This document shows positions 1 through 64,000 of a stretch of 64,000 bases of DNA, piece by piece. Under the pieces are notes generated by a model, which was not told the origin of the DNA, did no database searches, and saw nothing but the letters and a program-made list of their open reading frames with translations. This DNA comes from Bdellovibrionales bacterium (GTDB lineage: Bacteria > Bdellovibrionota > Bdellovibrionia > Bdellovibrionales > UBA1609), in contig CBDETO010000005.1 of the NCBI GenBank assembly GCA_965243065.1, forward strand, positions 987,520 to 1,051,519, in the 5' to 3' direction. Each line of letters starts with the position of its first letter. Position 1 is the first letter of the stretch. The translations under genes were made by a program, and so were the position numbers.

Positions 1-2175
1 GGAGAGTTCACCCCCGATGAGTTGAGAAAATTTATTCATGATCTATTTTTACAGGATAGGGTTATAAATGATACGTTTTTAACTCAGCTGATGCGATTGA
101 AGCAGGTTATTATTGGAGGGCCTGTGGATAAATTGACCATAGAGGATATTGAACGATTTATTGTTTTTGTGGATATCTTGAATAAAGAAGCTCTTTTTTT
201 TCAACCTTATATTCAAATATTGAATGTTACAGGTTCCGAGCAGGTAGGATTGGATACGAGCCATTTAAACGGAACAATTGAACAGCAATTTGCAGATTCA
301 TTAAACCGCATCTCGAGTTTTATCAAACAGTTTTCACATCCTTATCTTCTTTCGGATTTAAAGATACTTGTTCAGGAATTAGATTTCTTTTTTGACCATG
401 AATACGATATATCCAATGTCAATGAAAAAATCAGCTTACTAGGCATCTTAAAACAATTTTCTGTAGGTGGTGAGGATACAGTTATTCAGCCAACCGAATG
501 GGAAGATTTTTTATTAGGACATTCTTATTTAGTTTCTGTCGGTATCAATTATCTGATCTTAAAAAGACAGGGTAACTTTATTTCCACTCAAGGGATCCGT
601 TACATATCTCTGATTCTGCAAGATGTGTTGGATTTTTTATCTCTCGCAGTAAAAAATCGTCCCCAGCATGTAGTGAGCGAGTCTGATTTTTTTAAAGTCA
701 CTTCTTATTTACAGGATACAGGAATATTACCTAAAAATTTTGAAAAGCAGGCTGTACAAAATTTATTACTGATTATCTTTGGAAAAGTGTTTAATGTGGA
801 AAAAGATAGGTATGGAGTGATTGAATTAACATTTCCTCAATTGGATAAAGTGCATAAAGTCATACAGCCTTGGAGAGGAATACAGGATTTTTTAGATCAT
901 ATATCCCATGAAAACATTTTTGAGAAAAACAAGATGCTTCCTTTACCCATATCCTCTTCTTTTTTTTCAGGAAGAGATACCTTTTTAAAGGGGCAGAACA
1001 TGATGAATCAAATACTTTTGCTGAAGCCTCTTTACGGATCTGGAAGAAAAATCAATTTATCGAGGGAAATTTATAGCACAAGGAATATCTTGAAAAAGGC
1101 TCCTGACTATAAAAACCTAACTTTATACAACTTTTATTATCTGATAGCTACTATGATGAGAGAGGGATATGAAAAGGGATACCCTGGAAGTACAGGTATG
1201 ACTCAAAAGGAACTGAGGAGTTTCTTTCAGGATTTTAATATTATTGCTGAAAATATGGGATGGTTCCAAGAAACAGAAAATAGGGCTTTAAACGCTGGGG
1301 AGGCGGAGTTTATAGCAGCTAATATATTAACACCTTCCGCCAAGGGGTTTGGTAAGTGGAATCAAGAGGAGTATCTGACATCAAGTGAAATTGCTGAATA
1401 TCTGTCCTATGCTATTTCTATTGGGTTTTCTCTCTCCGAATTGGAGACGGTTATTTTAAAAAAATGTGGATCCGCCGATCATCATATAGAACCATCTAAG
1501 CACCTTCTTCGCATAGATCATAAATATGATGTTGATTGTGTTCGATTGCATTTAATTCCTGAGTTGGTAAAGCAAGCGAAGAACATGCCTGATTTTCAAA
1601 AAGTGTTATCAAAGATGGATAAAGAACAAAAAAAAGGACTTACAGAAGCCCTTATCAACATCGCCTTTGAGACAGAAGAAGAATATCAACAAGTGTCTTA
1701 TCTGACACAAGGTCATTTGAAAAATATACTTATGGCTGTTTATTTTGTGGAAACCACCATCAATCGCTATGACTTAAATGGAGATTTGATTTTGGACAAC
1801 GATGAGATATGGGCTGCTTACCCTAATTTTAGCGGCTATTTATCCCATGTATTGATTTATTTAATTTGCCACCCCACGGATGATTGGGCGGCGGCCATGT
1901 ATGCTTATGTTATAAAGAATCATCGGTTACCTATGAATGATACTTTGGTATGGCATAAACGGGTGGCGGCGGCTATGCAATTAATTACACATACGGCTCT
2001 CCGTGATTTTAATATAAATTGGTGGGATCTGTATCTGGACCATGAAAAGCTGACGCAGGTGTTTTCCACTCTAGTGAAGGGTTTTATGGCTAAGAGGAGA
2101 GAAAAAAGAAAAAATGAGGAAACATGTAATACAGAACTTTTGAGAACTCTTAGAGATGATGCTTCCTATCCCTAA
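1..2175 (+). CDS. hypothetical protein, 5' partial (frame open to window edge)
   Basis: Track ORF 22..2175 (717 aa). Nt 1-21 are in the same frame with no stop, so the true start is probably upstream of the window. No motif recognised. Confidence 0.5.
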   Translation, partial: GEFTPDELRKFIHDLFLQDRVINDTFLTQLMRLKQVIIGGPVDKLTIEDIERFIVFVDILNKEALFFQPYIQILNVTGSEQVGLDTSHLNGTIEQQFADSLNRISSFIKQFSHPYLLSDLKILVQELDFFFDHEYDISNVNEKISLLGILKQFSVGGEDTVIQPTEWEDFLLGHSYLVSVGINYLILKRQGNFISTQGIRYISLILQDVLDFLSLAVKNRPQHVVSESDFFKVTSYLQDTGILPKNFEKQAVQNLLLIIFGKVFNVEKDRYGVIELTFPQLDKVHKVIQPWRGIQDFLDHISHENIFEKNKMLPLPISSSFFSGRDTFLKGQNMMNQILLLKPLYGSGRKINLSREIYSTRNILKKAPDYKNLTLYNFYYLIATMMREGYEKGYPGSTGMTQKELRSFFQDFNIIAENMGWFQETENRALNAGEAEFIAANILTPSAKGFGKWNQEEYLTSSEIAEYLSYAISIGFSLSELETVILKKCGSADHHIEPSKHLLRIDHKYDVDCVRLHLIPELVKQAKNMPDFQKVLSKMDKEQKKGLTEALINIAFETEEEYQQVSYLTQGHLKNILMAVYFVETTINRYDLNGDLILDNDEIWAAYPNFSGYLSHVLIYLICHPTDDWAAAMYAYVIKNHRLPMNDTLVWHKRVAAAMQLITHTALRDFNINWWDLYLDHEKLTQVFSTLVKGFMAKRREKRKNEETCNTELLRTLRDDASYP

Positions 2176-3442
2176 TATCAGAAGCTATCACATCATGTCC
2201 CAGCCAGCAGACAGCCTGTTTTGTTTGGTTTATTTCCTGAAGTATGAGATTACCACAACTATTGAATAAGGTTTCACTTAAAAAAGGAGTGATGCTTTGG
2301 GAAGTGTCTTTATGAAGGCCAGACAGTTTTTTTGAGATATTAATCATTGTTTCCATCTGTGCGGCACTGTTGTGTTGGGGCCATTTTTCAAATACGGATT
2401 GCTTTTTTACTTCTTCCGATTCAAAATAATTTTTAGTTGTTTCCATAATAATATGAAGGGCGTTTTCTGTCATTTGTTTTAAACAATGAGATACTATTTT
2501 TTCTTCTCCTCCATCTTTTTTTAAAGCACCTAAAATAGTGTAAAGAGGAATTTCCACCCCTGGAAAGACGGCACTAGACTTGGTCAATATTTCAGGAACA
2601 TTAAAAACACAGGTGTTTATGCCCTCACTGGCAAAGTCAGCAGAAATGTTTTCCAACTCCATCTTAGCAAAGCCTTGTAGATAAGGTGAATAAGTTTGCC
2701 ATTGATACCGGCCCCCTATGAGCACTTCGGTTCCGTGATAACTATAGGCGGTGTAAAAAATTTGTCGCCCTTGTTTATTTAATTTCTCTCTTAAAGGAGT
2801 GCTTAGTTCCATTAAATGCTTATAAGTTTGAGCGGTTACTTCATTAAAATTATTTTCGCAAAGCCATCCCAGGTCTGATTTCCAAAAAATTTCGGAAGAA
2901 AAAAATCTTTTCCCTACTCCTTTAAGGACACGATTGAGTATAGGAAGTAAAATTTTCGTTCTAGGCACTCCTCCAGCCATAGTATGAGCGATCAATACAT
3001 TACCTTTATCCGGCAATAGGGCTGTTAGCTCTTTTAACCATTGTTTTGTTCGGTTTTGAAAAAAAAGTATATATCTTTTTTTAGAATCTTCTATTATATT
3101 TTTATCCAATGAAGCTTGATCCCATTGACTTAACTTAATTTCCTGGCAGAGATCAATAGGTCGCTGACCAGAGTGAGAAGGCTCCATATCAAAGCCTGCT
3201 TCTAAAGGTACGTTAATCAGAGGGGTTGGTTGAAATTCCCGTTCCTGAGTATTGAGTGGCCTTAGCTTTCCATCTGAATCGCGTCGTCCTACAGTAGAAT
3301 AAATTACTTTCATTCCTTTGGATTGAGCGGAGCGAATCAAGCCACTGACATATCCCCCAGGGAAAATTTCTCCAAAGATAACAAGGGTATCTGTTTCTTT
3401 AAAATGGATTTTTTTAATTTCTCTTACCGCTTTTAATTGCAT
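2150..3442 (-). CDS. FabV / trans-2-enoyl-CoA-reductase-like protein (divergent, function uncertain)
   Basis: 430-aa ORF. The C-terminal half has AYSYHGTE ... GFAKMELE ... LTKSSAVFPGVEIPLY, resembling the Tyr/Lys catalytic block and the T(R/K)ASAVIPxxPLY block recalled from FabV/TER enzymes. The N-terminal half is not canonical. Confidence 0.35.
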   Translation of the reverse strand: MQLKAVREIKKIHFKETDTLVIFGEIFPGGYVSGLIRSAQSKGMKVIYSTVGRRDSDGKLRPLNTQEREFQPTPLINVPLEAGFDMEPSHSGQRPIDLCQEIKLSQWDQASLDKNIIEDSKKRYILFFQNRTKQWLKELTALLPDKGNVLIAHTMAGGVPRTKILLPILNRVLKGVGKRFFSSEIFWKSDLGWLCENNFNEVTAQTYKHLMELSTPLREKLNKQGRQIFYTAYSYHGTEVLIGGRYQWQTYSPYLQGFAKMELENISADFASEGINTCVFNVPEILTKSSAVFPGVEIPLYTILGALKKDGGEEKIVSHCLKQMTENALHIIMETTKNYFESEEVKKQSVFEKWPQHNSAAQMETMINISKKLSGLHKDTSQSITPFLSETLFNSCGNLILQEINQTKQAVCWLGHDVIASDIRDRKHHL

Positions 3443-3462
3443 AAATTTCCTTTCAGGGTTTT

Positions 3463-4587
3463 TTACAATATCTTTTTGGTGACCATGCGGGGATCAAAAA
3501 ATTGTAGGCCCAAAGTCAGGCTCTTTAAGCCTCTTTTTAGATCATCTGTAGAGATAGCCCCTAAATGCCCCACTCTTATAATACGGCCTTTTAATTTGCC
3601 CTGGCCTCCTCCCAACATAACTTGATATTTTTCCTCAATGTGTTTTTTTAATTTTACTCCATCAATATGTGATGGTAAAGCGATGCTGGTTACTGAGGGA
3701 GAAGGAGGGTTTGCGAAAATATTTAAGTGTAAGGATTGGCAAAATAGGTAGGTCATTTTAGAGAGCTGTTCACTTTTCTGAATCATCTTTTTTAAGCCGT
3801 TTGTTTCTTCCAAGGGCAAAAGAAAAGCATGTAGCGCACGAATAAAACTGACATTAGTGCTAAACGCTGTTTGTCCTTTCGTTTGTATTTTTTCCTTTTT
3901 AAGATCCAGATAATATACAGGAAAACGGGAAGATTCATTAAACTTCCAGGCTTTCTGGGAAAGAGCAATAAAAGACATTCCCGCTGGAAGACAGAAAGAT
4001 TTTTGAGAACCTCCTATCATTACATCCAGGCCCCATTCATCCATTTTAATATCTACAGCTCCTAAAGCGGATATAGCATCCACAATGAGCAGTATATCTG
4101 GATTATCTCGGGTAAGAGCGGCGAGTTCCTTTATAGGATGTAATACTCCTGTGCTAGTTTCACAAGCTTGTACCAAAATGGCTTTAATTTGAGGGTTTTT
4201 ATCTATTAAGCTGCGGATTTTTTCCGAAAGCACTGTTTGTCCCCAAGGGGCTTCCCATTTTAGTAATTGCAGGCCGTAAGCCGTTGCCATTTCTGCCCAG
4301 CGTTCGCCAAATTTTCCAGCAGATATGGCTAGGACTGTATCTTTAGGAGAAAGAGTGTTTAACAAAGAGGAAGCCATAGCCCCTGTTCCTGAGCTATTTA
4401 AAATAAAAACCTCCTGGTCCGTTTGAAATATTTTTTTTAGTAGGGTTTTTGTGTGTTTGAAAATGCCCTCAAATTCCGAACAACGATGATGAATCATAGG
4501 CTTTGAAAGGCTGTATAGTATGGCTTCGGGGATAGGAACAGGGCCAGGAGTGAGCAAAAGGGGTTTTAGATCGTGGTTTTTCTTCAT
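3463..4587 (-). CDS. class V (serine-pyruvate / alanine-glyoxylate type) PLP-dependent aminotransferase
   Basis: 374 aa. LLTPGPVPIP N-terminus, SGTGAMAS, and GGSQKSF (PLP-lysine context) are typical of aminotransferase class V. Confidence 0.85.
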   Translation of the reverse strand: MKKNHDLKPLLLTPGPVPIPEAILYSLSKPMIHHRCSEFEGIFKHTKTLLKKIFQTDQEVFILNSSGTGAMASSLLNTLSPKDTVLAISAGKFGERWAEMATAYGLQLLKWEAPWGQTVLSEKIRSLIDKNPQIKAILVQACETSTGVLHPIKELAALTRDNPDILLIVDAISALGAVDIKMDEWGLDVMIGGSQKSFCLPAGMSFIALSQKAWKFNESSRFPVYYLDLKKEKIQTKGQTAFSTNVSFIRALHAFLLPLEETNGLKKMIQKSEQLSKMTYLFCQSLHLNIFANPPSPSVTSIALPSHIDGVKLKKHIEEKYQVMLGGGQGKLKGRIIRVGHLGAISTDDLKRGLKSLTLGLQFFDPRMVTKKIL

Positions 4588-4680
4588 ATTTTAACTTTCT
4601 TTATTGCACCGCTCTTATTCGATCTTTTGATTATATACCAGTCTAGTTTGGATTTTCCGGTCGTCTCTTTTTTCTTCCAA

Positions 4681-4742
4681 GGGCAAAGGGAGTTCGCAAA
4701 TCTGTCCCTGTGGAAACGGGGATTTCTGACCGGTTCGGTATA
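4681..4742. repeat. composite palindromic repeat (distant family member)
   Basis: GGGAGTTCGCAAATCTGTCCCTGTGGAAACGGGGATTTCTGACCGGTTCGGTATA. Shares GAATCCCC/GGGGATTC and the CCGGTTCGGTATA terminus with 21177, 47890 and 55441. Confidence 0.45.
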
Positions 4743-4870
4743 AATTTATAATATAATTTTTTTGTTTATTTTCTTATTACTTTCGTTGATAATAGTTCAT
4801 AAAATAAGGAAGTTCAACCCGTAACAGTATAAACTGCATACCATAAGGGTATAACAACAGAATTTTTAAA

Positions 4871-5869
4871 ATGTCTTTAACTTTACATGATTTAGCAAAT
4901 AGATTTTCTAAAAAACCGATTTCTCCCTTTTATTTTATTATGGGGCCAGAAGTGTTCTTAATTAAAGAAAGTTTGTGTAAAATTCAATCTCATATATTGT
5001 CTCCAGAAGCCCTTGATTTTAACTACGAAGTGTTTTGTGCCGGTGAAGTGGAAATGGAAAGAGTGTGTGAAGCGGTGGAAACTTTACCCGTATTGTCCAC
5101 AAAGAGAGTGGTTGTTTGTGAAGAGGCTCATCGTCTAAAAGAGTCCGATTGGAAAATTCTAAAACCTATTATGAATAATCCGGTAGAAACCTGTGTACTG
5201 GTGTTTGTTTCTTCCCACCCGGATAAAAGAAAAAAGGTGATAAAAGAACTGCTCACTTTTTGTGAAGTTATATTGGCGAGTGCTCCGAAGGATGCGCAGT
5301 GGCCTATGTGGCTTAAATGGATGGGAGAAAAAGAAGGATTGTCTTTTTCTGATTCTGCTGTGGCTCTTATAAGGGAGTATGCCTGTTACGATCTTTTGCA
5401 TTTAGAAACAGAAGTAAAAAAGTTGAAGAGTTTTTTAGGGCCTAAAAAAAATATTTCAGCGGAGGATATTTTAAATGTGCTACCCCGTGTTCGGCCTGAA
5501 AATATTTTTGATCTATCAAAGGCTATCGGACAAAAAAATTTATCTTCCGCCTTAGTGTGTCTGGCTCGTCTTTTGGAGGATAATCACAATGAAGTGAGTG
5601 TATTATCTTTGATTAGTCGTCATATTCGTATTTTAGCTCGTGTAAAAGAAGGGGTAAAAAAGGGCCATACAGAACAAACCCTGTGTAATAAAACAGGAGT
5701 GCCCAGATTTTTTATCCGTGATTATATACGAGAATCAGATTTATGGACAAATCAAAAGCTGTTTTCCACTATAGAGATATTAAAAGCTACAGATAAAGCC
5801 CTTAAATCCTCGCCTTTATCCGCCCATATATGGCTGGAAAATTTTATTATAAAAACCTGTTCCGTTTAA
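4871..5869 (+). CDS. holA: DNA polymerase III delta subunit
   Basis: 332 aa. N-terminal PFYFIMGPEVFLIKE and the overall length and architecture are typical of HolA. Confidence 0.75.
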   Translation: MSLTLHDLANRFSKKPISPFYFIMGPEVFLIKESLCKIQSHILSPEALDFNYEVFCAGEVEMERVCEAVETLPVLSTKRVVVCEEAHRLKESDWKILKPIMNNPVETCVLVFVSSHPDKRKKVIKELLTFCEVILASAPKDAQWPMWLKWMGEKEGLSFSDSAVALIREYACYDLLHLETEVKKLKSFLGPKKNISAEDILNVLPRVRPENIFDLSKAIGQKNLSSALVCLARLLEDNHNEVSVLSLISRHIRILARVKEGVKKGHTEQTLCNKTGVPRFFIRDYIRESDLWTNQKLFSTIEILKATDKALKSSPLSAHIWLENFIIKTCSV

Positions 5870-5893
5870 ATGGCACTGGAGATAGACTATGTA

Positions 5894-6502
5894 TTACCTG
5901 TTTATGCGGCGAGATTTTTGTTGCTGTTGCCGCCGTTTTTTTCTTTTTTTATCTGTTTTAGTTAAGATATGTTTTTTTTGCTTCTTGTTGTTAAGTGTTT
6001 TTTCTGTGGATAGTTTTTCAGGAGACTTTTTTTCCATCGCGCTTTTTTTTGCTGTATCTTTCTTTTGTTTATCTGCGGTGGGGGGGGGAGCTTCTTTTTT
6101 TTCTTTTGTAGATGGTTTTTGTGTTTTAGAAGTTACGAGAGCTTTATAATCCACAAATTCCAAATAAGCTACGGGGGCTTGGTCACCTGATCGGTACCCC
6201 AGTTTTATAATGCGCGTGTAACCTCCTGGACGAGTTTTAAAGCGAGGAGATAGAACATTAATAATTTTACCTACCGTTTTTTTATTGGGGTAGCGGGAAA
6301 AAAGCAGCCGGCGGGCATGTATATTGTTTTTCTTACCCATAGTCACGGCTTTTTCAACAAGAGGTTGCACACATTTTGCTTTAGCTAAAGTTGTTTTTAT
6401 TCTTTCTTTTTCTACCAAACTGCTTACCAAGCCTCTTAGGAGAGCCTTTCTAGGGCCTCTATGTCTTCCAAAAGAAGAACTTTTTTGTTTGTGATGTCTC
6501 AT
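5894..6502 (-). CDS. rplQ: 50S ribosomal protein L17 with Lys-rich C-terminal tail
   Basis: MRHHKQKSSSFGRHRGPRKALLRGL... is the canonical L17 N-terminus. It lies downstream of rpoA. About 80 extra Lys/Gln-rich residues follow. Confidence 0.92.
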   Translation of the reverse strand: MRHHKQKSSSFGRHRGPRKALLRGLVSSLVEKERIKTTLAKAKCVQPLVEKAVTMGKKNNIHARRLLFSRYPNKKTVGKIINVLSPRFKTRPGGYTRIIKLGYRSGDQAPVAYLEFVDYKALVTSKTQKPSTKEKKEAPPPTADKQKKDTAKKSAMEKKSPEKLSTEKTLNNKKQKKHILTKTDKKRKKRRQQQQKSRRINR

Positions 6503-6533
6503 TTGTGCTCCCTTTAACCTGGCTTTTTATTGT

Positions 6534-8066
6534 TTATTGCTTCTCTTCCGGTGAGGGGGTTTTATTATTTTCTTCCAACGAAGAGGGTTCCTTGTCCTGA
6601 TTTTCCATTTTTTCTTTTTTTAAATGAAAAGAGGATGCACCAGGTTGGTTTTCTTCTATTGAAGTGAGATTTTCAGTTGTCTTTTTTTCCATGTTATCTT
6701 TTGTAAGATTCATATCATTTTCTTTTAGAGAAGGAGATGGGTAGCTCATGGGTTTATTTATAGTAGGTGGGGTTTGTTTTTCTGTAGGTGGTATAGGCTC
6801 AGCAGGCGCAGATGGGGGGGGGGTAGAAGGTGTGTGTGTAGCAGCAGGCGCAGATGGGGGGGTAGAAGGTGTATGTGTAGCAGCAGGCGCAGATGGGGGG
6901 GGGGTAGGAGGTGTAGATACAGTGTAATGGGTTCTTTGTACAGGATGTGTTGGTCCTCCTGTTACAGTAGGGGAAGGAGTGATATTGGAAAAATGAAAGG
7001 GGGGAGCCGGATTTGTAGAGGTGTTTCCCGTGCTGTTTTGGCTTCTATAGGCTTCCATGTCTTTAGGTGGCCACCCTTCTACATCCATACCTAAGGAAAG
7101 TCCCATTTGTTTAATAATATCTTTAATTTCGTTAAGGGATTTTCTGCCAAAGTTTTTTGTTTTTAGCATTTCCTGTTCTGTTTTTGTGACAAGATCTCCA
7201 ATATAACGAATACGAGCATTTTTCAGGCAGTTGGCACTGCGGACAGATAGTTCTAAATCCTCCACTGGCCGGAATAAATTTTTGTTCACCTGAGGTGTGT
7301 CTTCTTTCACTGTCTTTTCTTCTGGTTCTATATCTTCATTGAAATTCATAAATACCTGAATTTGTTCTTTAAGAATTTTGTATCCCAGTGGTACCGCTTC
7401 TTTTGGAGTTAAGGATCCGTCTGTCCAAACCTGTAAGACCAAGGAATCATAGTCTGTTTTTTGACCGACACGGGCGTTAGTCACAGTGTAATTTACGCGT
7501 CGAATGGGAGAGTGAATGGAATCAATAGGAATAAATCCCAAGGGTAAATTACCTGATTGTTCAGAAGCTTCAATATAACCACGATTAAAGGTCACTATAA
7601 TTTCTGCATTAAACTCTGCGTTTTTTCCAAGAGTGGCGATAACCTGTTTGGGATTAATAACTTTAATACCACTGACCAGTTCAATATCATTAGCTGTTAC
7701 CAGACCGGGGCCTTTTTTACTAATTTTTAATCTTTTTTGATCCGCATCTTCTTGTTGAAAACGTACTTGTTTTAAGTTCAGTGTAATGTCGGTAATATCT
7801 TCTAAAACATCAGGGATGGTAGTGAACTCATGTAATACATTTTCAAATTTTACCGCGGAAACAGCAGAACCCATCATAGAACTAAGTAAGATCCGACGAA
7901 TGGCATTACCTAAAGTTAAGCCATAACCTCTCTCCAAAGGACGAATAGTAAATTTTCCATAAATGGAAGTCAGGCTGTCTTTGTCTATCTCAAAACCTTT
8001 TGGTTTTATAAGATTTTTCCAATATTGATAATAATGTGGTTTAATATCTATTTTTTCCATTTCCAT
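6534..8066 (-). CDS. rpoA: DNA-directed RNA polymerase alpha subunit with ~170-aa Pro-rich C-terminal extension
   Basis: 510 aa. N-terminal domain ([22 protein letters not shown]) and alpha-CTD ([23 protein letters not shown]) are both present. The tail contains [14 protein letters not shown] repeats. Confidence 0.95.
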
Positions 8067-8126
8067 CTCCTGTTTTATATATAAAATATTTTTTATTTAC
8101 TACGACTATTTTTCCTTATTCTTAAA

Positions 8127-8513
8127 TCAGACTCGTCTTCTTTTAGGAGGGCGGCAGCCATTGTGGGGAATAGGGGTAATGTCCCTGAGCGAGGTGATTT
8201 TCAAGCCAGCGGAGGCAAGAGTACGCACCGCCATTTCCCGTCCTGTACCAGGCCCTTTTAAAAATACATTAACTGTCTTAACACCACACTCTTGCGCTCT
8301 GCGAACAGCATCTTCTGCTACAGCTTGTGCTACAAAAGGAGTCCCTTTACGGGAACCTTTAAAGCCCAATACACCAGATGAGGACCAGCAAATCACTTGT
8401 CCACCAGGGTCAGTAAAGCTGACTTGTGTGTTGCCAAAACTAGCATAGATATAGCAATTTCCCTTTGGTATATTTTTTTTCTCTTTTTTCTTTTTTGGTT
8501 TTCGTACAGACAC
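8127..8513 (-). CDS. rpsK: 30S ribosomal protein S11
   Basis: 128 aa. [14 protein letters not shown] and [17 protein letters not shown] are canonical S11 motifs. Confidence 0.95.
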
Positions 8514-8528
8514 AGTAACTCCTGAAAA

Positions 8529-8903
8529 TTAAATAGCTTTTTTCTTGTTGGCGACAGTTTTTCTAGGGCCTTTCCTCGTTCTGGCATTTTGTCTTGTACT
8601 TTGTCCTCGGACAGGCAATCCTTTTTTGTGGCGAAGGCCCCGATAGCAGGATAAATCCATAAGCCTTTTTATGGATAAACCAACTTCCCTCCGTAGGTCT
8701 CCTTCCACTTTACAGTCTTTTTCAATAATAGTTCTGAGTGTCGCTATATGTTCATCTTTTAAATCTTTCGTTCTCATGGAGTGGGGAAAGTTAGCTTTTT
8801 TACATATACTGCGGGCCCGTGTGCGTCCGATACCATAAATATAGGTCAGGGCTACTTCCACTCGTTTTTCTTTTGGCAAATCTACTCCGGCTATACGGGA
8901 CAT
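8529..8903 (-). CDS. rpsM: 30S ribosomal protein S13
   Basis: 124 aa. [26 protein letters not shown] is canonical S13. Confidence 0.95.
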
Positions 8904-8909
8904 ACTTTG

Positions 8910-9023
8910 CTATCCTTGTCTTTGTTTGTGTTTTGGGTTTTGACAAATAACCCGAAGATAATTTTTCCTTCGGATAAGACGACAATGCTTACAAATTTTT
9001 TTGACCGAGCTGCGTACTTTCAT
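8910..9023 (-). CDS. rpmJ: 50S ribosomal protein L36
   Basis: Not in the ORF track (below the length cutoff). My translation of the minus strand is [40 protein letters not shown] at 9023..9021 and TAG at 8912..8910. It is immediately upstream of rpsM, as in most bacteria. Confidence 0.9.
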
Positions 9024-9409
9024 ATTTTTATTTACCTTTAAAATGTTTCATTGTTTAATAAGCTGCACTTGGTTTTTCCCTCATCATCTTCTTTTTCTCG
9101 AAAATATATAAATGCGAAAAGGAAAAAGCCCCTACAGAACCTTATTTTGAATTTATGTGCTTTATTACATAACTGAACCAGAGAGGCTATCATTGATTTT
9201 TTTTAATGTCTATAATTTTACAGGAAAAATTTCCTTTGGAGGGTTTTCCTTAAAAAAAGCTTTAGTATGCGTAGCATTATTGTTTTTATTAAAAAAAACA
9301 CAATATTTTCAATACTTTACATTTTTGTGCTTTAGAAATTTGAAACCGCTGATTCTTTAGATAAAATAGCCCATACGATTGAAGAGGCCACTTTTTTAGC
9401 GCGACTCAC

Positions 9410-12010
9410 TTATAATGCTTCTTTTAAAAAGGGAGCGGTGACACTCTTATTAGATCGAGCCATTTTTTCCGGTGTTCCTTCGGCCACGACTTTACCTCCG
9501 TGCCTTCCTCCGCCAGGACCTAAGTCAATAACATAATCACAGGATTTAATCACATCCATTTGATGTTCTATAACAATCACAGTGCTGCCTTTTTCAGTTA
9601 ATTTTTTTAACACAAAAACCAGTTGTTCAATATCCTTAAAATGTAAGCCCGTGGTGGGTTCATCTAAAATGTAAAGCGTCCGGCCTGTGTTCTTTTTAGC
9701 TAGCTCACGGGTCAGCTTGATCCTTTGTGCTTCTCCTCCAGAAAGAGTCATAGAGTTTTGACCTAAAGTCAGATATCCCAGTCCCACCTGCTCTAAAAGC
9801 TGTAATTGTTGCTGAATCAGAAAATGATGAGCAAAAAACAACTTAGCACCAATAATATCCATACTTAAAATATCGTGTATATTCTTGTTCTTATACAAAA
9901 TACTTAATATTTCATTTGAATAACGCTGTCCCTGACAAATATCACAAGTTAAAATGGCAGAAGGTAAAAAAAGCATTTCTTGCTTAATCTGCCCTGTCCC
10001 GGAACATTTTTCACAACGTCCCCCTTTAATATTAAAACTGAAATCACCAGGAGTATAACCCCGAACACGGGCTGCAGGAACTTGAGACATTAAAGCCCGA
10101 ATAGGAGACATAATACCCACATAAGTGGCCGGAACGGAACGAGGTGTCCTTCCTATAGGTTTTTGATTTATGGCTATGGCTTTGTTTAAAAACTCCAAAC
10201 CTTTTATCTCACTATAGGGGTGGGGTTTAGCAAAAGACACCTGGTTTAAATGTTGCAAAATAGCTTTATAAAGAGTGTCTATAACTAAAGTGCTTTTTCC
10301 GCTACCTGAAACTCCGGTAACACCCACTAAACAGGATAAAGGTATTTTCACATTTATATTTTTTAAGTTATTTCCCCTGGCTCCTTTTATTTCTAGTGTG
10401 TTTCCTTTATGAGGGTTTCTTTTCGTTGGCAGGAATATCTTTTTTTTACCAGATAAGTAATGTCCTGTAATAGATTGAGGTGATTTTATAATATCTTGCA
10501 GAGAACCTTCTGCTATAATATGCCCTCCCTTTTTTCCCGCTACAGGCCCCAGGTCAATAAGATGCTCAGCGGAGCGAATGGTTTTTTCATCATGCTCCAC
10601 CATAAGCACTGTGTTCCCTCTATCTCTTATATGAAATAAGATTTTTAAAAGACGATCGTGATCTTGAGGGTGCAGGCCAATACTAGGTTCATCCAGCACA
10701 TACAATACACCTATTAAGGGAGAAGAGATTTGAGACATCAATCGAACTCTTTGTGCTTCTCCTCCAGAAAGGGTGCGAATAGGCCGATCCAAACTCAAGT
10801 ACCCCAAACCCATTTTTTTTAAAAAACTCAAATCCAACTTTATTTTCTCCAAAATTTTATCGGCTACAAGCTTATATTGAGATGGAAATTTTAGGCGAGA
10901 GCAAAATGGGATTAGTTTTTCTATGCTAAAAGAGGAGAGTTGAGCGATATTTTTATCTTGTATTCTTACATTTAAAGCAAAAGGTTTAAGTCGTGTGCCC
11001 TTACATAAGGGACATGTTTTGACAGCTATACCAGTCTGGTTTGTGTATTCATGGTTTTTTTTCTCAAAGTCGGAAAACACCAAATTTTCCTCATTAATAT
11101 CTTCTTCCATCCACTCGCTTTCTTCTCCCCATTCCTCTTCTTCCTGCAGGTATCCTAATCCATTACATTTTAAACAAGCTCCTTTTGGATTATTAAAGCT
11201 AAATAATTTTGGTTCTATTTCTGGAAAGCCAGCTAAACAGACCGGGCAGGTGGCATGAAGGGAGTAGTGTTTTGTACCCATTTGGCTGGAATCTAAGCAT
11301 TCAATTTTAATTCTCCCGTTTGTTAGGTCAGCAGCTTTTTGCAGGCTTTCCTTTAACCGAAGGTTCAGTCGTGGCTCCACATTCAACCGGTCCACCAGCA
11401 GATCAATAAAATGATCTTTTCTCTTGGAAAGTTTTTCAGCTTCAGCCAGTTCTAACCATTTTCCATCCACTTTTGCTCGAGTGTAACCTGAGGATAAAAA
11501 ACCTTGAAATTCTTTTATGAACTCCCCTTTTTTTCCTTCAGCTACAGGAGCCAGAACAAAAAAGCGGCTTTTTTTTGGCCATGTCATTATTTCTCTTGTA
11601 ATGTCGTCAATAGAGCTTTTTTTTAAAGCCTGCTGATGTTGTATGCAATAAGGTGTTCCCAACCTGGCAAACAACAATCGAAGATAGTCATAAATTTCTG
11701 TCACTGTTCCTACAGTAGAACGAGGGCTGGTGTTAATAGACTTTTGATCAATAGCCACGGCAGGAGATAAACCTGTAATGGCATCCAGATCCGGTTTTTT
11801 TATTTGAGATATAAAAAAGCGGGCATAAGAAGATAAACTTTCCACATACCGACGCTGTCCCTCTGCATAAACCGTATCAAATACAAGAGAGGACTTTCCA
11901 CTTCCACTGAGTCCCGTCACAATAGTTATTTTGTTACGAGGGATAAAAGTATTTATGGATTTAAGATTATGTTCCCTGGCTCCATAAATATAAATACCTT
12001 CTTGTTTCAA
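9410..12010 (-). CDS. uvrA: excinuclease ABC subunit A (short form, 866 aa)
   Basis: YGAREHNLKSI, two Walker A sites (GLSGSGKSS and GVSGSGKST), two LSGGEAQR signatures, and zinc-module cysteines. Confidence 0.9.
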   Translation of the reverse strand: MKQEGIYIYGAREHNLKSINTFIPRNKITIVTGLSGSGKSSLVFDTVYAEGQRRYVESLSSYARFFISQIKKPDLDAITGLSPAVAIDQKSINTSPRSTVGTVTEIYDYLRLLFARLGTPYCIQHQQALKKSSIDDITREIMTWPKKSRFFVLAPVAEGKKGEFIKEFQGFLSSGYTRAKVDGKWLELAEAEKLSKRKDHFIDLLVDRLNVEPRLNLRLKESLQKAADLTNGRIKIECLDSSQMGTKHYSLHATCPVCLAGFPEIEPKLFSFNNPKGACLKCNGLGYLQEEEEWGEESEWMEEDINEENLVFSDFEKKNHEYTNQTGIAVKTCPLCKGTRLKPFALNVRIQDKNIAQLSSFSIEKLIPFCSRLKFPSQYKLVADKILEKIKLDLSFLKKMGLGYLSLDRPIRTLSGGEAQRVRLMSQISSPLIGVLYVLDEPSIGLHPQDHDRLLKILFHIRDRGNTVLMVEHDEKTIRSAEHLIDLGPVAGKKGGHIIAEGSLQDIIKSPQSITGHYLSGKKKIFLPTKRNPHKGNTLEIKGARGNNLKNINVKIPLSCLVGVTGVSGSGKSTLVIDTLYKAILQHLNQVSFAKPHPYSEIKGLEFLNKAIAINQKPIGRTPRSVPATYVGIMSPIRALMSQVPAARVRGYTPGDFSFNIKGGRCEKCSGTGQIKQEMLFLPSAILTCDICQGQRYSNEILSILYKNKNIHDILSMDIIGAKLFFAHHFLIQQQLQLLEQVGLGYLTLGQNSMTLSGGEAQRIKLTRELAKKNTGRTLYILDEPTTGLHFKDIEQLVFVLKKLTEKGSTVIVIEHQMDVIKSCDYVIDLGPGGGRHGGKVVAEGTPEKMARSNKSVTAPFLKEAL

Positions 12011-12036
12011 TTTTTATCTCCTAGAGGGTTGTATTT

Positions 12037-12084
12037 GATTCCCGCTTTCGCGGCACTGAGAACCACCAAAGTGGCTTTCCGTTT
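12037..12084. repeat. hairpin repeat, units A (truncated) and C
   Basis: GATTCCCGCTTTCGCGG...ACCACCAAAGTGGCTTTCCGTTT between uvrA and the PhoH2 gene. Confidence 0.8.
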
Positions 12085-12115
12085 AAGAAGTAGGCCATCC
12101 AAACTGCGGTAAAAT

Positions 12116-13435
12116 CTATAAAATATTGGCGGCTAATTCAGCCAGTTCTGATCTTTCCCCTTTGGTAAGAGTGACATGGGAGGAAAGTGCCGAGGTCTTA
12201 AACTTCTCCACCGAAAAAGTAAGTCCGTTATTAGATGAATCCACATAAGGATTATCAATTTGATAGCAATCCCCCGTTAAAATAACCTTTGTCCCCTGCC
12301 CTGCTCTTGTCAACACAGTTTTTATTTCATGAGGAGTTAGATTTTGAGCTTCATCCACAATAAGATATTGATGGGGAATACTTCTACCTCGCATATAAGC
12401 TAAAGGCTCTACATTTACTAAGCCCTGGTTCATTAAGTCTTGCGCCAAGTGTGATGCCTTTTTTCCCAATCCCATTAAAAACTCTATACTATCAAAAATG
12501 GGTTGCATCCAAGGGTTCAATTTCTGCTCAATATCTCCTGGTAAATAACCAATATCCCGCCCCAAGGGAAATACAGGCCGGGAAACCAATAATTTTTGAA
12601 AAGAATTTTCCTCTAATGTCTTATATAAACCAACGGCTAAAGCTAACAATGTTTTTCCTGTACCCGCTTTTCCTAAAAGAGAAACAAACATAAGATTGTC
12701 ATTCATTAAAGCATCTAAAGCAAAATGCTGCTCCCTGTTTCTAGGGTGCACACCCCAAACTGGTTCTGTAGGCTGATACACAGGCACAATTTGTTTTTTC
12801 TTATCGTCATAGCGGCCTAGGGTTTTTTCCGACTTATTTTCTAATATCACATATTGATTGGGATAACACTTACCATTTTCTACAGGTAAAAACTTCTTCT
12901 CTCTAAACTTCTGAACTTGACCTGAATCTACATTAAGACTACGCACACCTGTATAAAGATCTTCAAAATCAGGAGTCTGTCCAGGTTCATAATCTTTGGC
13001 CGGAATACCGAAAACATCCGCTTTAATTCTTAAATTAATATCCCGGGTGACTAACTCAACATGGTCTGAAGAATTTTGTTTCTTTAAGTACAAAGCCGTA
13101 GCTAAAATACGATGATCCACTTTAGATAAGTCCAACTCAGGAATAGGAGATGGTAGGTCCCTGCACACATATAAACAAGAACCGGAATCAAGTAATACTC
13201 CTTCTACTAAAGACCCTTTATTTCTTAAATTATCAATAAAACAATTAAATTGTCGGGCGTTTCTTCCTTTTTCCCCCATATCTCTTTTAAAAGTATCAAT
13301 CTCTTCTAAAACAGAAAAAGGAATATAAATATCAGATGAATCAAACACACTAAAGGCCAAAGCATCATAAATAAGCGTACTTGTATCTAAAATAATTTTT
13401 TTTGTGAATTTTCCGGTAAAAGATTTTTTTTCCAT
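12116..13435 (-). CDS. PhoH2-type protein (N-terminal PIN domain + PhoH ATPase)
   Basis: 439 aa. PIN-like ILDTSTLIYD...VLEEID, then Walker A GKAGTGKT and IVDEAQNLTPHE, typical of PhoH. Confidence 0.85.
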   Translation of the reverse strand: MEKKSFTGKFTKKIILDTSTLIYDALAFSVFDSSDIYIPFSVLEEIDTFKRDMGEKGRNARQFNCFIDNLRNKGSLVEGVLLDSGSCLYVCRDLPSPIPELDLSKVDHRILATALYLKKQNSSDHVELVTRDINLRIKADVFGIPAKDYEPGQTPDFEDLYTGVRSLNVDSGQVQKFREKKFLPVENGKCYPNQYVILENKSEKTLGRYDDKKKQIVPVYQPTEPVWGVHPRNREQHFALDALMNDNLMFVSLLGKAGTGKTLLALAVGLYKTLEENSFQKLLVSRPVFPLGRDIGYLPGDIEQKLNPWMQPIFDSIEFLMGLGKKASHLAQDLMNQGLVNVEPLAYMRGRSIPHQYLIVDEAQNLTPHEIKTVLTRAGQGTKVILTGDCYQIDNPYVDSSNNGLTFSVEKFKTSALSSHVTLTKGERSELAELAANIL

Positions 13436-13459
13436 TATGAATGAGATAATATAAAAAAA

Positions 13460-14485
13460 TTATTCAGAAGAAAACACTTTATTTCGCCCTGTGGTTTTAG
13501 CCTTATATAGTAGTTGGTCCGCTCTTTCATAAATAGCCTTATACCCTTTATCTGTTTCCTGCCGGTGCGCCACTCCCGCTGAAATAGTCACTTTAATTTT
13601 CTCACCTTTATAATTAAAAACAAAGTTTTCTATCTTTTTACGGATGATTTCTATAGCTTCTTTAGCCCTATTCACCTCTACTTGCATAATAACACAAAAT
13701 TCTTCCCCTCCACAACGAGTAACAATGTCATTAGATCTAAAGCAAGACTTACTCACCTTAACCACCTCTTTTAAGATAAAATCACCGGCTAAATGTCCAT
13801 AAGTATCATTGACCTTCTTAAAATGATCTATATCAAAAATAATGAAGGAAATAGGAGTTTGATATGATTTAGATTGAGCAAAAAGCTCTTTCGCTCTTCT
13901 TTCAAAAAGAAGCTTATTTCCAGCCCCTGTTAAAGAGTCATAAAAAGCTTTTTCGAAGCTTTCCATTACGGAAACAATTTCAGGGTTCCCTTTATTCAAA
14001 AACTTAAAGACAATATTACCCAATTTCAACTTACTATTATCTTTCAGTTCCACTTCTATATCAGCCTCTACACGCTTATCATCAATAAATGTGCCATTTG
14101 TAGATTTTTTATCTTTAACAAAGATTTTATCTGTTTCATCAACACGAATGATAATATGTTTTTTACTAATAGATAATTCTTGTATAGGAATATCACATGT
14201 TCTACTTCGCCCCACAATCACCATTTCCTTTGTATTACCAATAGTCCAATATCTTCCTATTAACTCTTCAGGACCTAATAAACACACAAGACAAGCCGGA
14301 GATGTATGATGGTCTTTTGCGTATAGAGGGCTGGTATTCATCACCATTGTTTCAAATCGCTCTATAGATCCATGAACACCACTGGTACTTGTACCGGTAT
14401 GGGGGAATAGCCGTTTTTTTTCACCCGTGTTAGATTCTTCACTATTTTCTATTTTTTTATTTATTTTTAATGACATAATATACAC
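13460..14485 (-). CDS. FHA-domain diguanylate cyclase (FHA + GGDEF)
   Basis: FHA signature (VGRSRTCDIPI..SISKKH...STNGTFI), then DIDHFKKVNDTYGH and the active-site variant GGEEF. Confidence 0.85.
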   Translation of the reverse strand: MYIMSLKINKKIENSEESNTGEKKRLFPHTGTSTSGVHGSIERFETMVMNTSPLYAKDHHTSPACLVCLLGPEELIGRYWTIGNTKEMVIVGRSRTCDIPIQELSISKKHIIIRVDETDKIFVKDKKSTNGTFIDDKRVEADIEVELKDNSKLKLGNIVFKFLNKGNPEIVSVMESFEKAFYDSLTGAGNKLLFERRAKELFAQSKSYQTPISFIIFDIDHFKKVNDTYGHLAGDFILKEVVKVSKSCFRSNDIVTRCGGEEFCVIMQVEVNRAKEAIEIIRKKIENFVFNYKGEKIKVTISAGVAHRQETDKGYKAIYERADQLLYKAKTTGRNKVFSSE

Positions 14486-14490
14486 CTATT

Positions 14491-15612
14491 TTAATGGTCT
14501 TCCCCTTCTTCTTCCATCTTCTGTTCCGGAGAAAAATTACTTCCTCTTGCAATGTGTAGAATCATCTGTAAACCCCGAGTGACACGTCGATTTTGATTTC
14601 TATATCCTTCCAATTTTTGTGACACTTCATTATACTTATTTTTTTGGCTGTCTAAATCCATCTTCATCTTATCAATGTTGCGCTTCAAGTCTAAAATATA
14701 CCGATCTTTTTCTCTAGCTAAAGTCTGATTATCCAATTTCATCAACTCCAACCGATTTTCTAACTCCCTTTCTCTAACTCTAATTTGTTGAATATTGCTG
14801 GAGAGTCTTTTTTCAAGCTCCTTGTTTTTAATAATCATTTTCTCAATTTCCCGACCTTGGTCGCTAAGTGTATCCGTTAAAGTGCGCTTTTCATTTTGAA
14901 ATTCCTCCCTATTCTCTTCATACACTTTCTTCAAATTATCATTCTGAGCTATCACCTTATCTAAACGTTCTCTAAAAATATCTCCTGTTGCTATAAGCTC
15001 TTCATTCTCCGTACGCAACCTTTCAATTTCTGCCTCTAATTCAATAATACGATCTTGAGCCACTCTTAAATTTTCTGATTGCTGCAAAGTGATCCTCATA
15101 GGAAGATTTTGATCATTTTTCTCCATTTCGTAAGCCAGATTAGAGGGCGAAGTTTTATGGACTGCTGGTGATTTTAAGGGGAAATTAATTTTAAATTTAT
15201 TTGCCTCTTTAGCTGATTTTTTACCTTTTTTCGCAGATATACCCTTCTTCTTAAACAAAGCCTTATCTGGCGTAGATACTACCCCCTGAGCCTCCTCTTT
15301 TTTCTTGGAGGAGCTATTATTTGAAAACTGCTTAAGTGCTTTTTTAGATGACTTTACCTGATTATCAGGGGCTAATTCATGATCCTCTTGCTTTTCCTTC
15401 CTATCCATTTTACGAGGTGTAAAATGAATAAGACTAGCCAAATCCGTATTTTTTTGATCTTTTTCTTCTAAATTATCGTCAGATTCATTGACAGAATGGA
15501 AAGTAAAAAGGTCAGGTGAAGGCTGTAAAGAAGATTGCACCTCTTCATTTAATTCATCCATTACTTGGTCAATAGCTGAGTTTTTCTTTACTTTTCCCAT
15601 AAAACTTCCCAC
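14491..15612 (-). CDS. coiled-coil protein, unknown function
   Basis: 373 aa. Charged low-complexity N-terminal half and a heptad-rich C-terminal half. Separated by 5 nt from the FHA-GGDEF gene, so probably co-transcribed. Confidence 0.5.
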   Translation of the reverse strand: MGSFMGKVKKNSAIDQVMDELNEEVQSSLQPSPDLFTFHSVNESDDNLEEKDQKNTDLASLIHFTPRKMDRKEKQEDHELAPDNQVKSSKKALKQFSNNSSSKKKEEAQGVVSTPDKALFKKKGISAKKGKKSAKEANKFKINFPLKSPAVHKTSPSNLAYEMEKNDQNLPMRITLQQSENLRVAQDRIIELEAEIERLRTENEELIATGDIFRERLDKVIAQNDNLKKVYEENREEFQNEKRTLTDTLSDQGREIEKMIIKNKELEKRLSSNIQQIRVRERELENRLELMKLDNQTLAREKDRYILDLKRNIDKMKMDLDSQKNKYNEVSQKLEGYRNQNRRVTRGLQMILHIARGSNFSPEQKMEEEGEDH

Positions 15613-15919
15613 TTTTCCTACTAAAGCCTTTATTTACACCAATCTGGTATTACCTGTATCTTATCGGAAATACACTGAAGTTCTTAAGAGCTGAACTAAA
15701 GCAATGGTCAAAAGAATGAAAAAAGCCACATTTTTATAAGAATAAACCTTTAGTCTAAAATATTACAGAAAAAGCATATATACTCTAAATGAGGAGATAA
15801 ATAATTCTTACATTTATAAATGATATTATGTTTTTGCTATTTGCTTTTTTTGATTATTCAAGATAAATTTTTCTATATTAGTAACCATTGAAGACCGGCA
15901 ATATATACTGATCTTGTTT

Positions 15920-15946
15920 GATCCCCGCTTTCGCGAGGACATTTTT
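15920..15946. repeat. hairpin repeat family member (GATCCCCGCTTTCGCGAGGACATTTTT)
   Basis: Matches the dispersed core seen at 12037, 51189, 53199 and 63548. Confidence 0.7.
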
Positions 15947-16009
15947 TGTGATTTTTGTAAGCTTCTTCCCAAGGAAAGCTTCTTCACAAAGTTAAACGGA
16001 GTTCGGAAT

Positions 16010-17365
16010 TTGCAAATTCCTAACCTGTTCGGTATAACACCGGAGTACTTTAAAAAAACTTTCAAAGGCAGTTCTGTGACCTATGGTGAAGATGAAATTT
16101 TAAAACACCCCTTATATAAAAATGTGCTTTATGAACTAGAAAAAGCCGGAAAACATATTGGCATCAATAGAAATGTCATGGAAAGGTTACGGCTTCCCCG
16201 CCGCTCTATTCGTGTTTCTATACCTGTCCGTATGGATAATGATAGTGTACAGGTCTTTAACGGCTACAGAGTTCAGCATAATCACACTTTAGGCCCTTTT
16301 AAAGGAGGTATTCGGTATCACCCTGGGGTGAATATTGGAGAAATAGCTGCCTTAGCCTCTCTGATGACCTATAAAAACTCTCTTTTAAACCTCCCTCTAG
16401 GGGGAGCCAAAGGGGGAGTGCAGCTAGACCCTTCCGCCCTATCAAAAGCGGAATTAGAATCTTTAACCCGCCGCTTTACATCTGAACTCAGCCCTTTTAT
16501 AGGGCCAGATAAGGATATTCCTGCCCCTGATGTAGGCACCAATTCAGAGACTATGGCCTGGATGTTAGACACTTATTCACTGGAATCTGGTTTTTCACAA
16601 ACCGGTGTCGTAACAGGAAAACCTATTGAAATAGGAGGCTCTAAAGGAAGAAGCTCTGCCACAGGCTTAGGAGTGGTCTATGCCTTGGAAAAAGCCTTAG
16701 AGGCACAAAACAAAGATATTAGTGAAGTTACCGTAGCTGTACAGGGATTTGGAAAAGTGGGGCTGCATGCTTGTGTGGAAGCACATGCCCTGGGAGCACG
16801 TATTGTAGCTGTCAGCGATCGTTCAGGGGGCTGTTTTAATCCAAAGGGTTTAAATATAACTGAACTAATACATTATGTAGAAGAACACCGTTTCATTAAG
16901 GGATACCCAAAAGGAGAAAATATCACAAATGAAGAGCTTCTGACTATGGATGTGGATGCAGTTATTCCCTGCGCTTTAGATGGAGTTATCAATAAAGATA
17001 ATATGAAAAATATAAAAACCTCCTTAATTGTAGAAGGGGCAAATGGTCCCACTACTCCAGAGGTAGGAGAGTATCTCAGTAATAATGGTGTCTTAATAGT
17101 TCCTGACATCTTGGCCAATGGCGGGGGAGTTATTGTTAGTTATTTTGAATGGGTTCAGGACATTGGTTGGCTGTTTTGGACAGAAAAAGAGGTACGAAAT
17201 AAATTAAGGGATATTATGTATATGTCCTTTGACAAAGTCTGGAAATTCGCGGAAGATCACCCTGATAAAAGTAATGGGAAATGCAAGGATCTACGCTTAG
17301 CCGCTATGGGAGTCTCTCTTATGCGCCTGGAAAAAGCTATGAAGCTCAGAGGACAAGCTTGGTAA
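16010..17365 (+). CDS. gdh: NAD(P)-dependent glutamate dehydrogenase (Glu/Leu/Phe/Val DH family)
   Basis: PVRMDNDSVQVFNGYRVQHN, GPFKGGIRYHP, LPLGGAKGG (catalytic Lys), GFGKVG. Start uncertain. The track ORF begins at TTG 15914 but runs through a hairpin repeat. TTG 16010 has GGAG 8 nt upstream. GTG 16076 is another candidate. Confidence 0.85.
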   Translation: MQIPNLFGITPEYFKKTFKGSSVTYGEDEILKHPLYKNVLYELEKAGKHIGINRNVMERLRLPRRSIRVSIPVRMDNDSVQVFNGYRVQHNHTLGPFKGGIRYHPGVNIGEIAALASLMTYKNSLLNLPLGGAKGGVQLDPSALSKAELESLTRRFTSELSPFIGPDKDIPAPDVGTNSETMAWMLDTYSLESGFSQTGVVTGKPIEIGGSKGRSSATGLGVVYALEKALEAQNKDISEVTVAVQGFGKVGLHACVEAHALGARIVAVSDRSGGCFNPKGLNITELIHYVEEHRFIKGYPKGENITNEELLTMDVDAVIPCALDGVINKDNMKNIKTSLIVEGANGPTTPEVGEYLSNNGVLIVPDILANGGGVIVSYFEWVQDIGWLFWTEKEVRNKLRDIMYMSFDKVWKFAEDHPDKSNGKCKDLRLAAMGVSLMRLEKAMKLRGQAW

Positions 17366-17397
17366 CACAATTTCTACCGCCCGGTCTATCCCATAAA

Positions 17398-18345
17398 ATG
17401 GCTGATTTTTTACTTTCTCTTTACTCTACAGTGGCTGGAAATATCCCCCCACCTGAATGGCACTCTGTTCATTGGAAAGACCTTTACTTTCCCAATCCAC
17501 TAGCCCCGGCGGGAGGACTGGATAAATCGGCAAAACATATAAAAGCCTGGTGGGCTTTAGGAGCTGGTTTCATTGAGATAGGCACAATCACCCCACAAGC
17601 TCAAAAGAAAAATCCTGGAACTACACTTAAAAGAGATGAGAAAACACAAGCTCTATGGAACCACTTAGGTTTTCCGGGAGATGGGGTGGAAATTGTACAA
17701 AAGAGACTTAAAAAATGGCAGCATTTTCGCTCTACACCTATTTTTGCCAATATTGGAAAAAACAGAGATACAAAAAACGAAGAAGCCGGGCAGGATTACC
17801 TTCATTGTATTTCTGTCCTTTATCCTTATGTAGATGGTTTCGTCATCAACATCAGCAGTCCGAATACAAAAGATTTAATAGAACTGTCCCGTCCACAAAA
17901 GCTAAAAGCATTCTTACAACCTATTCAAAAAAAACTGTCTTCTTTTAAAAACAGAAAGCCTTTTTTCATTAAATGGAGTCCTGACATGGACGAAAATGAG
18001 TTTTTACGATCCCTGGATGTCACTTTGGAATGCGGAGTAGAAGGTCATATCATTTGTAATACCAGTACATACAGAGAATCTGGTAGCCTTTTCCCGCATT
18101 ATGGAGGAGTATCCGGTGCCCCTTTAGCTAAAATTTCAAAAAAAAGGCTCTCTCTAACACAAAAACATTTAGGAACAGAAAGGAAAAATCAACTTATTAT
18201 CTCCGTGGGAGGAGTTCTCAAACCGGAAGATGTTATGGAAAGGCTGGCTCTTGGTGCCAACTTAGTACAGGCTTACTCTGCTCTAGTTTTCCACGGCCCT
18301 TTTTTCTTCAAAAAAGTCTATTCATTTAAAACACATTATGGTTAA
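17398..18345 (+). CDS. pyrD: dihydroorotate dehydrogenase (quinone), class 2
   Basis: GAGFIEIGTITP, NISSPNT, GGVSG motifs. The first ATG after the gdh stop (17398) was chosen; the track ORF start at 17281 overlaps gdh. Confidence 0.85.
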   Translation: MADFLLSLYSTVAGNIPPPEWHSVHWKDLYFPNPLAPAGGLDKSAKHIKAWWALGAGFIEIGTITPQAQKKNPGTTLKRDEKTQALWNHLGFPGDGVEIVQKRLKKWQHFRSTPIFANIGKNRDTKNEEAGQDYLHCISVLYPYVDGFVINISSPNTKDLIELSRPQKLKAFLQPIQKKLSSFKNRKPFFIKWSPDMDENEFLRSLDVTLECGVEGHIICNTSTYRESGSLFPHYGGVSGAPLAKISKKRLSLTQKHLGTERKNQLIISVGGVLKPEDVMERLALGANLVQAYSALVFHGPFFFKKVYSFKTHYG

Positions 18346-18700
18346 AAAAATAATTGCAAAAACAGAAAAATTCATTAATAATAACAACTCAATGGCAAAA
18401 AAAAACCAACAAGCTAGTTTTATAAAATCTGACTTAATTCAGGAGTTGTCACAAAAGCACAACACCACTAAGTCTATGGCCACCTTAATTGTGGATAGTA
18501 TCCTGGATTCTATTACAAATACCCTTAAAAAAGGAAACAGAGTGGAAATACGAGGTTTAGGCACTTTTGAATTAAGGGAGTATGAAGCTTATGAAGGCCG
18601 CAATCCTCAAACAGGAGAAAAAATTCAAGTAAAGGCTAAAAAACTGCCTTTTTTCAAACCCGGAAAATTTAAAGACCAAATTAACAAAAGCCGATCGTAA
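18338..18700 (+). CDS. HU/IHF-family DNA-binding protein
   Basis: VEIRGLGTFELREYEAYEGRNPQTGEKIQVKAKKLPFFKPGK is the HU/IHF beta-arm. ATG 18338 overlaps the pyrD stop (ATGGTTAA). ATG 18392 is an alternative start. Confidence 0.85.
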   Translation: MVKKIIAKTEKFINNNNSMAKKNQQASFIKSDLIQELSQKHNTTKSMATLIVDSILDSITNTLKKGNRVEIRGLGTFELREYEAYEGRNPQTGEKIQVKAKKLPFFKPGKFKDQINKSRS

Positions 18701-18732
18701 CTCGTAGCCTCTTTTTAAAGAAACTATTAAAT

Positions 18733-20028
18733 CTAACGAGGGAGTACAGAAATACGGATAGGAATACCCTTTAAGTTCCATTTGTTTTGAATTTGACGAA
18801 CTAAAAAACGACGATAGGAATCCCGAACTCCTTTTGGATAATTAGCAAAAGCAATAAAAGAAGGAGGAGTATGATGAGTTTGTGTTAAGTAATAAAACTT
18901 AACATCCTGAGTGCCATAAACTGGAGCAGGAGCTTTACGAATCACCTGCATAAAAAAGCGATTTAATTCCGATGTAGAGACGCGAAAATGCAACTTCCCA
19001 TAAACTTCATTCACTTTTTTCATTAAACCACCTAAACCATCAGAATTTAAAGCACTAATAAATACAATAGGTAAATCAGGGTAAAAACGAAACTTTTTTT
19101 GAATATTATTTCTATATTCCTCTTTTGTAGTATTTGCAGCCTTACCATTTAGATCCCATTTATTAACAACCACGATAATAGCTTTATGTTTTTCTACACA
19201 TAAATCAAACAAACGGGCTTCCTGACGGCCAGGGCCAGTAGAGTAATCTATCAATAACAAAATGATGTCCGCTTCCGTAAAACCTTGATCGGATTTTAAT
19301 TCCGCAAGAGACTGCGCCTTACTTTGAGCCTTTTTGGTTTTCCCGGCTGTATCCAACAAAGTATAACTGCGTCCGGCGTATTTAAAATGATTTGTGACGA
19401 CATCTACAGTAGTACCAGCAATAGAGGAAATAAGTACCCGATCCTCCTTAAGTAAAGCATTACATAAAGTGCTTTTACCCACATTTGTTTTTCCGGCTAA
19501 CAAGAGACAAACACCGGAATTTTCAAACACGCTCGTTATACTTTTACTATGAGCTAAAATCCACTCCACTATTTCCACTACACCTCGATCTTGTTCAAAA
19601 GCACAAGATAAAAGAGAAACACCCAAGCAGTAAAAATCACTCAATAATCCGTCTGCTCCCTCAATATCATCCACTTTATTAACAAGAGCTAGAAAAGGTT
19701 TTCCCGATTTCTTTACTAATTGAAAAGTTTTTTTATCCTCTGCCAAAAAACCGGATCGAGCATCCATAATAAATAAAATCAAATCAGACTGCTGAACAGC
19801 GTTTCGAACCTTCTTATCAATTAAATCACCCCACCGGTCATCCTCCGACCATAACCCGCCAGAATCCCATACCTCAAAATCCACCCCCCACCATGATGTC
19901 TTTTGTTTTAAAATATCTCTTGTCACTCCAGGTTGATTAATGACAAGAGCTTTTCTTCTCCGCACTAGCCGATTAAACAAAGAAGACTTACCCACATTAG
20001 GTCGCCCTATAATTAATACACGATTCAT
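18733..20028 (-). CDS. der: ribosome-associated GTPase Der (EngA)
   Basis: Two G domains (GRPNVGKSSLFN and GKTNVGKSTLCN) plus a KH-like C-terminus. Start set at MNRVLIIG (ATG 20028). The longer track ORF reads through a hairpin repeat. Confidence 0.9.
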   Translation of the reverse strand: MNRVLIIGRPNVGKSSLFNRLVRRRKALVINQPGVTRDILKQKTSWWGVDFEVWDSGGLWSEDDRWGDLIDKKVRNAVQQSDLILFIMDARSGFLAEDKKTFQLVKKSGKPFLALVNKVDDIEGADGLLSDFYCLGVSLLSCAFEQDRGVVEIVEWILAHSKSITSVFENSGVCLLLAGKTNVGKSTLCNALLKEDRVLISSIAGTTVDVVTNHFKYAGRSYTLLDTAGKTKKAQSKAQSLAELKSDQGFTEADIILLLIDYSTGPGRQEARLFDLCVEKHKAIIVVVNKWDLNGKAANTTKEEYRNNIQKKFRFYPDLPIVFISALNSDGLGGLMKKVNEVYGKLHFRVSTSELNRFFMQVIRKAPAPVYGTQDVKFYYLTQTHHTPPSFIAFANYPKGVRDSYRRFLVRQIQNKWNLKGIPIRISVLPR

Positions 20029-20056
20029 ATAGCCTACTCTTATACTTAAAAGGTCA

Positions 20057-20097
20057 GGAATCCCCGCCCCCGCTTTCGCTGGAAAAACCTCGCGGAG
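20057..20097. repeat. hairpin repeat family member
   Basis: GGAATCCCCGCCCCCGCTTTCGCTGGAAAAACCTCGCGGAG, just upstream of der. Confidence 0.6.
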
Positions 20098-20113
20098 ATA
20101 TGTTTGCAAAATT

Positions 20114-21157
20114 TTATTGGGTATCTGCTGTTTCCACTAAGAAGCGCAACACCAAATTTTTAGCCTCTTGATAACCCTTCTCTAAATAGACATCACCTAT
20201 TAAAACATAAAAAGCATTCTCTATATTATAAGGTCTTTCTGGATGATTCCATATCACATTAAAAACTTGCTCCAAAAGACTTCTATCTTCGTGATTTAAA
20301 CGATCTAAATCTATTTTATAAATAGATTCCCGCAATAATCTCCTCTTTTTATGTAAATATTCCACTTTTTTATTAGGGTATTGCTCCATCACTATTTCTG
20401 TAATCAATAATATTAAACCTGCAAGTCCTACAACTTGCACTTTGTTCCTGTAAAAGTATTTTATAGGAAACTGGAGCTGTTCTATTTTTTTCCACTCTGC
20501 GAAATGCATACTAGAACGATTCAAATCCGTATATTCTACTCCATTTATGATCCCTGTATCAATAGCTACATTAACCAAACGAACTACCAGCTTTTTAGCT
20601 TCTCGATAACCTCCATCTAAATACACCGCCCCCACCAAAGCTTCCAATACCTTCGCCAACAAAATTGATTTTCTGTTGCTACTTACATCTTTTCCAGCAT
20701 ATTGATCTAATTTAAGAGAAAAAGCCAACGCAACCATAGCCCTGTTTGCTTTCAAGTGATTCCACCCTTTCATTAATTCTATATAACGACCGGGAGGATA
20801 TTGACTTACTAATGTATCAAAGGCATAAAAATTAAAAACAGCATCTCCTAAAAACTCTAATCGCCGACTGTGAAAATAATGTTTTCCATGTTCTCTTATT
20901 TGATCTTTGTTCGTAGCTGTAAAGTAGTGTAGAGCATCTGTCTTTAGTTTTTGATTTTTAAAAGAGTACCCTAAACTTCTCTCTAATAAACCATCCGGGA
21001 CATTTTGAGGCACATCCGATGGAATATAAATAAATATACTTTCTTTATTTCTTTTAAAACCATCCGAACACTCTTCACCAATAATATAAAAATGAATTAA
21101 ACACAGTAGAACACAAACAAAAAAAGGGTTCCTATAAATAAACACTCTAATAGCCAC
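20114..21157 (-). CDS. RNase III paralogue with N-terminal hydrophobic anchor and a second, degenerate RNase III-like domain; no dsRBD
   Basis: RRLEFLGDAVFNF and VLEALVGAVYLDGGYREAKKLVVRLV are near-identical to the adjacent rnc. The C-terminal half repeats the pattern (VVGLAGLILLITEIVMEQYP ... AFYVLIGDVYLEKGYQEAKNLVLRFL) without the acidic residues. Confidence 0.7.
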   Translation of the reverse strand: MAIRVFIYRNPFFVCVLLCLIHFYIIGEECSDGFKRNKESIFIYIPSDVPQNVPDGLLERSLGYSFKNQKLKTDALHYFTATNKDQIREHGKHYFHSRRLEFLGDAVFNFYAFDTLVSQYPPGRYIELMKGWNHLKANRAMVALAFSLKLDQYAGKDVSSNRKSILLAKVLEALVGAVYLDGGYREAKKLVVRLVNVAIDTGIINGVEYTDLNRSSMHFAEWKKIEQLQFPIKYFYRNKVQVVGLAGLILLITEIVMEQYPNKKVEYLHKKRRLLRESIYKIDLDRLNHEDRSLLEQVFNVIWNHPERPYNIENAFYVLIGDVYLEKGYQEAKNLVLRFLVETADTQ

Positions 21158-21176
21158 ACTCCCTGTACTTATACTG

Positions 21177-21256
21177 AACCGATATAGAATCCCCTTTTTT
21201 CGTTTGGGTCTTGCCCCTTTAGAAACAAAAAGCGGGGAGCAATCCGAATTGGTATA
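21177..21256. repeat. composite palindromic repeat (related to 4681..4742)
   Basis: GAACCGATATAGAATCCCC ... GCGGGGAGCAATCCGAATTGGTATA lies between the two RNase III genes. Confidence 0.5.
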
Positions 21257-21442
21257 TTATGTTCTATAAAGATATTCCCATTTTTTGTAAATATATTTTG
21301 TAAATAATATGAAAAAATTAATAATCTGTTATAATATTTTCACACTTATCTACCCACCACATCCAATATCTTGGGGTCGTATTAACTTCATAATACGCAC
21401 AAAAGAAGAACCATATAACAGACCCCAGAATTCGTAATTTTC

Positions 21443-22189
21443 TCACTCCTGCTTTTGAGAGATAGGAGCTATTCCTAGTTTTTTTAAAGCGGCTAGAGCC
21501 GCTTCCTGCGTGGCTTGTTTTTTACTGGACCCTTTTCCCTGGCCTAAAACCTTTTGATCCATTTGCACTTCCATTACAAAGACTTTATCATGTTGAGGTC
21601 CTTTTATTTCCACTGTACTATAGGTGGGAACTTTCTGAAATTTCTTCTGAATACACTCTTGAAGGAAGCTTTTATAATCTTTATTCACCGGTCCGGTTTT
21701 TATGGCCTCCCCCACTAACCGCATCACCAATTTTTTAGCTTGCTTATATCCCCCATCCAGATAAACCGCCCCCACTAAAGCCTCCAATACACAAGCTAGA
21801 AGCCGAGGTTTTAATTTTCCTCTATCTCTTTCTTCAGCAGCACTCAATTTCAGATCCTTATCCAAGCCTAAAAAAAGAGCTAAATCAGCCAGATCATTTG
21901 TATTCACCAACGAAGCCCGCATCTTAGATAGCTCTCCTTCATCTGCAAAAGGGTATTCCTGCATCAATAAATCACTCACACACAAATCAAAAACAGCATC
22001 CCCTAAAAATTCCAAACGTTCGTTATGAAAATCATTTCCCTTTTCTCCGGCTAAACTCTTATGAGTTAAAGCGCGTATTTTTAAATTTTTGTTTTTAAAA
22101 GAATAAGCAATACGGCTTTCCAATGAAAGATCGGAAGAGGGCCCTTTTCTTCTCTGCCATAGTGAACGAACAAAAGTTTTCATACTCAT
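21443..22189 (-). CDS. rnc: ribonuclease III
   Basis: NERLEFLGDAVFDL signature, VLEALVGAVYLDGG, and a C-terminal dsRBD (GPQHDKVF...GKGSSKKQATQEAALAALKKL). Confidence 0.9.
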   Translation of the reverse strand: MSMKTFVRSLWQRRKGPSSDLSLESRIAYSFKNKNLKIRALTHKSLAGEKGNDFHNERLEFLGDAVFDLCVSDLLMQEYPFADEGELSKMRASLVNTNDLADLALFLGLDKDLKLSAAEERDRGKLKPRLLACVLEALVGAVYLDGGYKQAKKLVMRLVGEAIKTGPVNKDYKSFLQECIQKKFQKVPTYSTVEIKGPQHDKVFVMEVQMDQKVLGQGKGSSKKQATQEAALAALKKLGIAPISQKQE

Positions 22190-22196
22190 AAACTAA

Positions 22197-23597
22197 CTAC
22201 CCCTCCACAAAATCACCTGTTAAACATCCATCCTTTTCATTAACAGAACGGATATACATGCGACACTCCGTACTTATACCCATTTGGTTTGATCCCCGCC
22301 TCAAAGGGAACAAGGGTTTTCTAGCCGTTTTTTTCTCTACCAAGGGGACACACGTCCCCAAGGGAACAAGAGTTCCCAAAGGAAAAGAGCCTCTATCAGA
22401 CCAACTCACTTTCCAATAATCCCGACTAATACCTATTTGTTCTTTTTTTCTAAGAGGCAATACATATTTAATACTCCCAATTTGCTTTTGACTTTCCTTT
22501 TTTAATCGTTCCTCACTTAAATGTCTGAGCAAGGCCGCTCGTTTCATAACAAGAGAACGAGGCCAAGCGGAATAAGCTTTTTCTGCATAAGTATAGCGAC
22601 GGGGACTATACGGAAAAACATGTATTTTTGTCCACGGCCAATCTTTTAAACGAAAATAGGCATCCTCAAATTGTTTTTGACTTTCTCCAGCAAAACCGGC
22701 AATAAGATCCATTCCCACAAAAGCCAAAGGCAGTTTTTTATGAATCCTAAGCAAACTATCTTCCACATCTTTTGCTGTATATTTTCTTTTCATCCTCTGT
22801 AATACATCAGAATCTACACTCTGAATACTTAAGTGAAAATGAGGGCAAACTCTAGGAGAGGTAAAAAGCTCTAATACCTCATTACTTAGTTCTATTGGTT
22901 CTAAACTGGATAACCTGATACGAGGTATTTTTGTTTGTTGCAATAAAATACGAATCAACTCTGCTAAACCCTTTTTTTCATCCCCAGGGATTCTATAGTC
23001 TCCTATATGCACCCCTGTCAGAACAACTTCCTGTACCCCCTCTTCATAATGTTTTTGAATAGCTCGTACTAAATCAGCAGGAGGAATACTGCGGCTTTTT
23101 CCTCTGGCAAACGGGATAATACAAAAAGTACAAAAGCTATCACAACCATCCTGAATTTTTAAAAACAATCTGGTATGACCGCTTTCTAATTGCCCCTCCG
23201 CTCCCAAGCTGTTTTTCCTAAAAATAGAGGATTTAAAAGTTTTTTCTTGTTTGCCACGCTCCTTCGATAAAATCTCAGCTAACTCCGACTTGTGAGAATT
23301 AGCTACAAGCAAATCCACCTCGGCTAAATTAGAAAACTTCTCTGTCTCCGCCTGAGCTGCACAACCCGTTATCACTATCTGACTTTGAGGATTTTTTTTT
23401 CGATAACGACGAACCCATCGTTGCGCCTCTTTAACGGCTTCTGCCGTTACGGCACAGGTATTTACAATATGCACCTTTACAGTAGAGTCGTTGAGAGGCC
23501 GTTCAACCCAGGTCTTTTCCTTTAGTGTTTTTTGAATTAAAGAACTGTCGTAGGTATTAACCTTACATCCAAAAGTTTTTATAGAATATTGTTTCAT
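22197..23597 (-). CDS. MiaB/RimO-family radical SAM methylthiotransferase (MtaB-like)
   Basis: N-terminal UPF0004 domain (TFGCKVNTYDS), radical SAM CDSFCTFCIIP, and a C-terminal TRAM-like region interrupted by repeat-derived sequence. Confidence 0.85.
   Translation of the reverse strand: MKQYSIKTFGCKVNTYDSSLIQKTLKEKTWVERPLNDSTVKVHIVNTCAVTAEAVKEAQRWVRRYRKKNPQSQIVITGCAAQAETEKFSNLAEVDLLVANSHKSELAEILSKERGKQEKTFKSSIFRKNSLGAEGQLESGHTRLFLKIQDGCDSFCTFCIIPFARGKSRSIPPADLVRAIQKHYEEGVQEVVLTGVHIGDYRIPGDEKKGLAELIRILLQQTKIPRIRLSSLEPIELSNEVLELFTSPRVCPHFHLSIQSVDSDVLQRMKRKYTAKDVEDSLLRIHKKLPLAFVGMDLIAGFAGESQKQFEDAYFRLKDWPWTKIHVFPYSPRRYTYAEKAYSAWPRSLVMKRAALLRHLSEERLKKESQKQIGSIKYVLPLRKKEQIGISRDYWKVSWSDRGSFPLGTLVPLGTCVPLVEKKTARKPLFPLRRGSNQMGISTECRMYIRSVNEKDGCLTGDFVEG
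22291..22378. repeat. hairpin repeats lying in frame inside the methylthiotransferase 3' region
   Basis: GATCCCCGCC..., GGGGACACACGTCCCC and GGGAACAAGAGTTCCC palindromes, translated as GSFPLGTLVPLGTCVPLVEKKTARKPLFPLRRGSNQ. Confidence 0.6.
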
Positions 23598-23702
23598 TTA
23601 TACTCATCCTATTTTTATACCAATCGCACTTAAAAATTCCGGACCTAAAGACTTAGCTGCTCCAGGAAAAAGAACCAAAAAGTTACAAAAAAGCTTATCT
23701 CC

Positions 23703-24332
23703 GTGGAAACGAGCATAATACCCTATTGGGTATACTTTCTGCCTTTGCCTTTAATATCCTATTGCCGGTTTCGGCTTTTTCTGATATGTTTATACATCAA
23801 ACACAAAAAGGAGTTTACTATTTTTAAAAGAAAAACGCCACCACCAAAAACAAACGGAGTTCTGGAGATCAATATCGGTATTCCAGAATATAATAGGCTG
23901 CGTATTGCAGAAAAACTATCAAACCTACTAGCGGATACTTACCTTCTCTATATTAAAACACATAATTATCACTGGAATGTAACAGGACCTTTATTTCAAA
24001 CCCTACATCTTATGTTTGAAACCCAATATAAAGAACTAGCTACGGCTATAGATGTTATAGCCGAAAGAATCCGGGCATTAGGAGTACCCGCCCCTGGTTC
24101 GTATGCGCAATTTATTGAATTAAGTTCCTTAACAGAGGAAGCAGCTATACCCAAGGCTACAGACATGATAAAAAACCTCACTCTTGACCATGAGCGGATA
24201 ACACAAACCGCCCGCTCTGTTTTTCCCGTAGCGGAAAAAGGAGACGATGAAGCCACATTAGACTTACTCACTCAACGGATTCAGATACATGAAAAAACCG
24301 CATGGATGTTAAGAAGCCTTCTGGAAGAATAA
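23703..24332 (+). CDS. dps: Dps (DNA protection during starvation) ferritin-like protein
   Basis: [35 protein letters not shown] is the Dps ferroxidase region. The track start (GTG 23703) adds a ~40-aa hydrophobic prefix. AAGGAG-N6-ATT at 23820 would give a normal 170-aa Dps. Confidence 0.85.
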
Positions 24333-24333
24333 G

Positions 24334-24987
24334 CTAAATTATATCAAGTGGAATGTCCCTGAAAAGTGGACAGTGAGTAAGCATCATTTTTTGTCCCCAG
24401 AAAGGGTGTTTTATTATAGCTCCTTGTTCTGAACAGAATTCTGGAAATTTTTTACAAGAAAAATTAATTTCAGAAAGAACGGAAGGGGAAAGATCAAAAA
24501 TCTCACCCGTACAACTCGCAGAGAGAGCAGATGCAGAATTTTGGCTTATGCTATTTGATCTGTTTTGATGTAGTACTGGTGTAAATTCCGGACGGCAGTA
24601 TTTTACAGAACTTTGTTTTTCGATTTGTTCACATACTTCATAAGCTGTATTTAAGCTCAAAACATTTTTTAAATTTTGGTTGTGCTTTTCCAACCATGAA
24701 AAACTCCATAGTTTTAGTTCTTCCATTTCTTCTGATTTTTTTAAGCCTGCCTTTCTTGCTAGCTGAAGGATTTCTATCGTTTCTTCTTTATCCGGCATCT
24801 TATTGAATACTACTAATATTCCATTCAACTTAAGCTCTTTGTTGTTATTTTGAAAAACAAACTTAGAAGCAGAAGTATTTTTAGCCTGAGCATGGACTAA
24901 AAATATAAAATTATTTAGAAGGCATATAAAAGAAATCAAAAATAAAAACATATTTTTAATACTAAAGGTATAGCTAAAAATAATCAA
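24334..24987 (-). CDS. hypothetical secreted/membrane protein
   Basis: 217-aa ORF with an N-terminal hydrophobic segment (FLFLISFICLLNNFIFLVHA). No motif recognised. Confidence 0.4.
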   Translation of the reverse strand: MIIFSYTFSIKNMFLFLISFICLLNNFIFLVHAQAKNTSASKFVFQNNNKELKLNGILVVFNKMPDKEETIEILQLARKAGLKKSEEMEELKLWSFSWLEKHNQNLKNVLSLNTAYEVCEQIEKQSSVKYCRPEFTPVLHQNRSNSISQNSASALSASCTGEIFDLSPSVLSEINFSCKKFPEFCSEQGAIIKHPFWGQKMMLTHCPLFRDIPLDII

Positions 24988-25108
24988 ATATTTTTCCTCT
25001 CAAAAGCTAACTCTTAAGACATAACCCCAATCTCACCGAGAGTTCGAAACAAGCTTTAAAAAGCAACTAGTGACTCAAATTGAAACTGGTCTCATATTAA
25101 TACAACAA

Positions 25109-26185
25109 CTAAGAACGCCAGGATTGCCAATAGGACTGTATTTCTAAAGCAGAAAGCTCTTTTGTCCTATATAAAATATTTCTTGAATCTAGCATCACAG
25201 CATATTCATTAGTATGAGTTTTACCCTTAATAGCCTGAATCGCTTTAGGATGTGGCCCATGCGGGAATCCCGCCGGATGAAGGCTCATCATGCCTGCTCG
25301 CAAATTATCTCGGCTAAAAAAATCCCCTTTATGATAAAAAATAACTTCATCATAATCCGTGTTTTGATGATAAAAAGGCACTTTTAAGGCATCTGCGTCT
25401 TGCTCCAAAGGACGAGGTAAAAAACTACACACAATAAAATGGTCCGTTACAAATGTGGTATGCACACTAGGTGGAAGGTGCGCACGATGGCTCATTATAG
25501 GCATAATATCCTGCATATCTAAAGTAAAAGGAAAAAGGTCTCCCTTCCATTCCACTACATCAAAAATACATTCATCATAAGTAAAATAAGTAACTTTATT
25601 TTGATGATAAACAGTAATTTTTTTTAACTCCAGTTTACTCTCTTTTAAGTAAGTATAAAGAGCTTCTAAGTCCGGCCTTGTTAAAGAGTCCTTATCATAA
25701 AGGCCATGACGACCCAAAAGCCCCCTGTCCGGCTCTCTAAAATGGCCTTTCAAACTTTCTATAATAAAAAAACTAGAAGGTTTTGTAGGAATAAAGACAT
25801 GAGTAAAGCATTTAGGAATCAAAACATATTGACCGGCAGAATATTTTAAAAGCCCGTATTCCGTAAGAACAACACCTTCCCCTTCATGGCAAAAACAAAG
25901 GAGGTCCCCATCCGCACTGCGGAAAGCTGTTTGAGGAGGAGATGTACAATGGTAAAAATGAACATTCACATTATCATTATAAAGTAGTTTCTGCCAGCTT
26001 TCTCCACCTGCTTTTATCTTGGGTAAATCAAAGAGTCGTGGTTTAAGGTCACCTTCAATATGAGTCCATCTTGTACTCGGTTTTTTTTTAATTAAATGAG
26101 AAACAGGACCATAAAAACCCCACTGCCCCTGCTCTTCTTCAAAATGCCCAGCCGGTATATTTTTATGAGGATGTCTTTTTTTCAT
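25109..26185 (-). CDS. hmgA: homogentisate 1,2-dioxygenase (short form)
   Basis: 358 aa. GHFEEEQGQWGFYGPVSHL and HPAGFPHGPHP are typical of the HGD family. Confidence 0.75.
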   Translation of the reverse strand: MKKRHPHKNIPAGHFEEEQGQWGFYGPVSHLIKKKPSTRWTHIEGDLKPRLFDLPKIKAGGESWQKLLYNDNVNVHFYHCTSPPQTAFRSADGDLLCFCHEGEGVVLTEYGLLKYSAGQYVLIPKCFTHVFIPTKPSSFFIIESLKGHFREPDRGLLGRHGLYDKDSLTRPDLEALYTYLKESKLELKKITVYHQNKVTYFTYDECIFDVVEWKGDLFPFTLDMQDIMPIMSHRAHLPPSVHTTFVTDHFIVCSFLPRPLEQDADALKVPFYHQNTDYDEVIFYHKGDFFSRDNLRAGMMSLHPAGFPHGPHPKAIQAIKGKTHTNEYAVMLDSRNILYRTKELSALEIQSYWQSWRS

Positions 26186-26220
26186 TTTGCATTCCTCCTT
26201 TTTTCATCCCAGCCTTCTCT

Positions 26221-26244
26221 GTCACCCTCGCAAAAGCGGGGGTC
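26221..26244. repeat. hairpin repeat family member (GTCACCCTCGCAAAAGCGGGGGTC)
   Basis: GC-rich stem with a tetraloop, in the hmgA / secG intergenic region. Confidence 0.5.
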
Positions 26245-26413
26245 TAGTAGTTTTGAATGAAAGAGGTTTTTCTTTTTAAAACTACTACTCTAAAATAACA
26301 AAAATATAAATAAAATCAAGTTGTTAGAATTTTTTCAGGACCGACTAACGGGTATATATCAAAAAAAACTAATTTTATTGACTAATTCTAAAAAAAAATC
26401 TTATAAGCAGTAT

Positions 26414-26947
26414 ATGTTCACTTTTCTCTCTATAGTTCATATTATCGCTTCTGTTATTATGATCCTCTTTATCCTTCTTCAAGATCCCAAAGGAGGAGGA
26501 GGGGCTTTTGGAATAATAGGAGGTGGTGGATCTAAAAGTCTTTTTGGAAACACCGGAGGAAATCAATTTTTAGTCAATGTTACCAAGTTCATGGCTGTTA
26601 TTTTTGCCTTTACCTCTATCTATCTAGCTGCCTTAAGCTCCCAAAAAGAAGACAGTGTCATGGACGAATACACACAGGAAGCCCCTAATAAACCTATGGA
26701 ACAACAAGACAAACCACCTGTAGAAACAAACAAAGATACACCCCCTAATGAAGCAACAAAAAAAAACACTTCCAAAAAAACAAAACCGGCATTACACCCT
26801 GTAGAAGAACAAGCTCCTCTGCCTTCGTCTCAAAATTTAGGTGAACAAAAAGAAAGTGATGCAAATAAATCAAATACAAGCCCTTCCAATAAAGTGAACT
26901 CCCCTCCCACACAGCCAACAAAAGAGGAAGAAAATAATCAAAAATAA
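26414..26947 (+). CDS. secG: preprotein translocase subunit SecG with low-complexity C-terminal extension
   Basis: MFTFLSIVHIIASVIMILFILLQDPKGGG...GGGSKSLFG is canonical SecG (ATG 26414). About 70 extra Pro/Lys/Glu/Asn-rich residues follow. Confidence 0.8.
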   Translation: MFTFLSIVHIIASVIMILFILLQDPKGGGGAFGIIGGGGSKSLFGNTGGNQFLVNVTKFMAVIFAFTSIYLAALSSQKEDSVMDEYTQEAPNKPMEQQDKPPVETNKDTPPNEATKKNTSKKTKPALHPVEEQAPLPSSQNLGEQKESDANKSNTSPSNKVNSPPTQPTKEEENNQK

Positions 26948-27474
26948 GAGGGGATTTAAACAAAATAGCGGCTTTACAGACATCCTCTTTAGGAAGAAAA
27001 AAAGAGACAATGGAAAAATTCAAACTGGACTGTTACAAATCAAGTCTTTTTTTTTCCTCTGTTTTTTTGTACTTTTTATATCTGTAGGAAATACCAGCCC
27101 CCCCGCTGTTCCCTACATGGATCAAGTGATAAGTAGAAAAAAAATCATCATTATTGATAAGTGTTCGAAACACATTAAAACACATACCACAGGATTTATA
27201 ATGATAGAGGTAAAAATCTCGCCAAAAAAAAACACTCAGGCCAGGCTGATAGCTACAGAACTAAAGAGCAAAGAGTTTTTAAATTGCACTTTATCTATAT
27301 TAAATAGAATTCAATTTAAAAAAATGAGAACCTACCCTTTAACCCGCATTTACCGTTTTTTTGTGTTATAATCTGTACTAGTCCCGACGAATTGTTGAAA
27401 AAAACAGGTTCCCGTTTTGACAAAAGTGTAAATCTATCAAAACATAAAGCAGGTTTACCTTAATAGAAGCTGTT

Positions 27475-30400
27475 TTAACAAGAAGAATTTTGCAATTGAG
27501 TTATCTTCTTATTAATATCTTCTATTTTTTGCTTCGTATCTTCTACATCATATAAAATAATTTGCTTATTATCAGAAGAATCAATGTTATCCCAATATTT
27601 TATCATATATTGAATACCAAGAGGTTCAAAAGCACCTTTACCTGATTTTAAATCAACAGAAGTAGTACCACTTGGACAGCTTTCAGTTAATTTGCGTAAT
27701 GAATAGGGTAACTTATTTTTTACACATAGGCGATAATACTTTCCCATATCTATTAGGCTATGTGATACCTTACAATAATAAGGGCTTTCTCCAAGAACAC
27801 TCCCACTAGAGCATCCCCCCCAACCATTATACCGACGACAACGTCTGGTGCTCGTTATACTATTTATATCAGGTAGATTAAGAGAACCAACCACACCCTT
27901 TGTAGTCATATATGTACCTGCTGTACGAACAGCATTTCTAGCCTCACTTCTTTTGGATTTTAAAAATATAGATCCCATTGGCCAAGGCCGACTTAGTCGT
28001 AAATTCTTAACAAAAGGAGGATTTTCTTGTGCTGCAGTGCCATTCTCATACCTATGCCTTAAAGCCACCCAGGCCATAGGATTTGCCACCGTTTTTTGAT
28101 ATAAAAAAGAGTTGGGAGGCATATCACTGTCAGAAACTCCTGGATTTGGATAAGGGTACTGGTCATCATTGCTGTTTAAAGCCAGCATGGCCTTAACCCA
28201 ATCCATACTGGACTCAGGAGGTACAAAACGACCTCCATACATATTACATTTTTCAACCCCCTCTGTGGCTTTACCTTTCGTATTACTTATAAAAAAATGA
28301 TCTTTATTTGAACCGGATTTTTTCTGACATACAAAGGGCAGCTCCTCACTAGCCGGTTGTGGTGAAAGTCCCTTCCACCGAATATTATGAGACAAAGCCA
28401 TATATTGCTCATCACTAAAACTCTCACTGTCGTCTCTCAACAAAATAGGAGAATGGGCATTGGCTTTACTAAAATAAAGAGAAAAAGGCGCGTCTTTAGC
28501 CACCAAGGCCCAAGGAGGAGAAGCTACCACTGCGCCACCGGCATCCCACTCCATAGCAGTCCATAATTTATATCCCGCTCTCCTTGCCACCTCACTACTG
28601 ATAAAAGCCTTTATCACTTCCTCAATACTAGTAGGTAAAATAGACAAATTAAGGGGAGGAGGAGCTAAAAACAAGCCTCTGCTAACATTATTAATGAAAT
28701 TGAATTTTAAATTACTGGGGTTTTCCAGAGTAAAACTAGATGTGTTATCTCCCGGTAAAGCGGTCACTGCCGATATGGCCTTCTGAGCTGAATTCCCATT
28801 ATCATTTGGTTGATAAGTATTAAAAAGTAGAATAGCTAAATCATAATATCGCCCCTTTTCCCTGCCCATTTCAAAGCAAATCTTCTGAGCGTCTCGAAAT
28901 GGAGCCGTAATCCATTGTAAAGGCTGCGTGGTATTATTTGAAAGCCTCATCGCCGGATAATAATGTCCATTCACAAAACAAAGAACAGGTAATTTGCTGG
29001 TACACTTTACTGCCTCATACTGAGTGTCACGAAAATCCTTAAAAGAGTCTAAACTATTAAAATTCTTTACAGCTATACCTTTACATCCATTATCTCCCGG
29101 ATCATATAAGGCTCCCTGATTAGCAGCTGTAGAAGGTAAATTCCTTATATATCTATATTTGTCTTTAATGGAACATTCAGGAACTTGACCATCTAAAGGT
29201 TCATCGGCCAAGCCATATATAAACTGTTGGCTTCCTTGTTGATTTTGTGTAGTCACTATAGATTTTTCCGTATTGTAAGGACCGAAGGTCCCCAGTCCAT
29301 AACGATGACAGGCTTTCATGTGACATACAGTACAGCGCACCCGATTACTTACATCATTGCCATTACTTACATCACTGCTATAATCCTTTTCAAAAATCAT
29401 TCCATTCTTTTTGTCTTCGTGAATATTTATAACCGGATATACATAACTGGCTTCTTCCGTGGGCTTGTAAGTTTTACATATTTCCTGGCAAACAGGTGCT
29501 ATATCAGTCATAACCTCAAAACTACTGGCCCCCCTTGGTATGTTGAATTTTATATTATTCTTATTTCCTTCTATCCGCTTCCCTTTATTACTACTGTGAT
29601 ATAAGGAAAGTGTGCCGGATTCCAATACTCCGTCATCTGTACCATCTAGCTCTGAATTCCCTTTTTTTAAAGTTACATTAATAGCTTTGATGGGTAGGCT
29701 GCGAGGTTTGTAATTTATAACATTAAATGTAAATTGGAGATCATCGTAGTCAGCACTGTCATTTAATAACTCTTGTCTGCACTTGAATTTATTCTTTACA
29801 CAGCTGACTTTTGTATTTAAGCCAGATAAAGCAAATAAATCAAAGTTCTCCACCCTGCCAGCTTGGACAATATCTTCATTGATATTCAATATTTCTAGCT
29901 TACGAGAATGGCCACTAAATATAGGGCTGTTAAACACATTTCTGTTGAATGTGGTTCCAGGTCCTGTACCTGAAAATTTGACAATGGTTTTTTTACCGTC
30001 CACCGCCGTTATATTGCACTCACCTATCTCGTTAGCCCACACAATATCCGATGAGGAACTTTTATAAGTAGTCAATCCCTCATCCAACATACCTTCCCTC
30101 ATCAATTCAGTTCTCAGATAAAAAACCACTCTTTTAGAGTCTATAAGACTACCCCTTTGTTGATGGATATCAATAGAGTTAAATTGAGGAAAAACTTTTG
30201 GAATAATTTGAGCTATAGCATAAATAACCATACCGGCCGTCTCTTCACTGCCTCGATATACAAGACATCGGCTTAAATTGTTATTAGAAAAAGAAGCATT
30301 TATTTTTCTGCATTTTTCTTTTGCCGCATTCCCTGATAAAAGCTCCCATTCCGACTTTGAAAAAAAATACTTCCAACGGCTTTTATTCCAACTGCTTTTA

Positions 30401-30810
30401 TCTTGCATTTTAAATAAATTGAGATCCACTTGTTCTATTCCATAAAAATCTGCCGGTGGTTTAACAAGAGAACAAATACCATAAGTATTTACCTTATTCT
30501 TCGTCTTGGGAGTTTCTCCGTTTTCATCCAGGTTTTTTTCTATTAACAGAGACTTCATCCCATTAATAATCCTGGCTTTCAAAATGGGCTTATAGTGCAC
30601 TTGCTCGACAGTACTTTGGCTGGTTTTCCTAACATTACTGGTATAATGCACTAAGCCTGTTCCACTGATGACCAGTAAAGAAAAAGCCACAAGACTCCCC
30701 ATGACCGAAAAACCTTTAGTAGAAAAAAAGAGAGAAGTTTCAGAAGCTCTCTTCCTTTTAGAGAACATAAAGAAACAACCGGAAAATCTAAACATTCTTT
30801 TTTTTGCCAT
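27475..30810 (-). CDS. very large minor-pilin-like / pilus-associated surface protein (1111 aa)
   Basis: N-terminus STKG|FSVMGSLVAFSLLVISGTGL is a prepilin-like hydrophobic helix lacking Glu5 (GspK/PilX-like). The remainder is Cys-rich with no domain I can name. It is the last gene of the 35764->27475 cluster. Confidence 0.5.
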   Translation of the reverse strand: MAKKRMFRFSGCFFMFSKRKRASETSLFFSTKGFSVMGSLVAFSLLVISGTGLVHYTSNVRKTSQSTVEQVHYKPILKARIINGMKSLLIEKNLDENGETPKTKNKVNTYGICSLVKPPADFYGIEQVDLNLFKMQDKSSWNKSRWKYFFSKSEWELLSGNAAKEKCRKINASFSNNNLSRCLVYRGSEETAGMVIYAIAQIIPKVFPQFNSIDIHQQRGSLIDSKRVVFYLRTELMREGMLDEGLTTYKSSSSDIVWANEIGECNITAVDGKKTIVKFSGTGPGTTFNRNVFNSPIFSGHSRKLEILNINEDIVQAGRVENFDLFALSGLNTKVSCVKNKFKCRQELLNDSADYDDLQFTFNVINYKPRSLPIKAINVTLKKGNSELDGTDDGVLESGTLSLYHSSNKGKRIEGNKNNIKFNIPRGASSFEVMTDIAPVCQEICKTYKPTEEASYVYPVINIHEDKKNGMIFEKDYSSDVSNGNDVSNRVRCTVCHMKACHRYGLGTFGPYNTEKSIVTTQNQQGSQQFIYGLADEPLDGQVPECSIKDKYRYIRNLPSTAANQGALYDPGDNGCKGIAVKNFNSLDSFKDFRDTQYEAVKCTSKLPVLCFVNGHYYPAMRLSNNTTQPLQWITAPFRDAQKICFEMGREKGRYYDLAILLFNTYQPNDNGNSAQKAISAVTALPGDNTSSFTLENPSNLKFNFINNVSRGLFLAPPPLNLSILPTSIEEVIKAFISSEVARRAGYKLWTAMEWDAGGAVVASPPWALVAKDAPFSLYFSKANAHSPILLRDDSESFSDEQYMALSHNIRWKGLSPQPASEELPFVCQKKSGSNKDHFFISNTKGKATEGVEKCNMYGGRFVPPESSMDWVKAMLALNSNDDQYPYPNPGVSDSDMPPNSFLYQKTVANPMAWVALRHRYENGTAAQENPPFVKNLRLSRPWPMGSIFLKSKRSEARNAVRTAGTYMTTKGVVGSLNLPDINSITSTRRCRRYNGWGGCSSGSVLGESPYYCKVSHSLIDMGKYYRLCVKNKLPYSLRKLTESCPSGTTSVDLKSGKGAFEPLGIQYMIKYWDNIDSSDNKQIILYDVEDTKQKIEDINKKITQLQNSSC

Positions 30811-30849
30811 AACATGAACCCATAAATATCATTCAAACTTTTTAACAAG

Positions 30850-32343
30850 TTAATGAGGGGGAATGTATCGCACTATAGTTGTAAGAAAATCAAAAGTTTT
30901 AACAGTAACAGTACTCTGTAATGTAACAGACTGTTCTACCTTTTTAGGGTAAAACACTCTCCTAGGCTCAATATGCGGGTATAAACAAACCCCACCTGAA
31001 CCACATGATGTATTAACTGAATATTGATTATTGCAAGAACCGGGTATTTGTTTTCTATTGCCAAAACTATCCGTACTGCGCTCCACACAAATCCCTATCG
31101 GTGTAAATAAAGACCCTACCCTGTAAGTAAGAGACATAAGGGGCTGGGCATGCACATTAATACTGCTGGAAGAAGTCGTACTGGTACTAGTAAAAGGGTT
31201 AACTCCCCGAAACTGTCCACGGGGAACTCGATTTAAGGGAAATGGAGAATTATTAATCTCTATAGTTGTAGTTTGACTTGTTATTTTATACCTTACTTTC
31301 TCCGTACAAGTAACTCTGTCCTGAACGATAAATGACTCTCCCGGGTGAACCACTTCTTTACCATCTCTTTCCAACAAATCATCAGTCACTTGGTAGAATT
31401 TAAGCGGATCTCCCTTTTTATCCTTTTCCACTATAGATGTCTGCTCTCTTAACAAAGATAAAGCATAAATGACACCAGGTCCGTTGTTGGTTAATTTCAT
31501 CTGTAGATTAGAATATTCCTTCCCAGAAGGAGGTACAAATTCCCCACGGCATTCAGGATACCTGTACCCGGTATCACTAGAGGCACAGGTCAACTCACAT
31601 TTTGCATTACTCTCCAATGCCATAGTGACATGAGATAAAGGTCTCCTGATACCGGCATGGTGAAATTCCTGTTTTTCTCCTTCCGATTTAACTGCAACCA
31701 AAACAATATAAAAATCCTGATCGGCCTCCTTAATATACTCACACACAGAGTTAGGTATAGGCGCGTTCGTACCCTCATCTACACACTTTTGTTGATTAGG
31801 AGGAGTGCACTTTCCAGGTATCATTTTCAATGTCTTTTTATGCCGACATACGGCTGTAGGTATCTCCCCAATAAGATTTTGAATATAAGAGTCCTTCCAA
31901 TTCACCAGATTAAATTGGATGGTGTAATTCAGAGGCTTCCCGCCATTTAAAGTGGGTTCATTTTTTATCTGACCTTCTATCGTTAAAATATCCTTCCCAG
32001 CTACTTTTGTTAATGCAGGTGAACTTAGGTTATAGTCCTGTAATCGAATAGTGCTGTCGTAGGTATTCCATTTACACAAAGCCGTCGTGTCTTTCCAACC
32101 TGTTTCTTTACATAAAACCAAATTATTGGCAACTAGATAACCTCCTAAAGTAAAACCATATTTAGCAGTAAGATGGCTTTCCCAATCTTCCTTATTTAAC
32201 TCTATGTTGGATAGAAACCAATTAATACTTTTTTGACTATGAAATATAGTAGATAACACGGCCCCGGATACCATCAAAGATAAAATAATAGCCGCACTTC
32301 CCGCTTTTTTTGAAAAATAATGAGTAGGTACAAAATTATCCAT
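30850..32343 (-). CDS. PilX-like minor pilin / pilus assembly protein (497 aa)
   Basis: N-terminus KKAGSAAIILSLMVSGAVLSTIF resembles the PilX N-terminal segment. Cys-rich extracellular part. Confidence 0.45.
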   Translation of the reverse strand: MDNFVPTHYFSKKAGSAAIILSLMVSGAVLSTIFHSQKSINWFLSNIELNKEDWESHLTAKYGFTLGGYLVANNLVLCKETGWKDTTALCKWNTYDSTIRLQDYNLSSPALTKVAGKDILTIEGQIKNEPTLNGGKPLNYTIQFNLVNWKDSYIQNLIGEIPTAVCRHKKTLKMIPGKCTPPNQQKCVDEGTNAPIPNSVCEYIKEADQDFYIVLVAVKSEGEKQEFHHAGIRRPLSHVTMALESNAKCELTCASSDTGYRYPECRGEFVPPSGKEYSNLQMKLTNNGPGVIYALSLLREQTSIVEKDKKGDPLKFYQVTDDLLERDGKEVVHPGESFIVQDRVTCTEKVRYKITSQTTTIEINNSPFPLNRVPRGQFRGVNPFTSTSTTSSSSINVHAQPLMSLTYRVGSLFTPIGICVERSTDSFGNRKQIPGSCNNQYSVNTSCGSGGVCLYPHIEPRRVFYPKKVEQSVTLQSTVTVKTFDFLTTIVRYIPPH

Positions 32344-32383
32344 AGCAATATTACCTTAATAGCCACAGAAAACACAAAAGCCT

Positions 32384-32404
32384 GTCCTCGTGAAAGCGAG
32401 GATC
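32384..32404. repeat. hairpin repeat family member (GTCCTCGTGAAAGCGAGGATC)
   Basis: Stem-loop just upstream of the PilX-like gene. Confidence 0.5.
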
Positions 32405-32622
32405 AAATAAAATTAGTCACGAACATATTTTACAACATGACATTTCTACCATTACAAAGATTTTTTTTCGTTTTTCGATAAACCCCACTAAAAATCTCAT
32501 AATGATACAAAGTGCTGTAAAATAAATAGTCACTTTTCCCGAGTTCGACACAGAGCAATACATAGTGGTTTTATGCAAAAACTAAACACCTCTTTAGTAG
32601 CTCCCCATCCCATGAAAACATT

Positions 32623-32831
32623 GTCATCCCCGCGAAAGCGGGGACCTCTTATAGGTAAAGCCGGATAATATGCTATGTTATTTGTCATCCCCGCGAAAGC
32701 GGGGACCTCTTATAGGTAAAGCCGGATAATATGCTATGTTATTTGTCATCCCCGCGAAAGCGGGGACCTCTTGATCGCTTAAAGGAAGGTATTAATTTAA
32801 GAGTTGTCATCCCCGCGAAAGCGGGGACCTC
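32623..32831. repeat. 4-copy hairpin-repeat array with exact 61-nt period (CRISPR-like geometry, probably not CRISPR)
   Basis: GTCATCCCCGCGAAAGCGGGGACCTC starts at 32623, 32684, 32745 and 32806. The intervening ~33-35-nt segments 1 and 2 are identical and segment 3 is unrelated. Confidence 0.85.
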
Positions 32832-32881
32832 ATCTTGACATATATCGAACTAGCATATATTAAATTCATTGTTTTTGCTCT

Positions 32882-35764
32882 TTAATTTTTATTCTTCTCG
32901 ACTTTTTGTTGTGCCTCTTCTATATCCTTAAGCTTTATTTTTAATTGTGTGAGTTCTTTTTGTTGCGATGTAAGTGCTTCCTGCTGTGATGTAAGGATTT
33001 CTTGTTGTAAAAGAATAAGGGTGTTTAATTTCTTTATCTCCTCTTTCTCTTTGGCCCATGTCTTTTTTATTTCCTCTATTTCGTTTATAATAACTGTTAC
33101 CTTTTCTGTAAGTGTTTTTATTGCCGACGAGGTATTTTCTTTAATGGCTATTACCTCCTCTGTTACTTTTTTTAATGCTGACAAAGTGTTTTCTTTAAAA
33201 CCTTCAAATTTAATAATTAAAGCTTTTATAGCAGCCCAAAAGGTCCCGTAAATAGAAGGCATATCTGGCATAGAAGGCTGGCCTTTGTCTTTAATCTGAA
33301 GATAATGGGGCAATTCCTCGGAAATAAAACCCATACGACTTTTATTTGGGTGGTCCTCTTTGTACTCATAAGTAAATAAAGGGGTCTTTTTTATATCTTT
33401 ATAAACTCTCTCAAAGTTTTTAAATTTTTTAATGTTTTTCTTATACACCCGAGAGGAGGGAGTGCCATGACTGTGACCCGCAGGAGCGTAGCCACTATGA
33501 CCATGACCGGATGGAGAGTAAGGATGAGTATGAGCATCTAGGGCATGGTGACCATTATGATTATGACCAGGCATGGAAGGACAAGTAGAACCACCACAGC
33601 TAAATACCCCCGAGGTGAGATTAATACCCCCTTCCACCTCAAGTCCATCTGCATGCACCTTTAGTTTTTTTGCAACATCTAAAGTCCCATGAATCACAGC
33701 CCCAGGAGAAGAGGGAATGAAAGGATTGGAGGAGGGGGGGGCACTCGTATTTAACTTTCCTAAAATTAAGTTTCCGATATTCAGTTGGTTGGATCCTGTT
33801 TTGCTAATTCCCACATGGGATCCAGAATTAGGTGGCCCTACCTCACTCCCTATATATATGTTTTCATTACCTGAAGTATTATATATACCTGCTTGAAATC
33901 CCAAGAAGGTATTTTTATCTCCCGTGCAGTTCACAGACCAAGCCTGTCTTTCTGCTTCACCGCCAGGGTCAACCCAAAGATATGTAAATGGAGTGGAAGG
34001 TATGCATATCCCAGCATTACCTCCTAAAAACACATTTTGTTTTCCTGTCCCATAAAATGCCCCCGAGTGAAATCCTACAAAAGTATTTTCACCCGCTTTA
34101 TTAAAATACCCCGATCCTCCACCTACATAAAGATTATGAATAGATGTTTCATTATATTTTCCTGTTGCAGCTCCTAAGAAAGTATTCTGTGATCCTGTTA
34201 TATTCGACCTACCCGCATCCATCCCTAAAAAGGTATTCCAACGAGCTGTATTTGAGTTTTGACCCGCTCGTGCCCCTATATAGGTATTACCCACGCCAGT
34301 TGCATTAAGTCTTCCTGCCTTGTGACCTATAAAAACATTGTGAGAAGCTTCAAAAATACTACTGGTTGTGTCATCTTCTGTGGTGTATTTACCCGCTTCG
34401 TGCCCCACAAAGACATTGTTCCGCGCAGTTGTAGCACTAAAACCTGCATAACGACCTATATAGACATTTTCATCCCCTGTAGTATTAGAGTGGCCTACAG
34501 CAGCACCTATAAAGATGTTACTTTTACCGGTGGTATTAAAATAACCTGCATTACTACCCAAAAAAACATTGCTACTACCCAAAGTATTGGCATAGCCTGC
34601 TTGATAACCTACAAAAGTGTCGTTACTACCCAAAGTATTAGAATAACCCGTATGATAACCCATAAAAACATTAAATGCTCCTTTCTGATTAACAACTGTA
34701 CCTGGTATAGTATTAATCCCCGACTCAAATCCAAAGGCCGTCACCGTGCTGACAGGTATCTTTGAGGTGCCCCCACAACCTATTAAAGCTCTTCCTTTGC
34801 CCAATTCTGAACCAGGAGAAATTAAACGTTCAACACTATCAGGGTGTACATTCTGAGTTATAGAAGGCCCATCAAAATCCACCGTATAACAAGAGATATT
34901 GTCCCCACCTACGCAATTTAAAGTATCACAGGCTACGACATCCGGGTTACTCGCCACATTCTCCAACCTATAATCCAGATCACATTCCAAAAAGTAACAC
35001 CCGCTCGTATCACTGCTGGTACAATCACCCCCATCTAATGTGTTTAAATCCTTTGTCTGCTTCTTGCTGTAATACACCACAAATTTTCTATTTACTGTAG
35101 CTGTCTTAGGGTTCTGAGTTGCATCACCTGTAAGTTCTAGCTTTACAATATCCAAGTTCCCCTTAAAAGACTTCCCCTCCTCCAGCAAGGCCACACCATC
35201 TTGCTCCAACTTACTAATCGTGCCTATCCCCTTTTGACTGTTACTCCCTGTAAGTCTGCCCGCTTCCGGCTTTAAATTAGCCTTACAGTAATTATCATTT
35301 GTAAGAATGTTATTTACGGCTATTCGTAACTCCTGCTCAGAAAAAGTCCCTCTTACCACCTGAGAAGACTGCATAGATACCGTGGCTAATTGCAGGGTCC
35401 CCACAGTAATCACCGCCATTAAACCTATGACTACCAGAATCTCCAATAAGGAAAATCCACCTTTGTTGCAAAGCTGGCCCAGAGAAAACAAAGATGGCTT
35501 CCCGTTTCCGCAGTCTATCCAGGAAAACAATTTCCAAGGAAACAAGCTTGATACTGGATCAGATGGATTCCCGCTTCCGCGGGAATTGCACCTGCTCACT
35601 TTCGTAAGGACTAGCCTCGAGGGGAGCTTTGTCCCCGCTTCCACTTTCGAAAGCTTTGCGGAAAATAACCGGATGAATATACCTGAAGTTAGTTCTCTGA
35701 ATGAATGAATGAATGAATGAATGAATGAATGAATGATTTTTTCACACTTCTTACTTCCCTGCAA
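32882..35764 (-). CDS. type IV pilin-like N-terminus fused to tail-fibre-like repeats, HxH cluster, S74-type intramolecular chaperone domain and coiled coil
   Basis: NKGG|FSLLEILVVIGLMAVITVG prepilin motif at codons ~100-125. G/N/T-rich 13-16-aa repeats. GHNHNGHHALDAHTHPYSPSGHGHSGYAPAGHSHG. SSRVYKKNIKKF...LFTYEYK...RMGFISEELP. Start ambiguous: TTG 35764 (longest ORF) or TTG 35491 (GGGAAG 6 nt upstream, 12-aa leader). Confidence 0.7.
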   Translation of the reverse strand: MQGSKKCEKIIHSFIHSFIHSFRELTSGIFIRLFSAKLSKVEAGTKLPSRLVLTKVSRCNSRGSGNPSDPVSSLFPWKLFSWIDCGNGKPSLFSLGQLCNKGGFSLLEILVVIGLMAVITVGTLQLATVSMQSSQVVRGTFSEQELRIAVNNILTNDNYCKANLKPEAGRLTGSNSQKGIGTISKLEQDGVALLEEGKSFKGNLDIVKLELTGDATQNPKTATVNRKFVVYYSKKQTKDLNTLDGGDCTSSDTSGCYFLECDLDYRLENVASNPDVVACDTLNCVGGDNISCYTVDFDGPSITQNVHPDSVERLISPGSELGKGRALIGCGGTSKIPVSTVTAFGFESGINTIPGTVVNQKGAFNVFMGYHTGYSNTLGSNDTFVGYQAGYANTLGSSNVFLGSNAGYFNTTGKSNIFIGAAVGHSNTTGDENVYIGRYAGFSATTARNNVFVGHEAGKYTTEDDTTSSIFEASHNVFIGHKAGRLNATGVGNTYIGARAGQNSNTARWNTFLGMDAGRSNITGSQNTFLGAATGKYNETSIHNLYVGGGSGYFNKAGENTFVGFHSGAFYGTGKQNVFLGGNAGICIPSTPFTYLWVDPGGEAERQAWSVNCTGDKNTFLGFQAGIYNTSGNENIYIGSEVGPPNSGSHVGISKTGSNQLNIGNLILGKLNTSAPPSSNPFIPSSPGAVIHGTLDVAKKLKVHADGLEVEGGINLTSGVFSCGGSTCPSMPGHNHNGHHALDAHTHPYSPSGHGHSGYAPAGHSHGTPSSRVYKKNIKKFKNFERVYKDIKKTPLFTYEYKEDHPNKSRMGFISEELPHYLQIKDKGQPSMPDMPSIYGTFWAAIKALIIKFEGFKENTLSALKKVTEEVIAIKENTSSAIKTLTEKVTVIINEIEEIKKTWAKEKEEIKKLNTLILLQQEILTSQQEALTSQQKELTQLKIKLKDIEEAQQKVEKNKN
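35495..35655. repeat. cluster of hairpin repeat units inside the 5' leader of the pilin-fibre ORF
   Basis: GGATTCCCGCTTCCGCGGGAATTGCA (35565-35590), GTCCCCGCTTCCACTTTCGAAAGC, GGCTTCCCGTTTCCGC. Confidence 0.65.
35698..35736. repeat. tetranucleotide simple-sequence tract (TGAA)9+TGA; (ATTC)9 on the coding strand
   Basis: Counted directly. Translated in the track ORF as IHSFIHSFIHSF. Confidence 0.95.
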
Positions 35765-35953
35765 GAGTTTTTTTCTTTCCCGTATTAGAAATTATATCAG
35801 ATAAATCTTTAAAAAATCAAATTTTTTATTTTTCATGTCCCATGTAGGAAAAAATCTCAAAAAAACTCCCCCCTTACCCGGCTTATACAAGTCAGGAATC
35901 CCCATTCCCCTCTTTCATGGACTAAAATCTTGCTAGTTAAGGAACCATCTTTC

Positions 35954-36000
35954 AGTACATTGATAATTGGTCTTGACTAATTATCAATGTACTTTAAAAT
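35954..36000 (+). promoter_or_regulatory. sigma70-like promoter (TTGACT-N16-TAAAAT) embedded in a perfect 15-bp inverted repeat; putative operator
   Basis: AGTACATTGATAATT (35954-35968) and AATTATCAATGTACT (35979-35993), with TTGACT at 35973-35978 and TAAAAT at 35995-36000. The ATG of the next gene is at 36007. Confidence 0.5.
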
Positions 36001-36006
36001 AAAGCT

Positions 36007-37185
36007 ATGTTGAAACCAAGGTATTTACAATCGGCTATACAAAAGGATGCTTTAAAAGATCGTAAAATGGCTTTTATAAGTGGCCCCAGACAGGTGGGAA
36101 AAACCACTTTAGGAAAGCAACTTTTAAAAGATAAAAACAATTATTTTTCTTGGGATCAAACAGAATTTAGAAAAACATGGGTTAAATTTCCGGAAAAAAT
36201 ATTAGAAAACATTGGTATAGGTCCTATTCTTTTTGATGAAATTCATAAGGACAGAAAGTGGAAATCAAAAATTAAAGGTATTTACGATACCTATTCCGAA
36301 GAACTAGATATTTTAGTCACGGGAAGCGCAAAGTTGGATATCTACCGAAAAGGAAATGACAGCCTTCTAGGAAGATATATCCCTTATCGTTTGCATCCTT
36401 TTTCGGTTTCAGAATCTCGTACTCCACCCCATCCAGATGATATATTAAAAACATTTAAGATTTCTTATAATTGGAAAGACCTGATGGTATTGGGCGGGTA
36501 CCCCGAGCCTTTACTTTCTGGAAGAGAAAATAAAGCGCAAAGGTGGTCACGGCTCAGATTAGACAGATTAGCTTATGAAGATACCAGAGATATCAAGGTT
36601 TTATCTAACTTAAATGCGTTTAGAGTTTTATTGGATCTGATTCCTGAAAAGGTGGGATCTCTTTTTTCCTTTAATTCTTTAAAAGAAGATGTGGGTGTAG
36701 CTTATGCTACAGTGAGAGAGTGGGTTTTGTTATCTGAGTTGCTATATTATGGTTTTTTTGTCAAACCGTATTCAAAAGGTTTTAAAAGATCTATAAGAGC
36801 TGAACCTAAGTTTTACCTCTATGATATCTTACAAATTCCCAAATCCGAACATGCTAAACGATTAGAAAATTTAACAGCTCTTCATCTTATAAAAATCTGC
36901 CACTTTTGGACAGATACCGGTGCAGGACTTTTTGATTTATTTTTTGTCAGGGATAAAGAAAAAAGAGAAGTGGATTTTTTAATAACCAAAGATAAAAAAA
37001 CTTGGATGCTTGTAGAATGTAAATCACAATCAAAAAATATATCTCCCCTCTTACTTTATTACTCAAAACAACTAAAAACTCCTTTAAACTTTCAATTAGT
37101 TGATGAAAATAAGTACGACAAAAAGCACCGTATTCAAAATGTCAGAGTGATGGAGTATGAAAAGTTTTTTTCAGGCTTGATCTAA
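36007..37185 (+). CDS. AAA-type ATPase of the COG1373 / DUF4143 family
   Basis: 392 aa. Walker A GPRQVGKTTLGKQL, Walker B-like ILFDEIHK, and a C-terminal restriction-endonuclease-like REVDFLI...VECK. Confidence 0.7.
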   Translation: MLKPRYLQSAIQKDALKDRKMAFISGPRQVGKTTLGKQLLKDKNNYFSWDQTEFRKTWVKFPEKILENIGIGPILFDEIHKDRKWKSKIKGIYDTYSEELDILVTGSAKLDIYRKGNDSLLGRYIPYRLHPFSVSESRTPPHPDDILKTFKISYNWKDLMVLGGYPEPLLSGRENKAQRWSRLRLDRLAYEDTRDIKVLSNLNAFRVLLDLIPEKVGSLFSFNSLKEDVGVAYATVREWVLLSELLYYGFFVKPYSKGFKRSIRAEPKFYLYDILQIPKSEHAKRLENLTALHLIKICHFWTDTGAGLFDLFFVRDKEKREVDFLITKDKKTWMLVECKSQSKNISPLLLYYSKQLKTPLNFQLVDENKYDKKHRIQNVRVMEYEKFFSGLI

Positions 37186-37245
37186 ATAATCAGTATTGAA
37201 ATGGGTCATTTTTTTACCAGTTAGGTACAAAAAAATTCTTCTAGT

Positions 37246-39162
37246 CTAAATGATCTTCTCTACAAAAACTTTCCTGTCTAAAAGCATATAAGCGCGTTCC
37301 ACACCCTCTTCTGAAATACGCAATAACATTTCATCATCATTACTATCATCATAGGTATCTTTTAATATAAAGTGTCCTGATCTAATACCCCCCAACCACC
37401 AACGATGATCCGATACATAAATACGATCTCCTTGTTTTGCTTTTAAGAGATCACAAACTTTTTTGGAAAGACCAATCTCTTCCCGATTTAGTTTCGAGTC
37501 TAACGATAACTTTAGTTTTGTTACTTGTTGACCTGGTTCTAAATTAGGCACACCACCTTTAAAAAAAGACATAGCTTTATCTAAAGTATCCGCTGTTAAA
37601 CCTGGGGCTTCTACATGATCTTTCTTACTCCACAGAGGGCGAGTAAGACAGGTCGTCACGCCAATCACCCCGGTTAAAATACTACCAAACACCGCTCTAA
37701 AATAAATAGGATCTCCAGACTCCGCACCCATAAAAAAAACTCTTAACCATAACACCGGCTCTGGAAATATGCCTGTTAAAACAGTTGCTGTTCCACCTAC
37801 TACCATAGCCAATATAGCGGATAAAGCATCAAATCGTCGCCAAAATAAAGCTATAAATACAGTAGTTACAACAGGAGGAATGATCGTCATAATGCCCTTA
37901 TAGTGTATGGACATTAAAGTCCCCTTTTGGCGAAAAAACCAAATGACTAATAGAAGACTAATGCCAATGACTAAAACAGAAGCTCCACGCGCTATCCGTA
38001 AATAATGTTTTTCGTTCTCGTTAGGCCGAATCAAGGGTTTATAAATATCATACACCCCAATAGCAGCAGAAGCGTTAATAAGAGTGTCCACTGTGGACAT
38101 AAGAGCCGCTAACAAAGCCGCGATCACCAAACCTAAAAGAAGTTCCTGCTGTTTTAACACTTCAAAAGCCACATTGATAAAGACACTATAAGTATCCGTC
38201 ACACTTAAAGCTTCATAGCCTGGTAAAGCGGATCCGATACTTTCTTGTTTTGTAATAATAGACTTAGCAATCCAACCAGCCACTCCCACAGTAAGAGCAG
38301 AAAGAGGAAGACAAACAAGCACATTAAATAAAGCTGTAATACGGGCTTGCTTGACACTCCTTATAGAAAGAAACCGCATAAGAATACCCTGGTTCATAAA
38401 TAAAAAGGCCGCACTCCCAACTAAAGCGTCTCCCCAAAAAACACCTACAGAGTTAAAGTGAGAGTTAGCATTTAAAGAAGTAAAAGGAAGACGATGGCTT
38501 ACAGGTAGATAAGACCAAAATTCCTCTATACCACCCAAAGCATAAATTCCAAAACCCACCACTAGGAAGCCTGCCAGGTAAAGCATTAAACCCTGAAATA
38601 AATCTGTTAAAATAACAGCCGTTTGACCGCCAAAGGTGACATAAAAACCGAGGATAAAAGTCACTATAGGAACTGTGTAAATAGGAGGAAAGCCAAATAG
38701 TCCATCTAAAGCTAAACCGATAGTATAGAGATTGTAACTAATATAATAAAAGATATAGGCTAAAATTAAAGTAACAGCTACATAACGAGCCGTACGATTA
38801 AATCGTCTTTCAAAATATTCGGGAACGGATTTAATTCGGTTGTAATATAATATAGGAAGCCAAGCAAAAACAAACACAGGCAATACAAACCATTCGTTCA
38901 TATAAACCATTGTGCTGCTCATTCCTGTATTAAAACCCTGTTCAGAGTACTTTAAATAACTATAAGAACCAATACCTGTGGCCACCATACTAAAAGCAGG
39001 AAGCCACCAGGAAAACCTCTGACCACTGAAAAAGAAATCATTGATATTAGAACTGAATCGAGAAAAATAAATACCGGCAAAGCTAATAAAAACAAAATAA
39101 AAAATAATAACCGCAAAAACAATAATAAGTGTTTTTTGGGGGAGAATATGACTTAGTTCCAT
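37246..39162 (-). CDS. sodium:solute symporter family transporter with extra C-terminal soluble domain
   Basis: 638 aa, about 13 hydrophobic helices. N-terminal FFFSGQRFSWW and GGQTAVILTDLFQG are typical of the SSF family. Confidence 0.7.
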   Translation of the reverse strand: MELSHILPQKTLIIVFAVIIFYFVFISFAGIYFSRFSSNINDFFFSGQRFSWWLPAFSMVATGIGSYSYLKYSEQGFNTGMSSTMVYMNEWFVLPVFVFAWLPILYYNRIKSVPEYFERRFNRTARYVAVTLILAYIFYYISYNLYTIGLALDGLFGFPPIYTVPIVTFILGFYVTFGGQTAVILTDLFQGLMLYLAGFLVVGFGIYALGGIEEFWSYLPVSHRLPFTSLNANSHFNSVGVFWGDALVGSAAFLFMNQGILMRFLSIRSVKQARITALFNVLVCLPLSALTVGVAGWIAKSIITKQESIGSALPGYEALSVTDTYSVFINVAFEVLKQQELLLGLVIAALLAALMSTVDTLINASAAIGVYDIYKPLIRPNENEKHYLRIARGASVLVIGISLLLVIWFFRQKGTLMSIHYKGIMTIIPPVVTTVFIALFWRRFDALSAILAMVVGGTATVLTGIFPEPVLWLRVFFMGAESGDPIYFRAVFGSILTGVIGVTTCLTRPLWSKKDHVEAPGLTADTLDKAMSFFKGGVPNLEPGQQVTKLKLSLDSKLNREEIGLSKKVCDLLKAKQGDRIYVSDHRWWLGGIRSGHFILKDTYDDSNDDEMLLRISEEGVERAYMLLDRKVFVEKII

Positions 39163-39494
39163 TATTACTCCAGATTCATTATCAGTACTCCCTTTTTAGG
39201 GATTTAAGCTCTGTCTGTCACTACAAAAATACTGCCTTTAATTTGCCTTGCATAAAAACCCTGCTCTGTCCAACCAGGAGAATATCTTTAAGCAACAAAG
39301 AACCCGAACCAATTAGAATCCCTATTCTCCATTGTCACAAGTTTCTCGAAGATCAAACTAAATCCATATAAAAAATATACAAAAATGTAAATATTTCATT
39401 AAAGTTTTTTATATTAGTAAAAATAGAACCTGATGTAGTATCTTTATAAGGTTCATGTTGGACTTAAACTCACTATTTAAGATAGTGACTTATT

Positions 39495-41186
39495 GTGTTT
39501 AGAAAAATAGAGGAATTGTTCATGTTTTTAAAAGGATTATATATGGCCGTCTTGCAGAACACTGTATCACTTTTAGCCGGGAGAATTTATTATCTCTCTT
39601 TGATTTTTTTAGTAACTGTCAATTCACAAGCTTTTTCTGCTTTAGCTTGTGAAGATTTTGCTCGATCACGCTACTCAACTTCCGTAAATGATGCGGCAAA
39701 AAGCTATAGGCAACTTCTCACTAGGTTGGCTCAGTCCAGCTTGAAAGTAAAAGAATTAAATCCTCAGCAGATAAAAGCTTTAGAGCATTACTATAGTGTG
39801 GTTCAAGGGGAGACAGGAAAAGACGGCACTTTTGCCAGAGCGGGTAATTATACGGTAGGCCAGAGAAGAAAGATCATAAAATACCTTGAGGACCAAGGGT
39901 TTTCCCGTGAACAAGTGAGAAGGTTAATAGAAGATGGAATAGTGGAAATTAATCGTGTAACAAGACCAAAGCTAAATACAAGGAGAATTTTAAATAATAT
40001 TAATGAGTTAAAACCTGTTTTTGCTGCAAACTCCGCACGCTCAGTAAAAGTAAATAAAGTGGAAAGAACAGATCATAATCTTTTAGTGAAAATAGAGAGA
40101 ATAGATCCTAAAACTGGTGAATTACTCACAGAAGATGTGATCATTCCTCTGCGTCCTAGTGAATTACTCATAGAAACACTGCTTATAGAAGCAGGTTGGT
40201 TGGTAAGTCCTGAATTTGAACTTGTATTTACTGCTGCTCGTTCCACCAGGAAAAAAGTGGATTCTAAGGACTTAAAACTTCCACCACCCACTAATGAAGA
40301 AACTAAATTATTGAAGCAAGATTATAAAGCCAGCTATACGAGAGGTTTAGATCAAGTTAATGAATGGGCCTATGTTCGCAGACGACTTCAAGAACTAAAG
40401 GCCAACCCTCGAATAACCCATATTGAGTATTTTGCGAATCAAATTCCTGATCATATTGCCCATATAAAAAGAGGTTTTGAAGAAAGTTATCTTGAGTCTC
40501 ATTTTTTTGGTAGCAAGTCGAAACAACTACAACACCTAGAGAGTCTGGAAGTAGAAGCAAAGAAAGCTATTGCAGGTAAGAAAGTCACTTATCAGTGGTG
40601 GCTAGAGTTTAACCATAAGTTATCTACAGTGATGGCAGGAGCCCATCCCGAAAATAGAGCGGACAGAGGCATGATTGAGGATGTAGTATCTGATTTTCCA
40701 TTAAAAATCATAATACCAACCACTATAGAAGATATAGGAATTATGGCTTTCAATATATCCAGGTTTGAAGGTGTGTATCCAGCAAGTGTGAGTAATAAAA
40801 ATAATAATAGTGCAGATGCTACACAATATACCTCCTCTGCTTTTTTTGCACATGATGTAGAACATTCTATATTTAACGGTAATAGGCTTTATATGGATTA
40901 TTCTATGAGCCATAGACTATTGCATAAAAGATTATTAGATAATATGGAAAGTCTCCCACCGAATAAAAGAAAAAAAGCGGAAAGGGTTTATTTTATTATG
41001 ACACATGAAAGTGATACCAATATTCTTAACTCTGATCTGACATTAAAAGAAATAAAAATCGCTATAATGGAAGATATTTCTGGCGTTTTTAAACTCTCCG
41101 ATGATCCTGCTCAAAAACAAAAAAAACTAGAAGATCTGGCCGACACTTTTATGGAAGTGTATAACCAGGCACAGCAACATCAATAA
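39495..41186 (+). CDS. hypothetical protein with N-terminal hydrophobic segment
   Basis: 563-aa ORF. Signal/anchor-like LSLIFLVTVNSQAFSALA. No motif recognised. Confidence 0.45.
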   Translation: MFRKIEELFMFLKGLYMAVLQNTVSLLAGRIYYLSLIFLVTVNSQAFSALACEDFARSRYSTSVNDAAKSYRQLLTRLAQSSLKVKELNPQQIKALEHYYSVVQGETGKDGTFARAGNYTVGQRRKIIKYLEDQGFSREQVRRLIEDGIVEINRVTRPKLNTRRILNNINELKPVFAANSARSVKVNKVERTDHNLLVKIERIDPKTGELLTEDVIIPLRPSELLIETLLIEAGWLVSPEFELVFTAARSTRKKVDSKDLKLPPPTNEETKLLKQDYKASYTRGLDQVNEWAYVRRRLQELKANPRITHIEYFANQIPDHIAHIKRGFEESYLESHFFGSKSKQLQHLESLEVEAKKAIAGKKVTYQWWLEFNHKLSTVMAGAHPENRADRGMIEDVVSDFPLKIIIPTTIEDIGIMAFNISRFEGVYPASVSNKNNNSADATQYTSSAFFAHDVEHSIFNGNRLYMDYSMSHRLLHKRLLDNMESLPPNKRKKAERVYFIMTHESDTNILNSDLTLKEIKIAIMEDISGVFKLSDDPAQKQKKLEDLADTFMEVYNQAQQHQ

Positions 41187-41343
41187 CAGTTTTACGAAAT
41201 GACTTAATAACTCTGACTCCATCTTATAACCTTTCAACAAATATTTCAGTATATTTAATATTATACCATCTGCATCTCTTTGTATTTGCATCATCTCTTT
41301 AAAAAGAAAAAATACTCTTTTAAAATTGAGCTTTCCTGACCCA

Positions 41344-41400
41344 CTTTTGAGATAAAAAAATCCGAATATTTAGAGGTAAAAATCCGGATTTCATTGTTTT
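41344..41400. repeat. AT-rich dispersed repeat (AAATCCGAATATTTAGA..AAAATCCGGATTT), copy 1
   Basis: About 55-nt match, in inverse orientation, to 48654..48720. Confidence 0.7.
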
Positions 41401-41453
41401 ATGCCCGAGTTTATAAAGACCTTTTTTTCTATATTGGGTCGGTGTTATCCCCT

Positions 41454-41774
41454 TTATCCTTTAAAGGGAAAATACACGGCTGCAAAAATCCATAACCCAT
41501 GAGCTAACATATTCCATGCAAGACCTAAAATAAAAAAAAAGAGCCACTTGCGTTCCCCAAGCACTTTAAAATGGATAGCCCTGGAGCGGATGAGTAAATA
41601 TATACCTAAAATAAAAAAAGGAAGTCCAAACCCATAAATATATAAGTAACTGGATAAAAAATGAGCCTCACCTAAGTGAGAAACCAACCATCGAGGAAAG
41701 AAAAAAGCAGAATAAGCGAAAAAACACAACAGTGAAGAAGTAATAAAAATATTTTTGCCTTGAACCCACTTCAT
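41454..41774 (-). CDS. small integral membrane protein
   Basis: 106 aa with 3-4 hydrophobic helices. Confidence 0.4.
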   Translation of the reverse strand: MKWVQGKNIFITSSLLCFFAYSAFFFPRWLVSHLGEAHFLSSYLYIYGFGLPFFILGIYLLIRSRAIHFKVLGERKWLFFFILGLAWNMLAHGLWIFAAVYFPFKG

Positions 41775-41859
41775 TGGTGTTTATTCCGAACCGGTAAGGA
41801 TTTTGTGCGCTTCATAACTTCGCTTTCCCTGGAGAAATACAACTTATGATGAGGAAAAA

Positions 41860-42612
41860 TTAGTCTTTAGAGAGGGGCAGAGGATGGCAACTTCCCCCTA
41901 TCATTTCCAAATAGGCACACTCACGATAACCCATAGACATTACCTCCGCCAACCTGGACATTTCTATGACATAGACATTTATATCGGCTGTATTCTCTCC
42001 ACAAGAGAAATTATGACGCATACCATCGTTAGCCTTGTATTGCTGATAAACCATAATTTCCGCTTCAATCAACTCCTGCTCCATAGCCTTAACATCCACT
42101 CCTGACCCCAGATGGCATTGTTTTTGCTCGGCTGTTTTATAAACACTTGTAACAAAGAGGCTTTTCCCTGTCATCAGCTCCGTATAAGATAAAGCATGAC
42201 ATTCTCCCCCTTCCTCCTGAAGTTCCTTACACAAACGAAACCCTAATTCTTTAACCTGCTCATAAAACTCTACGGGTACAGAAACCACATTAATAGTTGG
42301 AGAGTTCACATCCTCCCTATCTTCTAAGGCATACCGCAAACCATCGTAACCGATATAGCTTGATAACACAGTTACACCTTTTGCATTTAACTCCATCTGC
42401 ACATCCCAAGGCTCTAAAGGTAGTTCTCCATCACCAGCAGCTAAATACATTTGAATTATGTCCTGATTAAACAGCCACTGTTCTATAGATGCTTGTACAT
42501 CCTCAGCTTGTGCATCCTCAGCTTGTTCCGATCCAACTTCATCCATTGCTCCATAAGATGGTTGTATCAATATTAGAGAAAAAATAATCATTAAGCTTAA
42601 AACTTTTTTCAT
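41860..42612 (-). CDS. secreted hypothetical protein with internal duplication
   Basis: Signal peptide MKKVLSLMIIFSLILIQPSYG. Two related halves: GFRLCKELQEEGGECHAL and GYRECAYLEMIGGSCHPL. Confidence 0.5.
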   Translation of the reverse strand: MKKVLSLMIIFSLILIQPSYGAMDEVGSEQAEDAQAEDVQASIEQWLFNQDIIQMYLAAGDGELPLEPWDVQMELNAKGVTVLSSYIGYDGLRYALEDREDVNSPTINVVSVPVEFYEQVKELGFRLCKELQEEGGECHALSYTELMTGKSLFVTSVYKTAEQKQCHLGSGVDVKAMEQELIEAEIMVYQQYKANDGMRHNFSCGENTADINVYVIEMSRLAEVMSMGYRECAYLEMIGGSCHPLPLSKD

Positions 42613-42886
42613 AATGCAAAAACCCCCTTAAAATATAAACCCATAATGATAAAGCACATTTCATCTCCCCAGTGAAGAAAATATATTCCAGAGCTTATCA
42701 AAAAAGATAAAAAAGTCCAACTATAAAAACACCCTTATTGTAGCCTGTCTTCTCGAAGTTGATCCCTATTATGAGAGCCTATTCTCGTGCGGAGCGGGGA
42801 GTGCGGATCAAACCCTCTGGATTTAACGAAAAAACCAAAGCCTTTTACTTTACTTAAAGTACAAAAAATTATAGATTTTTCGTGCT

Positions 42887-43687
42887 ATGAACTTAACAAG
42901 CACCAGTGAATGCGAAAAATATTTGGATTTTCAGCCTGAAAAGTCCTGGCCAAACAATTGGCCCCCCTTTGCTTGGGAAAACAAGCTCATTTCCGGTTTT
43001 AGCTGTAAGAATCAGCATGTTTTGAATTTTTCCTCTGCGGAGGTGAATTTTTTACACCTATTTCACACTTGCCATCCCCAACTGAATTTTTCGGAATTAG
43101 GTCGCATTATCCTAAAATGGGGCGATAGGGAAAAGCCTATTTGCTCATGGAAAGAGTTTTTCTCTCTATACGGATTTCATCAAAATACAGAGTCACTTAT
43201 TCAGCAACTTAAAGTTTTTATATCCACTCCTGTATCCTTTCAAAATTGGGTGAATAAAAAAGAAGTCCATCTCTCTGAGTTGCGTATTCTTAATTCACTG
43301 GAAAATGTAAAACAAATTTACTTTATTTTTGAATGGATAGCCGAACACAGCCCATCTCATTCCTATGGAATAAAAATACTGGAACTAGGAGTGGAGTTAT
43401 TTTTGATGAACCTGGAACCCGATAAAATTCTAAAAGCCCATCTCTCCCCGGAAAAAGCTATGCAAGAAATGGAGAAAAAGCGTCATCCCATTTCCTCTTC
43501 TAAAGATCAAATGCAAAAAGATAATTTAAAAAAAATAATCTGGCCTTCCCATGTCACAGCTGGGTGGCAGAGAAAAGGCGATACCACCGGATTGGAAATT
43601 AAGATATGGTGTCATAATCAAAAAGAGCTAGAAAAAAAACTCAACAAAATGAGTCAATTATCCCTATTTCAAAAACTAAAAAAATAA
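42887..43687 (+). CDS. hypothetical protein
   Basis: 266-aa ORF. No motif recognised. Confidence 0.4.
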   Translation: MNLTSTSECEKYLDFQPEKSWPNNWPPFAWENKLISGFSCKNQHVLNFSSAEVNFLHLFHTCHPQLNFSELGRIILKWGDREKPICSWKEFFSLYGFHQNTESLIQQLKVFISTPVSFQNWVNKKEVHLSELRILNSLENVKQIYFIFEWIAEHSPSHSYGIKILELGVELFLMNLEPDKILKAHLSPEKAMQEMEKKRHPISSSKDQMQKDNLKKIIWPSHVTAGWQRKGDTTGLEIKIWCHNQKELEKKLNKMSQLSLFQKLKK

Positions 43688-43707
43688 AAATTTATAAAGC
43701 CAAACTG

Positions 43708-43908
43708 ATGAAAGATCAGGAAGCCTCTGTACGAAAAGCAGTAGTTACAGCTTTCAAAAGCATAGAGAATCCATCTGGTTATCAGGCTTTCACAAACATA
43801 AAAGATATACAAAGAGCTACGAATATTCTAAAACATTTAATCAAAGATCAAGATAAGGATGTGCGTATATTGGCCATACAAACTATGGGTAAAGTAAATC
43901 AAAACTAG
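43708..43908 (+). CDS. small HEAT-repeat-like protein (possibly a remnant)
   Basis: 66 aa. KDQEASVRKAVVTAF and KDQDKDVRILAIQTMGKV resemble PBS-lyase/HEAT repeats. Confidence 0.3.
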   Translation: MKDQEASVRKAVVTAFKSIENPSGYQAFTNIKDIQRATNILKHLIKDQDKDVRILAIQTMGKVNQN

Positions 43909-44025
43909 ATGTTTATACAATGTTCTGTTTTTAATGATTTACAAAGTACTTAATGGCAGCTATACTGATTGTGTTTATTATGAATAAAATCACACTCAAA
44001 ATAAACCGTTACCCCTAAAAAGATA

Positions 44026-45180
44026 ATGATTAAAAAAAACCTCATCAAACAATTTCAAAACATCTATGTTGAAGAAAAGTCCTTAGATTCGGAATCAGCT
44101 AAAAGAGCTTTTCAAATATTTCCTCAAAATCGCATTCACATTATTAAAGATAAGTCAGAATTAAAACATCTCTCCAATATGAGCGCGAGTCAATTTAATC
44201 AGAGTAAAAAAAACCTGTTGCTTTGCACTTTTAAAGGCAAGTTTTTTAAAAGATGCCCTGGAGCCCGTCCGGGTCTCATTTGTTGCAACTATTTTGTATT
44301 AAATCTGGGGCAACATTGTGAAATGGATTGCTCTTACTGCTATCTTCAAAGTCTCATTAATTTTCCTTTTGTCACTATTTACACCAATATTGAAGATGCT
44401 TTAAACGAGCTATCAGGAATAGCCTCTGAAATGAAAGACCATAAACTGCGCATTGGCACAGGGGAAATTACAGACAGCCTCAGCTTAGACGATATCACTC
44501 TCTACTCCACTCACCTTGTGAATTACTTCAAGCAATACCCTCATTGGACTTTGGAATTTAAAACCAAGTCGGCTAATATTAAAAACTTTGTTCATAAAAA
44601 ACATCGTGGAAACATCATTGTCAGCTGGTCTCTCAATCCCCAATACATTGTTGAAAAAGAAGAACATGGTACAGCCAGTTTAAAAGAAAGACTGAATGCG
44701 GCCCGCCTTTGCCGAGACAAAAAATTTCCGGTCGCTTTTCATTTGGACCCGATTATTTATCATACAGAATGGGAAAAAAACTACTCTGATATGATTCAAA
44801 AAATCACTTCTTTATTTAAACCCGAAGAAGTGTTTCATATCTCCCTAGGAGCTTTACGCTTTCAGCCGGAGCAAAGGCATATTATGAGAGAAAGGTTTGG
44901 AATGGAGTCTTTAGTAACAAAGGGAGAGTATTTTAAAAGCAAAGACGGCAAACTGAGATACGACAGCCAGTTAAGACAGAAAATGTTTCAATTTATTTTT
45001 TCAAAATTTAAAAAACATCATCCTCAATGGAATATCTTTTTATGTATGGAAGATAAAGAAAACTGGCTAGCTGCAACAAGCCAACTACCTTCTAAAATAG
45101 AGCAAACTAAAGATCTGTTTAACTTAAAATCCGTACGCACTTTTTCTCGTTTCTCTAATGAAAAAATGAAAAATGCCTGA
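44026..45180 (+). CDS. radical SAM protein of the spore-photoproduct-lyase (SplB) family
   Basis: 384 aa. CEMDCSYCYLQS (CxxxCxxC) preceded by CPG...CCNY, as in SPL-like DNA repair lyases. Confidence 0.7.
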   Translation: MIKKNLIKQFQNIYVEEKSLDSESAKRAFQIFPQNRIHIIKDKSELKHLSNMSASQFNQSKKNLLLCTFKGKFFKRCPGARPGLICCNYFVLNLGQHCEMDCSYCYLQSLINFPFVTIYTNIEDALNELSGIASEMKDHKLRIGTGEITDSLSLDDITLYSTHLVNYFKQYPHWTLEFKTKSANIKNFVHKKHRGNIIVSWSLNPQYIVEKEEHGTASLKERLNAARLCRDKKFPVAFHLDPIIYHTEWEKNYSDMIQKITSLFKPEEVFHISLGALRFQPEQRHIMRERFGMESLVTKGEYFKSKDGKLRYDSQLRQKMFQFIFSKFKKHHPQWNIFLCMEDKENWLAATSQLPSKIEQTKDLFNLKSVRTFSRFSNEKMKNA

Positions 45181-45880
45181 AAAAAAGATTTTTCTTACAG
45201 CCCATTGGAACTACCTTTTGTTATTTAATTATGCCGTTCCTGAGCATTTTTTAACTCCTTTTTTACCTAAAGGCTGTGAACTAGCTTTGTGGAATAACCA
45301 AGCCTTTATCAGTATTGTGGGTTTTCAGTTCAATCACACCCGGGTTTTTAAAATTAAATGGCCTTTTTTTACTCACTTTATAGAAATCAATCTGAGATTT
45401 TATGTCCTTTATAAAGAGAAAAGAGCAGTTTGTTTTATAAGGGAGTATGTACCTTCCTACCTGATTGCGGGTATAGCTCGTATTCTTTATAATGAACCCT
45501 ATAAAACCGAAAAAATCACCAGCTTTTTTGAACAAGACAATGAAACACTGAAATTACAATATGGTTTATCTGTGAAAAACCACCCTTTTACTATGAGTGT
45601 AACAGCTAATAATAAACCTTATATGCCAGAGAAAAATACAGCTGAGTTTTTTTTTAAAGAACATGATCTGGGTGTAGGGCAAACCCGTAAAGGAAAAACT
45701 CTTCTGTATAATGTTCATCATCCTGAGTGGAGAGTGTTCCCTATAGAAAAACACTCTATTGAAATAGACTGGGTTTTTTTCTTTGGTTCGGCCTTTGCCT
45801 TTTTAGAAAATAAAGACCCACACTTTGTGTTTCTGGCTGAAGGTTCTCCTGTGGAAGTTTATCATCATGCAGTTGTGTAA
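45173..45880 (+). CDS. DUF2071-like (YqjF-like) protein
   Basis: 235 aa. LTAHWNYLLLFNYAVPEHFLTPFLPKG...AFISIVGF resembles the DUF2071 N-terminus. Overlaps the SplB-like gene by 8 nt. Confidence 0.5.
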   Translation: MPEKKIFLTAHWNYLLLFNYAVPEHFLTPFLPKGCELALWNNQAFISIVGFQFNHTRVFKIKWPFFTHFIEINLRFYVLYKEKRAVCFIREYVPSYLIAGIARILYNEPYKTEKITSFFEQDNETLKLQYGLSVKNHPFTMSVTANNKPYMPEKNTAEFFFKEHDLGVGQTRKGKTLLYNVHHPEWRVFPIEKHSIEIDWVFFFGSAFAFLENKDPHFVFLAEGSPVEVYHHAVV

Positions 45881-45988
45881 AAAATGATTCCTACCAACTT
45901 GTCCACTTTTCTTGGACGATCCAATATAGTACCAATTTTACATAAGTATGTTGAATTAGTACTAATATTATGGGATGATATAGAGAAT

Positions 45989-46185
45989 ATGTTTAAAAGG
46001 GAAGCGGAAAAATTATTAGAAATTTAGCATCCTCTTATCCTGTCGTGGCTATAACAGGTCCTAGACAGTCTGGAAAAACCACACTGTTCAACTCTATCCT
46101 CCCTCCTAGGTGTCATCCACAAGTCGCGTTCAAACCTTTTAATACACTACTACTGGACTACTACTGGGTGGATTTTGGAGGATGA
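45989..46185 (+). pseudogene. 5' remnant of a COG1373/DUF4143-type ATPase gene (stop plus frameshift)
   Basis: ATG 45989 gives MFKREAEKLLEI*. The next frame reads SSYPVVAITGPRQSGKTTLFNSI..., a Walker A context like the intact gene at 36007, and then terminates. Confidence 0.55.
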
Positions 46186-46624
46186 TTTGTCGCAAGTGGT
46201 GTAACGGCTTAATACGAACTTTTTCTCCCGTTGCCTCGTATTTCCCCAAGATCCACCACCATTTGGATTCTGAGGGGGATTTTTTATGCATACAAGCCAC
46301 CAACGATGGCACCATTTTGACTTGAATTTGTTTTCTTTTATTATCCACACTGGTACTCCTTCCTTGTTTGTGAACGAAAAAAGAGTCAACAACAGATATT
46401 TTACAAAAACATTATCAACTATTCGCCATCATCTCGAAAAACAAACCTCGGGAAAATAATAAAACAAAAAAATATATTAACACTACTTGTAGAAATACAT
46501 ACATCCCTTTTTTTGGTTTGGAAACAGGCTGGCTTTCAAATATGATTCTGTTACACTAATAGATAGATTTGAAATTTTTAGCAAATTATGACGTGATAAC
46601 AGTTTGTTTATAACTAATTAATAA

Positions 46625-47800
46625 TTAATGAGCGGGAGAATCACCGTACCCGACAGGAGCACCACAAAATATAGGTTTTCCATTATAAGTTTTAGAGTGG
46701 CTGTGACCCTTATCCCCGGTCGCCGGTCCACAGTTTATAGTACGGTGCTGACATTTACTGCCAGTAAAATAAGGACCTATCGGTGTGCCTTTTTCTACCT
46801 GACATGTGCAAGTTTTCTGCCATTTATGAGTATGTAATCCTCCAACATTTTCTCCTTCACCACAGAACCGATGACTACCCAAGTTCTCTCTCGTGAAAGT
46901 GTGTGTTATATATTCTTTTTTTGGTTGTGGTCGTCTTGGTGGTCTTGGTTTGTAAATGATGGATCCCGTAGTTGATCCGCTACTGGACCCCGTAGTTGAG
47001 CTAGATGTACTAGGTAGTGATACTACTGTACCTGATCCCGCCGGTCCCCTAGGCCCTGGGGGCCCTGGAGGTACCGGATGACATGTTTTAATACCACTAC
47101 TATTAAATCCTCCTAAATACTGTCCTGATGGACAAATCTGCGAACCAATAAGAGTGGATCTGTTTAAGCAGATCTTATTACCATTACTATCAAAGCCTTT
47201 TAAGTATTCATTAGTTGCACACTCCCCTAAATCCTGACAGATTTTATTCCCATTACTATCAAATCCCTTTAAGTACTTGCCTGATCCACAACTAATACCT
47301 GCTATATGATTCTCCCCCAATCCTGCACAATTTTGCACATCACATACCTCTACATTCGGACTGGCATTGTTCTCTAACTTATACTTCAAACTACATCCCT
47401 GAAAATAACAACCCTCTACATTAGAACTGTTACAGGGCTTATCCTCCATTGTCCCCACTCCCTTCTTCTTGTAATAAACTATAAAATCCCTAATCACTGT
47501 ACTGGTCTTGGGATTACCTGTACCACTACCCGTAAAATCCATCTTCACTACCTCTAAAGTATTTTTAAAACCACCCACCTTTACTAAAGTGGTATCCTCT
47601 ACATTCGGGTCACCTAAACCCTGTATGAGCGTGCTTACTGTACCTTTACCATTGGTGGCACTTATACCCCCACTGCTGGGTTTGAGATTAGCCTTACACG
47701 GAATAGTATTGGTTAATACTTTACTTATAGACCATATAAGGGACTGCTCGGCTGAGGAGGCTTGAATGGTTTTAGAGGAATGAAGAGAAACAGCAATCAT
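46625..47800 (-). CDS. pilin-like modular surface protein, paralogue of 32882..35764; its prepilin leader lies upstream (to ~47950) and lacks an in-frame start codon
   Basis: The track ORF starts at an internal Met. The same frame upstream reads LKRNKG|LSIIEALAAAFIGGVVLAGTGK. The next ~150 aa align with the 960-aa paralogue (CKANLKP, NPKT.TV.R.F.VYY.KK, GCYF..C.L.Y.LEN). The C-terminus has Cys-rich YLKGFDSNGNKIC repeats, GPPGPRGPAGSG, an S/T-rich linker and HxH motifs. Confidence 0.7.
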   Translation of the reverse strand: MIAVSLHSSKTIQASSAEQSLIWSISKVLTNTIPCKANLKPSSGGISATNGKGTVSTLIQGLGDPNVEDTTLVKVGGFKNTLEVVKMDFTGSGTGNPKTSTVIRDFIVYYKKKGVGTMEDKPCNSSNVEGCYFQGCSLKYKLENNASPNVEVCDVQNCAGLGENHIAGISCGSGKYLKGFDSNGNKICQDLGECATNEYLKGFDSNGNKICLNRSTLIGSQICPSGQYLGGFNSSGIKTCHPVPPGPPGPRGPAGSGTVVSLPSTSSSTTGSSSGSTTGSIIYKPRPPRRPQPKKEYITHTFTRENLGSHRFCGEGENVGGLHTHKWQKTCTCQVEKGTPIGPYFTGSKCQHRTINCGPATGDKGHSHSKTYNGKPIFCGAPVGYGDSPAH

Positions 47801-47952
47801 TTTCCCTGTTCCCGCTAAGACAACTCCTCCTATAAAAGCCGCTGCTAAAGCCTCTATAATAGATAAACCTTTATTGCGTTTAAGAGGATTATACCGGTTC
47901 GGTTTAAGAACACGCTGAGACTTGACTTTTATCTCATTTTGAGACGAAAATG

Positions 47953-48193
47953 TGATTGGTGATTGGTGATTGGTGATTGGTGATTGGTGATTGGTGATTG
48001 GTGATTGGTGATTGGTGATTGGTGATTGGTGATTGGTGATTGGTGATTGGTGATTGGTGATTGGTGATTGGTGATTGGTGATTGGTGATTGGTGATTGGT
48101 GATTGGTGATTGGTGATTGGTGATTGGTGATTGGTGATTGGTGATTGGTGATTGGTGATTGGTGATTGGTGATTGGTGATTGGTGATTGGTGA
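47953..48193. repeat. heptanucleotide simple-sequence tract, 34 perfect copies of TGATTGG (CCAATCA on the coding strand) plus a partial copy
   Basis: Counted: 47953..48190 = 238 nt = 34 x 7. The two track ORFs 47929..48246 and 47934..48206 are just (ITNHQSP)n translations of it. Confidence 0.97.
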
Positions 48194-48327
48194 CTATAAT
48201 ATACATTCATATCTGTAATCTCCTTATCGAAAAAGTTACTTAACAATCCCTGAAAAATGGCTCTTATTCAAAATTTCCCCAACAAGAGGGAAAAATGAGT
48301 TAGGCCCTTGAGAGCACAATGCGACTA

Positions 48328-48381
48328 GATTCCCGTTCTCCATTCCCCGCTTTCGCGAGGACAAGCTTCACGGGAATGACA
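48328..48381. repeat. nested hairpin repeats (one unit inside the loop of another)
   Basis: GATTCCCGT[TCTCCATTCCCCGCTTTCGCGAGGACAAGCT]TCACGGGAATGACA. Confidence 0.7.
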
Positions 48382-48393
48382 AAGAGATAAGTT

Positions 48394-48506
48394 CTTCAGG
48401 AGGAATAGGAGGCAAAAGCGAGTTCGGATTTGACACACGAGCAACCAAAGGTTGCTCTGTGGCAAAACGCATGTCCGAACCTTTTGTACTCCTATTCCTC
48501 CTGAAG
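48394..48506. repeat. 113-nt palindromic element: conserved core flanked by copy-specific perfect 18-nt arms (copy 1)
   Basis: Arms are CTTCAGGAGGAATAGGAG and CTCCTATTCCTCCTGAAG. Core is CGAGTTCGGATTTGACA-[hairpin]-TGGCAAAACGCATGT. Confidence 0.8.
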
Positions 48507-48518
48507 AGCAAGAGCGAC

Positions 48519-48594
48519 TGGTTCCCGTTCCCCATTTTCACGGGGACAAGCTTGACACAGGAGCAACTAGATTCCCGTTTTCACGGGAATGACA
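48519..48594. repeat. two hairpin repeat units
   Basis: GGTTCCCGTTCCCCATTTTCACGGGGACAAGC and GATTCCCGTTTTCACGGGAATGACA. Confidence 0.7.
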
Positions 48595-48653
48595 GTTTAT
48601 CGGCACTCTTCACTTTTTTCTTTAATTTTTTTTCCGACTTCGACCCACAGTAC

Positions 48654-48720
48654 AAAAAACAACAAAATCCGGATTTTCCTATCTAAATATTCGGATTTCG
48701 GATTTTTTTCTCTCAAAAAT
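48654..48720. repeat. AT-rich dispersed repeat, copy 2 (inverse of 41344..41400)
   Basis: AAAATCCGGATTTTCCTATCTAAATATTCGGATTTCGGATTTTTTTCTCTCAAAA. Confidence 0.7.
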
Positions 48721-48869
48721 AGCTCTAAACTCACTCTTTCCCCATTCTCCCTTTTGCACATTATGAAAGCACCATGAACACAAGGGAAAGCCTAAGCCTC
48801 CTTGAACTTAAACAAAATATACCAATTTAGCTTGAAGGCTCTAGGTGTATAGCTGAACAGTTTTCAAAA

Positions 48870-48976
48870 CTTAAAAAAGAAAGGCTTAAAACGAGTTCGG
48901 CTTTGACATAAATGCGGCGGTACGCCCGCTTTATGGCAAAACGCATGTTTGAGCTTTTAAGCCTTTCTTTTTTAAG
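48870..48976. repeat. 107-nt palindromic element, copy 2 (same core, different 22-nt arms)
   Basis: Arms are CTTAAAAAAGAAAGGCTTAAAA and TTTTAAGCCTTTCTTTTTTAAG. Core is CGAGTTCGGCTTTGACA-[hairpin]-TGGCAAAACGCATGT. Confidence 0.8.
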
Positions 48977-49046
48977 TTTTTACACACAAACACTGAATTG
49001 TAATTGAAATATTCAAATCAAATTTTTTAAACAGGATTTTAGTAAA

Positions 49047-49979
49047 ATGGCTATTCACACCAACCATCACGATCAGTTCTTTAAGTTCTTCTTCTCTAAA
49101 ACAGAACTGGCCCAAGAATTACTTGAACTTATTTTCTCTAAAGAAGAACTAAAAGCCTACGACCTAACAAAACTAAAAGCAGAGCAAAACTCCTTCCCCG
49201 ATGGCCGTAGTGCAGACCTCATCTTCTCCCTACCTCTGAAAAACAACAAAAAATCCGAAGTTCGTATATTTATACTGCTCGAACACAAATCCTCTTACAA
49301 TGTAAAGGTTTTTGAACAGCTTTTCCGGTACCAATATCTGCTTATCGAACAAAGCTTAAGTAAGGAAGGAGTCATTACCCCTATTATCTGTGTTGTCTTC
49401 TCTCATGGAAAAACACCACGGAAGTGGAAGCTCTCTTTCCAGGAGGCTTTAGGGGATCCGGATTTTTTAACTTTGCCTCTTACTTTTAGAAAAAGTATGT
49501 TAAACTTTGAGATAAGGCTTTTGGACATACAGGATAAGCAGTGGGGGTGGGTGTTTAAGAACTCTCATTTTCAAATTCGGGGTGTTTTATATTTGTTACG
49601 GGAAGTATGGTCAGGAGAGTTAAACTTTAAAACAGTATGTTTTCTTTTTAAAGAGATGTTGCAAAGGCAAAGGGATACAGAAGGCATAATATTAAACATA
49701 CTGAAGTATTTACTGAAGGGCTATAAGATGAAGCCAGAGCTATGTGAGAAAATGGAGTTAGAGATGATAAAAGAGGATTTAATAAAAAAGGGAGGTTATA
49801 TGGACGCAAGGGACTATTTTAGAGAAGAAGGACGACAGGAAGGACGACAAGCCGGACGGAAAGAAAGAGATAAAGAAGTAATTTTAAATATGCTGAAAGA
49901 AAAAGCGGATATTGCTTTTATTTCGAAAGTGACAGGTTTGTCTGAAAAAGCAATCAGAAAATTAAAAAACGGCTCTTAA
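49047..49979 (+). CDS. Rpn-family recombination-promoting nuclease / PD-(D/E)XK putative transposase (YhgA-like)
   Basis: 310 aa. HHDQFFKFFFS...AQELLE, ADLIFSL...IFILLEHKSS, typical of the Rpn/PDDEXK_2 family. C-terminal GRQEGRQAGRKE repeat. Confidence 0.7.
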   Translation: MAIHTNHHDQFFKFFFSKTELAQELLELIFSKEELKAYDLTKLKAEQNSFPDGRSADLIFSLPLKNNKKSEVRIFILLEHKSSYNVKVFEQLFRYQYLLIEQSLSKEGVITPIICVVFSHGKTPRKWKLSFQEALGDPDFLTLPLTFRKSMLNFEIRLLDIQDKQWGWVFKNSHFQIRGVLYLLREVWSGELNFKTVCFLFKEMLQRQRDTEGIILNILKYLLKGYKMKPELCEKMELEMIKEDLIKKGGYMDARDYFREEGRQEGRQAGRKERDKEVILNMLKEKADIAFISKVTGLSEKAIRKLKNGS

Positions 49980-50239
49980 CTTTAGCGAGTCAACCCTCTA
50001 AATTTTATACTGAAGTTTTGTCATAATCTTTAATTGACCAATATAAAAAAGGTCTTATTTCTTTTCCTCAGGTATCTGAAAAACTGCCTATAGACTTATA
50101 TCGCTTCCTTGGAGAAAATTTTTAGGAAATATTTTTTTGAGGGGTAACAATCTTGCATACATTGAGGTCATTTTGCACGACTTTTTGACGATATACACAT
50201 TAAAACAGAGATGGTTATTCTTTGCTCTTTGAGCATAAA

Positions 50240-51490
50240 TCACCAATTCATCACAATAGGAATTTTATTTTTTTCACACACTTGTTCTAACTCCCGTTTA
50301 TTCTTTCGGTCCTCGGCTAATACAAGCAAACAGCCGCCCCCACCTGCCCCACAGAGTTTGACCTCTTTAGCACCATGACTCCTCATTAAATCAATAAGAG
50401 AAGATACAGAAGGGTTCAACCAATTGGAAAAATACTTGCCTCTTAATGCTTGTTCTTTGTTCAAACAAATAAATAAATCAGACCAATTTTCCTGACGGCA
50501 AATTTCCAAGGTCTTTAAAGCGTTGTCTCTAAGTTGATAGATACCATTTAAAATATCCTGATCTTTTTCAATAATTTTTTTTAATATCTCCCAATTATTA
50601 TTCCCAGAGTGATGGCTGTGCCCCGTATCTACTAATAGAAAATGATCTTTAAAAAAAGCGATAGGAATTTTTTTTCTACTCCATTTAGGGCCGGAAGAAA
50701 TACATTCAATAACATAAAGAAAATCCGGTTCTTCCTCTATAGCAGGAACATAATCCTGAACCCCCGCAGGAGCATGCAGCAAAGAAGTTTCTAAATCCCG
50801 ACATAGCATCAATAATTCATTTTTCGTTAGCTCTTTTTTCAATACAGAAGAAAGTACTTTCGCCAAGCCCACACAGAGGCTGGAACTGGCACCCAACCCG
50901 CCCCCTACGGGAGACTCTGACCTTAGAGAAATACTTTTTAGAAAAACCTGCTCCTTTGGCATATACCTACTCCAATATTCCAGATGTGTTTTTAATAATC
51001 TGAGTTCATCTGAAGAGTCTTTTAATAGATTATTTAAGCTTGTAAAAGAGTTTTTATAAGACCCAGAGGGGGAAAAAATACTCACATCTATTTTTGCTTT
51101 ATCAAAATGACGAGCCTCCCTAACATGAGAAACTCCCCGGGAAGAGTTGTCATCCCTTTGAAAATAAGTGTCCAGAATTAGTTTTTCTGGATTCCCGCTT
51201 TCGCGGGAATGACATTTTTCGCGGGACGGGAAGCCACCAAAGTGGCTTCCCGCTTCGTGGGATGGAAAGGCAACAACTTGCCTTTCTGTTTGAGCAGAAA
51301 TAACATCATTTTCTGTTTGAACAGAAGTAAAAACAGGAATAGAAAAGTTAAGCACAACACAATCGGGCACAAGAGCATACACAGGCCAAATATCCAACAA
51401 GCCTCCAGCCAAATCCACTCTTGTTGGACTTTTTACACTATACTTATACATTTTGTGTTCATCCATAATTAGCACCATTATAAAAATCAT
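50240..51490 (-). CDS. GHMP-family sugar kinase carrying an in-frame hairpin-repeat insertion
   Basis: PTRVDLAGGLLDIWP (motif I), SPVGGGLGASSSLCVG (motif II), LCGAGGGGCLLVLA (motif III). Start uncertain (Met codons at 51490, 51478, 51466, 51451). Confidence 0.7.
   Translation of the reverse strand: MIFIMVLIMDEHKMYKYSVKSPTRVDLAGGLLDIWPVYALVPDCVVLNFSIPVFTSVQTENDVISAQTERQVVAFPSHEAGSHFGGFPSREKCHSRESGNPEKLILDTYFQRDDNSSRGVSHVREARHFDKAKIDVSIFSPSGSYKNSFTSLNNLLKDSSDELRLLKTHLEYWSRYMPKEQVFLKSISLRSESPVGGGLGASSSLCVGLAKVLSSVLKKELTKNELLMLCRDLETSLLHAPAGVQDYVPAIEEEPDFLYVIECISSGPKWSRKKIPIAFFKDHFLLVDTGHSHHSGNNNWEILKKIIEKDQDILNGIYQLRDNALKTLEICRQENWSDLFICLNKEQALRGKYFSNWLNPSVSSLIDLMRSHGAKEVKLCGAGGGGCLLVLAEDRKNKRELEQVCEKNKIPIVMNW
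51189..51286. repeat. modular hairpin repeat (units A-B-C) inside the GHMP kinase ORF
   Basis: GGATTCCCGCTTTCGCGGGAATGACATTTTTCGCGGGACGGGAAGCCACCAAAGTGGCTTCCCGC..., near-identical to 63548..63620. Translated as AFPSHEAGSHFGGFPSREKCHSRESGNPEK. Confidence 0.85.
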
Positions 51491-51625
51491 TTGCTATTTA
51501 AACCTATATCCCTTTAATATATAAATATATGAAATTTTTTACAATTTACTTTATGGTTTCTTTATTTGCTTCGCCTCACTATGTATATCGAATCGGTACA
51601 GATTCCCGCTTTCGCGGGAGTGACA
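51471..51625 (+). repeat. 155-nt direct repeat, copy 1 (promoter plus first ~30 codons of the 53126 gene)
   Basis: Near-identical to 53064..53222, apart from a 4-nt TA-repeat indel and a few substitutions. Encodes a truncated MKFFTIYFMVSLFASPHYVYR... ORF starting at 51531. Its distal part carries the hairpin-repeat units at about 51585-51647. Confidence 0.85.
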
Positions 51626-51727
51626 AGGCTCTCGCGAGGACGGGAGGGCCATTTCACTGATTTTTAAAACGGAAAATTTTTCATTTAATGCTTTTTTTCT
51701 TTATTGTTGTGTTTTATATAAACGGAA

Positions 51728-52885
51728 ATGAAAAAGGTCAGATTTTTTTGTTTTTTATCTTTATTAACTGTGTTTCCCGGTCTCTGTTATTCTGCCAAGA
51801 AAAAGTCTTCAGTTTGCAAAACAATGTTTGCAAATGAGGGGGAGAACTTTGAAGACTTGTTTCCGTTCAAGAACTTTGTTCAGCTTATGGTAGATCTTAA
51901 AATTTATTCCACCCTAGATTTGGTTAAAGCAAAAAGAGACGGGGATTTTCCTGAAGAGGTTCCTGATAAACCTCTACAGACTTATCCTGAACTAGAAGGA
52001 AAATGGAGTTTGCTATGGGATACAGTGCATGCTCTTCATTTATCTCAAAGGGAAGATGTAGCTAAGCGGAGAAAATGGACGACGAGTGAGGTTCGAGCCT
52101 TTATAAAAGAAGTCTTGAAGACAGAAAGTCGGCGTAACAGCCAAATAAATAAAGTAGGGGAGCATGTTCCAGAGAGGCAGAAAAAAATCGGGAGAAAAGC
52201 CTTGTCTAGCCACGTGCCGGCAGCCCTGATAGCTCATAATGAAAGACTGAGAAAAAACCAGGAAGAAGTGCTTTCTTTAATAGCCAAGAATCCTCAAATA
52301 AAGGTAGAGGAGTTGGCAGAGCAGATGCAAATACCAAAGAGACCCACAGAGCAGATAATTTCTAAGTTAAAAGAAGGAGGCCATCTGGTGAGAGTGGGAA
52401 GGACTAGTAAATATGGATACTGGGAGGTTTTTAAAGAAGGAGAGAAAGTGTCTGCTTCTGTTGTCAGCCTGCAAAGCGAGCGGGAGAGTAAAATGCTTTC
52501 TTTAATAGCCAAGAATCCTCAAATGAAGGTAGGAGAGTTGGCAGAGCAGATGCAATTATCAAATAGACTCACAGATGAGATAATCTCTAAGTTGAAAGAA
52601 GGAGGCCATCTGGTGAGAGTGGGAGGGAGCAGTAAATATGGATACTGGGAGGTTTTTAAAGAAGGAGAGAAAGTGTCTGCTTCTGTTGTTAGCCTGCAAA
52701 GCGAGCGGGAGAGTAAAATGCTTTCTTTAATAGCCAAGAATCCTCAAATGAAGGTAGGGGAGTTGGCAGAGAAGATGCAAATATCAGAGAGATCCGCAAG
52801 GGGGATAATCTCTAAGTTGAAAAAAGAAGGCCGGCTGGTGAGAGTGGGAGGGAGCAGTAAATATGGATACTGGGAGGTACTTTAG
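51728..52885 (+). CDS. signal-peptide protein with three tandem winged-helix (HTH) DNA-binding-like modules
   Basis: MKKVRFFCFLSLLTVFPGLCYSA signal-like N-terminus. Three copies of LSLIAKNPQMKVGELAEQMQ.S.R....IISKLKEGGHLVRVGGSSKYGYWEV. Confidence 0.6.
   Translation: MKKVRFFCFLSLLTVFPGLCYSAKKKSSVCKTMFANEGENFEDLFPFKNFVQLMVDLKIYSTLDLVKAKRDGDFPEEVPDKPLQTYPELEGKWSLLWDTVHALHLSQREDVAKRRKWTTSEVRAFIKEVLKTESRRNSQINKVGEHVPERQKKIGRKALSSHVPAALIAHNERLRKNQEEVLSLIAKNPQIKVEELAEQMQIPKRPTEQIISKLKEGGHLVRVGRTSKYGYWEVFKEGEKVSASVVSLQSERESKMLSLIAKNPQMKVGELAEQMQLSNRLTDEIISKLKEGGHLVRVGGSSKYGYWEVFKEGEKVSASVVSLQSERESKMLSLIAKNPQMKVGELAEKMQISERSARGIISKLKKEGRLVRVGGSSKYGYWEVL
52268..52885 (+). repeat. 225-bp tandem repeat, 2.7 copies, within the CDS
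   Basis: CTTTCTTTAATAGCCAAGAATCCTCAAAT starts at 52271, 52496 and 52721, an exact 225-nt spacing. Confidence 0.9.
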
Positions 52886-53063
52886 CTACAATGTTGTGTT
52901 TCAGCTTTAATAAAAAAACCTTAAATTTGCTTCGTTAAAAGAATTTGTGGGTGATGAGAGGTGGTTCTGGGAGTTTGTTTGTATCCCTGTTAAGTTTTTT
53001 CGCAGACCCATTTCACTCCTATTATTCTTTAAAGCTTCCCTATTTAATTAAGATACCATTTAT

Positions 53064-53222
53064 AGCACCATTATAAAAATTATTTGCTATTTAAGCCTAT
53101 ATCCCTTTAATATATATATAAATATATGAAATTTTTTACAATTTACTTTATGGTTTCTTTATTTGCTTCGCCTCACTATGTATATCGAACCGGTACAGAT
53201 TCCCGCTTTCGCGGGAGTGACA
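53064..53222 (+). repeat. direct repeat, copy 2 (159 nt)
   Basis: See 51471..51625. This copy is joined to the full-length ORF 53126..53776 and runs into the hairpin-repeat units at about 53183-53258. Confidence 0.85.
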
Positions 53223-53776
53223 TTTCCCACGAGGATGACATTTTTCGCGGGAATGACAGACAAGGCTGGAGTGATAGTGCTCTCGTGAAGGGGGGGATCA
53301 AACAAGATCAGTATAAAATAACTGCTAAAAAGCCAAAAATGAAGACTCAAGCTAAAAAACCGACACCGCAAAAAGCAAAAAGATTATTAGCAAAAGAAGA
53401 CGCGCTCCCAAAAGATTATGACAAAACAAAAAAAAGTAAGACAGAACTGGTAAAAGAATTTGAAAAACAGCTAACATATCTAAAACAAACTTGTGAAACA
53501 AAAGAGGATAAACAAGAGTTCTTACAAACACAATTAAATGCTTTTGACGGTTTTTTAAAAATCAGCTTAAAAGATCCTAATATGGATTACACTTTACAAC
53601 TTTTATTTTCTGATATAACCAGTGTCATTGCAGAAATGAACTCCTCTAATTTGAATTTAGACACCTTTATCCGACTCTACAGAATGCTTTATAACCTGCC
53701 GGAAAATATGGAAACAGCAAACTACCCCGACTATTGGGCCCAAATCATAGCCCAAAGTATAGAGTGCACTCAATAA
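53126..53776 (+). CDS. hypothetical protein (N-terminal hydrophobic segment, then repeat-derived sequence)
   Basis: 216 aa. Residues ~20-50 (TGTDSRFRGSDISHEDDIFRGNDRQGW) are encoded by hairpin repeat units at 53183..53258. Confidence 0.45.
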   Translation: MKFFTIYFMVSLFASPHYVYRTGTDSRFRGSDISHEDDIFRGNDRQGWSDSALVKGGIKQDQYKITAKKPKMKTQAKKPTPQKAKRLLAKEDALPKDYDKTKKSKTELVKEFEKQLTYLKQTCETKEDKQEFLQTQLNAFDGFLKISLKDPNMDYTLQLLFSDITSVIAEMNSSNLNLDTFIRLYRMLYNLPENMETANYPDYWAQIIAQSIECTQ

Positions 53777-53869
53777 AAGAGGAGAAAATTAAAGCTATAT
53801 ACTGGCCGTGTTTGAGAAAAGAAAAGGCCAAAATAGTAGATACAGAAAACTCACTAAGGAAAGCACAAC

Positions 53870-55297
53870 ATGCACTATAAAGTTATTTTTATTCTTATTC
53901 TCTTCACTCACAGTCCTATTGCTTTAGCAAACGATTCAAAACTTCCTTATGACAGCCAATGCACCAAACATAAAATACAACGAACAAATGATCTTGCCCA
54001 AGACCCCTCTATAACAGAAGCTGATTTTTGTGAGCAATGTGAAAGCTATTTCGCTAATACGCTTGAAGACTACATTTCTATTAAAGAGATTTTTACTGCC
54101 ATTCCTAAACAATGTTTTTTAGCTATGGCTCTTCGAGGAAATAGACTATTCTCCTACGATCAATATGTACATTGTGAATCAAAAAACCAAGCATCCTTTG
54201 ATAAAAGAAGAAAGTTTTGCATCAATGAAGATTATATCAATACGATATATGAAGCTTGGACAGATGTGGCGGAATGCTTCAATTACAGCTTAGAAAGACA
54301 AAAAGAGATTTTTCATCTCATCAATCAAGAATCAGGAGGAATTTTAAATATCAAAAGTAAGACAGGAGCTAGATGTCTAGGTCAAGTAACTATTGATTAT
54401 GTAAAAACGATTAACACTCTCATCAGGTCTGCTGATAAGAAAAACCCTTTACAGCATTCAGAGATTTACACAGAAGTGGCACAAAGATGCCCGCAGATGA
54501 CAGAAAAAGCTTTAGAAAATATAAATTTCATCACTTGTCAAACCAGCTTGGACCCTCATACTTGTCTTTTTTACACATTTTACGGTCTGGAAAGAAACCA
54601 CAGAATAATGACAAACAATTTACAATCTAAATTGGATTATATGGGCAATAGAGAATTTCCGGAAAGTGTAGCTCATAAATATCAACTTCCCATTAAGCTA
54701 AACGAGATGCTACATATTACAGGGACTACAAAAAACGGCAATAGTGTTGATTGGGTGATTTGGGATGATTCGGAGTTATATGAATTATGGGAAAGAATAG
54801 ATGACTCAAAAGATCTGACAATAAAAAAAGTACCCCTTTTTAAAAAGCAAGAAGAGATTGAAAAGATGTTTAACTATTGGGCGCATAATGGAGGACAATC
54901 TTTAGTCAACAACAGTTTAATAAAACGAATAGAAAAACTAAAAAGAGATATTTCCCGTTCTTGCAGATCCCATTCAAAAAAACCCAGATGTTTGGCCAGA
55001 GAACAAATAAAGCAAAAAGGGAGGGGTATAGATAGCTCATTGGCTTTAAAAATTTTCTCTGCAGATTTATTGGAAACTTACCCCAGTAACAGTAAAAAAA
55101 GAAGAACAGAAGTATCTCAATATATAACCAAAATGATAGATTCCTCCCAACGGACTTTTAGTTATAATAAAGGTTCAGAGGGCACTAATTCTATGCTAAA
55201 TAATTATGCAAATGCTCAGCCAAACTTAAGTGCAAAAGAGAGGGTTTCTTTCCAAAAAAAAGTTTCTAATGTATGCCCTAAGCTCAGTTTTAAGTAA
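53870..55297 (+). CDS. secreted protein, possible SLT-type lytic transglycosylase
   Basis: Signal-like N-terminus. INQESGGILNIKSKTGARCLGQVT resembles the E-S ... GAxGLMQ catalytic block of family-1 lytic transglycosylases. Weak call. Confidence 0.3.
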   Translation: MHYKVIFILILFTHSPIALANDSKLPYDSQCTKHKIQRTNDLAQDPSITEADFCEQCESYFANTLEDYISIKEIFTAIPKQCFLAMALRGNRLFSYDQYVHCESKNQASFDKRRKFCINEDYINTIYEAWTDVAECFNYSLERQKEIFHLINQESGGILNIKSKTGARCLGQVTIDYVKTINTLIRSADKKNPLQHSEIYTEVAQRCPQMTEKALENINFITCQTSLDPHTCLFYTFYGLERNHRIMTNNLQSKLDYMGNREFPESVAHKYQLPIKLNEMLHITGTTKNGNSVDWVIWDDSELYELWERIDDSKDLTIKKVPLFKKQEEIEKMFNYWAHNGGQSLVNNSLIKRIEKLKRDISRSCRSHSKKPRCLAREQIKQKGRGIDSSLALKIFSADLLETYPSNSKKRRTEVSQYITKMIDSSQRTFSYNKGSEGTNSMLNNYANAQPNLSAKERVSFQKKVSNVCPKLSFK

Positions 55298-55355
55298 AAA
55301 CTGGGCTTCATTAAAAGAATTTATGGGTGATAACAGATAGGCATGATAATCTGAT

Positions 55356-55454
55356 CGGTATAATACCCAGTGGGTATTATACCCATTTCCACGAGGACAA
55401 GCTTTTGTGTAACCCCCTGTAGCCTTTTTCCCTTTGTTATACCGAACCGGTATA
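55356..55454. repeat. composite palindromic repeat
   Basis: GGTATAATACCCAGTGGGTATTATACC (12-bp stem), CATTTCCACGAGGACAAGC, terminal TATACCGAACCGGTATA. Confidence 0.6.
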
Positions 55455-55622
55455 TTATTCAGCTTTCTCAATATTTGCTCTCATTCAAAAAAACTAAAAA
55501 AAAAAGCTGACAGAGGCTCTAATTTGTTATATTTCAAATAGTCTAAACCGAGTTAAAGTTGATTTTCCCAGAACTTTGTATAAAAATGGGGATTTTTAAA
55601 TTAAGATGAAATAAGGAACCAA

Positions 55623-56003
55623 ATGCCTACTTTAAATCAGCTGATCCGCAGTAACAGAAGAGTGCAAAGAACACGGACCAAATCTCCCGCTCTTACCCGT
55701 TGTCCACAGCGGAGAGGGGTTTGCACCCGGGTGTTCACCCGTTCACCTAAAAAACCTAATTCCGCCATACGCAAAGTGGCCAGGGTCCGTTTAACAAATG
55801 GGTTTGAAGTAAATTCCTATATTCCAGGGGAAGGGCACAATCTGCAAGAACACTCTGTAGTTTTAGTGCGAGGGGGCCGTGTGCAGGACCTACCCGGAGT
55901 GAAATACCATATTGTCCGTGGTCACCTGGATACACAAGGAGTGAAAGACAGAAAAAGAGGTCGTTCTCTATATGGAACGAAAAGAACTAAAGGGAGTAAA
56001 TAA
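55623..56003 (+). CDS. rpsL: 30S ribosomal protein S12
   Basis: MPTLNQLIR...[19 protein letters not shown] is canonical. Confidence 0.97.
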
Positions 56004-56005
56004 AG

Positions 56006-56482
56006 ATGTCTCGTCGAAGTCGCAAAATTCATAAAAAAGAAGTTAAGCCAGACTCTGTCTATTCCGATGTCATGGTGTCCTATTTTATAAATAAAATTAT
56101 GTGGGATGGTAAAAAAGAACTAGCACGAAACATTGTATATGGTGCTTTAGATATCTTAAGCAAAAAGTATCCAAAAGAGAGTGCGGTCTCTGTATTCAAG
56201 AAAGCTATAGATAACTGCAAACCCAACCTGGAGGTTCGATCTCGTCGAGTGGGGGGAGCTACCTATCAGGTACCTGTGGATGTCCGCCCTGTCCGTAAAT
56301 CTGCCTTGGCTATTCGTTGGATTATTACCCATTCCCGTACCCGAAAAGAAAAAACCATGACGGATCGTCTGGCCGAAGAATTAATGGATGCCTATAACAA
56401 AAAAGGGGCTTCCATTAAGAAAAAAGAAGATGTGCATCGTATGGCTGAATCCAACCGTGCCTTCTCTCACTATAACTGGTAA
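56006..56482 (+). CDS. rpsG: 30S ribosomal protein S7
   Basis: 158 aa. [17 protein letters not shown] and [13 protein letters not shown] are canonical. Confidence 0.97.
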
Positions 56483-56505
56483 CATTTTCTTATAGAGAGG
56501 AAAGT

Positions 56506-58596
56506 TTGCCAAGCCTTCAAATTAAAACAACTGAAGATCTAAAACACACCCGCAATATAGGGATTATTGCTCATATTGATGCTGGCAAAACCACCCTCAC
56601 AGAACGAATTTTATTTTACACAGGAAAAAGCCATAAAATGGGTGAAGTGCATGAAGGCAACACCATTATGGATTGGATGGAGCAAGAACAGGAAAGAGGT
56701 ATTACCATCACCTCCGCCGCTACAACCTGCTTTTGGAAAGATCATCGTATTAATATTATAGATACCCCTGGTCATGTGGACTTTACCATAGAAGTAGAAC
56801 GTTCTCTAAGAGTTTTAGATGGAGCCATTGTTGTATTTGACGGTGTTAGTGGAGTGGAAGCACAAAGTGAAACCGTATGGAGGCAAGCGAATAAATATCA
56901 TATTCCACGGATATGCTTCATCAACAAAATGGATAGGATAGGAGCAGACTTTGCAAAAAGTGTGAGTTCTATCTCCCATAAGCTAAAAATCACCCCTGTA
57001 TGCTTGCAACTCCCTATAGGATCTGAAGAAAATTTTAAAGGAGTGATAGACCTTGTGGAAGAAAAAGCTTTTATATGGGATCAAGATAAGTTAGGAGAAA
57101 AATATTCCACAGTCCCTATACCCGAAGAGTATAAGCGGCCTGCCCGTAAAGGGAGAGAGAAAATGATCGAACAGATAGCGGAGTTGGACGACGAAATAAT
57201 GCAAAAATATCTAGCTGAAGAAAGCATCTCAACAGATGAAATAAAAAAGGTTCTTAGGCAGGCCACTTTGAATTTAAAAATGACACTGGTGTTTTGTGGA
57301 TCCGCTTTTAAAAACAAAGGAGTGCAACAAATTATTTCTGCTGTGTTGGATTATCTGCCAGGGCCTTTGGATTTACCTCCTATTGAAGGACAGGGACAGG
57401 GGAAGAAACAGGGAAAAAAAATGCTATGTCCTACAGACTTTGAACATCCTGTTTGTGGTTTTGCTTTTAAACTAATGGAAGATACTTTTGCAGGCCATCT
57501 TACTTATATTCGTGTCTATTCGGGCTGTTTAAAACCCGGTGTTCCCTTGCTCAACACCAGAGAAGCTAAGAAAGAAAGAATCCAGAAACTGTTAAAGATT
57601 CATTCCAAATCCAGAGAGGAGGTGCCTTTCCTAAAAGCAGGAGACATAGGAGCGGTTTTGGGCTTAAAGTGGACTAAGACAGGGGACACTTTATGTACGA
57701 CGGCTTATCCGGTTTCTTTGGAATCTATTTCTTTTCCCGAACCAGTGATCTCTATGGTTATTGAGCCGAAATCTTCTGTAGATCAAAAAAAAATGATGAA
57801 AGTTTTGCAAACCATACAAAGAGAAGACCCTTCTTGCTTTATTTCTTCCGACCCGGAGACAGGGCAAGCCCTTTTAATGGGAATGGGAGAGCTGCACCTG
57901 GAAGTGCTGATTCATCGTCTTGTAAAAGACCATAAAGTGCAGGTAAATACGGGTCCGCCAAAGGTTTCTTACAGGGAAACTATTTTAACTTCAGCAGAAG
58001 GGAAAGGCATTTTTGATAAAAAGATAGGAGAACAAAAACAATTTGCCCATGTACTGTTAAAGATAGAACCGGATAAAAATTTAAAGGCTTTGATATTTGA
58101 CAATCAAGTCCAGGAAACACTCCCCACAGAATTTATTTCAGCTATTAAAGAGGTGATAGAAGGTTCCTCTTATGCGGGCCTACTGATGGGTTATCGCCTG
58201 TTGGGGATAAAAGTGTGTTTATTGAAAGCAGAGTATCAAGGAGAAAACGAAGAAGGGATAAAAGCGGCTTTAAAAACGGCGGCGGTTCAAGCTTTTAGAA
58301 AAGCACTCACCAACAGCAAAAGCTGGCTGTTGGAACCGATATTTAACCTGGAGGTGCTGACACCAGACGAGTTTTTAGGGGATGTGATGAGTGATCTAAA
58401 TACCAGAAGGGCCAAAGTAGAAGAAGTGTTTTTGGAAAATCATTTACAGGTCATTAAAGCACAGGTTCCCCTAGCTCCTCTTTTTGGTTACGCCACAGAG
58501 CTTCGCTCCCTTAGCCAAGGGCGCGCCTCTTTTTCTATGGAGATGCGGGAGTACGCTCCTGTGCCGGAAAAAATATCGAAGCAAGTTCTTGTTTGA
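56506..58596 (+). CDS. fusA: elongation factor G
   Basis: [39 protein letters not shown]. 696 aa. TTG start. Confidence 0.95.
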
Positions 58597-58671
58597 GTTT
58601 CATACTACTTCCATGTATAATAGAAAGATAGAGTGCTCTAGCCTGACGACCATAGAGAAAAATATAAAACC

Positions 58672-59529
58672 ATGAAAATAAATAATAATTCTTTTTTTCA
58701 CAAATCCCAATGGCCCTTTGTGATTATAGCCGGTCCCTGTTCTATAGAAAATGCGGAACAAATGGATCAAATACAAAAAGTTCTTTTAGAAGAAAATATC
58801 TCCCTAATGAGAGGGGGTATTTATAAAATGAGGACTCACCCTGACTCTTTTCAAGGATTAGGAAAAGAGGCTATTGATCTCATTCAAAATTTGAAAAAAA
58901 AGCGAAACTTAAAGTTTGTGTCTGAAATAACTGACCCAAGGCAAATGGAAGCACTCTTTTCTGTGGTGGATATTTTTCAAGTGGGCACGCGTAACATGTT
59001 TAACTACGAGTTACTCAAAGAATTGGGAAAACAGTCCAAGCCTGTATTACTGAAAAGGGCTTTTTCCGCTAGGGTAAAGGAATGGCTGTTAGCGGCAGAT
59101 TATGTGGTTCAGGCTGGAAATAAAAAAGTTATTTTATGTGAAAGGGGAATTCGCACTTTTGAAACCAGCACGCGTAATACCTTGGATTTATCCGGTGCTC
59201 TATTAGCTCAAAGGGAATCTGCTTTTCCAGTGATTGTGGATCCGTCACATGGCACAGGAGAAGCTTCTTTAGTGATACCTATGGCTTTGGCTGTAGTAGC
59301 AGCGGGATTAGATGGTCTTTTGCTGGAAATCCATCCAGAACCATTTAAAGCTTTATCAGATGGCTATCAATCCTTAAATTTTAGTCAGTTTAAACAAATG
59401 ATGCAGCAACTTAAAAAAATCTTGTATGTTATAGGAAAACCTATAGATAGCGAATTTATTTATGAAAGCTTCTCTAACAAAAAGGTCGCCACAGGAAATA
59501 AAGAAGATATTCAACTCCATAGCTCTTAA
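58672..59529 (+). CDS. aroF: 3-deoxy-7-phosphoheptulonate (DAHP) synthase, type I-beta
   Basis: IIAGPCSIEN, LLKRAFS, ILCERGIRTFETSTRNTLDLS, VDPSHGTG, HPEPFKALSDGYQSL. Confidence 0.8.
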   Translation: MKINNNSFFHKSQWPFVIIAGPCSIENAEQMDQIQKVLLEENISLMRGGIYKMRTHPDSFQGLGKEAIDLIQNLKKKRNLKFVSEITDPRQMEALFSVVDIFQVGTRNMFNYELLKELGKQSKPVLLKRAFSARVKEWLLAADYVVQAGNKKVILCERGIRTFETSTRNTLDLSGALLAQRESAFPVIVDPSHGTGEASLVIPMALAVVAAGLDGLLLEIHPEPFKALSDGYQSLNFSQFKQMMQQLKKILYVIGKPIDSEFIYESFSNKKVATGNKEDIQLHSS

Positions 59530-60196
59530 TTATGATCGGGCCAATAAAGCGATTACCTTGGGTATGGATTCCTGGTGGAGAAAAAAACTGGTAAAGTGGA
59601 GTGAAGCACCGCTGGATGGAAAAATTCTGGACTGTGCCACAGGAACCGGTGTTTTAGCTTTTGAATTTCAAAAGCAGTTAGGACCTAAAGCTCAAATCAC
59701 CGCCGTGGATTTTTGCGAAGGGATGCTCAAACAAGCCTATAATAAAGTAAATTCATCTTCTATTTCACCTAAAAACATTGATTTCCAAACGGCCGATGTG
59801 CAAGAGCTGCCTTTCCAGGATAATAAGTATGATGTATGTGCTATGGCGTATGGCTTAAGAAATGTAGAAGATCCTATAAAAACTTTAATGGAAATGGCAC
59901 GAATTACCAAAAAAGGAGGAACAGTAATGATTTTAGAAACCGGTGATCGCCCAATGTTTCTTTTATATCCTTTATTTTATTTATATTTTCGTTTTATTGT
60001 CCCCCGGATAGGGGGATGGCTTACTGGTCAGAAATCCGCCTATGAGTATTTACAAAAATCCTCGCAGAATTTCCCTTCTCGACACTCTCTTTTAACACTT
60101 ATGGACAAAACAAAATGCTTTAGCGAGTGCCAATACAAAACCCTTTTTTTTGGTTCTAGTTTTATATATAAAGCCCGGGTGTCTAAAGAGCATTAA
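59462..60196 (+). CDS. ubiE: demethylmenaquinone / ubiquinone C-methyltransferase
   Basis: IFNSIALNYDRANKAITLGMDSWWRK, DCATGTG SAM motif, AYGLRNV. ATG 59462 overlaps the aroF 3' end by 68 nt. Confidence 0.8.
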   Translation: MKASLTKRSPQEIKKIFNSIALNYDRANKAITLGMDSWWRKKLVKWSEAPLDGKILDCATGTGVLAFEFQKQLGPKAQITAVDFCEGMLKQAYNKVNSSSISPKNIDFQTADVQELPFQDNKYDVCAMAYGLRNVEDPIKTLMEMARITKKGGTVMILETGDRPMFLLYPLFYLYFRFIVPRIGGWLTGQKSAYEYLQKSSQNFPSRHSLLTLMDKTKCFSECQYKTLFFGSSFIYKARVSKEH

Positions 60197-60351
60197 AGTA
60201 ACTTCCCAGCCTTTCACTTTTTTAAAAAAATCAAAATCTTATTTTTAAATCGGGTGAAAAAAATTCACTCTATATGCGGTCTATCTTAATTTCAGGAAGA
60301 TTTTTTTCTCTATTGCTTCGTTTAGGCACAGATTTTGCATAAAGATTTAGC

Positions 60352-61236
60352 ATGCAATCCTGGTTAGAATATCTTGCTTTTTTAAGCTGGCAAAATCAAA
60401 GTTTGGTTTTAGAAGATTTTGAAAATGTCTTTCGAAACCAAAGTAGGATTCATTCTGCCTGGCAGTTAATTAATTTTATCTCCCAACCGAAAACAAAACA
60501 TTATCTCCAACATCAAAAAAATTGGTGGAAACAGGCAGAAAAAGATAAAAAAGATTGCAAAAGTTTAAAAATTCATACTTTTTGGCCTTTTCATCCAAAC
60601 TACCCTCAAACTCTTTTCAAGATGGAAAAACCACCCATGCTTATTAGCTGGAAAGGAGAAAGAGAGTTTTGCTGGAAAAATTATTTTCTTTTTTCTGTGG
60701 TAGGGAGTAGAGAACCTTATCGAGATACTCTACTTTGGATGGATATGCACTTAAGTCTCTTCCTGAAAAGAAAAAAAGGAGAAGTTTGTGTTATGAGTGG
60801 AGGAGCAAGAGGGGTAGATCAAAAAGCACATGCTCTATGCTTGGCTTCTCAAAATCCCACGCTTTGTTTTTTACCTTGTGGAATAAAACATTATTATCCC
60901 TCTGCTTTAAAGAAGTGGGAAAAACCTATTATACAAAGTGGAGGTGGCTTCGTCAGTGTTTTTCCTTTATCAGCACCTATGCAAAAATCTCATTTTCACA
61001 TTCGAAATAAAACTCTGGCTTTTTTATCTGATATGATCTTGATAGCACAAGCCCAATCCAGAAGCGGAACAATGGTAACAGCCCGTTATGCTTTAGATGC
61101 GGGAGTGACTATATCTGCCTTACCAGGGAGTGCTCTTTATTCTGGATACAGAGGTAACCTTAGTTTAATCAACGATGGTTGTTTTATGCTTCGAGATCAC
61201 TTGGATTTGGAAACTCTTTACCACTCTTGTAGATGA
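60352..61236 (+). CDS. dprA: DNA-processing protein DprA (Smf)
   Basis: VVGSREP...SGGARGVDQKAHALCL...AQAQSRSGTMVTARYALDAG is the DprA Rossmann-like core. Confidence 0.8.
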   Translation: MQSWLEYLAFLSWQNQSLVLEDFENVFRNQSRIHSAWQLINFISQPKTKHYLQHQKNWWKQAEKDKKDCKSLKIHTFWPFHPNYPQTLFKMEKPPMLISWKGEREFCWKNYFLFSVVGSREPYRDTLLWMDMHLSLFLKRKKGEVCVMSGGARGVDQKAHALCLASQNPTLCFLPCGIKHYYPSALKKWEKPIIQSGGGFVSVFPLSAPMQKSHFHIRNKTLAFLSDMILIAQAQSRSGTMVTARYALDAGVTISALPGSALYSGYRGNLSLINDGCFMLRDHLDLETLYHSCR

Positions 61237-61865
61237 CTACCGCTAAAGGCTTTGGGTTTAAAGTCTTTTTTATTGACCAGTCTGGCACTGTCTCCTGTAG
61301 CTTGGATAAGAAATAAACCCTCTCCTTCCGCAAGCAAGTGAGCCTTATTCTCACTAGCTAGATAAGCCATAGCTCCATAGATAGTTTCCGTTTTATATCT
61401 TCGAAAGTAATTTCTAAAATCCCTAAGTGTTTCTAAAAAAACAGTGACATCTTTGGGAACTAAAGTGGTTTTTACTTCTACAACCACAACTTCTGTTCCA
61501 TTGGCAACAATAATATCAAACTCCCGCCTCTCAATACGACCATCCGGCTTTCTCCATTCCGATTTAGAGCGGGTATGCGTTTGTGTTATATCTATCCTAT
61601 GATCTTGAAAAATTTTTACCAGCTTCCCTTCAACTAAAGACTCCACTAAAGCTCCCCATCGTTGGTTAAACCGGCCCCCTATTTTTTGTATTTGCCGGTC
61701 GGTTTCTTTTTGGCTAGCACGGATTTCTTTCATGTCTTCTTTGTGGCTGGCACGGATTTCTTTCATATCCTCTTTGTGGCTGGCAGAAGCTTCTTTTAGG
61801 CTTTTCTGAGTCTCTTTTATAAGTACCCAAATCTCATCCGCTGGCGATATTGTGGATTTATTCAT
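61218..61865 (-). CDS. PD-(D/E)XK-fold protein with N-terminal coiled coil
   Basis: EFDIIVANGTEVVVVEVKTT is a D...E-x-K restriction-endonuclease-like core. The N-terminus has a duplicated ASHKEDMKEIR, encoded by a 33-nt tandem repeat at 61713..61778. Confidence 0.55.
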   Translation of the reverse strand: MNKSTISPADEIWVLIKETQKSLKEASASHKEDMKEIRASHKEDMKEIRASQKETDRQIQKIGGRFNQRWGALVESLVEGKLVKIFQDHRIDITQTHTRSKSEWRKPDGRIERREFDIIVANGTEVVVVEVKTTLVPKDVTVFLETLRDFRNYFRRYKTETIYGAMAYLASENKAHLLAEGEGLFLIQATGDSARLVNKKDFKPKAFSGSHLQEW

Positions 61866-62066
61866 ATCGTTCTCCTTTCTTATATAGTAACATAGTTTTT
61901 TTAAGACTAGCTATGCAAAATCCATACCTAAACCCCAAGGATGTTTCCCAATTTCGGCATAATACAGGGAAATATGCTAGTGATCTCATATATTTATAAA
62001 TTTCAATGGGGGCTACATTTTTAAAAAGAGTTAAAATGAAGATAGGAATTGAAAAAATAGATATCA

Positions 62067-62563
62067 ATGAATGATGAACATGTTCGATCCATGGTGAGTT
62101 GGGAAAATAGCGAAGATTTTTATCATCTGATTACTCCTGTTAAACTTGGAGATAAACGCAAAAAGCACACTGTTGAATCTGTAAAGAAAACCTTGATGGT
62201 GTGCATAATACCTATATTATTCTCGATAGAGAGAAACCTATTGGTAATTTCTCAATACAAATGAATCCTGGGCATTTGATGAAAAAAGAGAAGAAAACAA
62301 GTTGGATCGGATTAATTATTGGAGAAAAAGAATACTGGGGGAGGGGTGTAGCTAAAATAGCTATGGATTATATTGAAAAAAAATCCAGAAGGTTGGGAGC
62401 GGTTAGAATTGAATTAGGTACTTTTGAATTTAACCATAGAGCACATGTTTTTTATAAGAAATGCGGCTTTATGGAAATAGGTAGGTTAAAAAGGTTTACT
62501 TATTGGAATGGCAAATACTGGGATGACATCAGAATGGAGAAGTATCTACCATCTACTTTATAA
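62067..62563 (+). pseudogene. GNAT-family N-acetyltransferase split by a frameshift near 62200
   Basis: The two overlapping track ORFs (62067..62264 and 62201..62563) together have the length and order of a RimJ/RimL-like GNAT. The second half has IGLIIGEKEYWGRGVAKIAM...ELGTFEFNHRAHVFYKKCGF. Confidence 0.55.
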
Positions 62564-62564
62564 T

Positions 62565-63695
62565 TTATTTTTGTAAAGGCCAATCAAAGTGAATTTTCAC
62601 ACGAGCCGCCCACAGGTCATTCGTTAAATGTCCCTTTATTTGTGAACTAATAAAACGCTCTCCTATTAAGGTGATATTAGGGTGAACCTGATACGAAACT
62701 TGGAACACTCTTTCATAAAGAGAAGATTGAGTTTGCCCAGGTTTAAAGTGAGAAGAATATCTGTTTATATTTCCAAAAACCATTCCCACTTTTAGTTTAT
62801 CAATAGCGATACTAGGGAAAGTATAATATGTAAAAGTGGTTTGCTCTCTTTCTTTAATTCCCCAAAATTCAGATTGAAGGGATACTCGTAGTTTTTTGTA
62901 CGAAGTATGTAAATAAATACCTCCTCCATAAGTTTTAAGAGGATCAAAGAAAGCCAGGTCTTTTTCAAACCAACTGGCGAAAGCATCCCAAAAAAATCCC
63001 TCACTTCTGACACTGATTATAACAGGGGCGGACTCTGGTGCTCTATAGGAGTCATCTTGCTCTCTATAAAGCCAGCCTCCAAAATAACTCAATTTCAAGC
63101 TTAAAAATTTTTTCCAAATATATAGATCCGCAACAGCCCCTATGTCTTTCTGACTCCAAGCCAGGACCTTATAAAAAGATAGGTTTTGAGAAAACACATT
63201 ATTGTTCTTACCTTTGTAACCAAGAGGAATGGGAAACCATCCGGCTTTTACACTAAGTGGAATCACCTCACAATCATAAGAAAGGCTCATCTCCTCCAAG
63301 CCTATTTCCCACTTGTTTTTATAAGACTCTATTTCTCCGTTGATAAAGATATTCAAGTTACTGTCTTTAGAATAAAGCAATCCTATTTCCGTATAGGGTA
63401 TATAAGGATGCCACTGTTTTTGATTTCGGGAGATTTGATTCTTAGATAGGCGGCCTTCACTTTCCAGTTGAAAGGAGAAAGCGTGCTCTGTTTGTTCCTG
63501 AGAAAACACAAAGAAAGGAATAAGTAGAATAAAAATAAAATAATTCTGGATTCCCGCTTTCGCGGGAATGACATTTTTCGCGGGACGGGAAGCCACCAAA
63601 GTGGCTTTCCGTTTCGTGAAACAAGGAGCCACCAAAGTGGCTTTCCGTTTAGAGAAGTGAATAACTAGCTTTCGCAGGCAGTATATATATATCAT
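62565..63695 (-). CDS. putative outer-membrane beta-barrel protein; N-terminal ~50 codons are hairpin-repeat sequence
   Basis: Alternating-hydrophobic strands through most of the sequence. The signal-like FIFILLIPFFVFSQE is preceded by repeat-encoded KRKATLVASRPAKNVIPAKAGIQ. No canonical start codon lies directly before the signal-like segment. Confidence 0.4.
   Translation of the reverse strand: MIYIYCLRKLVIHFSKRKATLVAPCFTKRKATLVASRPAKNVIPAKAGIQNYFIFILLIPFFVFSQEQTEHAFSFQLESEGRLSKNQISRNQKQWHPYIPYTEIGLLYSKDSNLNIFINGEIESYKNKWEIGLEEMSLSYDCEVIPLSVKAGWFPIPLGYKGKNNNVFSQNLSFYKVLAWSQKDIGAVADLYIWKKFLSLKLSYFGGWLYREQDDSYRAPESAPVIISVRSEGFFWDAFASWFEKDLAFFDPLKTYGGGIYLHTSYKKLRVSLQSEFWGIKEREQTTFTYYTFPSIAIDKLKVGMVFGNINRYSSHFKPGQTQSSLYERVFQVSYQVHPNITLIGERFISSQIKGHLTNDLWAARVKIHFDWPLQK
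63548..63650. repeat. modular hairpin repeat, units A-B-C-C (best-preserved copy)
   Basis: GGATTCCCGCTTTCGCGGGAATGACA | TTTTTCGCGGGACGGGA | AGCCACCAAAGTGGCTTTCCGTTT, with the last unit present twice. Confidence 0.9.
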
Positions 63696-64000
63696 TGGTT
63701 TATAGGTCCTCGTGAAGCAAAATTCAAACGCACTTTATTTAGTTGAAGCCCCCACAACATACCCTCTCCTTTGGAGAAAAATAAAAAATCTTTGGAATCC
63801 ACAATCAAATTCTGTTGGGAAAGAAAAAGAGCATGCTCTTTTACATACCCGCTTGGATTTGTATAAGTATTCCATATTTTAATGCTGATAAAGTTCTCTG
63901 TTCCGTTTTGCACCTCTATATACATTTCCAGATTTTGGTTTTTAGTAAAATAACTTGTATCTGTGTGTACAGTTTGTATGGGATAAGATGGGGTGCTGGC
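63692..64000 (-). CDS. hypothetical protein, 5' partial (frame open to window edge)
   Basis: Track ORF 63692..63925. The same frame continues without a stop to nt 64000. Its stop overlaps the start of the next gene (ATGA). Confidence 0.4.
   Translation of the reverse strand, partial: ASTPSYPIQTVHTDTSYFTKNQNLEMYIEVQNGTENFISIKIWNTYTNPSGYVKEHALFLSQQNLIVDSKDFLFFSKGEGMLWGLQLNKVRLNFASRGPINQ

Follow-up and report, generated by a model that had tools for sequence, protein, structure and literature searches.

Repeat-slippage phase variation is a textbook property of host-adapted pathogens such as Neisseria, Haemophilus and Campylobacter; to our knowledge, environmental and predatory bacteria have scarcely been examined for it. 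In opa the repeat encodes the hydrophobic core of the signal peptide, by which both the unit and its length are constrained. The PilV shufflon of IncI1 plasmid R64 joins a constant pilin N-terminus to alternative C-terminal tips which set binding specificity, and swaps these C-termini by site-specific inversion within one gene.

Close counterparts are already described. In Neisseria, (CTCTT)n is located in the leader-peptide coding region of opa, and a poly-G tract in the signal-peptide region of pilC (PMC5354566). The neuO gene of E. coli K1 carries 3-53 copies of (AAGACTC)n in its 5' coding region, where they encode a repeated heptapeptide; just one of the three length classes modulo 3 is ON, and about two-thirds of the genomes sequenced have the gene OFF (PMC13001214). 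In Haemophilus influenzae, licA (lic1), whose repeat is (CAAT)n, possesses starts upstream of the tract in two of the three frames, two length classes being ON and one OFF (PMC2212159). Among pilins, the modular PilB and PilC of Streptococcus sanguinis combine a class III signal and a pilin module with varied grafted C-terminal modules that likely serve in pilus-tip adhesion (PMC8179133). The class III signal of type IV pilins corresponds to IPR012902 / PF07963 (N_methyl). The prepilin leader has Gly or Ala as its last residue, with a stretch of about 21 mainly hydrophobic residues behind it; it lies in the cytoplasm, and cleavage takes place on that side of the membrane (PMC10191384).

From the arrangement described below, we propose that a heptanucleotide tract in the window (the whole 64-kb stretch of DNA that was analysed) is probably the hypermutable element of a translational phase-variation (contingency) switch for a type IV pilin-like modular pilin.

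Results and discussion

Tract and reading frames of window gene 1

Window gene 1 was called as ORF 46625..47800 on the minus strand. Its features, in the direction of transcription, are:

48220..48225, minus strand: SD-like AAGGAG, read from the sequence, 9 nt before ATG 48210
48204..48210, minus strand: two start codons in two frames, with ATG 48208-48210 at offset 2 and ATG 48204-48206 at offset 1 relative to the pilin frame
48194..48196, minus strand: TAG closing the pilin frame directly 5' of the tract, which leaves the third frame start-less
47952..48193, minus strand: candidate hypermutable tract, (TCACCAA)34.57 on the coding strand, giving the cyclic heptapeptide SPITNHQ in all three frames and a stop in none
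47929..47936, minus strand: frame traps, TGA 47934-47936 and TAA 47929-47931, which end both ATG frames just past the tract
47867..47951, minus strand: leader spacer FSSQNEIKVKSQRVLKPNRYNPLKRNKG, whose last codon (47867-47869) is that of the predicted cleavage Gly
47804..47866, minus strand: LSIIEALAAAFIGGVVLAGTG, the predicted N-terminus of the mature protein, which has Glu at +5 and a hydrophobic alpha-1N helix of 21 residues
46625..47866, minus strand: body of the pilin-like modular protein, with its stop codon at 46625-46627

The original prediction counted 34 perfect heptads, and exactly 34 TGATTGG units are present on the plus strand at 47953-48190; TRF reported a period-7 register at 47952-48193 with 34.57 copies, 100% matches and a score of 484. 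The pilin frame is open upstream as far as the TAG at 48194-48196. It had also been claimed that this frame has no start codon of its own, and indeed the 132 codons between that TAG and ORF 46625..47800 contain no ATG, GTG or TTG. The pilin frame translates as (SPITNHQ)11SPITFSSQNEIKVKSQRVLKPNRYNPLKRNKG followed, after the predicted cleavage site, by LSIIEALAAAFIGGVVLAGTGKM.

Direct reading bore out the SD sequence and the two upstream ATG codons in the other two frames. These ATG codons, 48208-48210 and 48204-48206, lie 17 and 13 nt 5' of the tract, and the ORFs which begin at them stop at 47929 (TAA) and 47934 (TGA), respectively. Both stops sit in a 20-nt block, ATGAGATAAAAGTCAAGTCT, which is identical in the orthologous locus L119, and the leader spacer is open in the pilin frame only (no stops, versus five and one in the other frames). 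By frame arithmetic, ATG 48210 is fused to the pilin frame with 35 or 32 copies and ATG 48206 with 33 or 36, in agreement with the 35 and 33 copies originally calculated. The locus thus displays a long perfect SSR at the 5' end of an open frame, a unit not divisible by 3, starts upstream of the tract whose frame depends upon copy number, and premature stops in the OFF frames.

Scanning around the locus for promoters and terminators revealed no sigma-70-like or other promoter-like site on the minus (coding) strand, and a weak terminator-like hairpin at 48294-48274. No Rfam families were found in the 64-kb window, and ARAGORN found no tRNA.

The pilin-like product

The prediction of a prepilin-type motif plus hydrophobic helix was sustained. 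The leader ends in Gly (KRNKG, immediately before LSIIEALAAAFIGGVVLAGTG) and is followed by about 21 mainly hydrophobic residues, and the frequent but not obligatory Glu at +5 is present (L1-S2-I3-I4-E5). Pfam N_methyl scored 17.4 bits on window gene 1 (query residues 22-45), which is below the cutoff of 21.2. The same domain was found in eight of the ten short-leader relatives tested, four of them above the gathering score: P0026 (25.4 bits), P0030 (21.4), P0038 (21.9) and P0040 (25.7). When in frame the leader of window gene 1 would be about 115 aa long, rather than the few to about 30 residues of a short hydrophilic leader.

The body consists of a conserved module of about 170 aa, repeats of the Cys-rich type CxxGxYLKGFDSNGNKIC, a linker that is collagen-like and rich in Ser/Thr, and a unique C-terminal tip that is likewise Cys-rich. 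The C-terminal part had no Pfam match, and the NCBIfam search returned no match. In the 'lollipop' fold of type IV pilins an alpha-1 helix about 50 residues long is packed against an antiparallel beta-sheet; the AF2 model (pLDDT 77, pTM 0.73) has a helix at residues 4-52 and seven strands. A Foldseek search of the PDB (best E=0.41) gave no significant match to solved pilins, so we do not claim membership of the pilin fold; the sole match of the family profile against the PDB was to the N-terminus of TcpA (E=0.041). Neither a prepilin peptidase (PilD) gene nor pilus machinery genes were found in the 64-kb window.

A family of modular proteins

Window gene 1 belongs to a family of at least 195 representatives (50%-identity clusters), from host genomes whose EF-G sequences are only about 70% identical. 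The proteins range from 150 to 1300 aa and share a conserved pilin-type N-terminal module of about 190 aa, followed by variable C-terminal modules which in relatives include Peptidase_S74, Peptidase_S8 (subtilase) and CXCXC. Like modular pilins, they therefore unite a pilin module with extra C-terminal domains that are not specific to pilus biology. Distant members P0014, P0015, P0018 and P0020 are without Glu+5. There are at least seven paralogues in this 2.08-Mb genome, and five of the same-genome paralogues have N-terminal modules that are 97-100% identical, with unrelated C-termini. A T2SSK-like gene lies 5 kb from P0012 in locus L122, and Rpn/Transposase_31 genes adjoin family loci in three genomes. 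A scan of metagenome contigs with family alignment A3 found no relatives.

The window holds one further member:

32882..35764, minus strand: window gene 2, an ORF of 960 aa with 41% identity to window gene 1 (tblastn, E=4e-38)

Its prepilin motif reads CNKGG before the cleavage site and FSLLEILVV after it, with Glu again at +5 (FSLLE) and the +1 codon at 35455, and it too is preceded by a repeat, a perfect (TTCA)9.75 at 35698-35736 (equivalently (TCAT)9.75, or (TGAA)9.75 on the plus strand).

Repeats at other family loci

The heptad tract greatly exceeds chance expectation. It and (TGAA)9.75 are the only non-homopolymer SSRs in the 64-kb window, and both lie 5' of its only two family members. 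In 131 kb comprising the window and the family loci, seven of the eight long SSRs are within 250 nt 5' of a family-member motif. Comparison of the homologous locus in relatives, proposed with the original prediction, revealed other repeats, of differing lengths and frames, at the same spot. Two paralogues in L121 carry (ACAT)19 versus (ACAT)33 (19.75 versus 33.75 units of TACA) between flanks that are 100% identical; L125 has (TTCGTCAC)38.6 at the same position in the gene; and L122 and L124, two paralogues from another genome, contain C21 and C22. Five unrelated repeat units thus share one position in the family, and none has a coding-strand stop or a length divisible by 3. An ATG 13-14 nt 5' of the tract is also present in L121 and L125. 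At all five loci no stop interrupts the pilin frame on its way from tract to motif (joint P ~3e-6), the other two frames having stops, and in four genes from three genomes (window gene 1, P0006, P0010 and P0016) no canonical start occurs between tract and motif.

Paralogues in the same genome also differ in their tracts, which for P0002, P0004, P0005 and P0031 are known from protein translations alone: P0002 reads as (TCACCAA)25.6, nine heptads fewer than window gene 1, and P0031 as (TCAGCAA)~30. Tract lengths therefore differ while flanks are conserved, in comparisons between paralogues rather than between strains. The encoded repeat peptides (SPITNHQ, SAISNQQ, TYIH, FVTSSLRH, LSFYRSIV and poly-Pro) are unrelated across members. 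Some repeat peptides, such as (LSFYRSIV)21, are hydrophobic, which might hinder membrane targeting.

The orthologue L119, from a short-read MAG, has only three imperfect heptads (AATCACC-CGTCACC-CGTCACC) at the tract site. It keeps AAGGAA 9 nt before its ATG, which is out of frame, and has an in-frame GTG at 17 nt from the SD; the proposed switch is thus not universal. A genome scan for (CCAATCA)4 yielded 118 loci in cyanobacteria, Bacteroidota and other groups, none of them in this lineage. The heptad is a common SSR in other groups, and its occurrence there is uninformative for the locus described here.

ON and OFF alleles

Both frame states are represented in the family, OFF at the DNA level and ON as database ORFs. 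In P0031, P0065 and P0126 an ATG 2-4 codons before the repeat peptide is in frame into the motif GFxLxE, in which cleavage would follow the Gly; P0031 starts with MCYK just before its repeat, and its ORF ends at 208 aa. Poly-Pro versions with a more distant upstream ATG (P0061, P0094, P0102, P0132 and P0164) are ON as database ORFs, and P0002 was also counted as such. The OFF genes are window gene 1, P0006, P0010, P0016 and P0012. All four long-tract genes for which DNA and an ATG just 5' of the tract are available (window gene 1, P0006, P0010 and P0016) are OFF, a result which is not significant ((2/3)^4 = 0.2). The ON alleles are database ORF calls only, and gene callers favour long ORFs.

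Among 161 family proteins, 85 have short leaders, 31 have long ones and 38 have calls that begin no earlier than the cleavage site. The short leaders are ordinary ones of 3-34 aa ending in Gly, and the longest leaders in the family reach 235 aa. About one-quarter of the family members in databases are mis-called from an internal Met because the true start is out of frame, a practical point for annotation.

Alternative explanations

The family might consist in part of decaying or silent copies, that is pseudogenes or unexpressed pilS-like donor cassettes, the repeats being neutral expansions in non-coding DNA. The 38 proteins whose calls begin no earlier than the cleavage site, the truncation of P0031, and P0007, in which the ATG of a short leader is mutated to CTG and 1 nt is inserted, are what such decay would leave, and the near-identity of the N-terminal modules among paralogues points to gene conversion; the adjacent Rpn/Transposase_31 genes are in keeping with this. 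We nevertheless regard it as unlikely, since the body ORFs are intact and long (391-960 aa), the spacers are stop-free, an SD-ATG just 5' of the tract is kept between species, no repeat unit contains a stop or has a length that is a multiple of 3, and ON alleles exist. Unlike pilS cassettes, moreover, which are devoid of the promoter and of the conserved 5' coding region and act solely as donors in recombination, these copies keep the complete 5' end: window gene 1 retains the SD, the ATG codons, the leader and a complete alpha-1N helix. Mis-assembly of the tract, or of its exact length, is scarcely credible. Repeats are error-prone to assemble, and the short-read MAG does break at such arrays (L126 has a scaffold gap, and in L120 a contig ends at (TGGAG)12), but the tract is perfect, lies between unique flanks inside a 2.08-Mb contig, and has counterparts in several independent assemblies and in same-genome paralogues. 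A consensus error of one unit may have occurred; this would alter the called ON or OFF state and not the nature of the element.

The tract could instead act before translation, as a promoter or 5'-UTR element whose length tunes transcription or mRNA stability as in hmw1A and nadA, a short leader being made from a downstream, possibly non-canonical start. SSR switches of the 5'-UTR type are documented (PMC12721329). Window gene 2 and the poly-C members P0012/P0013 have an in-frame TTG 11-12 codons before the cleavage Gly; initiation there could give an ordinary short leader, and the tract would then be a 5'-UTR or promoter element. Window gene 1 has an in-frame ATA 22 codons before the Gly. Such a role needs neither open frames through tract and spacer nor stop-free units of lengths that are not multiples of 3, and it fits poorly with the start-less interval between tract and motif in window gene 1, P0006, P0010 and P0016, with ON alleles whose ATG lies 2-4 codons before the repeat, and with the promoter scan of the coding strand; we consider it highly unlikely. 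Reinitiation, or a near-cognate start, at ATA 47932 after TAA 47929 found no supporting evidence and was kept solely as part of this explanation. Transcriptional slippage as a frame bypass is plausible for the poly-C members only, and not for units of 4-8 nt. It is also unlikely that the frame switch is real and the extension is retained, yielding a bitopic membrane protein with a cytoplasmic repeat domain whose repeat number modulates function. Leaders of about 100-235 aa are far beyond those known to us from described prepilins, and we know of no precedent among prepilin peptidase substrates; in addition, P0014, P0015, P0018 and P0020 are without Glu+5. NeuO keeps its heptad-encoded N-terminal repeats, the number of which affects activity (PMC13001214). 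Against a retained domain, the repeat peptides of different members are unrelated, a point against any specific function; Gly(-1), Glu(+5) and the N_methyl signature are kept; and the mature module works without an extension in that 85 of the 161 members have ordinary leaders.

Proposed switch and its meaning

In the translational phase-variation switch which we favour, translation would start at ATG 48210, which has the SD, or with lower efficiency at ATG 48206. The ribosome would then pass through the repeat as (SPITNHQ)n, and would reach KRNKG and the adjoining LSIIEAL only if the copy number aligns the ATG in use with the pilin frame. With 34 copies both frames would end at the TGA or TAA just past the tract, leaving the gene OFF, and slipped-strand mispairing during replication would alter the copy number and toggle expression. 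As part of a class III leader, the repeat peptide would stay in the cytoplasm and be removed on the cytoplasmic face by a prepilin peptidase. Because such a leader is cytoplasmic and removed, repeats of any stop-free unit and of any length should be tolerated with the mature protein unaltered. The slipped-strand ON/OFF switch in a prepilin-like leader, OFF here, which was the core of the original prediction, gains support from the paralogue tract lengths, the ON alleles, the diversity of units and the stop-free spacers.

The design appears to be reused across the family with different repeat units. With its nearly constant pilin module and its varied C-terminal modules, the family would then provide a repertoire of adhesins, at the surface or the pilus tip, whose expression is stochastic. 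From gene sequences, we infer that populations would switch as described, that the two ATG codons would be used, that the leader would be cleaved, and that the products may be incorporated into pili and function as adhesins. Perhaps, and this we offer tentatively, this uncultured small-genome clade of Bdellovibrionales-like bacteria maintains banks of modular pilins with interchangeable adhesive tips, each switched independently of the others by an SSR, and repeats have repeatedly and independently been recruited into the class III leader, which would be a mutational "safe harbour" since it remains in the cytoplasm and is cut away.

On that tentative view, this would be the first contingency-locus system described in a prepilin leader, its leaders (to about 235 aa) would be the longest known among prepilins, and the system would amount to bet-hedging in how a predatory or epibiotic lineage, one not among the classical mucosal pathogens, recognises prey or hosts. 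A whole family here bears the hallmarks of contingency loci, the same position having been taken up by at least five unrelated repeat units. If our reading of the switch is correct, prepilin peptidases must be able to accept leaders that are 100-235 residues long and arbitrary in sequence. It would also be a clear case in which selection has put a mutable tract at a site from which its effects on the protein are removed. Stochastic diversification of pilus-tip or surface adhesins would bear on the prey or host choice of Bdellovibrio-like organisms.

Comparison with known systems

The original prediction had stated that there is no known precedent for a repeat in a cleavable leader, which is too strong given the (CTCTT)n of opa and the poly-G of pilC (PMC5354566). 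As in those genes, the SSR is found where the reading frame codes for a signal sequence that can be removed, and copy number sets the frame. The opa genes further resemble this family, as we read it, in being multi-copy surface adhesins that are independently switched (PMC5354566; PMC5320596). They differ in that opa and pilC encode Sec-type signal peptides, whereas here the repeat is in the hydrophilic cytoplasmic leader of a class III signal. The tracts here are 240-500 nt long, have many unrelated units and belong to an environmental Bdellovibrionales-like host, in contrast to the mucosal pathogen in which opa and pilC reside.

With neuO the locus shares a heptanucleotide unit translated as a heptapeptide repeat and a predicted ON or OFF state determined by length class modulo 3. 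In contrast to what is predicted for the proteins described here, NeuO is a cytoplasmic enzyme without a signal sequence, whose repeat domain is retained and whose activity is tuned by repeat number, and its gene is a single phage-borne one rather than a chromosomal paralogue family. The starts of licA in two frames match ATG 48210 and ATG 48206 with the third frame closed by TAG, but the unit of licA is a tetranucleotide, and its product is a choline kinase of the cytoplasm, with neither leader nor cleavage.

PilB and PilC resemble the present family in joining a pilin module to many kinds of C-terminal module. PilB has a 7-residue leader, and phase variation is not reported for it in PMC8179133; beyond alpha-1N the pilin module here also differs from PilB and PilC in having no significant sequence or structure match to solved pilins. 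In contrast to R64 PilV, the tips here are carried by separate paralogues, each with its own tip and its own putative SSR switch. The class of mechanism is thus already known from opa, pilC, neuO and licA. What appears to be new is the placement of an SSR in a prepilin (class III) leader of about 100-235 aa, and its family- and clade-wide use in non-pathogens.

Heptad tract and reading frames

Direct reading and TRF agree on the 34 perfect TGATTGG units first described (plus strand) at 47953–48190, with the period-7 register spanning 47952–48193 (34.57 copies, 100% matches). Upstream of the called ORF 46625..47800 (window gene 1, minus strand), the pilin frame is open for 132 codons, until TAG 48194–48196, and translates as (SPITNHQ)11-SPIT-FSSQNEIKVKSQRVLKPNRYNPLKRNKG|LSIIEALAAAFIGGVVLAGTGKM..., where | marks the predicted cleavage site. 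As had been proposed, this frame is start-less upstream of Met 47800, none of the 132 codons being ATG, GTG or TTG. Three features lie beyond the tract:

48220–48225, minus strand: AAGGAG, 9 nt upstream of the ATG at 48210
48210, minus strand: first ATG, offset 2 to the pilin frame
48206, minus strand: second ATG, offset 1 to the pilin frame

The two ATGs thus occupy the other two frames and run to the stops originally described, TAA 47929 (ATG 48210) and TGA 47934 (ATG 48206). The copy-number calculation of the original prediction was also right: fusion to the pilin frame requires 35 or 32 copies for ATG 48210 and 33 or 36 for ATG 48206. With 34 copies the sole open frame is the TAG-closed one, and the gene is OFF, i.e. 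with its upstream ATGs out of the pilin frame.

Repeat tracts in the family

Using tblastn within the window, a second family member was located, ORF 32882..35764 (minus strand, 960 aa; window gene 2), with the motif ...CNKGG|FSLLEILVV. Gly/Asn-rich repeats and a coiled-coil tail are present in its large C-terminal part. Apart from homopolymers, the 64-kb window contains no SSRs other than the tracts of these two genes.

Table. Tracts of window gene 2 and of relatives with available DNA sequence
Window gene 2: perfect (TTCA)9.75 at 35698–35736, 242 nt 5' of the motif
L120 (short-read MAG): 20-nt x3 array
L121 (two tandem paralogues): (TACA)19.75 vs (TACA)33.75
L122 and L124 (paralogues in one circular 2.0-Mb genome): C21 and C22
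L125: (TTCGTCAC)38.6
L126 (short-read MAG): 18-nt array

Seven of the eight long SSRs in 131 kb (window plus family loci) sit ≤250 nt 5' of a family-member motif, which suggests that a repeat tract is a trait of the family. The L121 paralogues are 100% identical over hundreds of bases on either side of the tract. In the short-read MAG, the L120 contig terminates in (TGGAG)12 (1–60), the L126 array is interrupted by a scaffold gap (run of N) at ~2650–2870, just 5' of a family member, and P0009 possesses an ordinary leader, MDWYHPLKRNKG|LSIIE. With short-read assemblies breaking at such arrays, SSR switches are probably under-reported in MAGs.

Comparison with related genomes supported the original prediction: relatives have tracts at the same position, but the orthologue of window gene 1, P0003 on L119, has just three heptads (AATCACC-CGTCACC-CGTCACC), the first being the unit of window gene 1. 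L119 keeps the divergent Rpn/Transposase_31 neighbour, the SD-ATG and a 20-nt block directly past the tract. Its three heptads indicate that the 34-copy tract arose by expansion of an ancestral short repeat.

Translation through the tract

Window gene 1, P0006 and P0010 (both on L121) and P0016, from three genomes, have a common architecture: an ATG 13–17 nt 5' of the tract, an open tract-spanning frame, stops in both other frames, and no canonical start between the tract and the cleavage Gly. The tract units are stop-free in every coding-strand frame, and none of their lengths (1, 4, 7 and 8) is a multiple of 3. At all five independent loci the tract-to-motif spacer lacks a stop in the pilin frame; based upon the window's six-frame stop frequency, this has a joint probability of ~3e-6. 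Stop-free spacers in OFF alleles cannot be produced by gene callers. The leaders of P0003 and P0031 carry insertions of ~45 aa, still in frame and without stops.

ON alleles occur as protein-database ORFs. P0031, MCYK(SAISNQQ)10...KRNKG|LSIIEAL, is encoded on the window's own contig (2,076,434 bp) by the unit TCAGCAA, one base off that of the window, and in P0002, from the same genome, an upstream ATG shares its frame with (SPITNHQ)8SPIT. Further examples are P0065 (MST(IVLSFYRF)7...NNQG|FGLIEIL), P0126 (MR(LSFYRSIV)21...FRG|FGLVESV) and, with poly-Pro leaders, P0061, P0094, P0102, P0132 and P0164. At L122 an SD-ATG ~40 codons upstream reads ...KLLKLLQKIT-PPPPPPP; it is out of frame at C21, and a tract of C20 or C23 would bring it into frame. 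Of the 161 family proteins that could be aligned, 85 carry leaders 3–34 aa long, 38 are called from the cleavage site or beyond, and 31 have leaders >35 aa, with perfect repeat peptides in 10 of the 31. All four DNA-level cases with an ATG just 5' of the tract are OFF, which is unremarkable because (2/3)^4 = 0.2 and neuO is OFF in 65.6% of genomes (PMC13001214).

The start-less members might be taken for pseudogenes or silent cassettes, given the many truncated ORF calls and the gene-conversion-like identity among paralogues; this is contradicted by intact bodies, conserved SD-ATG, leaders without stops and existing ON alleles. That the tract acts in a 5'-UTR or promoter is possible for window gene 2, P0012 and P0013, where in-frame TTG codons occur near the motif, but is ruled out for window gene 1, P0006, P0010 and P0016, which are start-less. 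A retained, functional repeat domain is unlikely, the repeat peptides being unrelated between members. An assembly artefact is excluded as the origin of the tract; the consensus copy number could be wrong by one unit.

From the family-wide tracts, stop-free spacers and ON alleles, slipped-strand translational phase variation, as originally predicted, is the best-supported model for window gene 1. Slippage would change the copy number, and the upstream ATG would be fused to the pilin frame only at a fitting one. The repeat would lie in the part of the ORF encoding a removable signal, a putative class III leader. Because such leaders stay cytoplasmic and are cleaved on the cytoplasmic face (PMC10191384), a repeat peptide of any sequence or length could be tolerated there.

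Pilin-like protein family

The Pfam N_methyl match of window gene 1 is sub-threshold (17.4 bits vs 21.2) and falls precisely at KGLSIIEAL.... HMMER, queried with the N-terminal 197 residues, returned 195 cluster representatives at E<=1e-3 (116 at E<=1e-10), 150–1300 aa long, the match invariably being a ~190-residue N-terminal module. N_methyl was matched in eight of ten short-leader relatives tested, four above the gathering score, and their C-terminal parts are unrelated modules, e.g. Peptidase_S74, subtilase and CXCXC. This architecture corresponds to that of modular pilins (PMC8179133). Against PDB, the sole match of the family profile was to the N-terminal 50 residues of TcpA pilin (E=0.041). 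AlphaFold, given a 17-sequence alignment, modelled the mature module (pLDDT 77, pTM 0.73) as a helix (residues 4–52) packed on seven strands, a predicted topology that is the general pilin 'lollipop'. Since Foldseek gave no significant PDB match for this model, we propose a class III signal and overall pilin topology and claim no specific pilin fold.

Five paralogues in the window's own genome have N-terminal modules 97–100% identical, mosaic CxxGxYLKGFDxxGNKxC Cys-rich repeats and unrelated C-terminal tips. Among named sequences, the window's EF-G is closest to those of 'Bdellovibrionales bacterium' MAGs (nearest 89% identity), and its clade also takes in many closed contigs of 1.6–2.2 Mb.

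Neighbouring genes and other repeats

A Transposase_31 / Rpn (YhgA-like) gene adjoins a family member in three genomes and may be connected with recombination among the paralogues, whose N-terminal modules are near-identical within one genome:

Window 49047–49979, plus strand
L119 8470–9537
L124 5391–6359

Two genomes have an AAA_14/DUF4143 ATPase gene close to family members: in the window (36007–37185, plus strand) it is oriented divergently to window gene 2, and on L121 (2540–3682) it sits between P0010 and P0006.

A dispersed 22-nt palindromic element, CATTCCCGCGAAAGCGGGAATC, has 11 copies at <=3 mismatches, vs 0 expected:

Window 12037, 32625–32829 (x4), 35566, 48570, 51190, 51601, 53198 and 63549

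It is also present in the leaders of L122, L124 and L126. The putative leader of window gene 2 holds two copies; inside pilin leaders the element translates as VIPAKAGI or SFPRKRES. Directly 3' of window gene 2, a 61-nt unit is repeated (x3.5, 32621–32831), and the element is present in each unit. Some copies lie in frame within ORFs, e.g. a GHMP-kinase-like gene (51190–51211) and ORF 62565–63695.

rpoA (6534–8066, minus strand) encodes a Pro/Thr-rich C-terminal extension of ~180 aa past the alpha-CTD, with 39-nt tandem repeats at 6800–6915 and a C10 run per repeat (coding strand). Such an extension is unusual for a core subunit of transcription, and the C-terminus may be polymorphic in length or frame. 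ORF 51728–52885 (plus strand), encoding three tandem winged-helix (HTH_24/MarR-like) domains, contains a 225-nt unit x2.7 at 52269–52878 (91% identity), and ORF 61218–61865 (minus strand, 215 aa, no assigned function) a 33-nt tandem repeat at 61704–61796 (2.5–2.8 copies, 86–91% identity). Two RNase III-domain genes are adjacent on the minus strand (20114–21157 and 21443–22189), one canonical with a dsRBD and the other a 347-aa RNase III-like protein without it.

Comparison with known systems

Our literature search yielded no account of SSRs within prepilin leaders or of contingency loci in Bdellovibrionota. None of the described prepilin leaders known to us comes close to 100–235 aa.

The class of mechanism is already well known. 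Start codons in two frames, like ATG 48210 and ATG 48206, are found in licA (PMC2212159), and neuO has a heptanucleotide coding repeat (PMC13001214), as proposed for window gene 1. The earlier view that the arrangement is without precedent overlooks opa and pilC (PMC5354566), in which, as proposed for window gene 1, the repeat lies inside the part coding for a removable signal.
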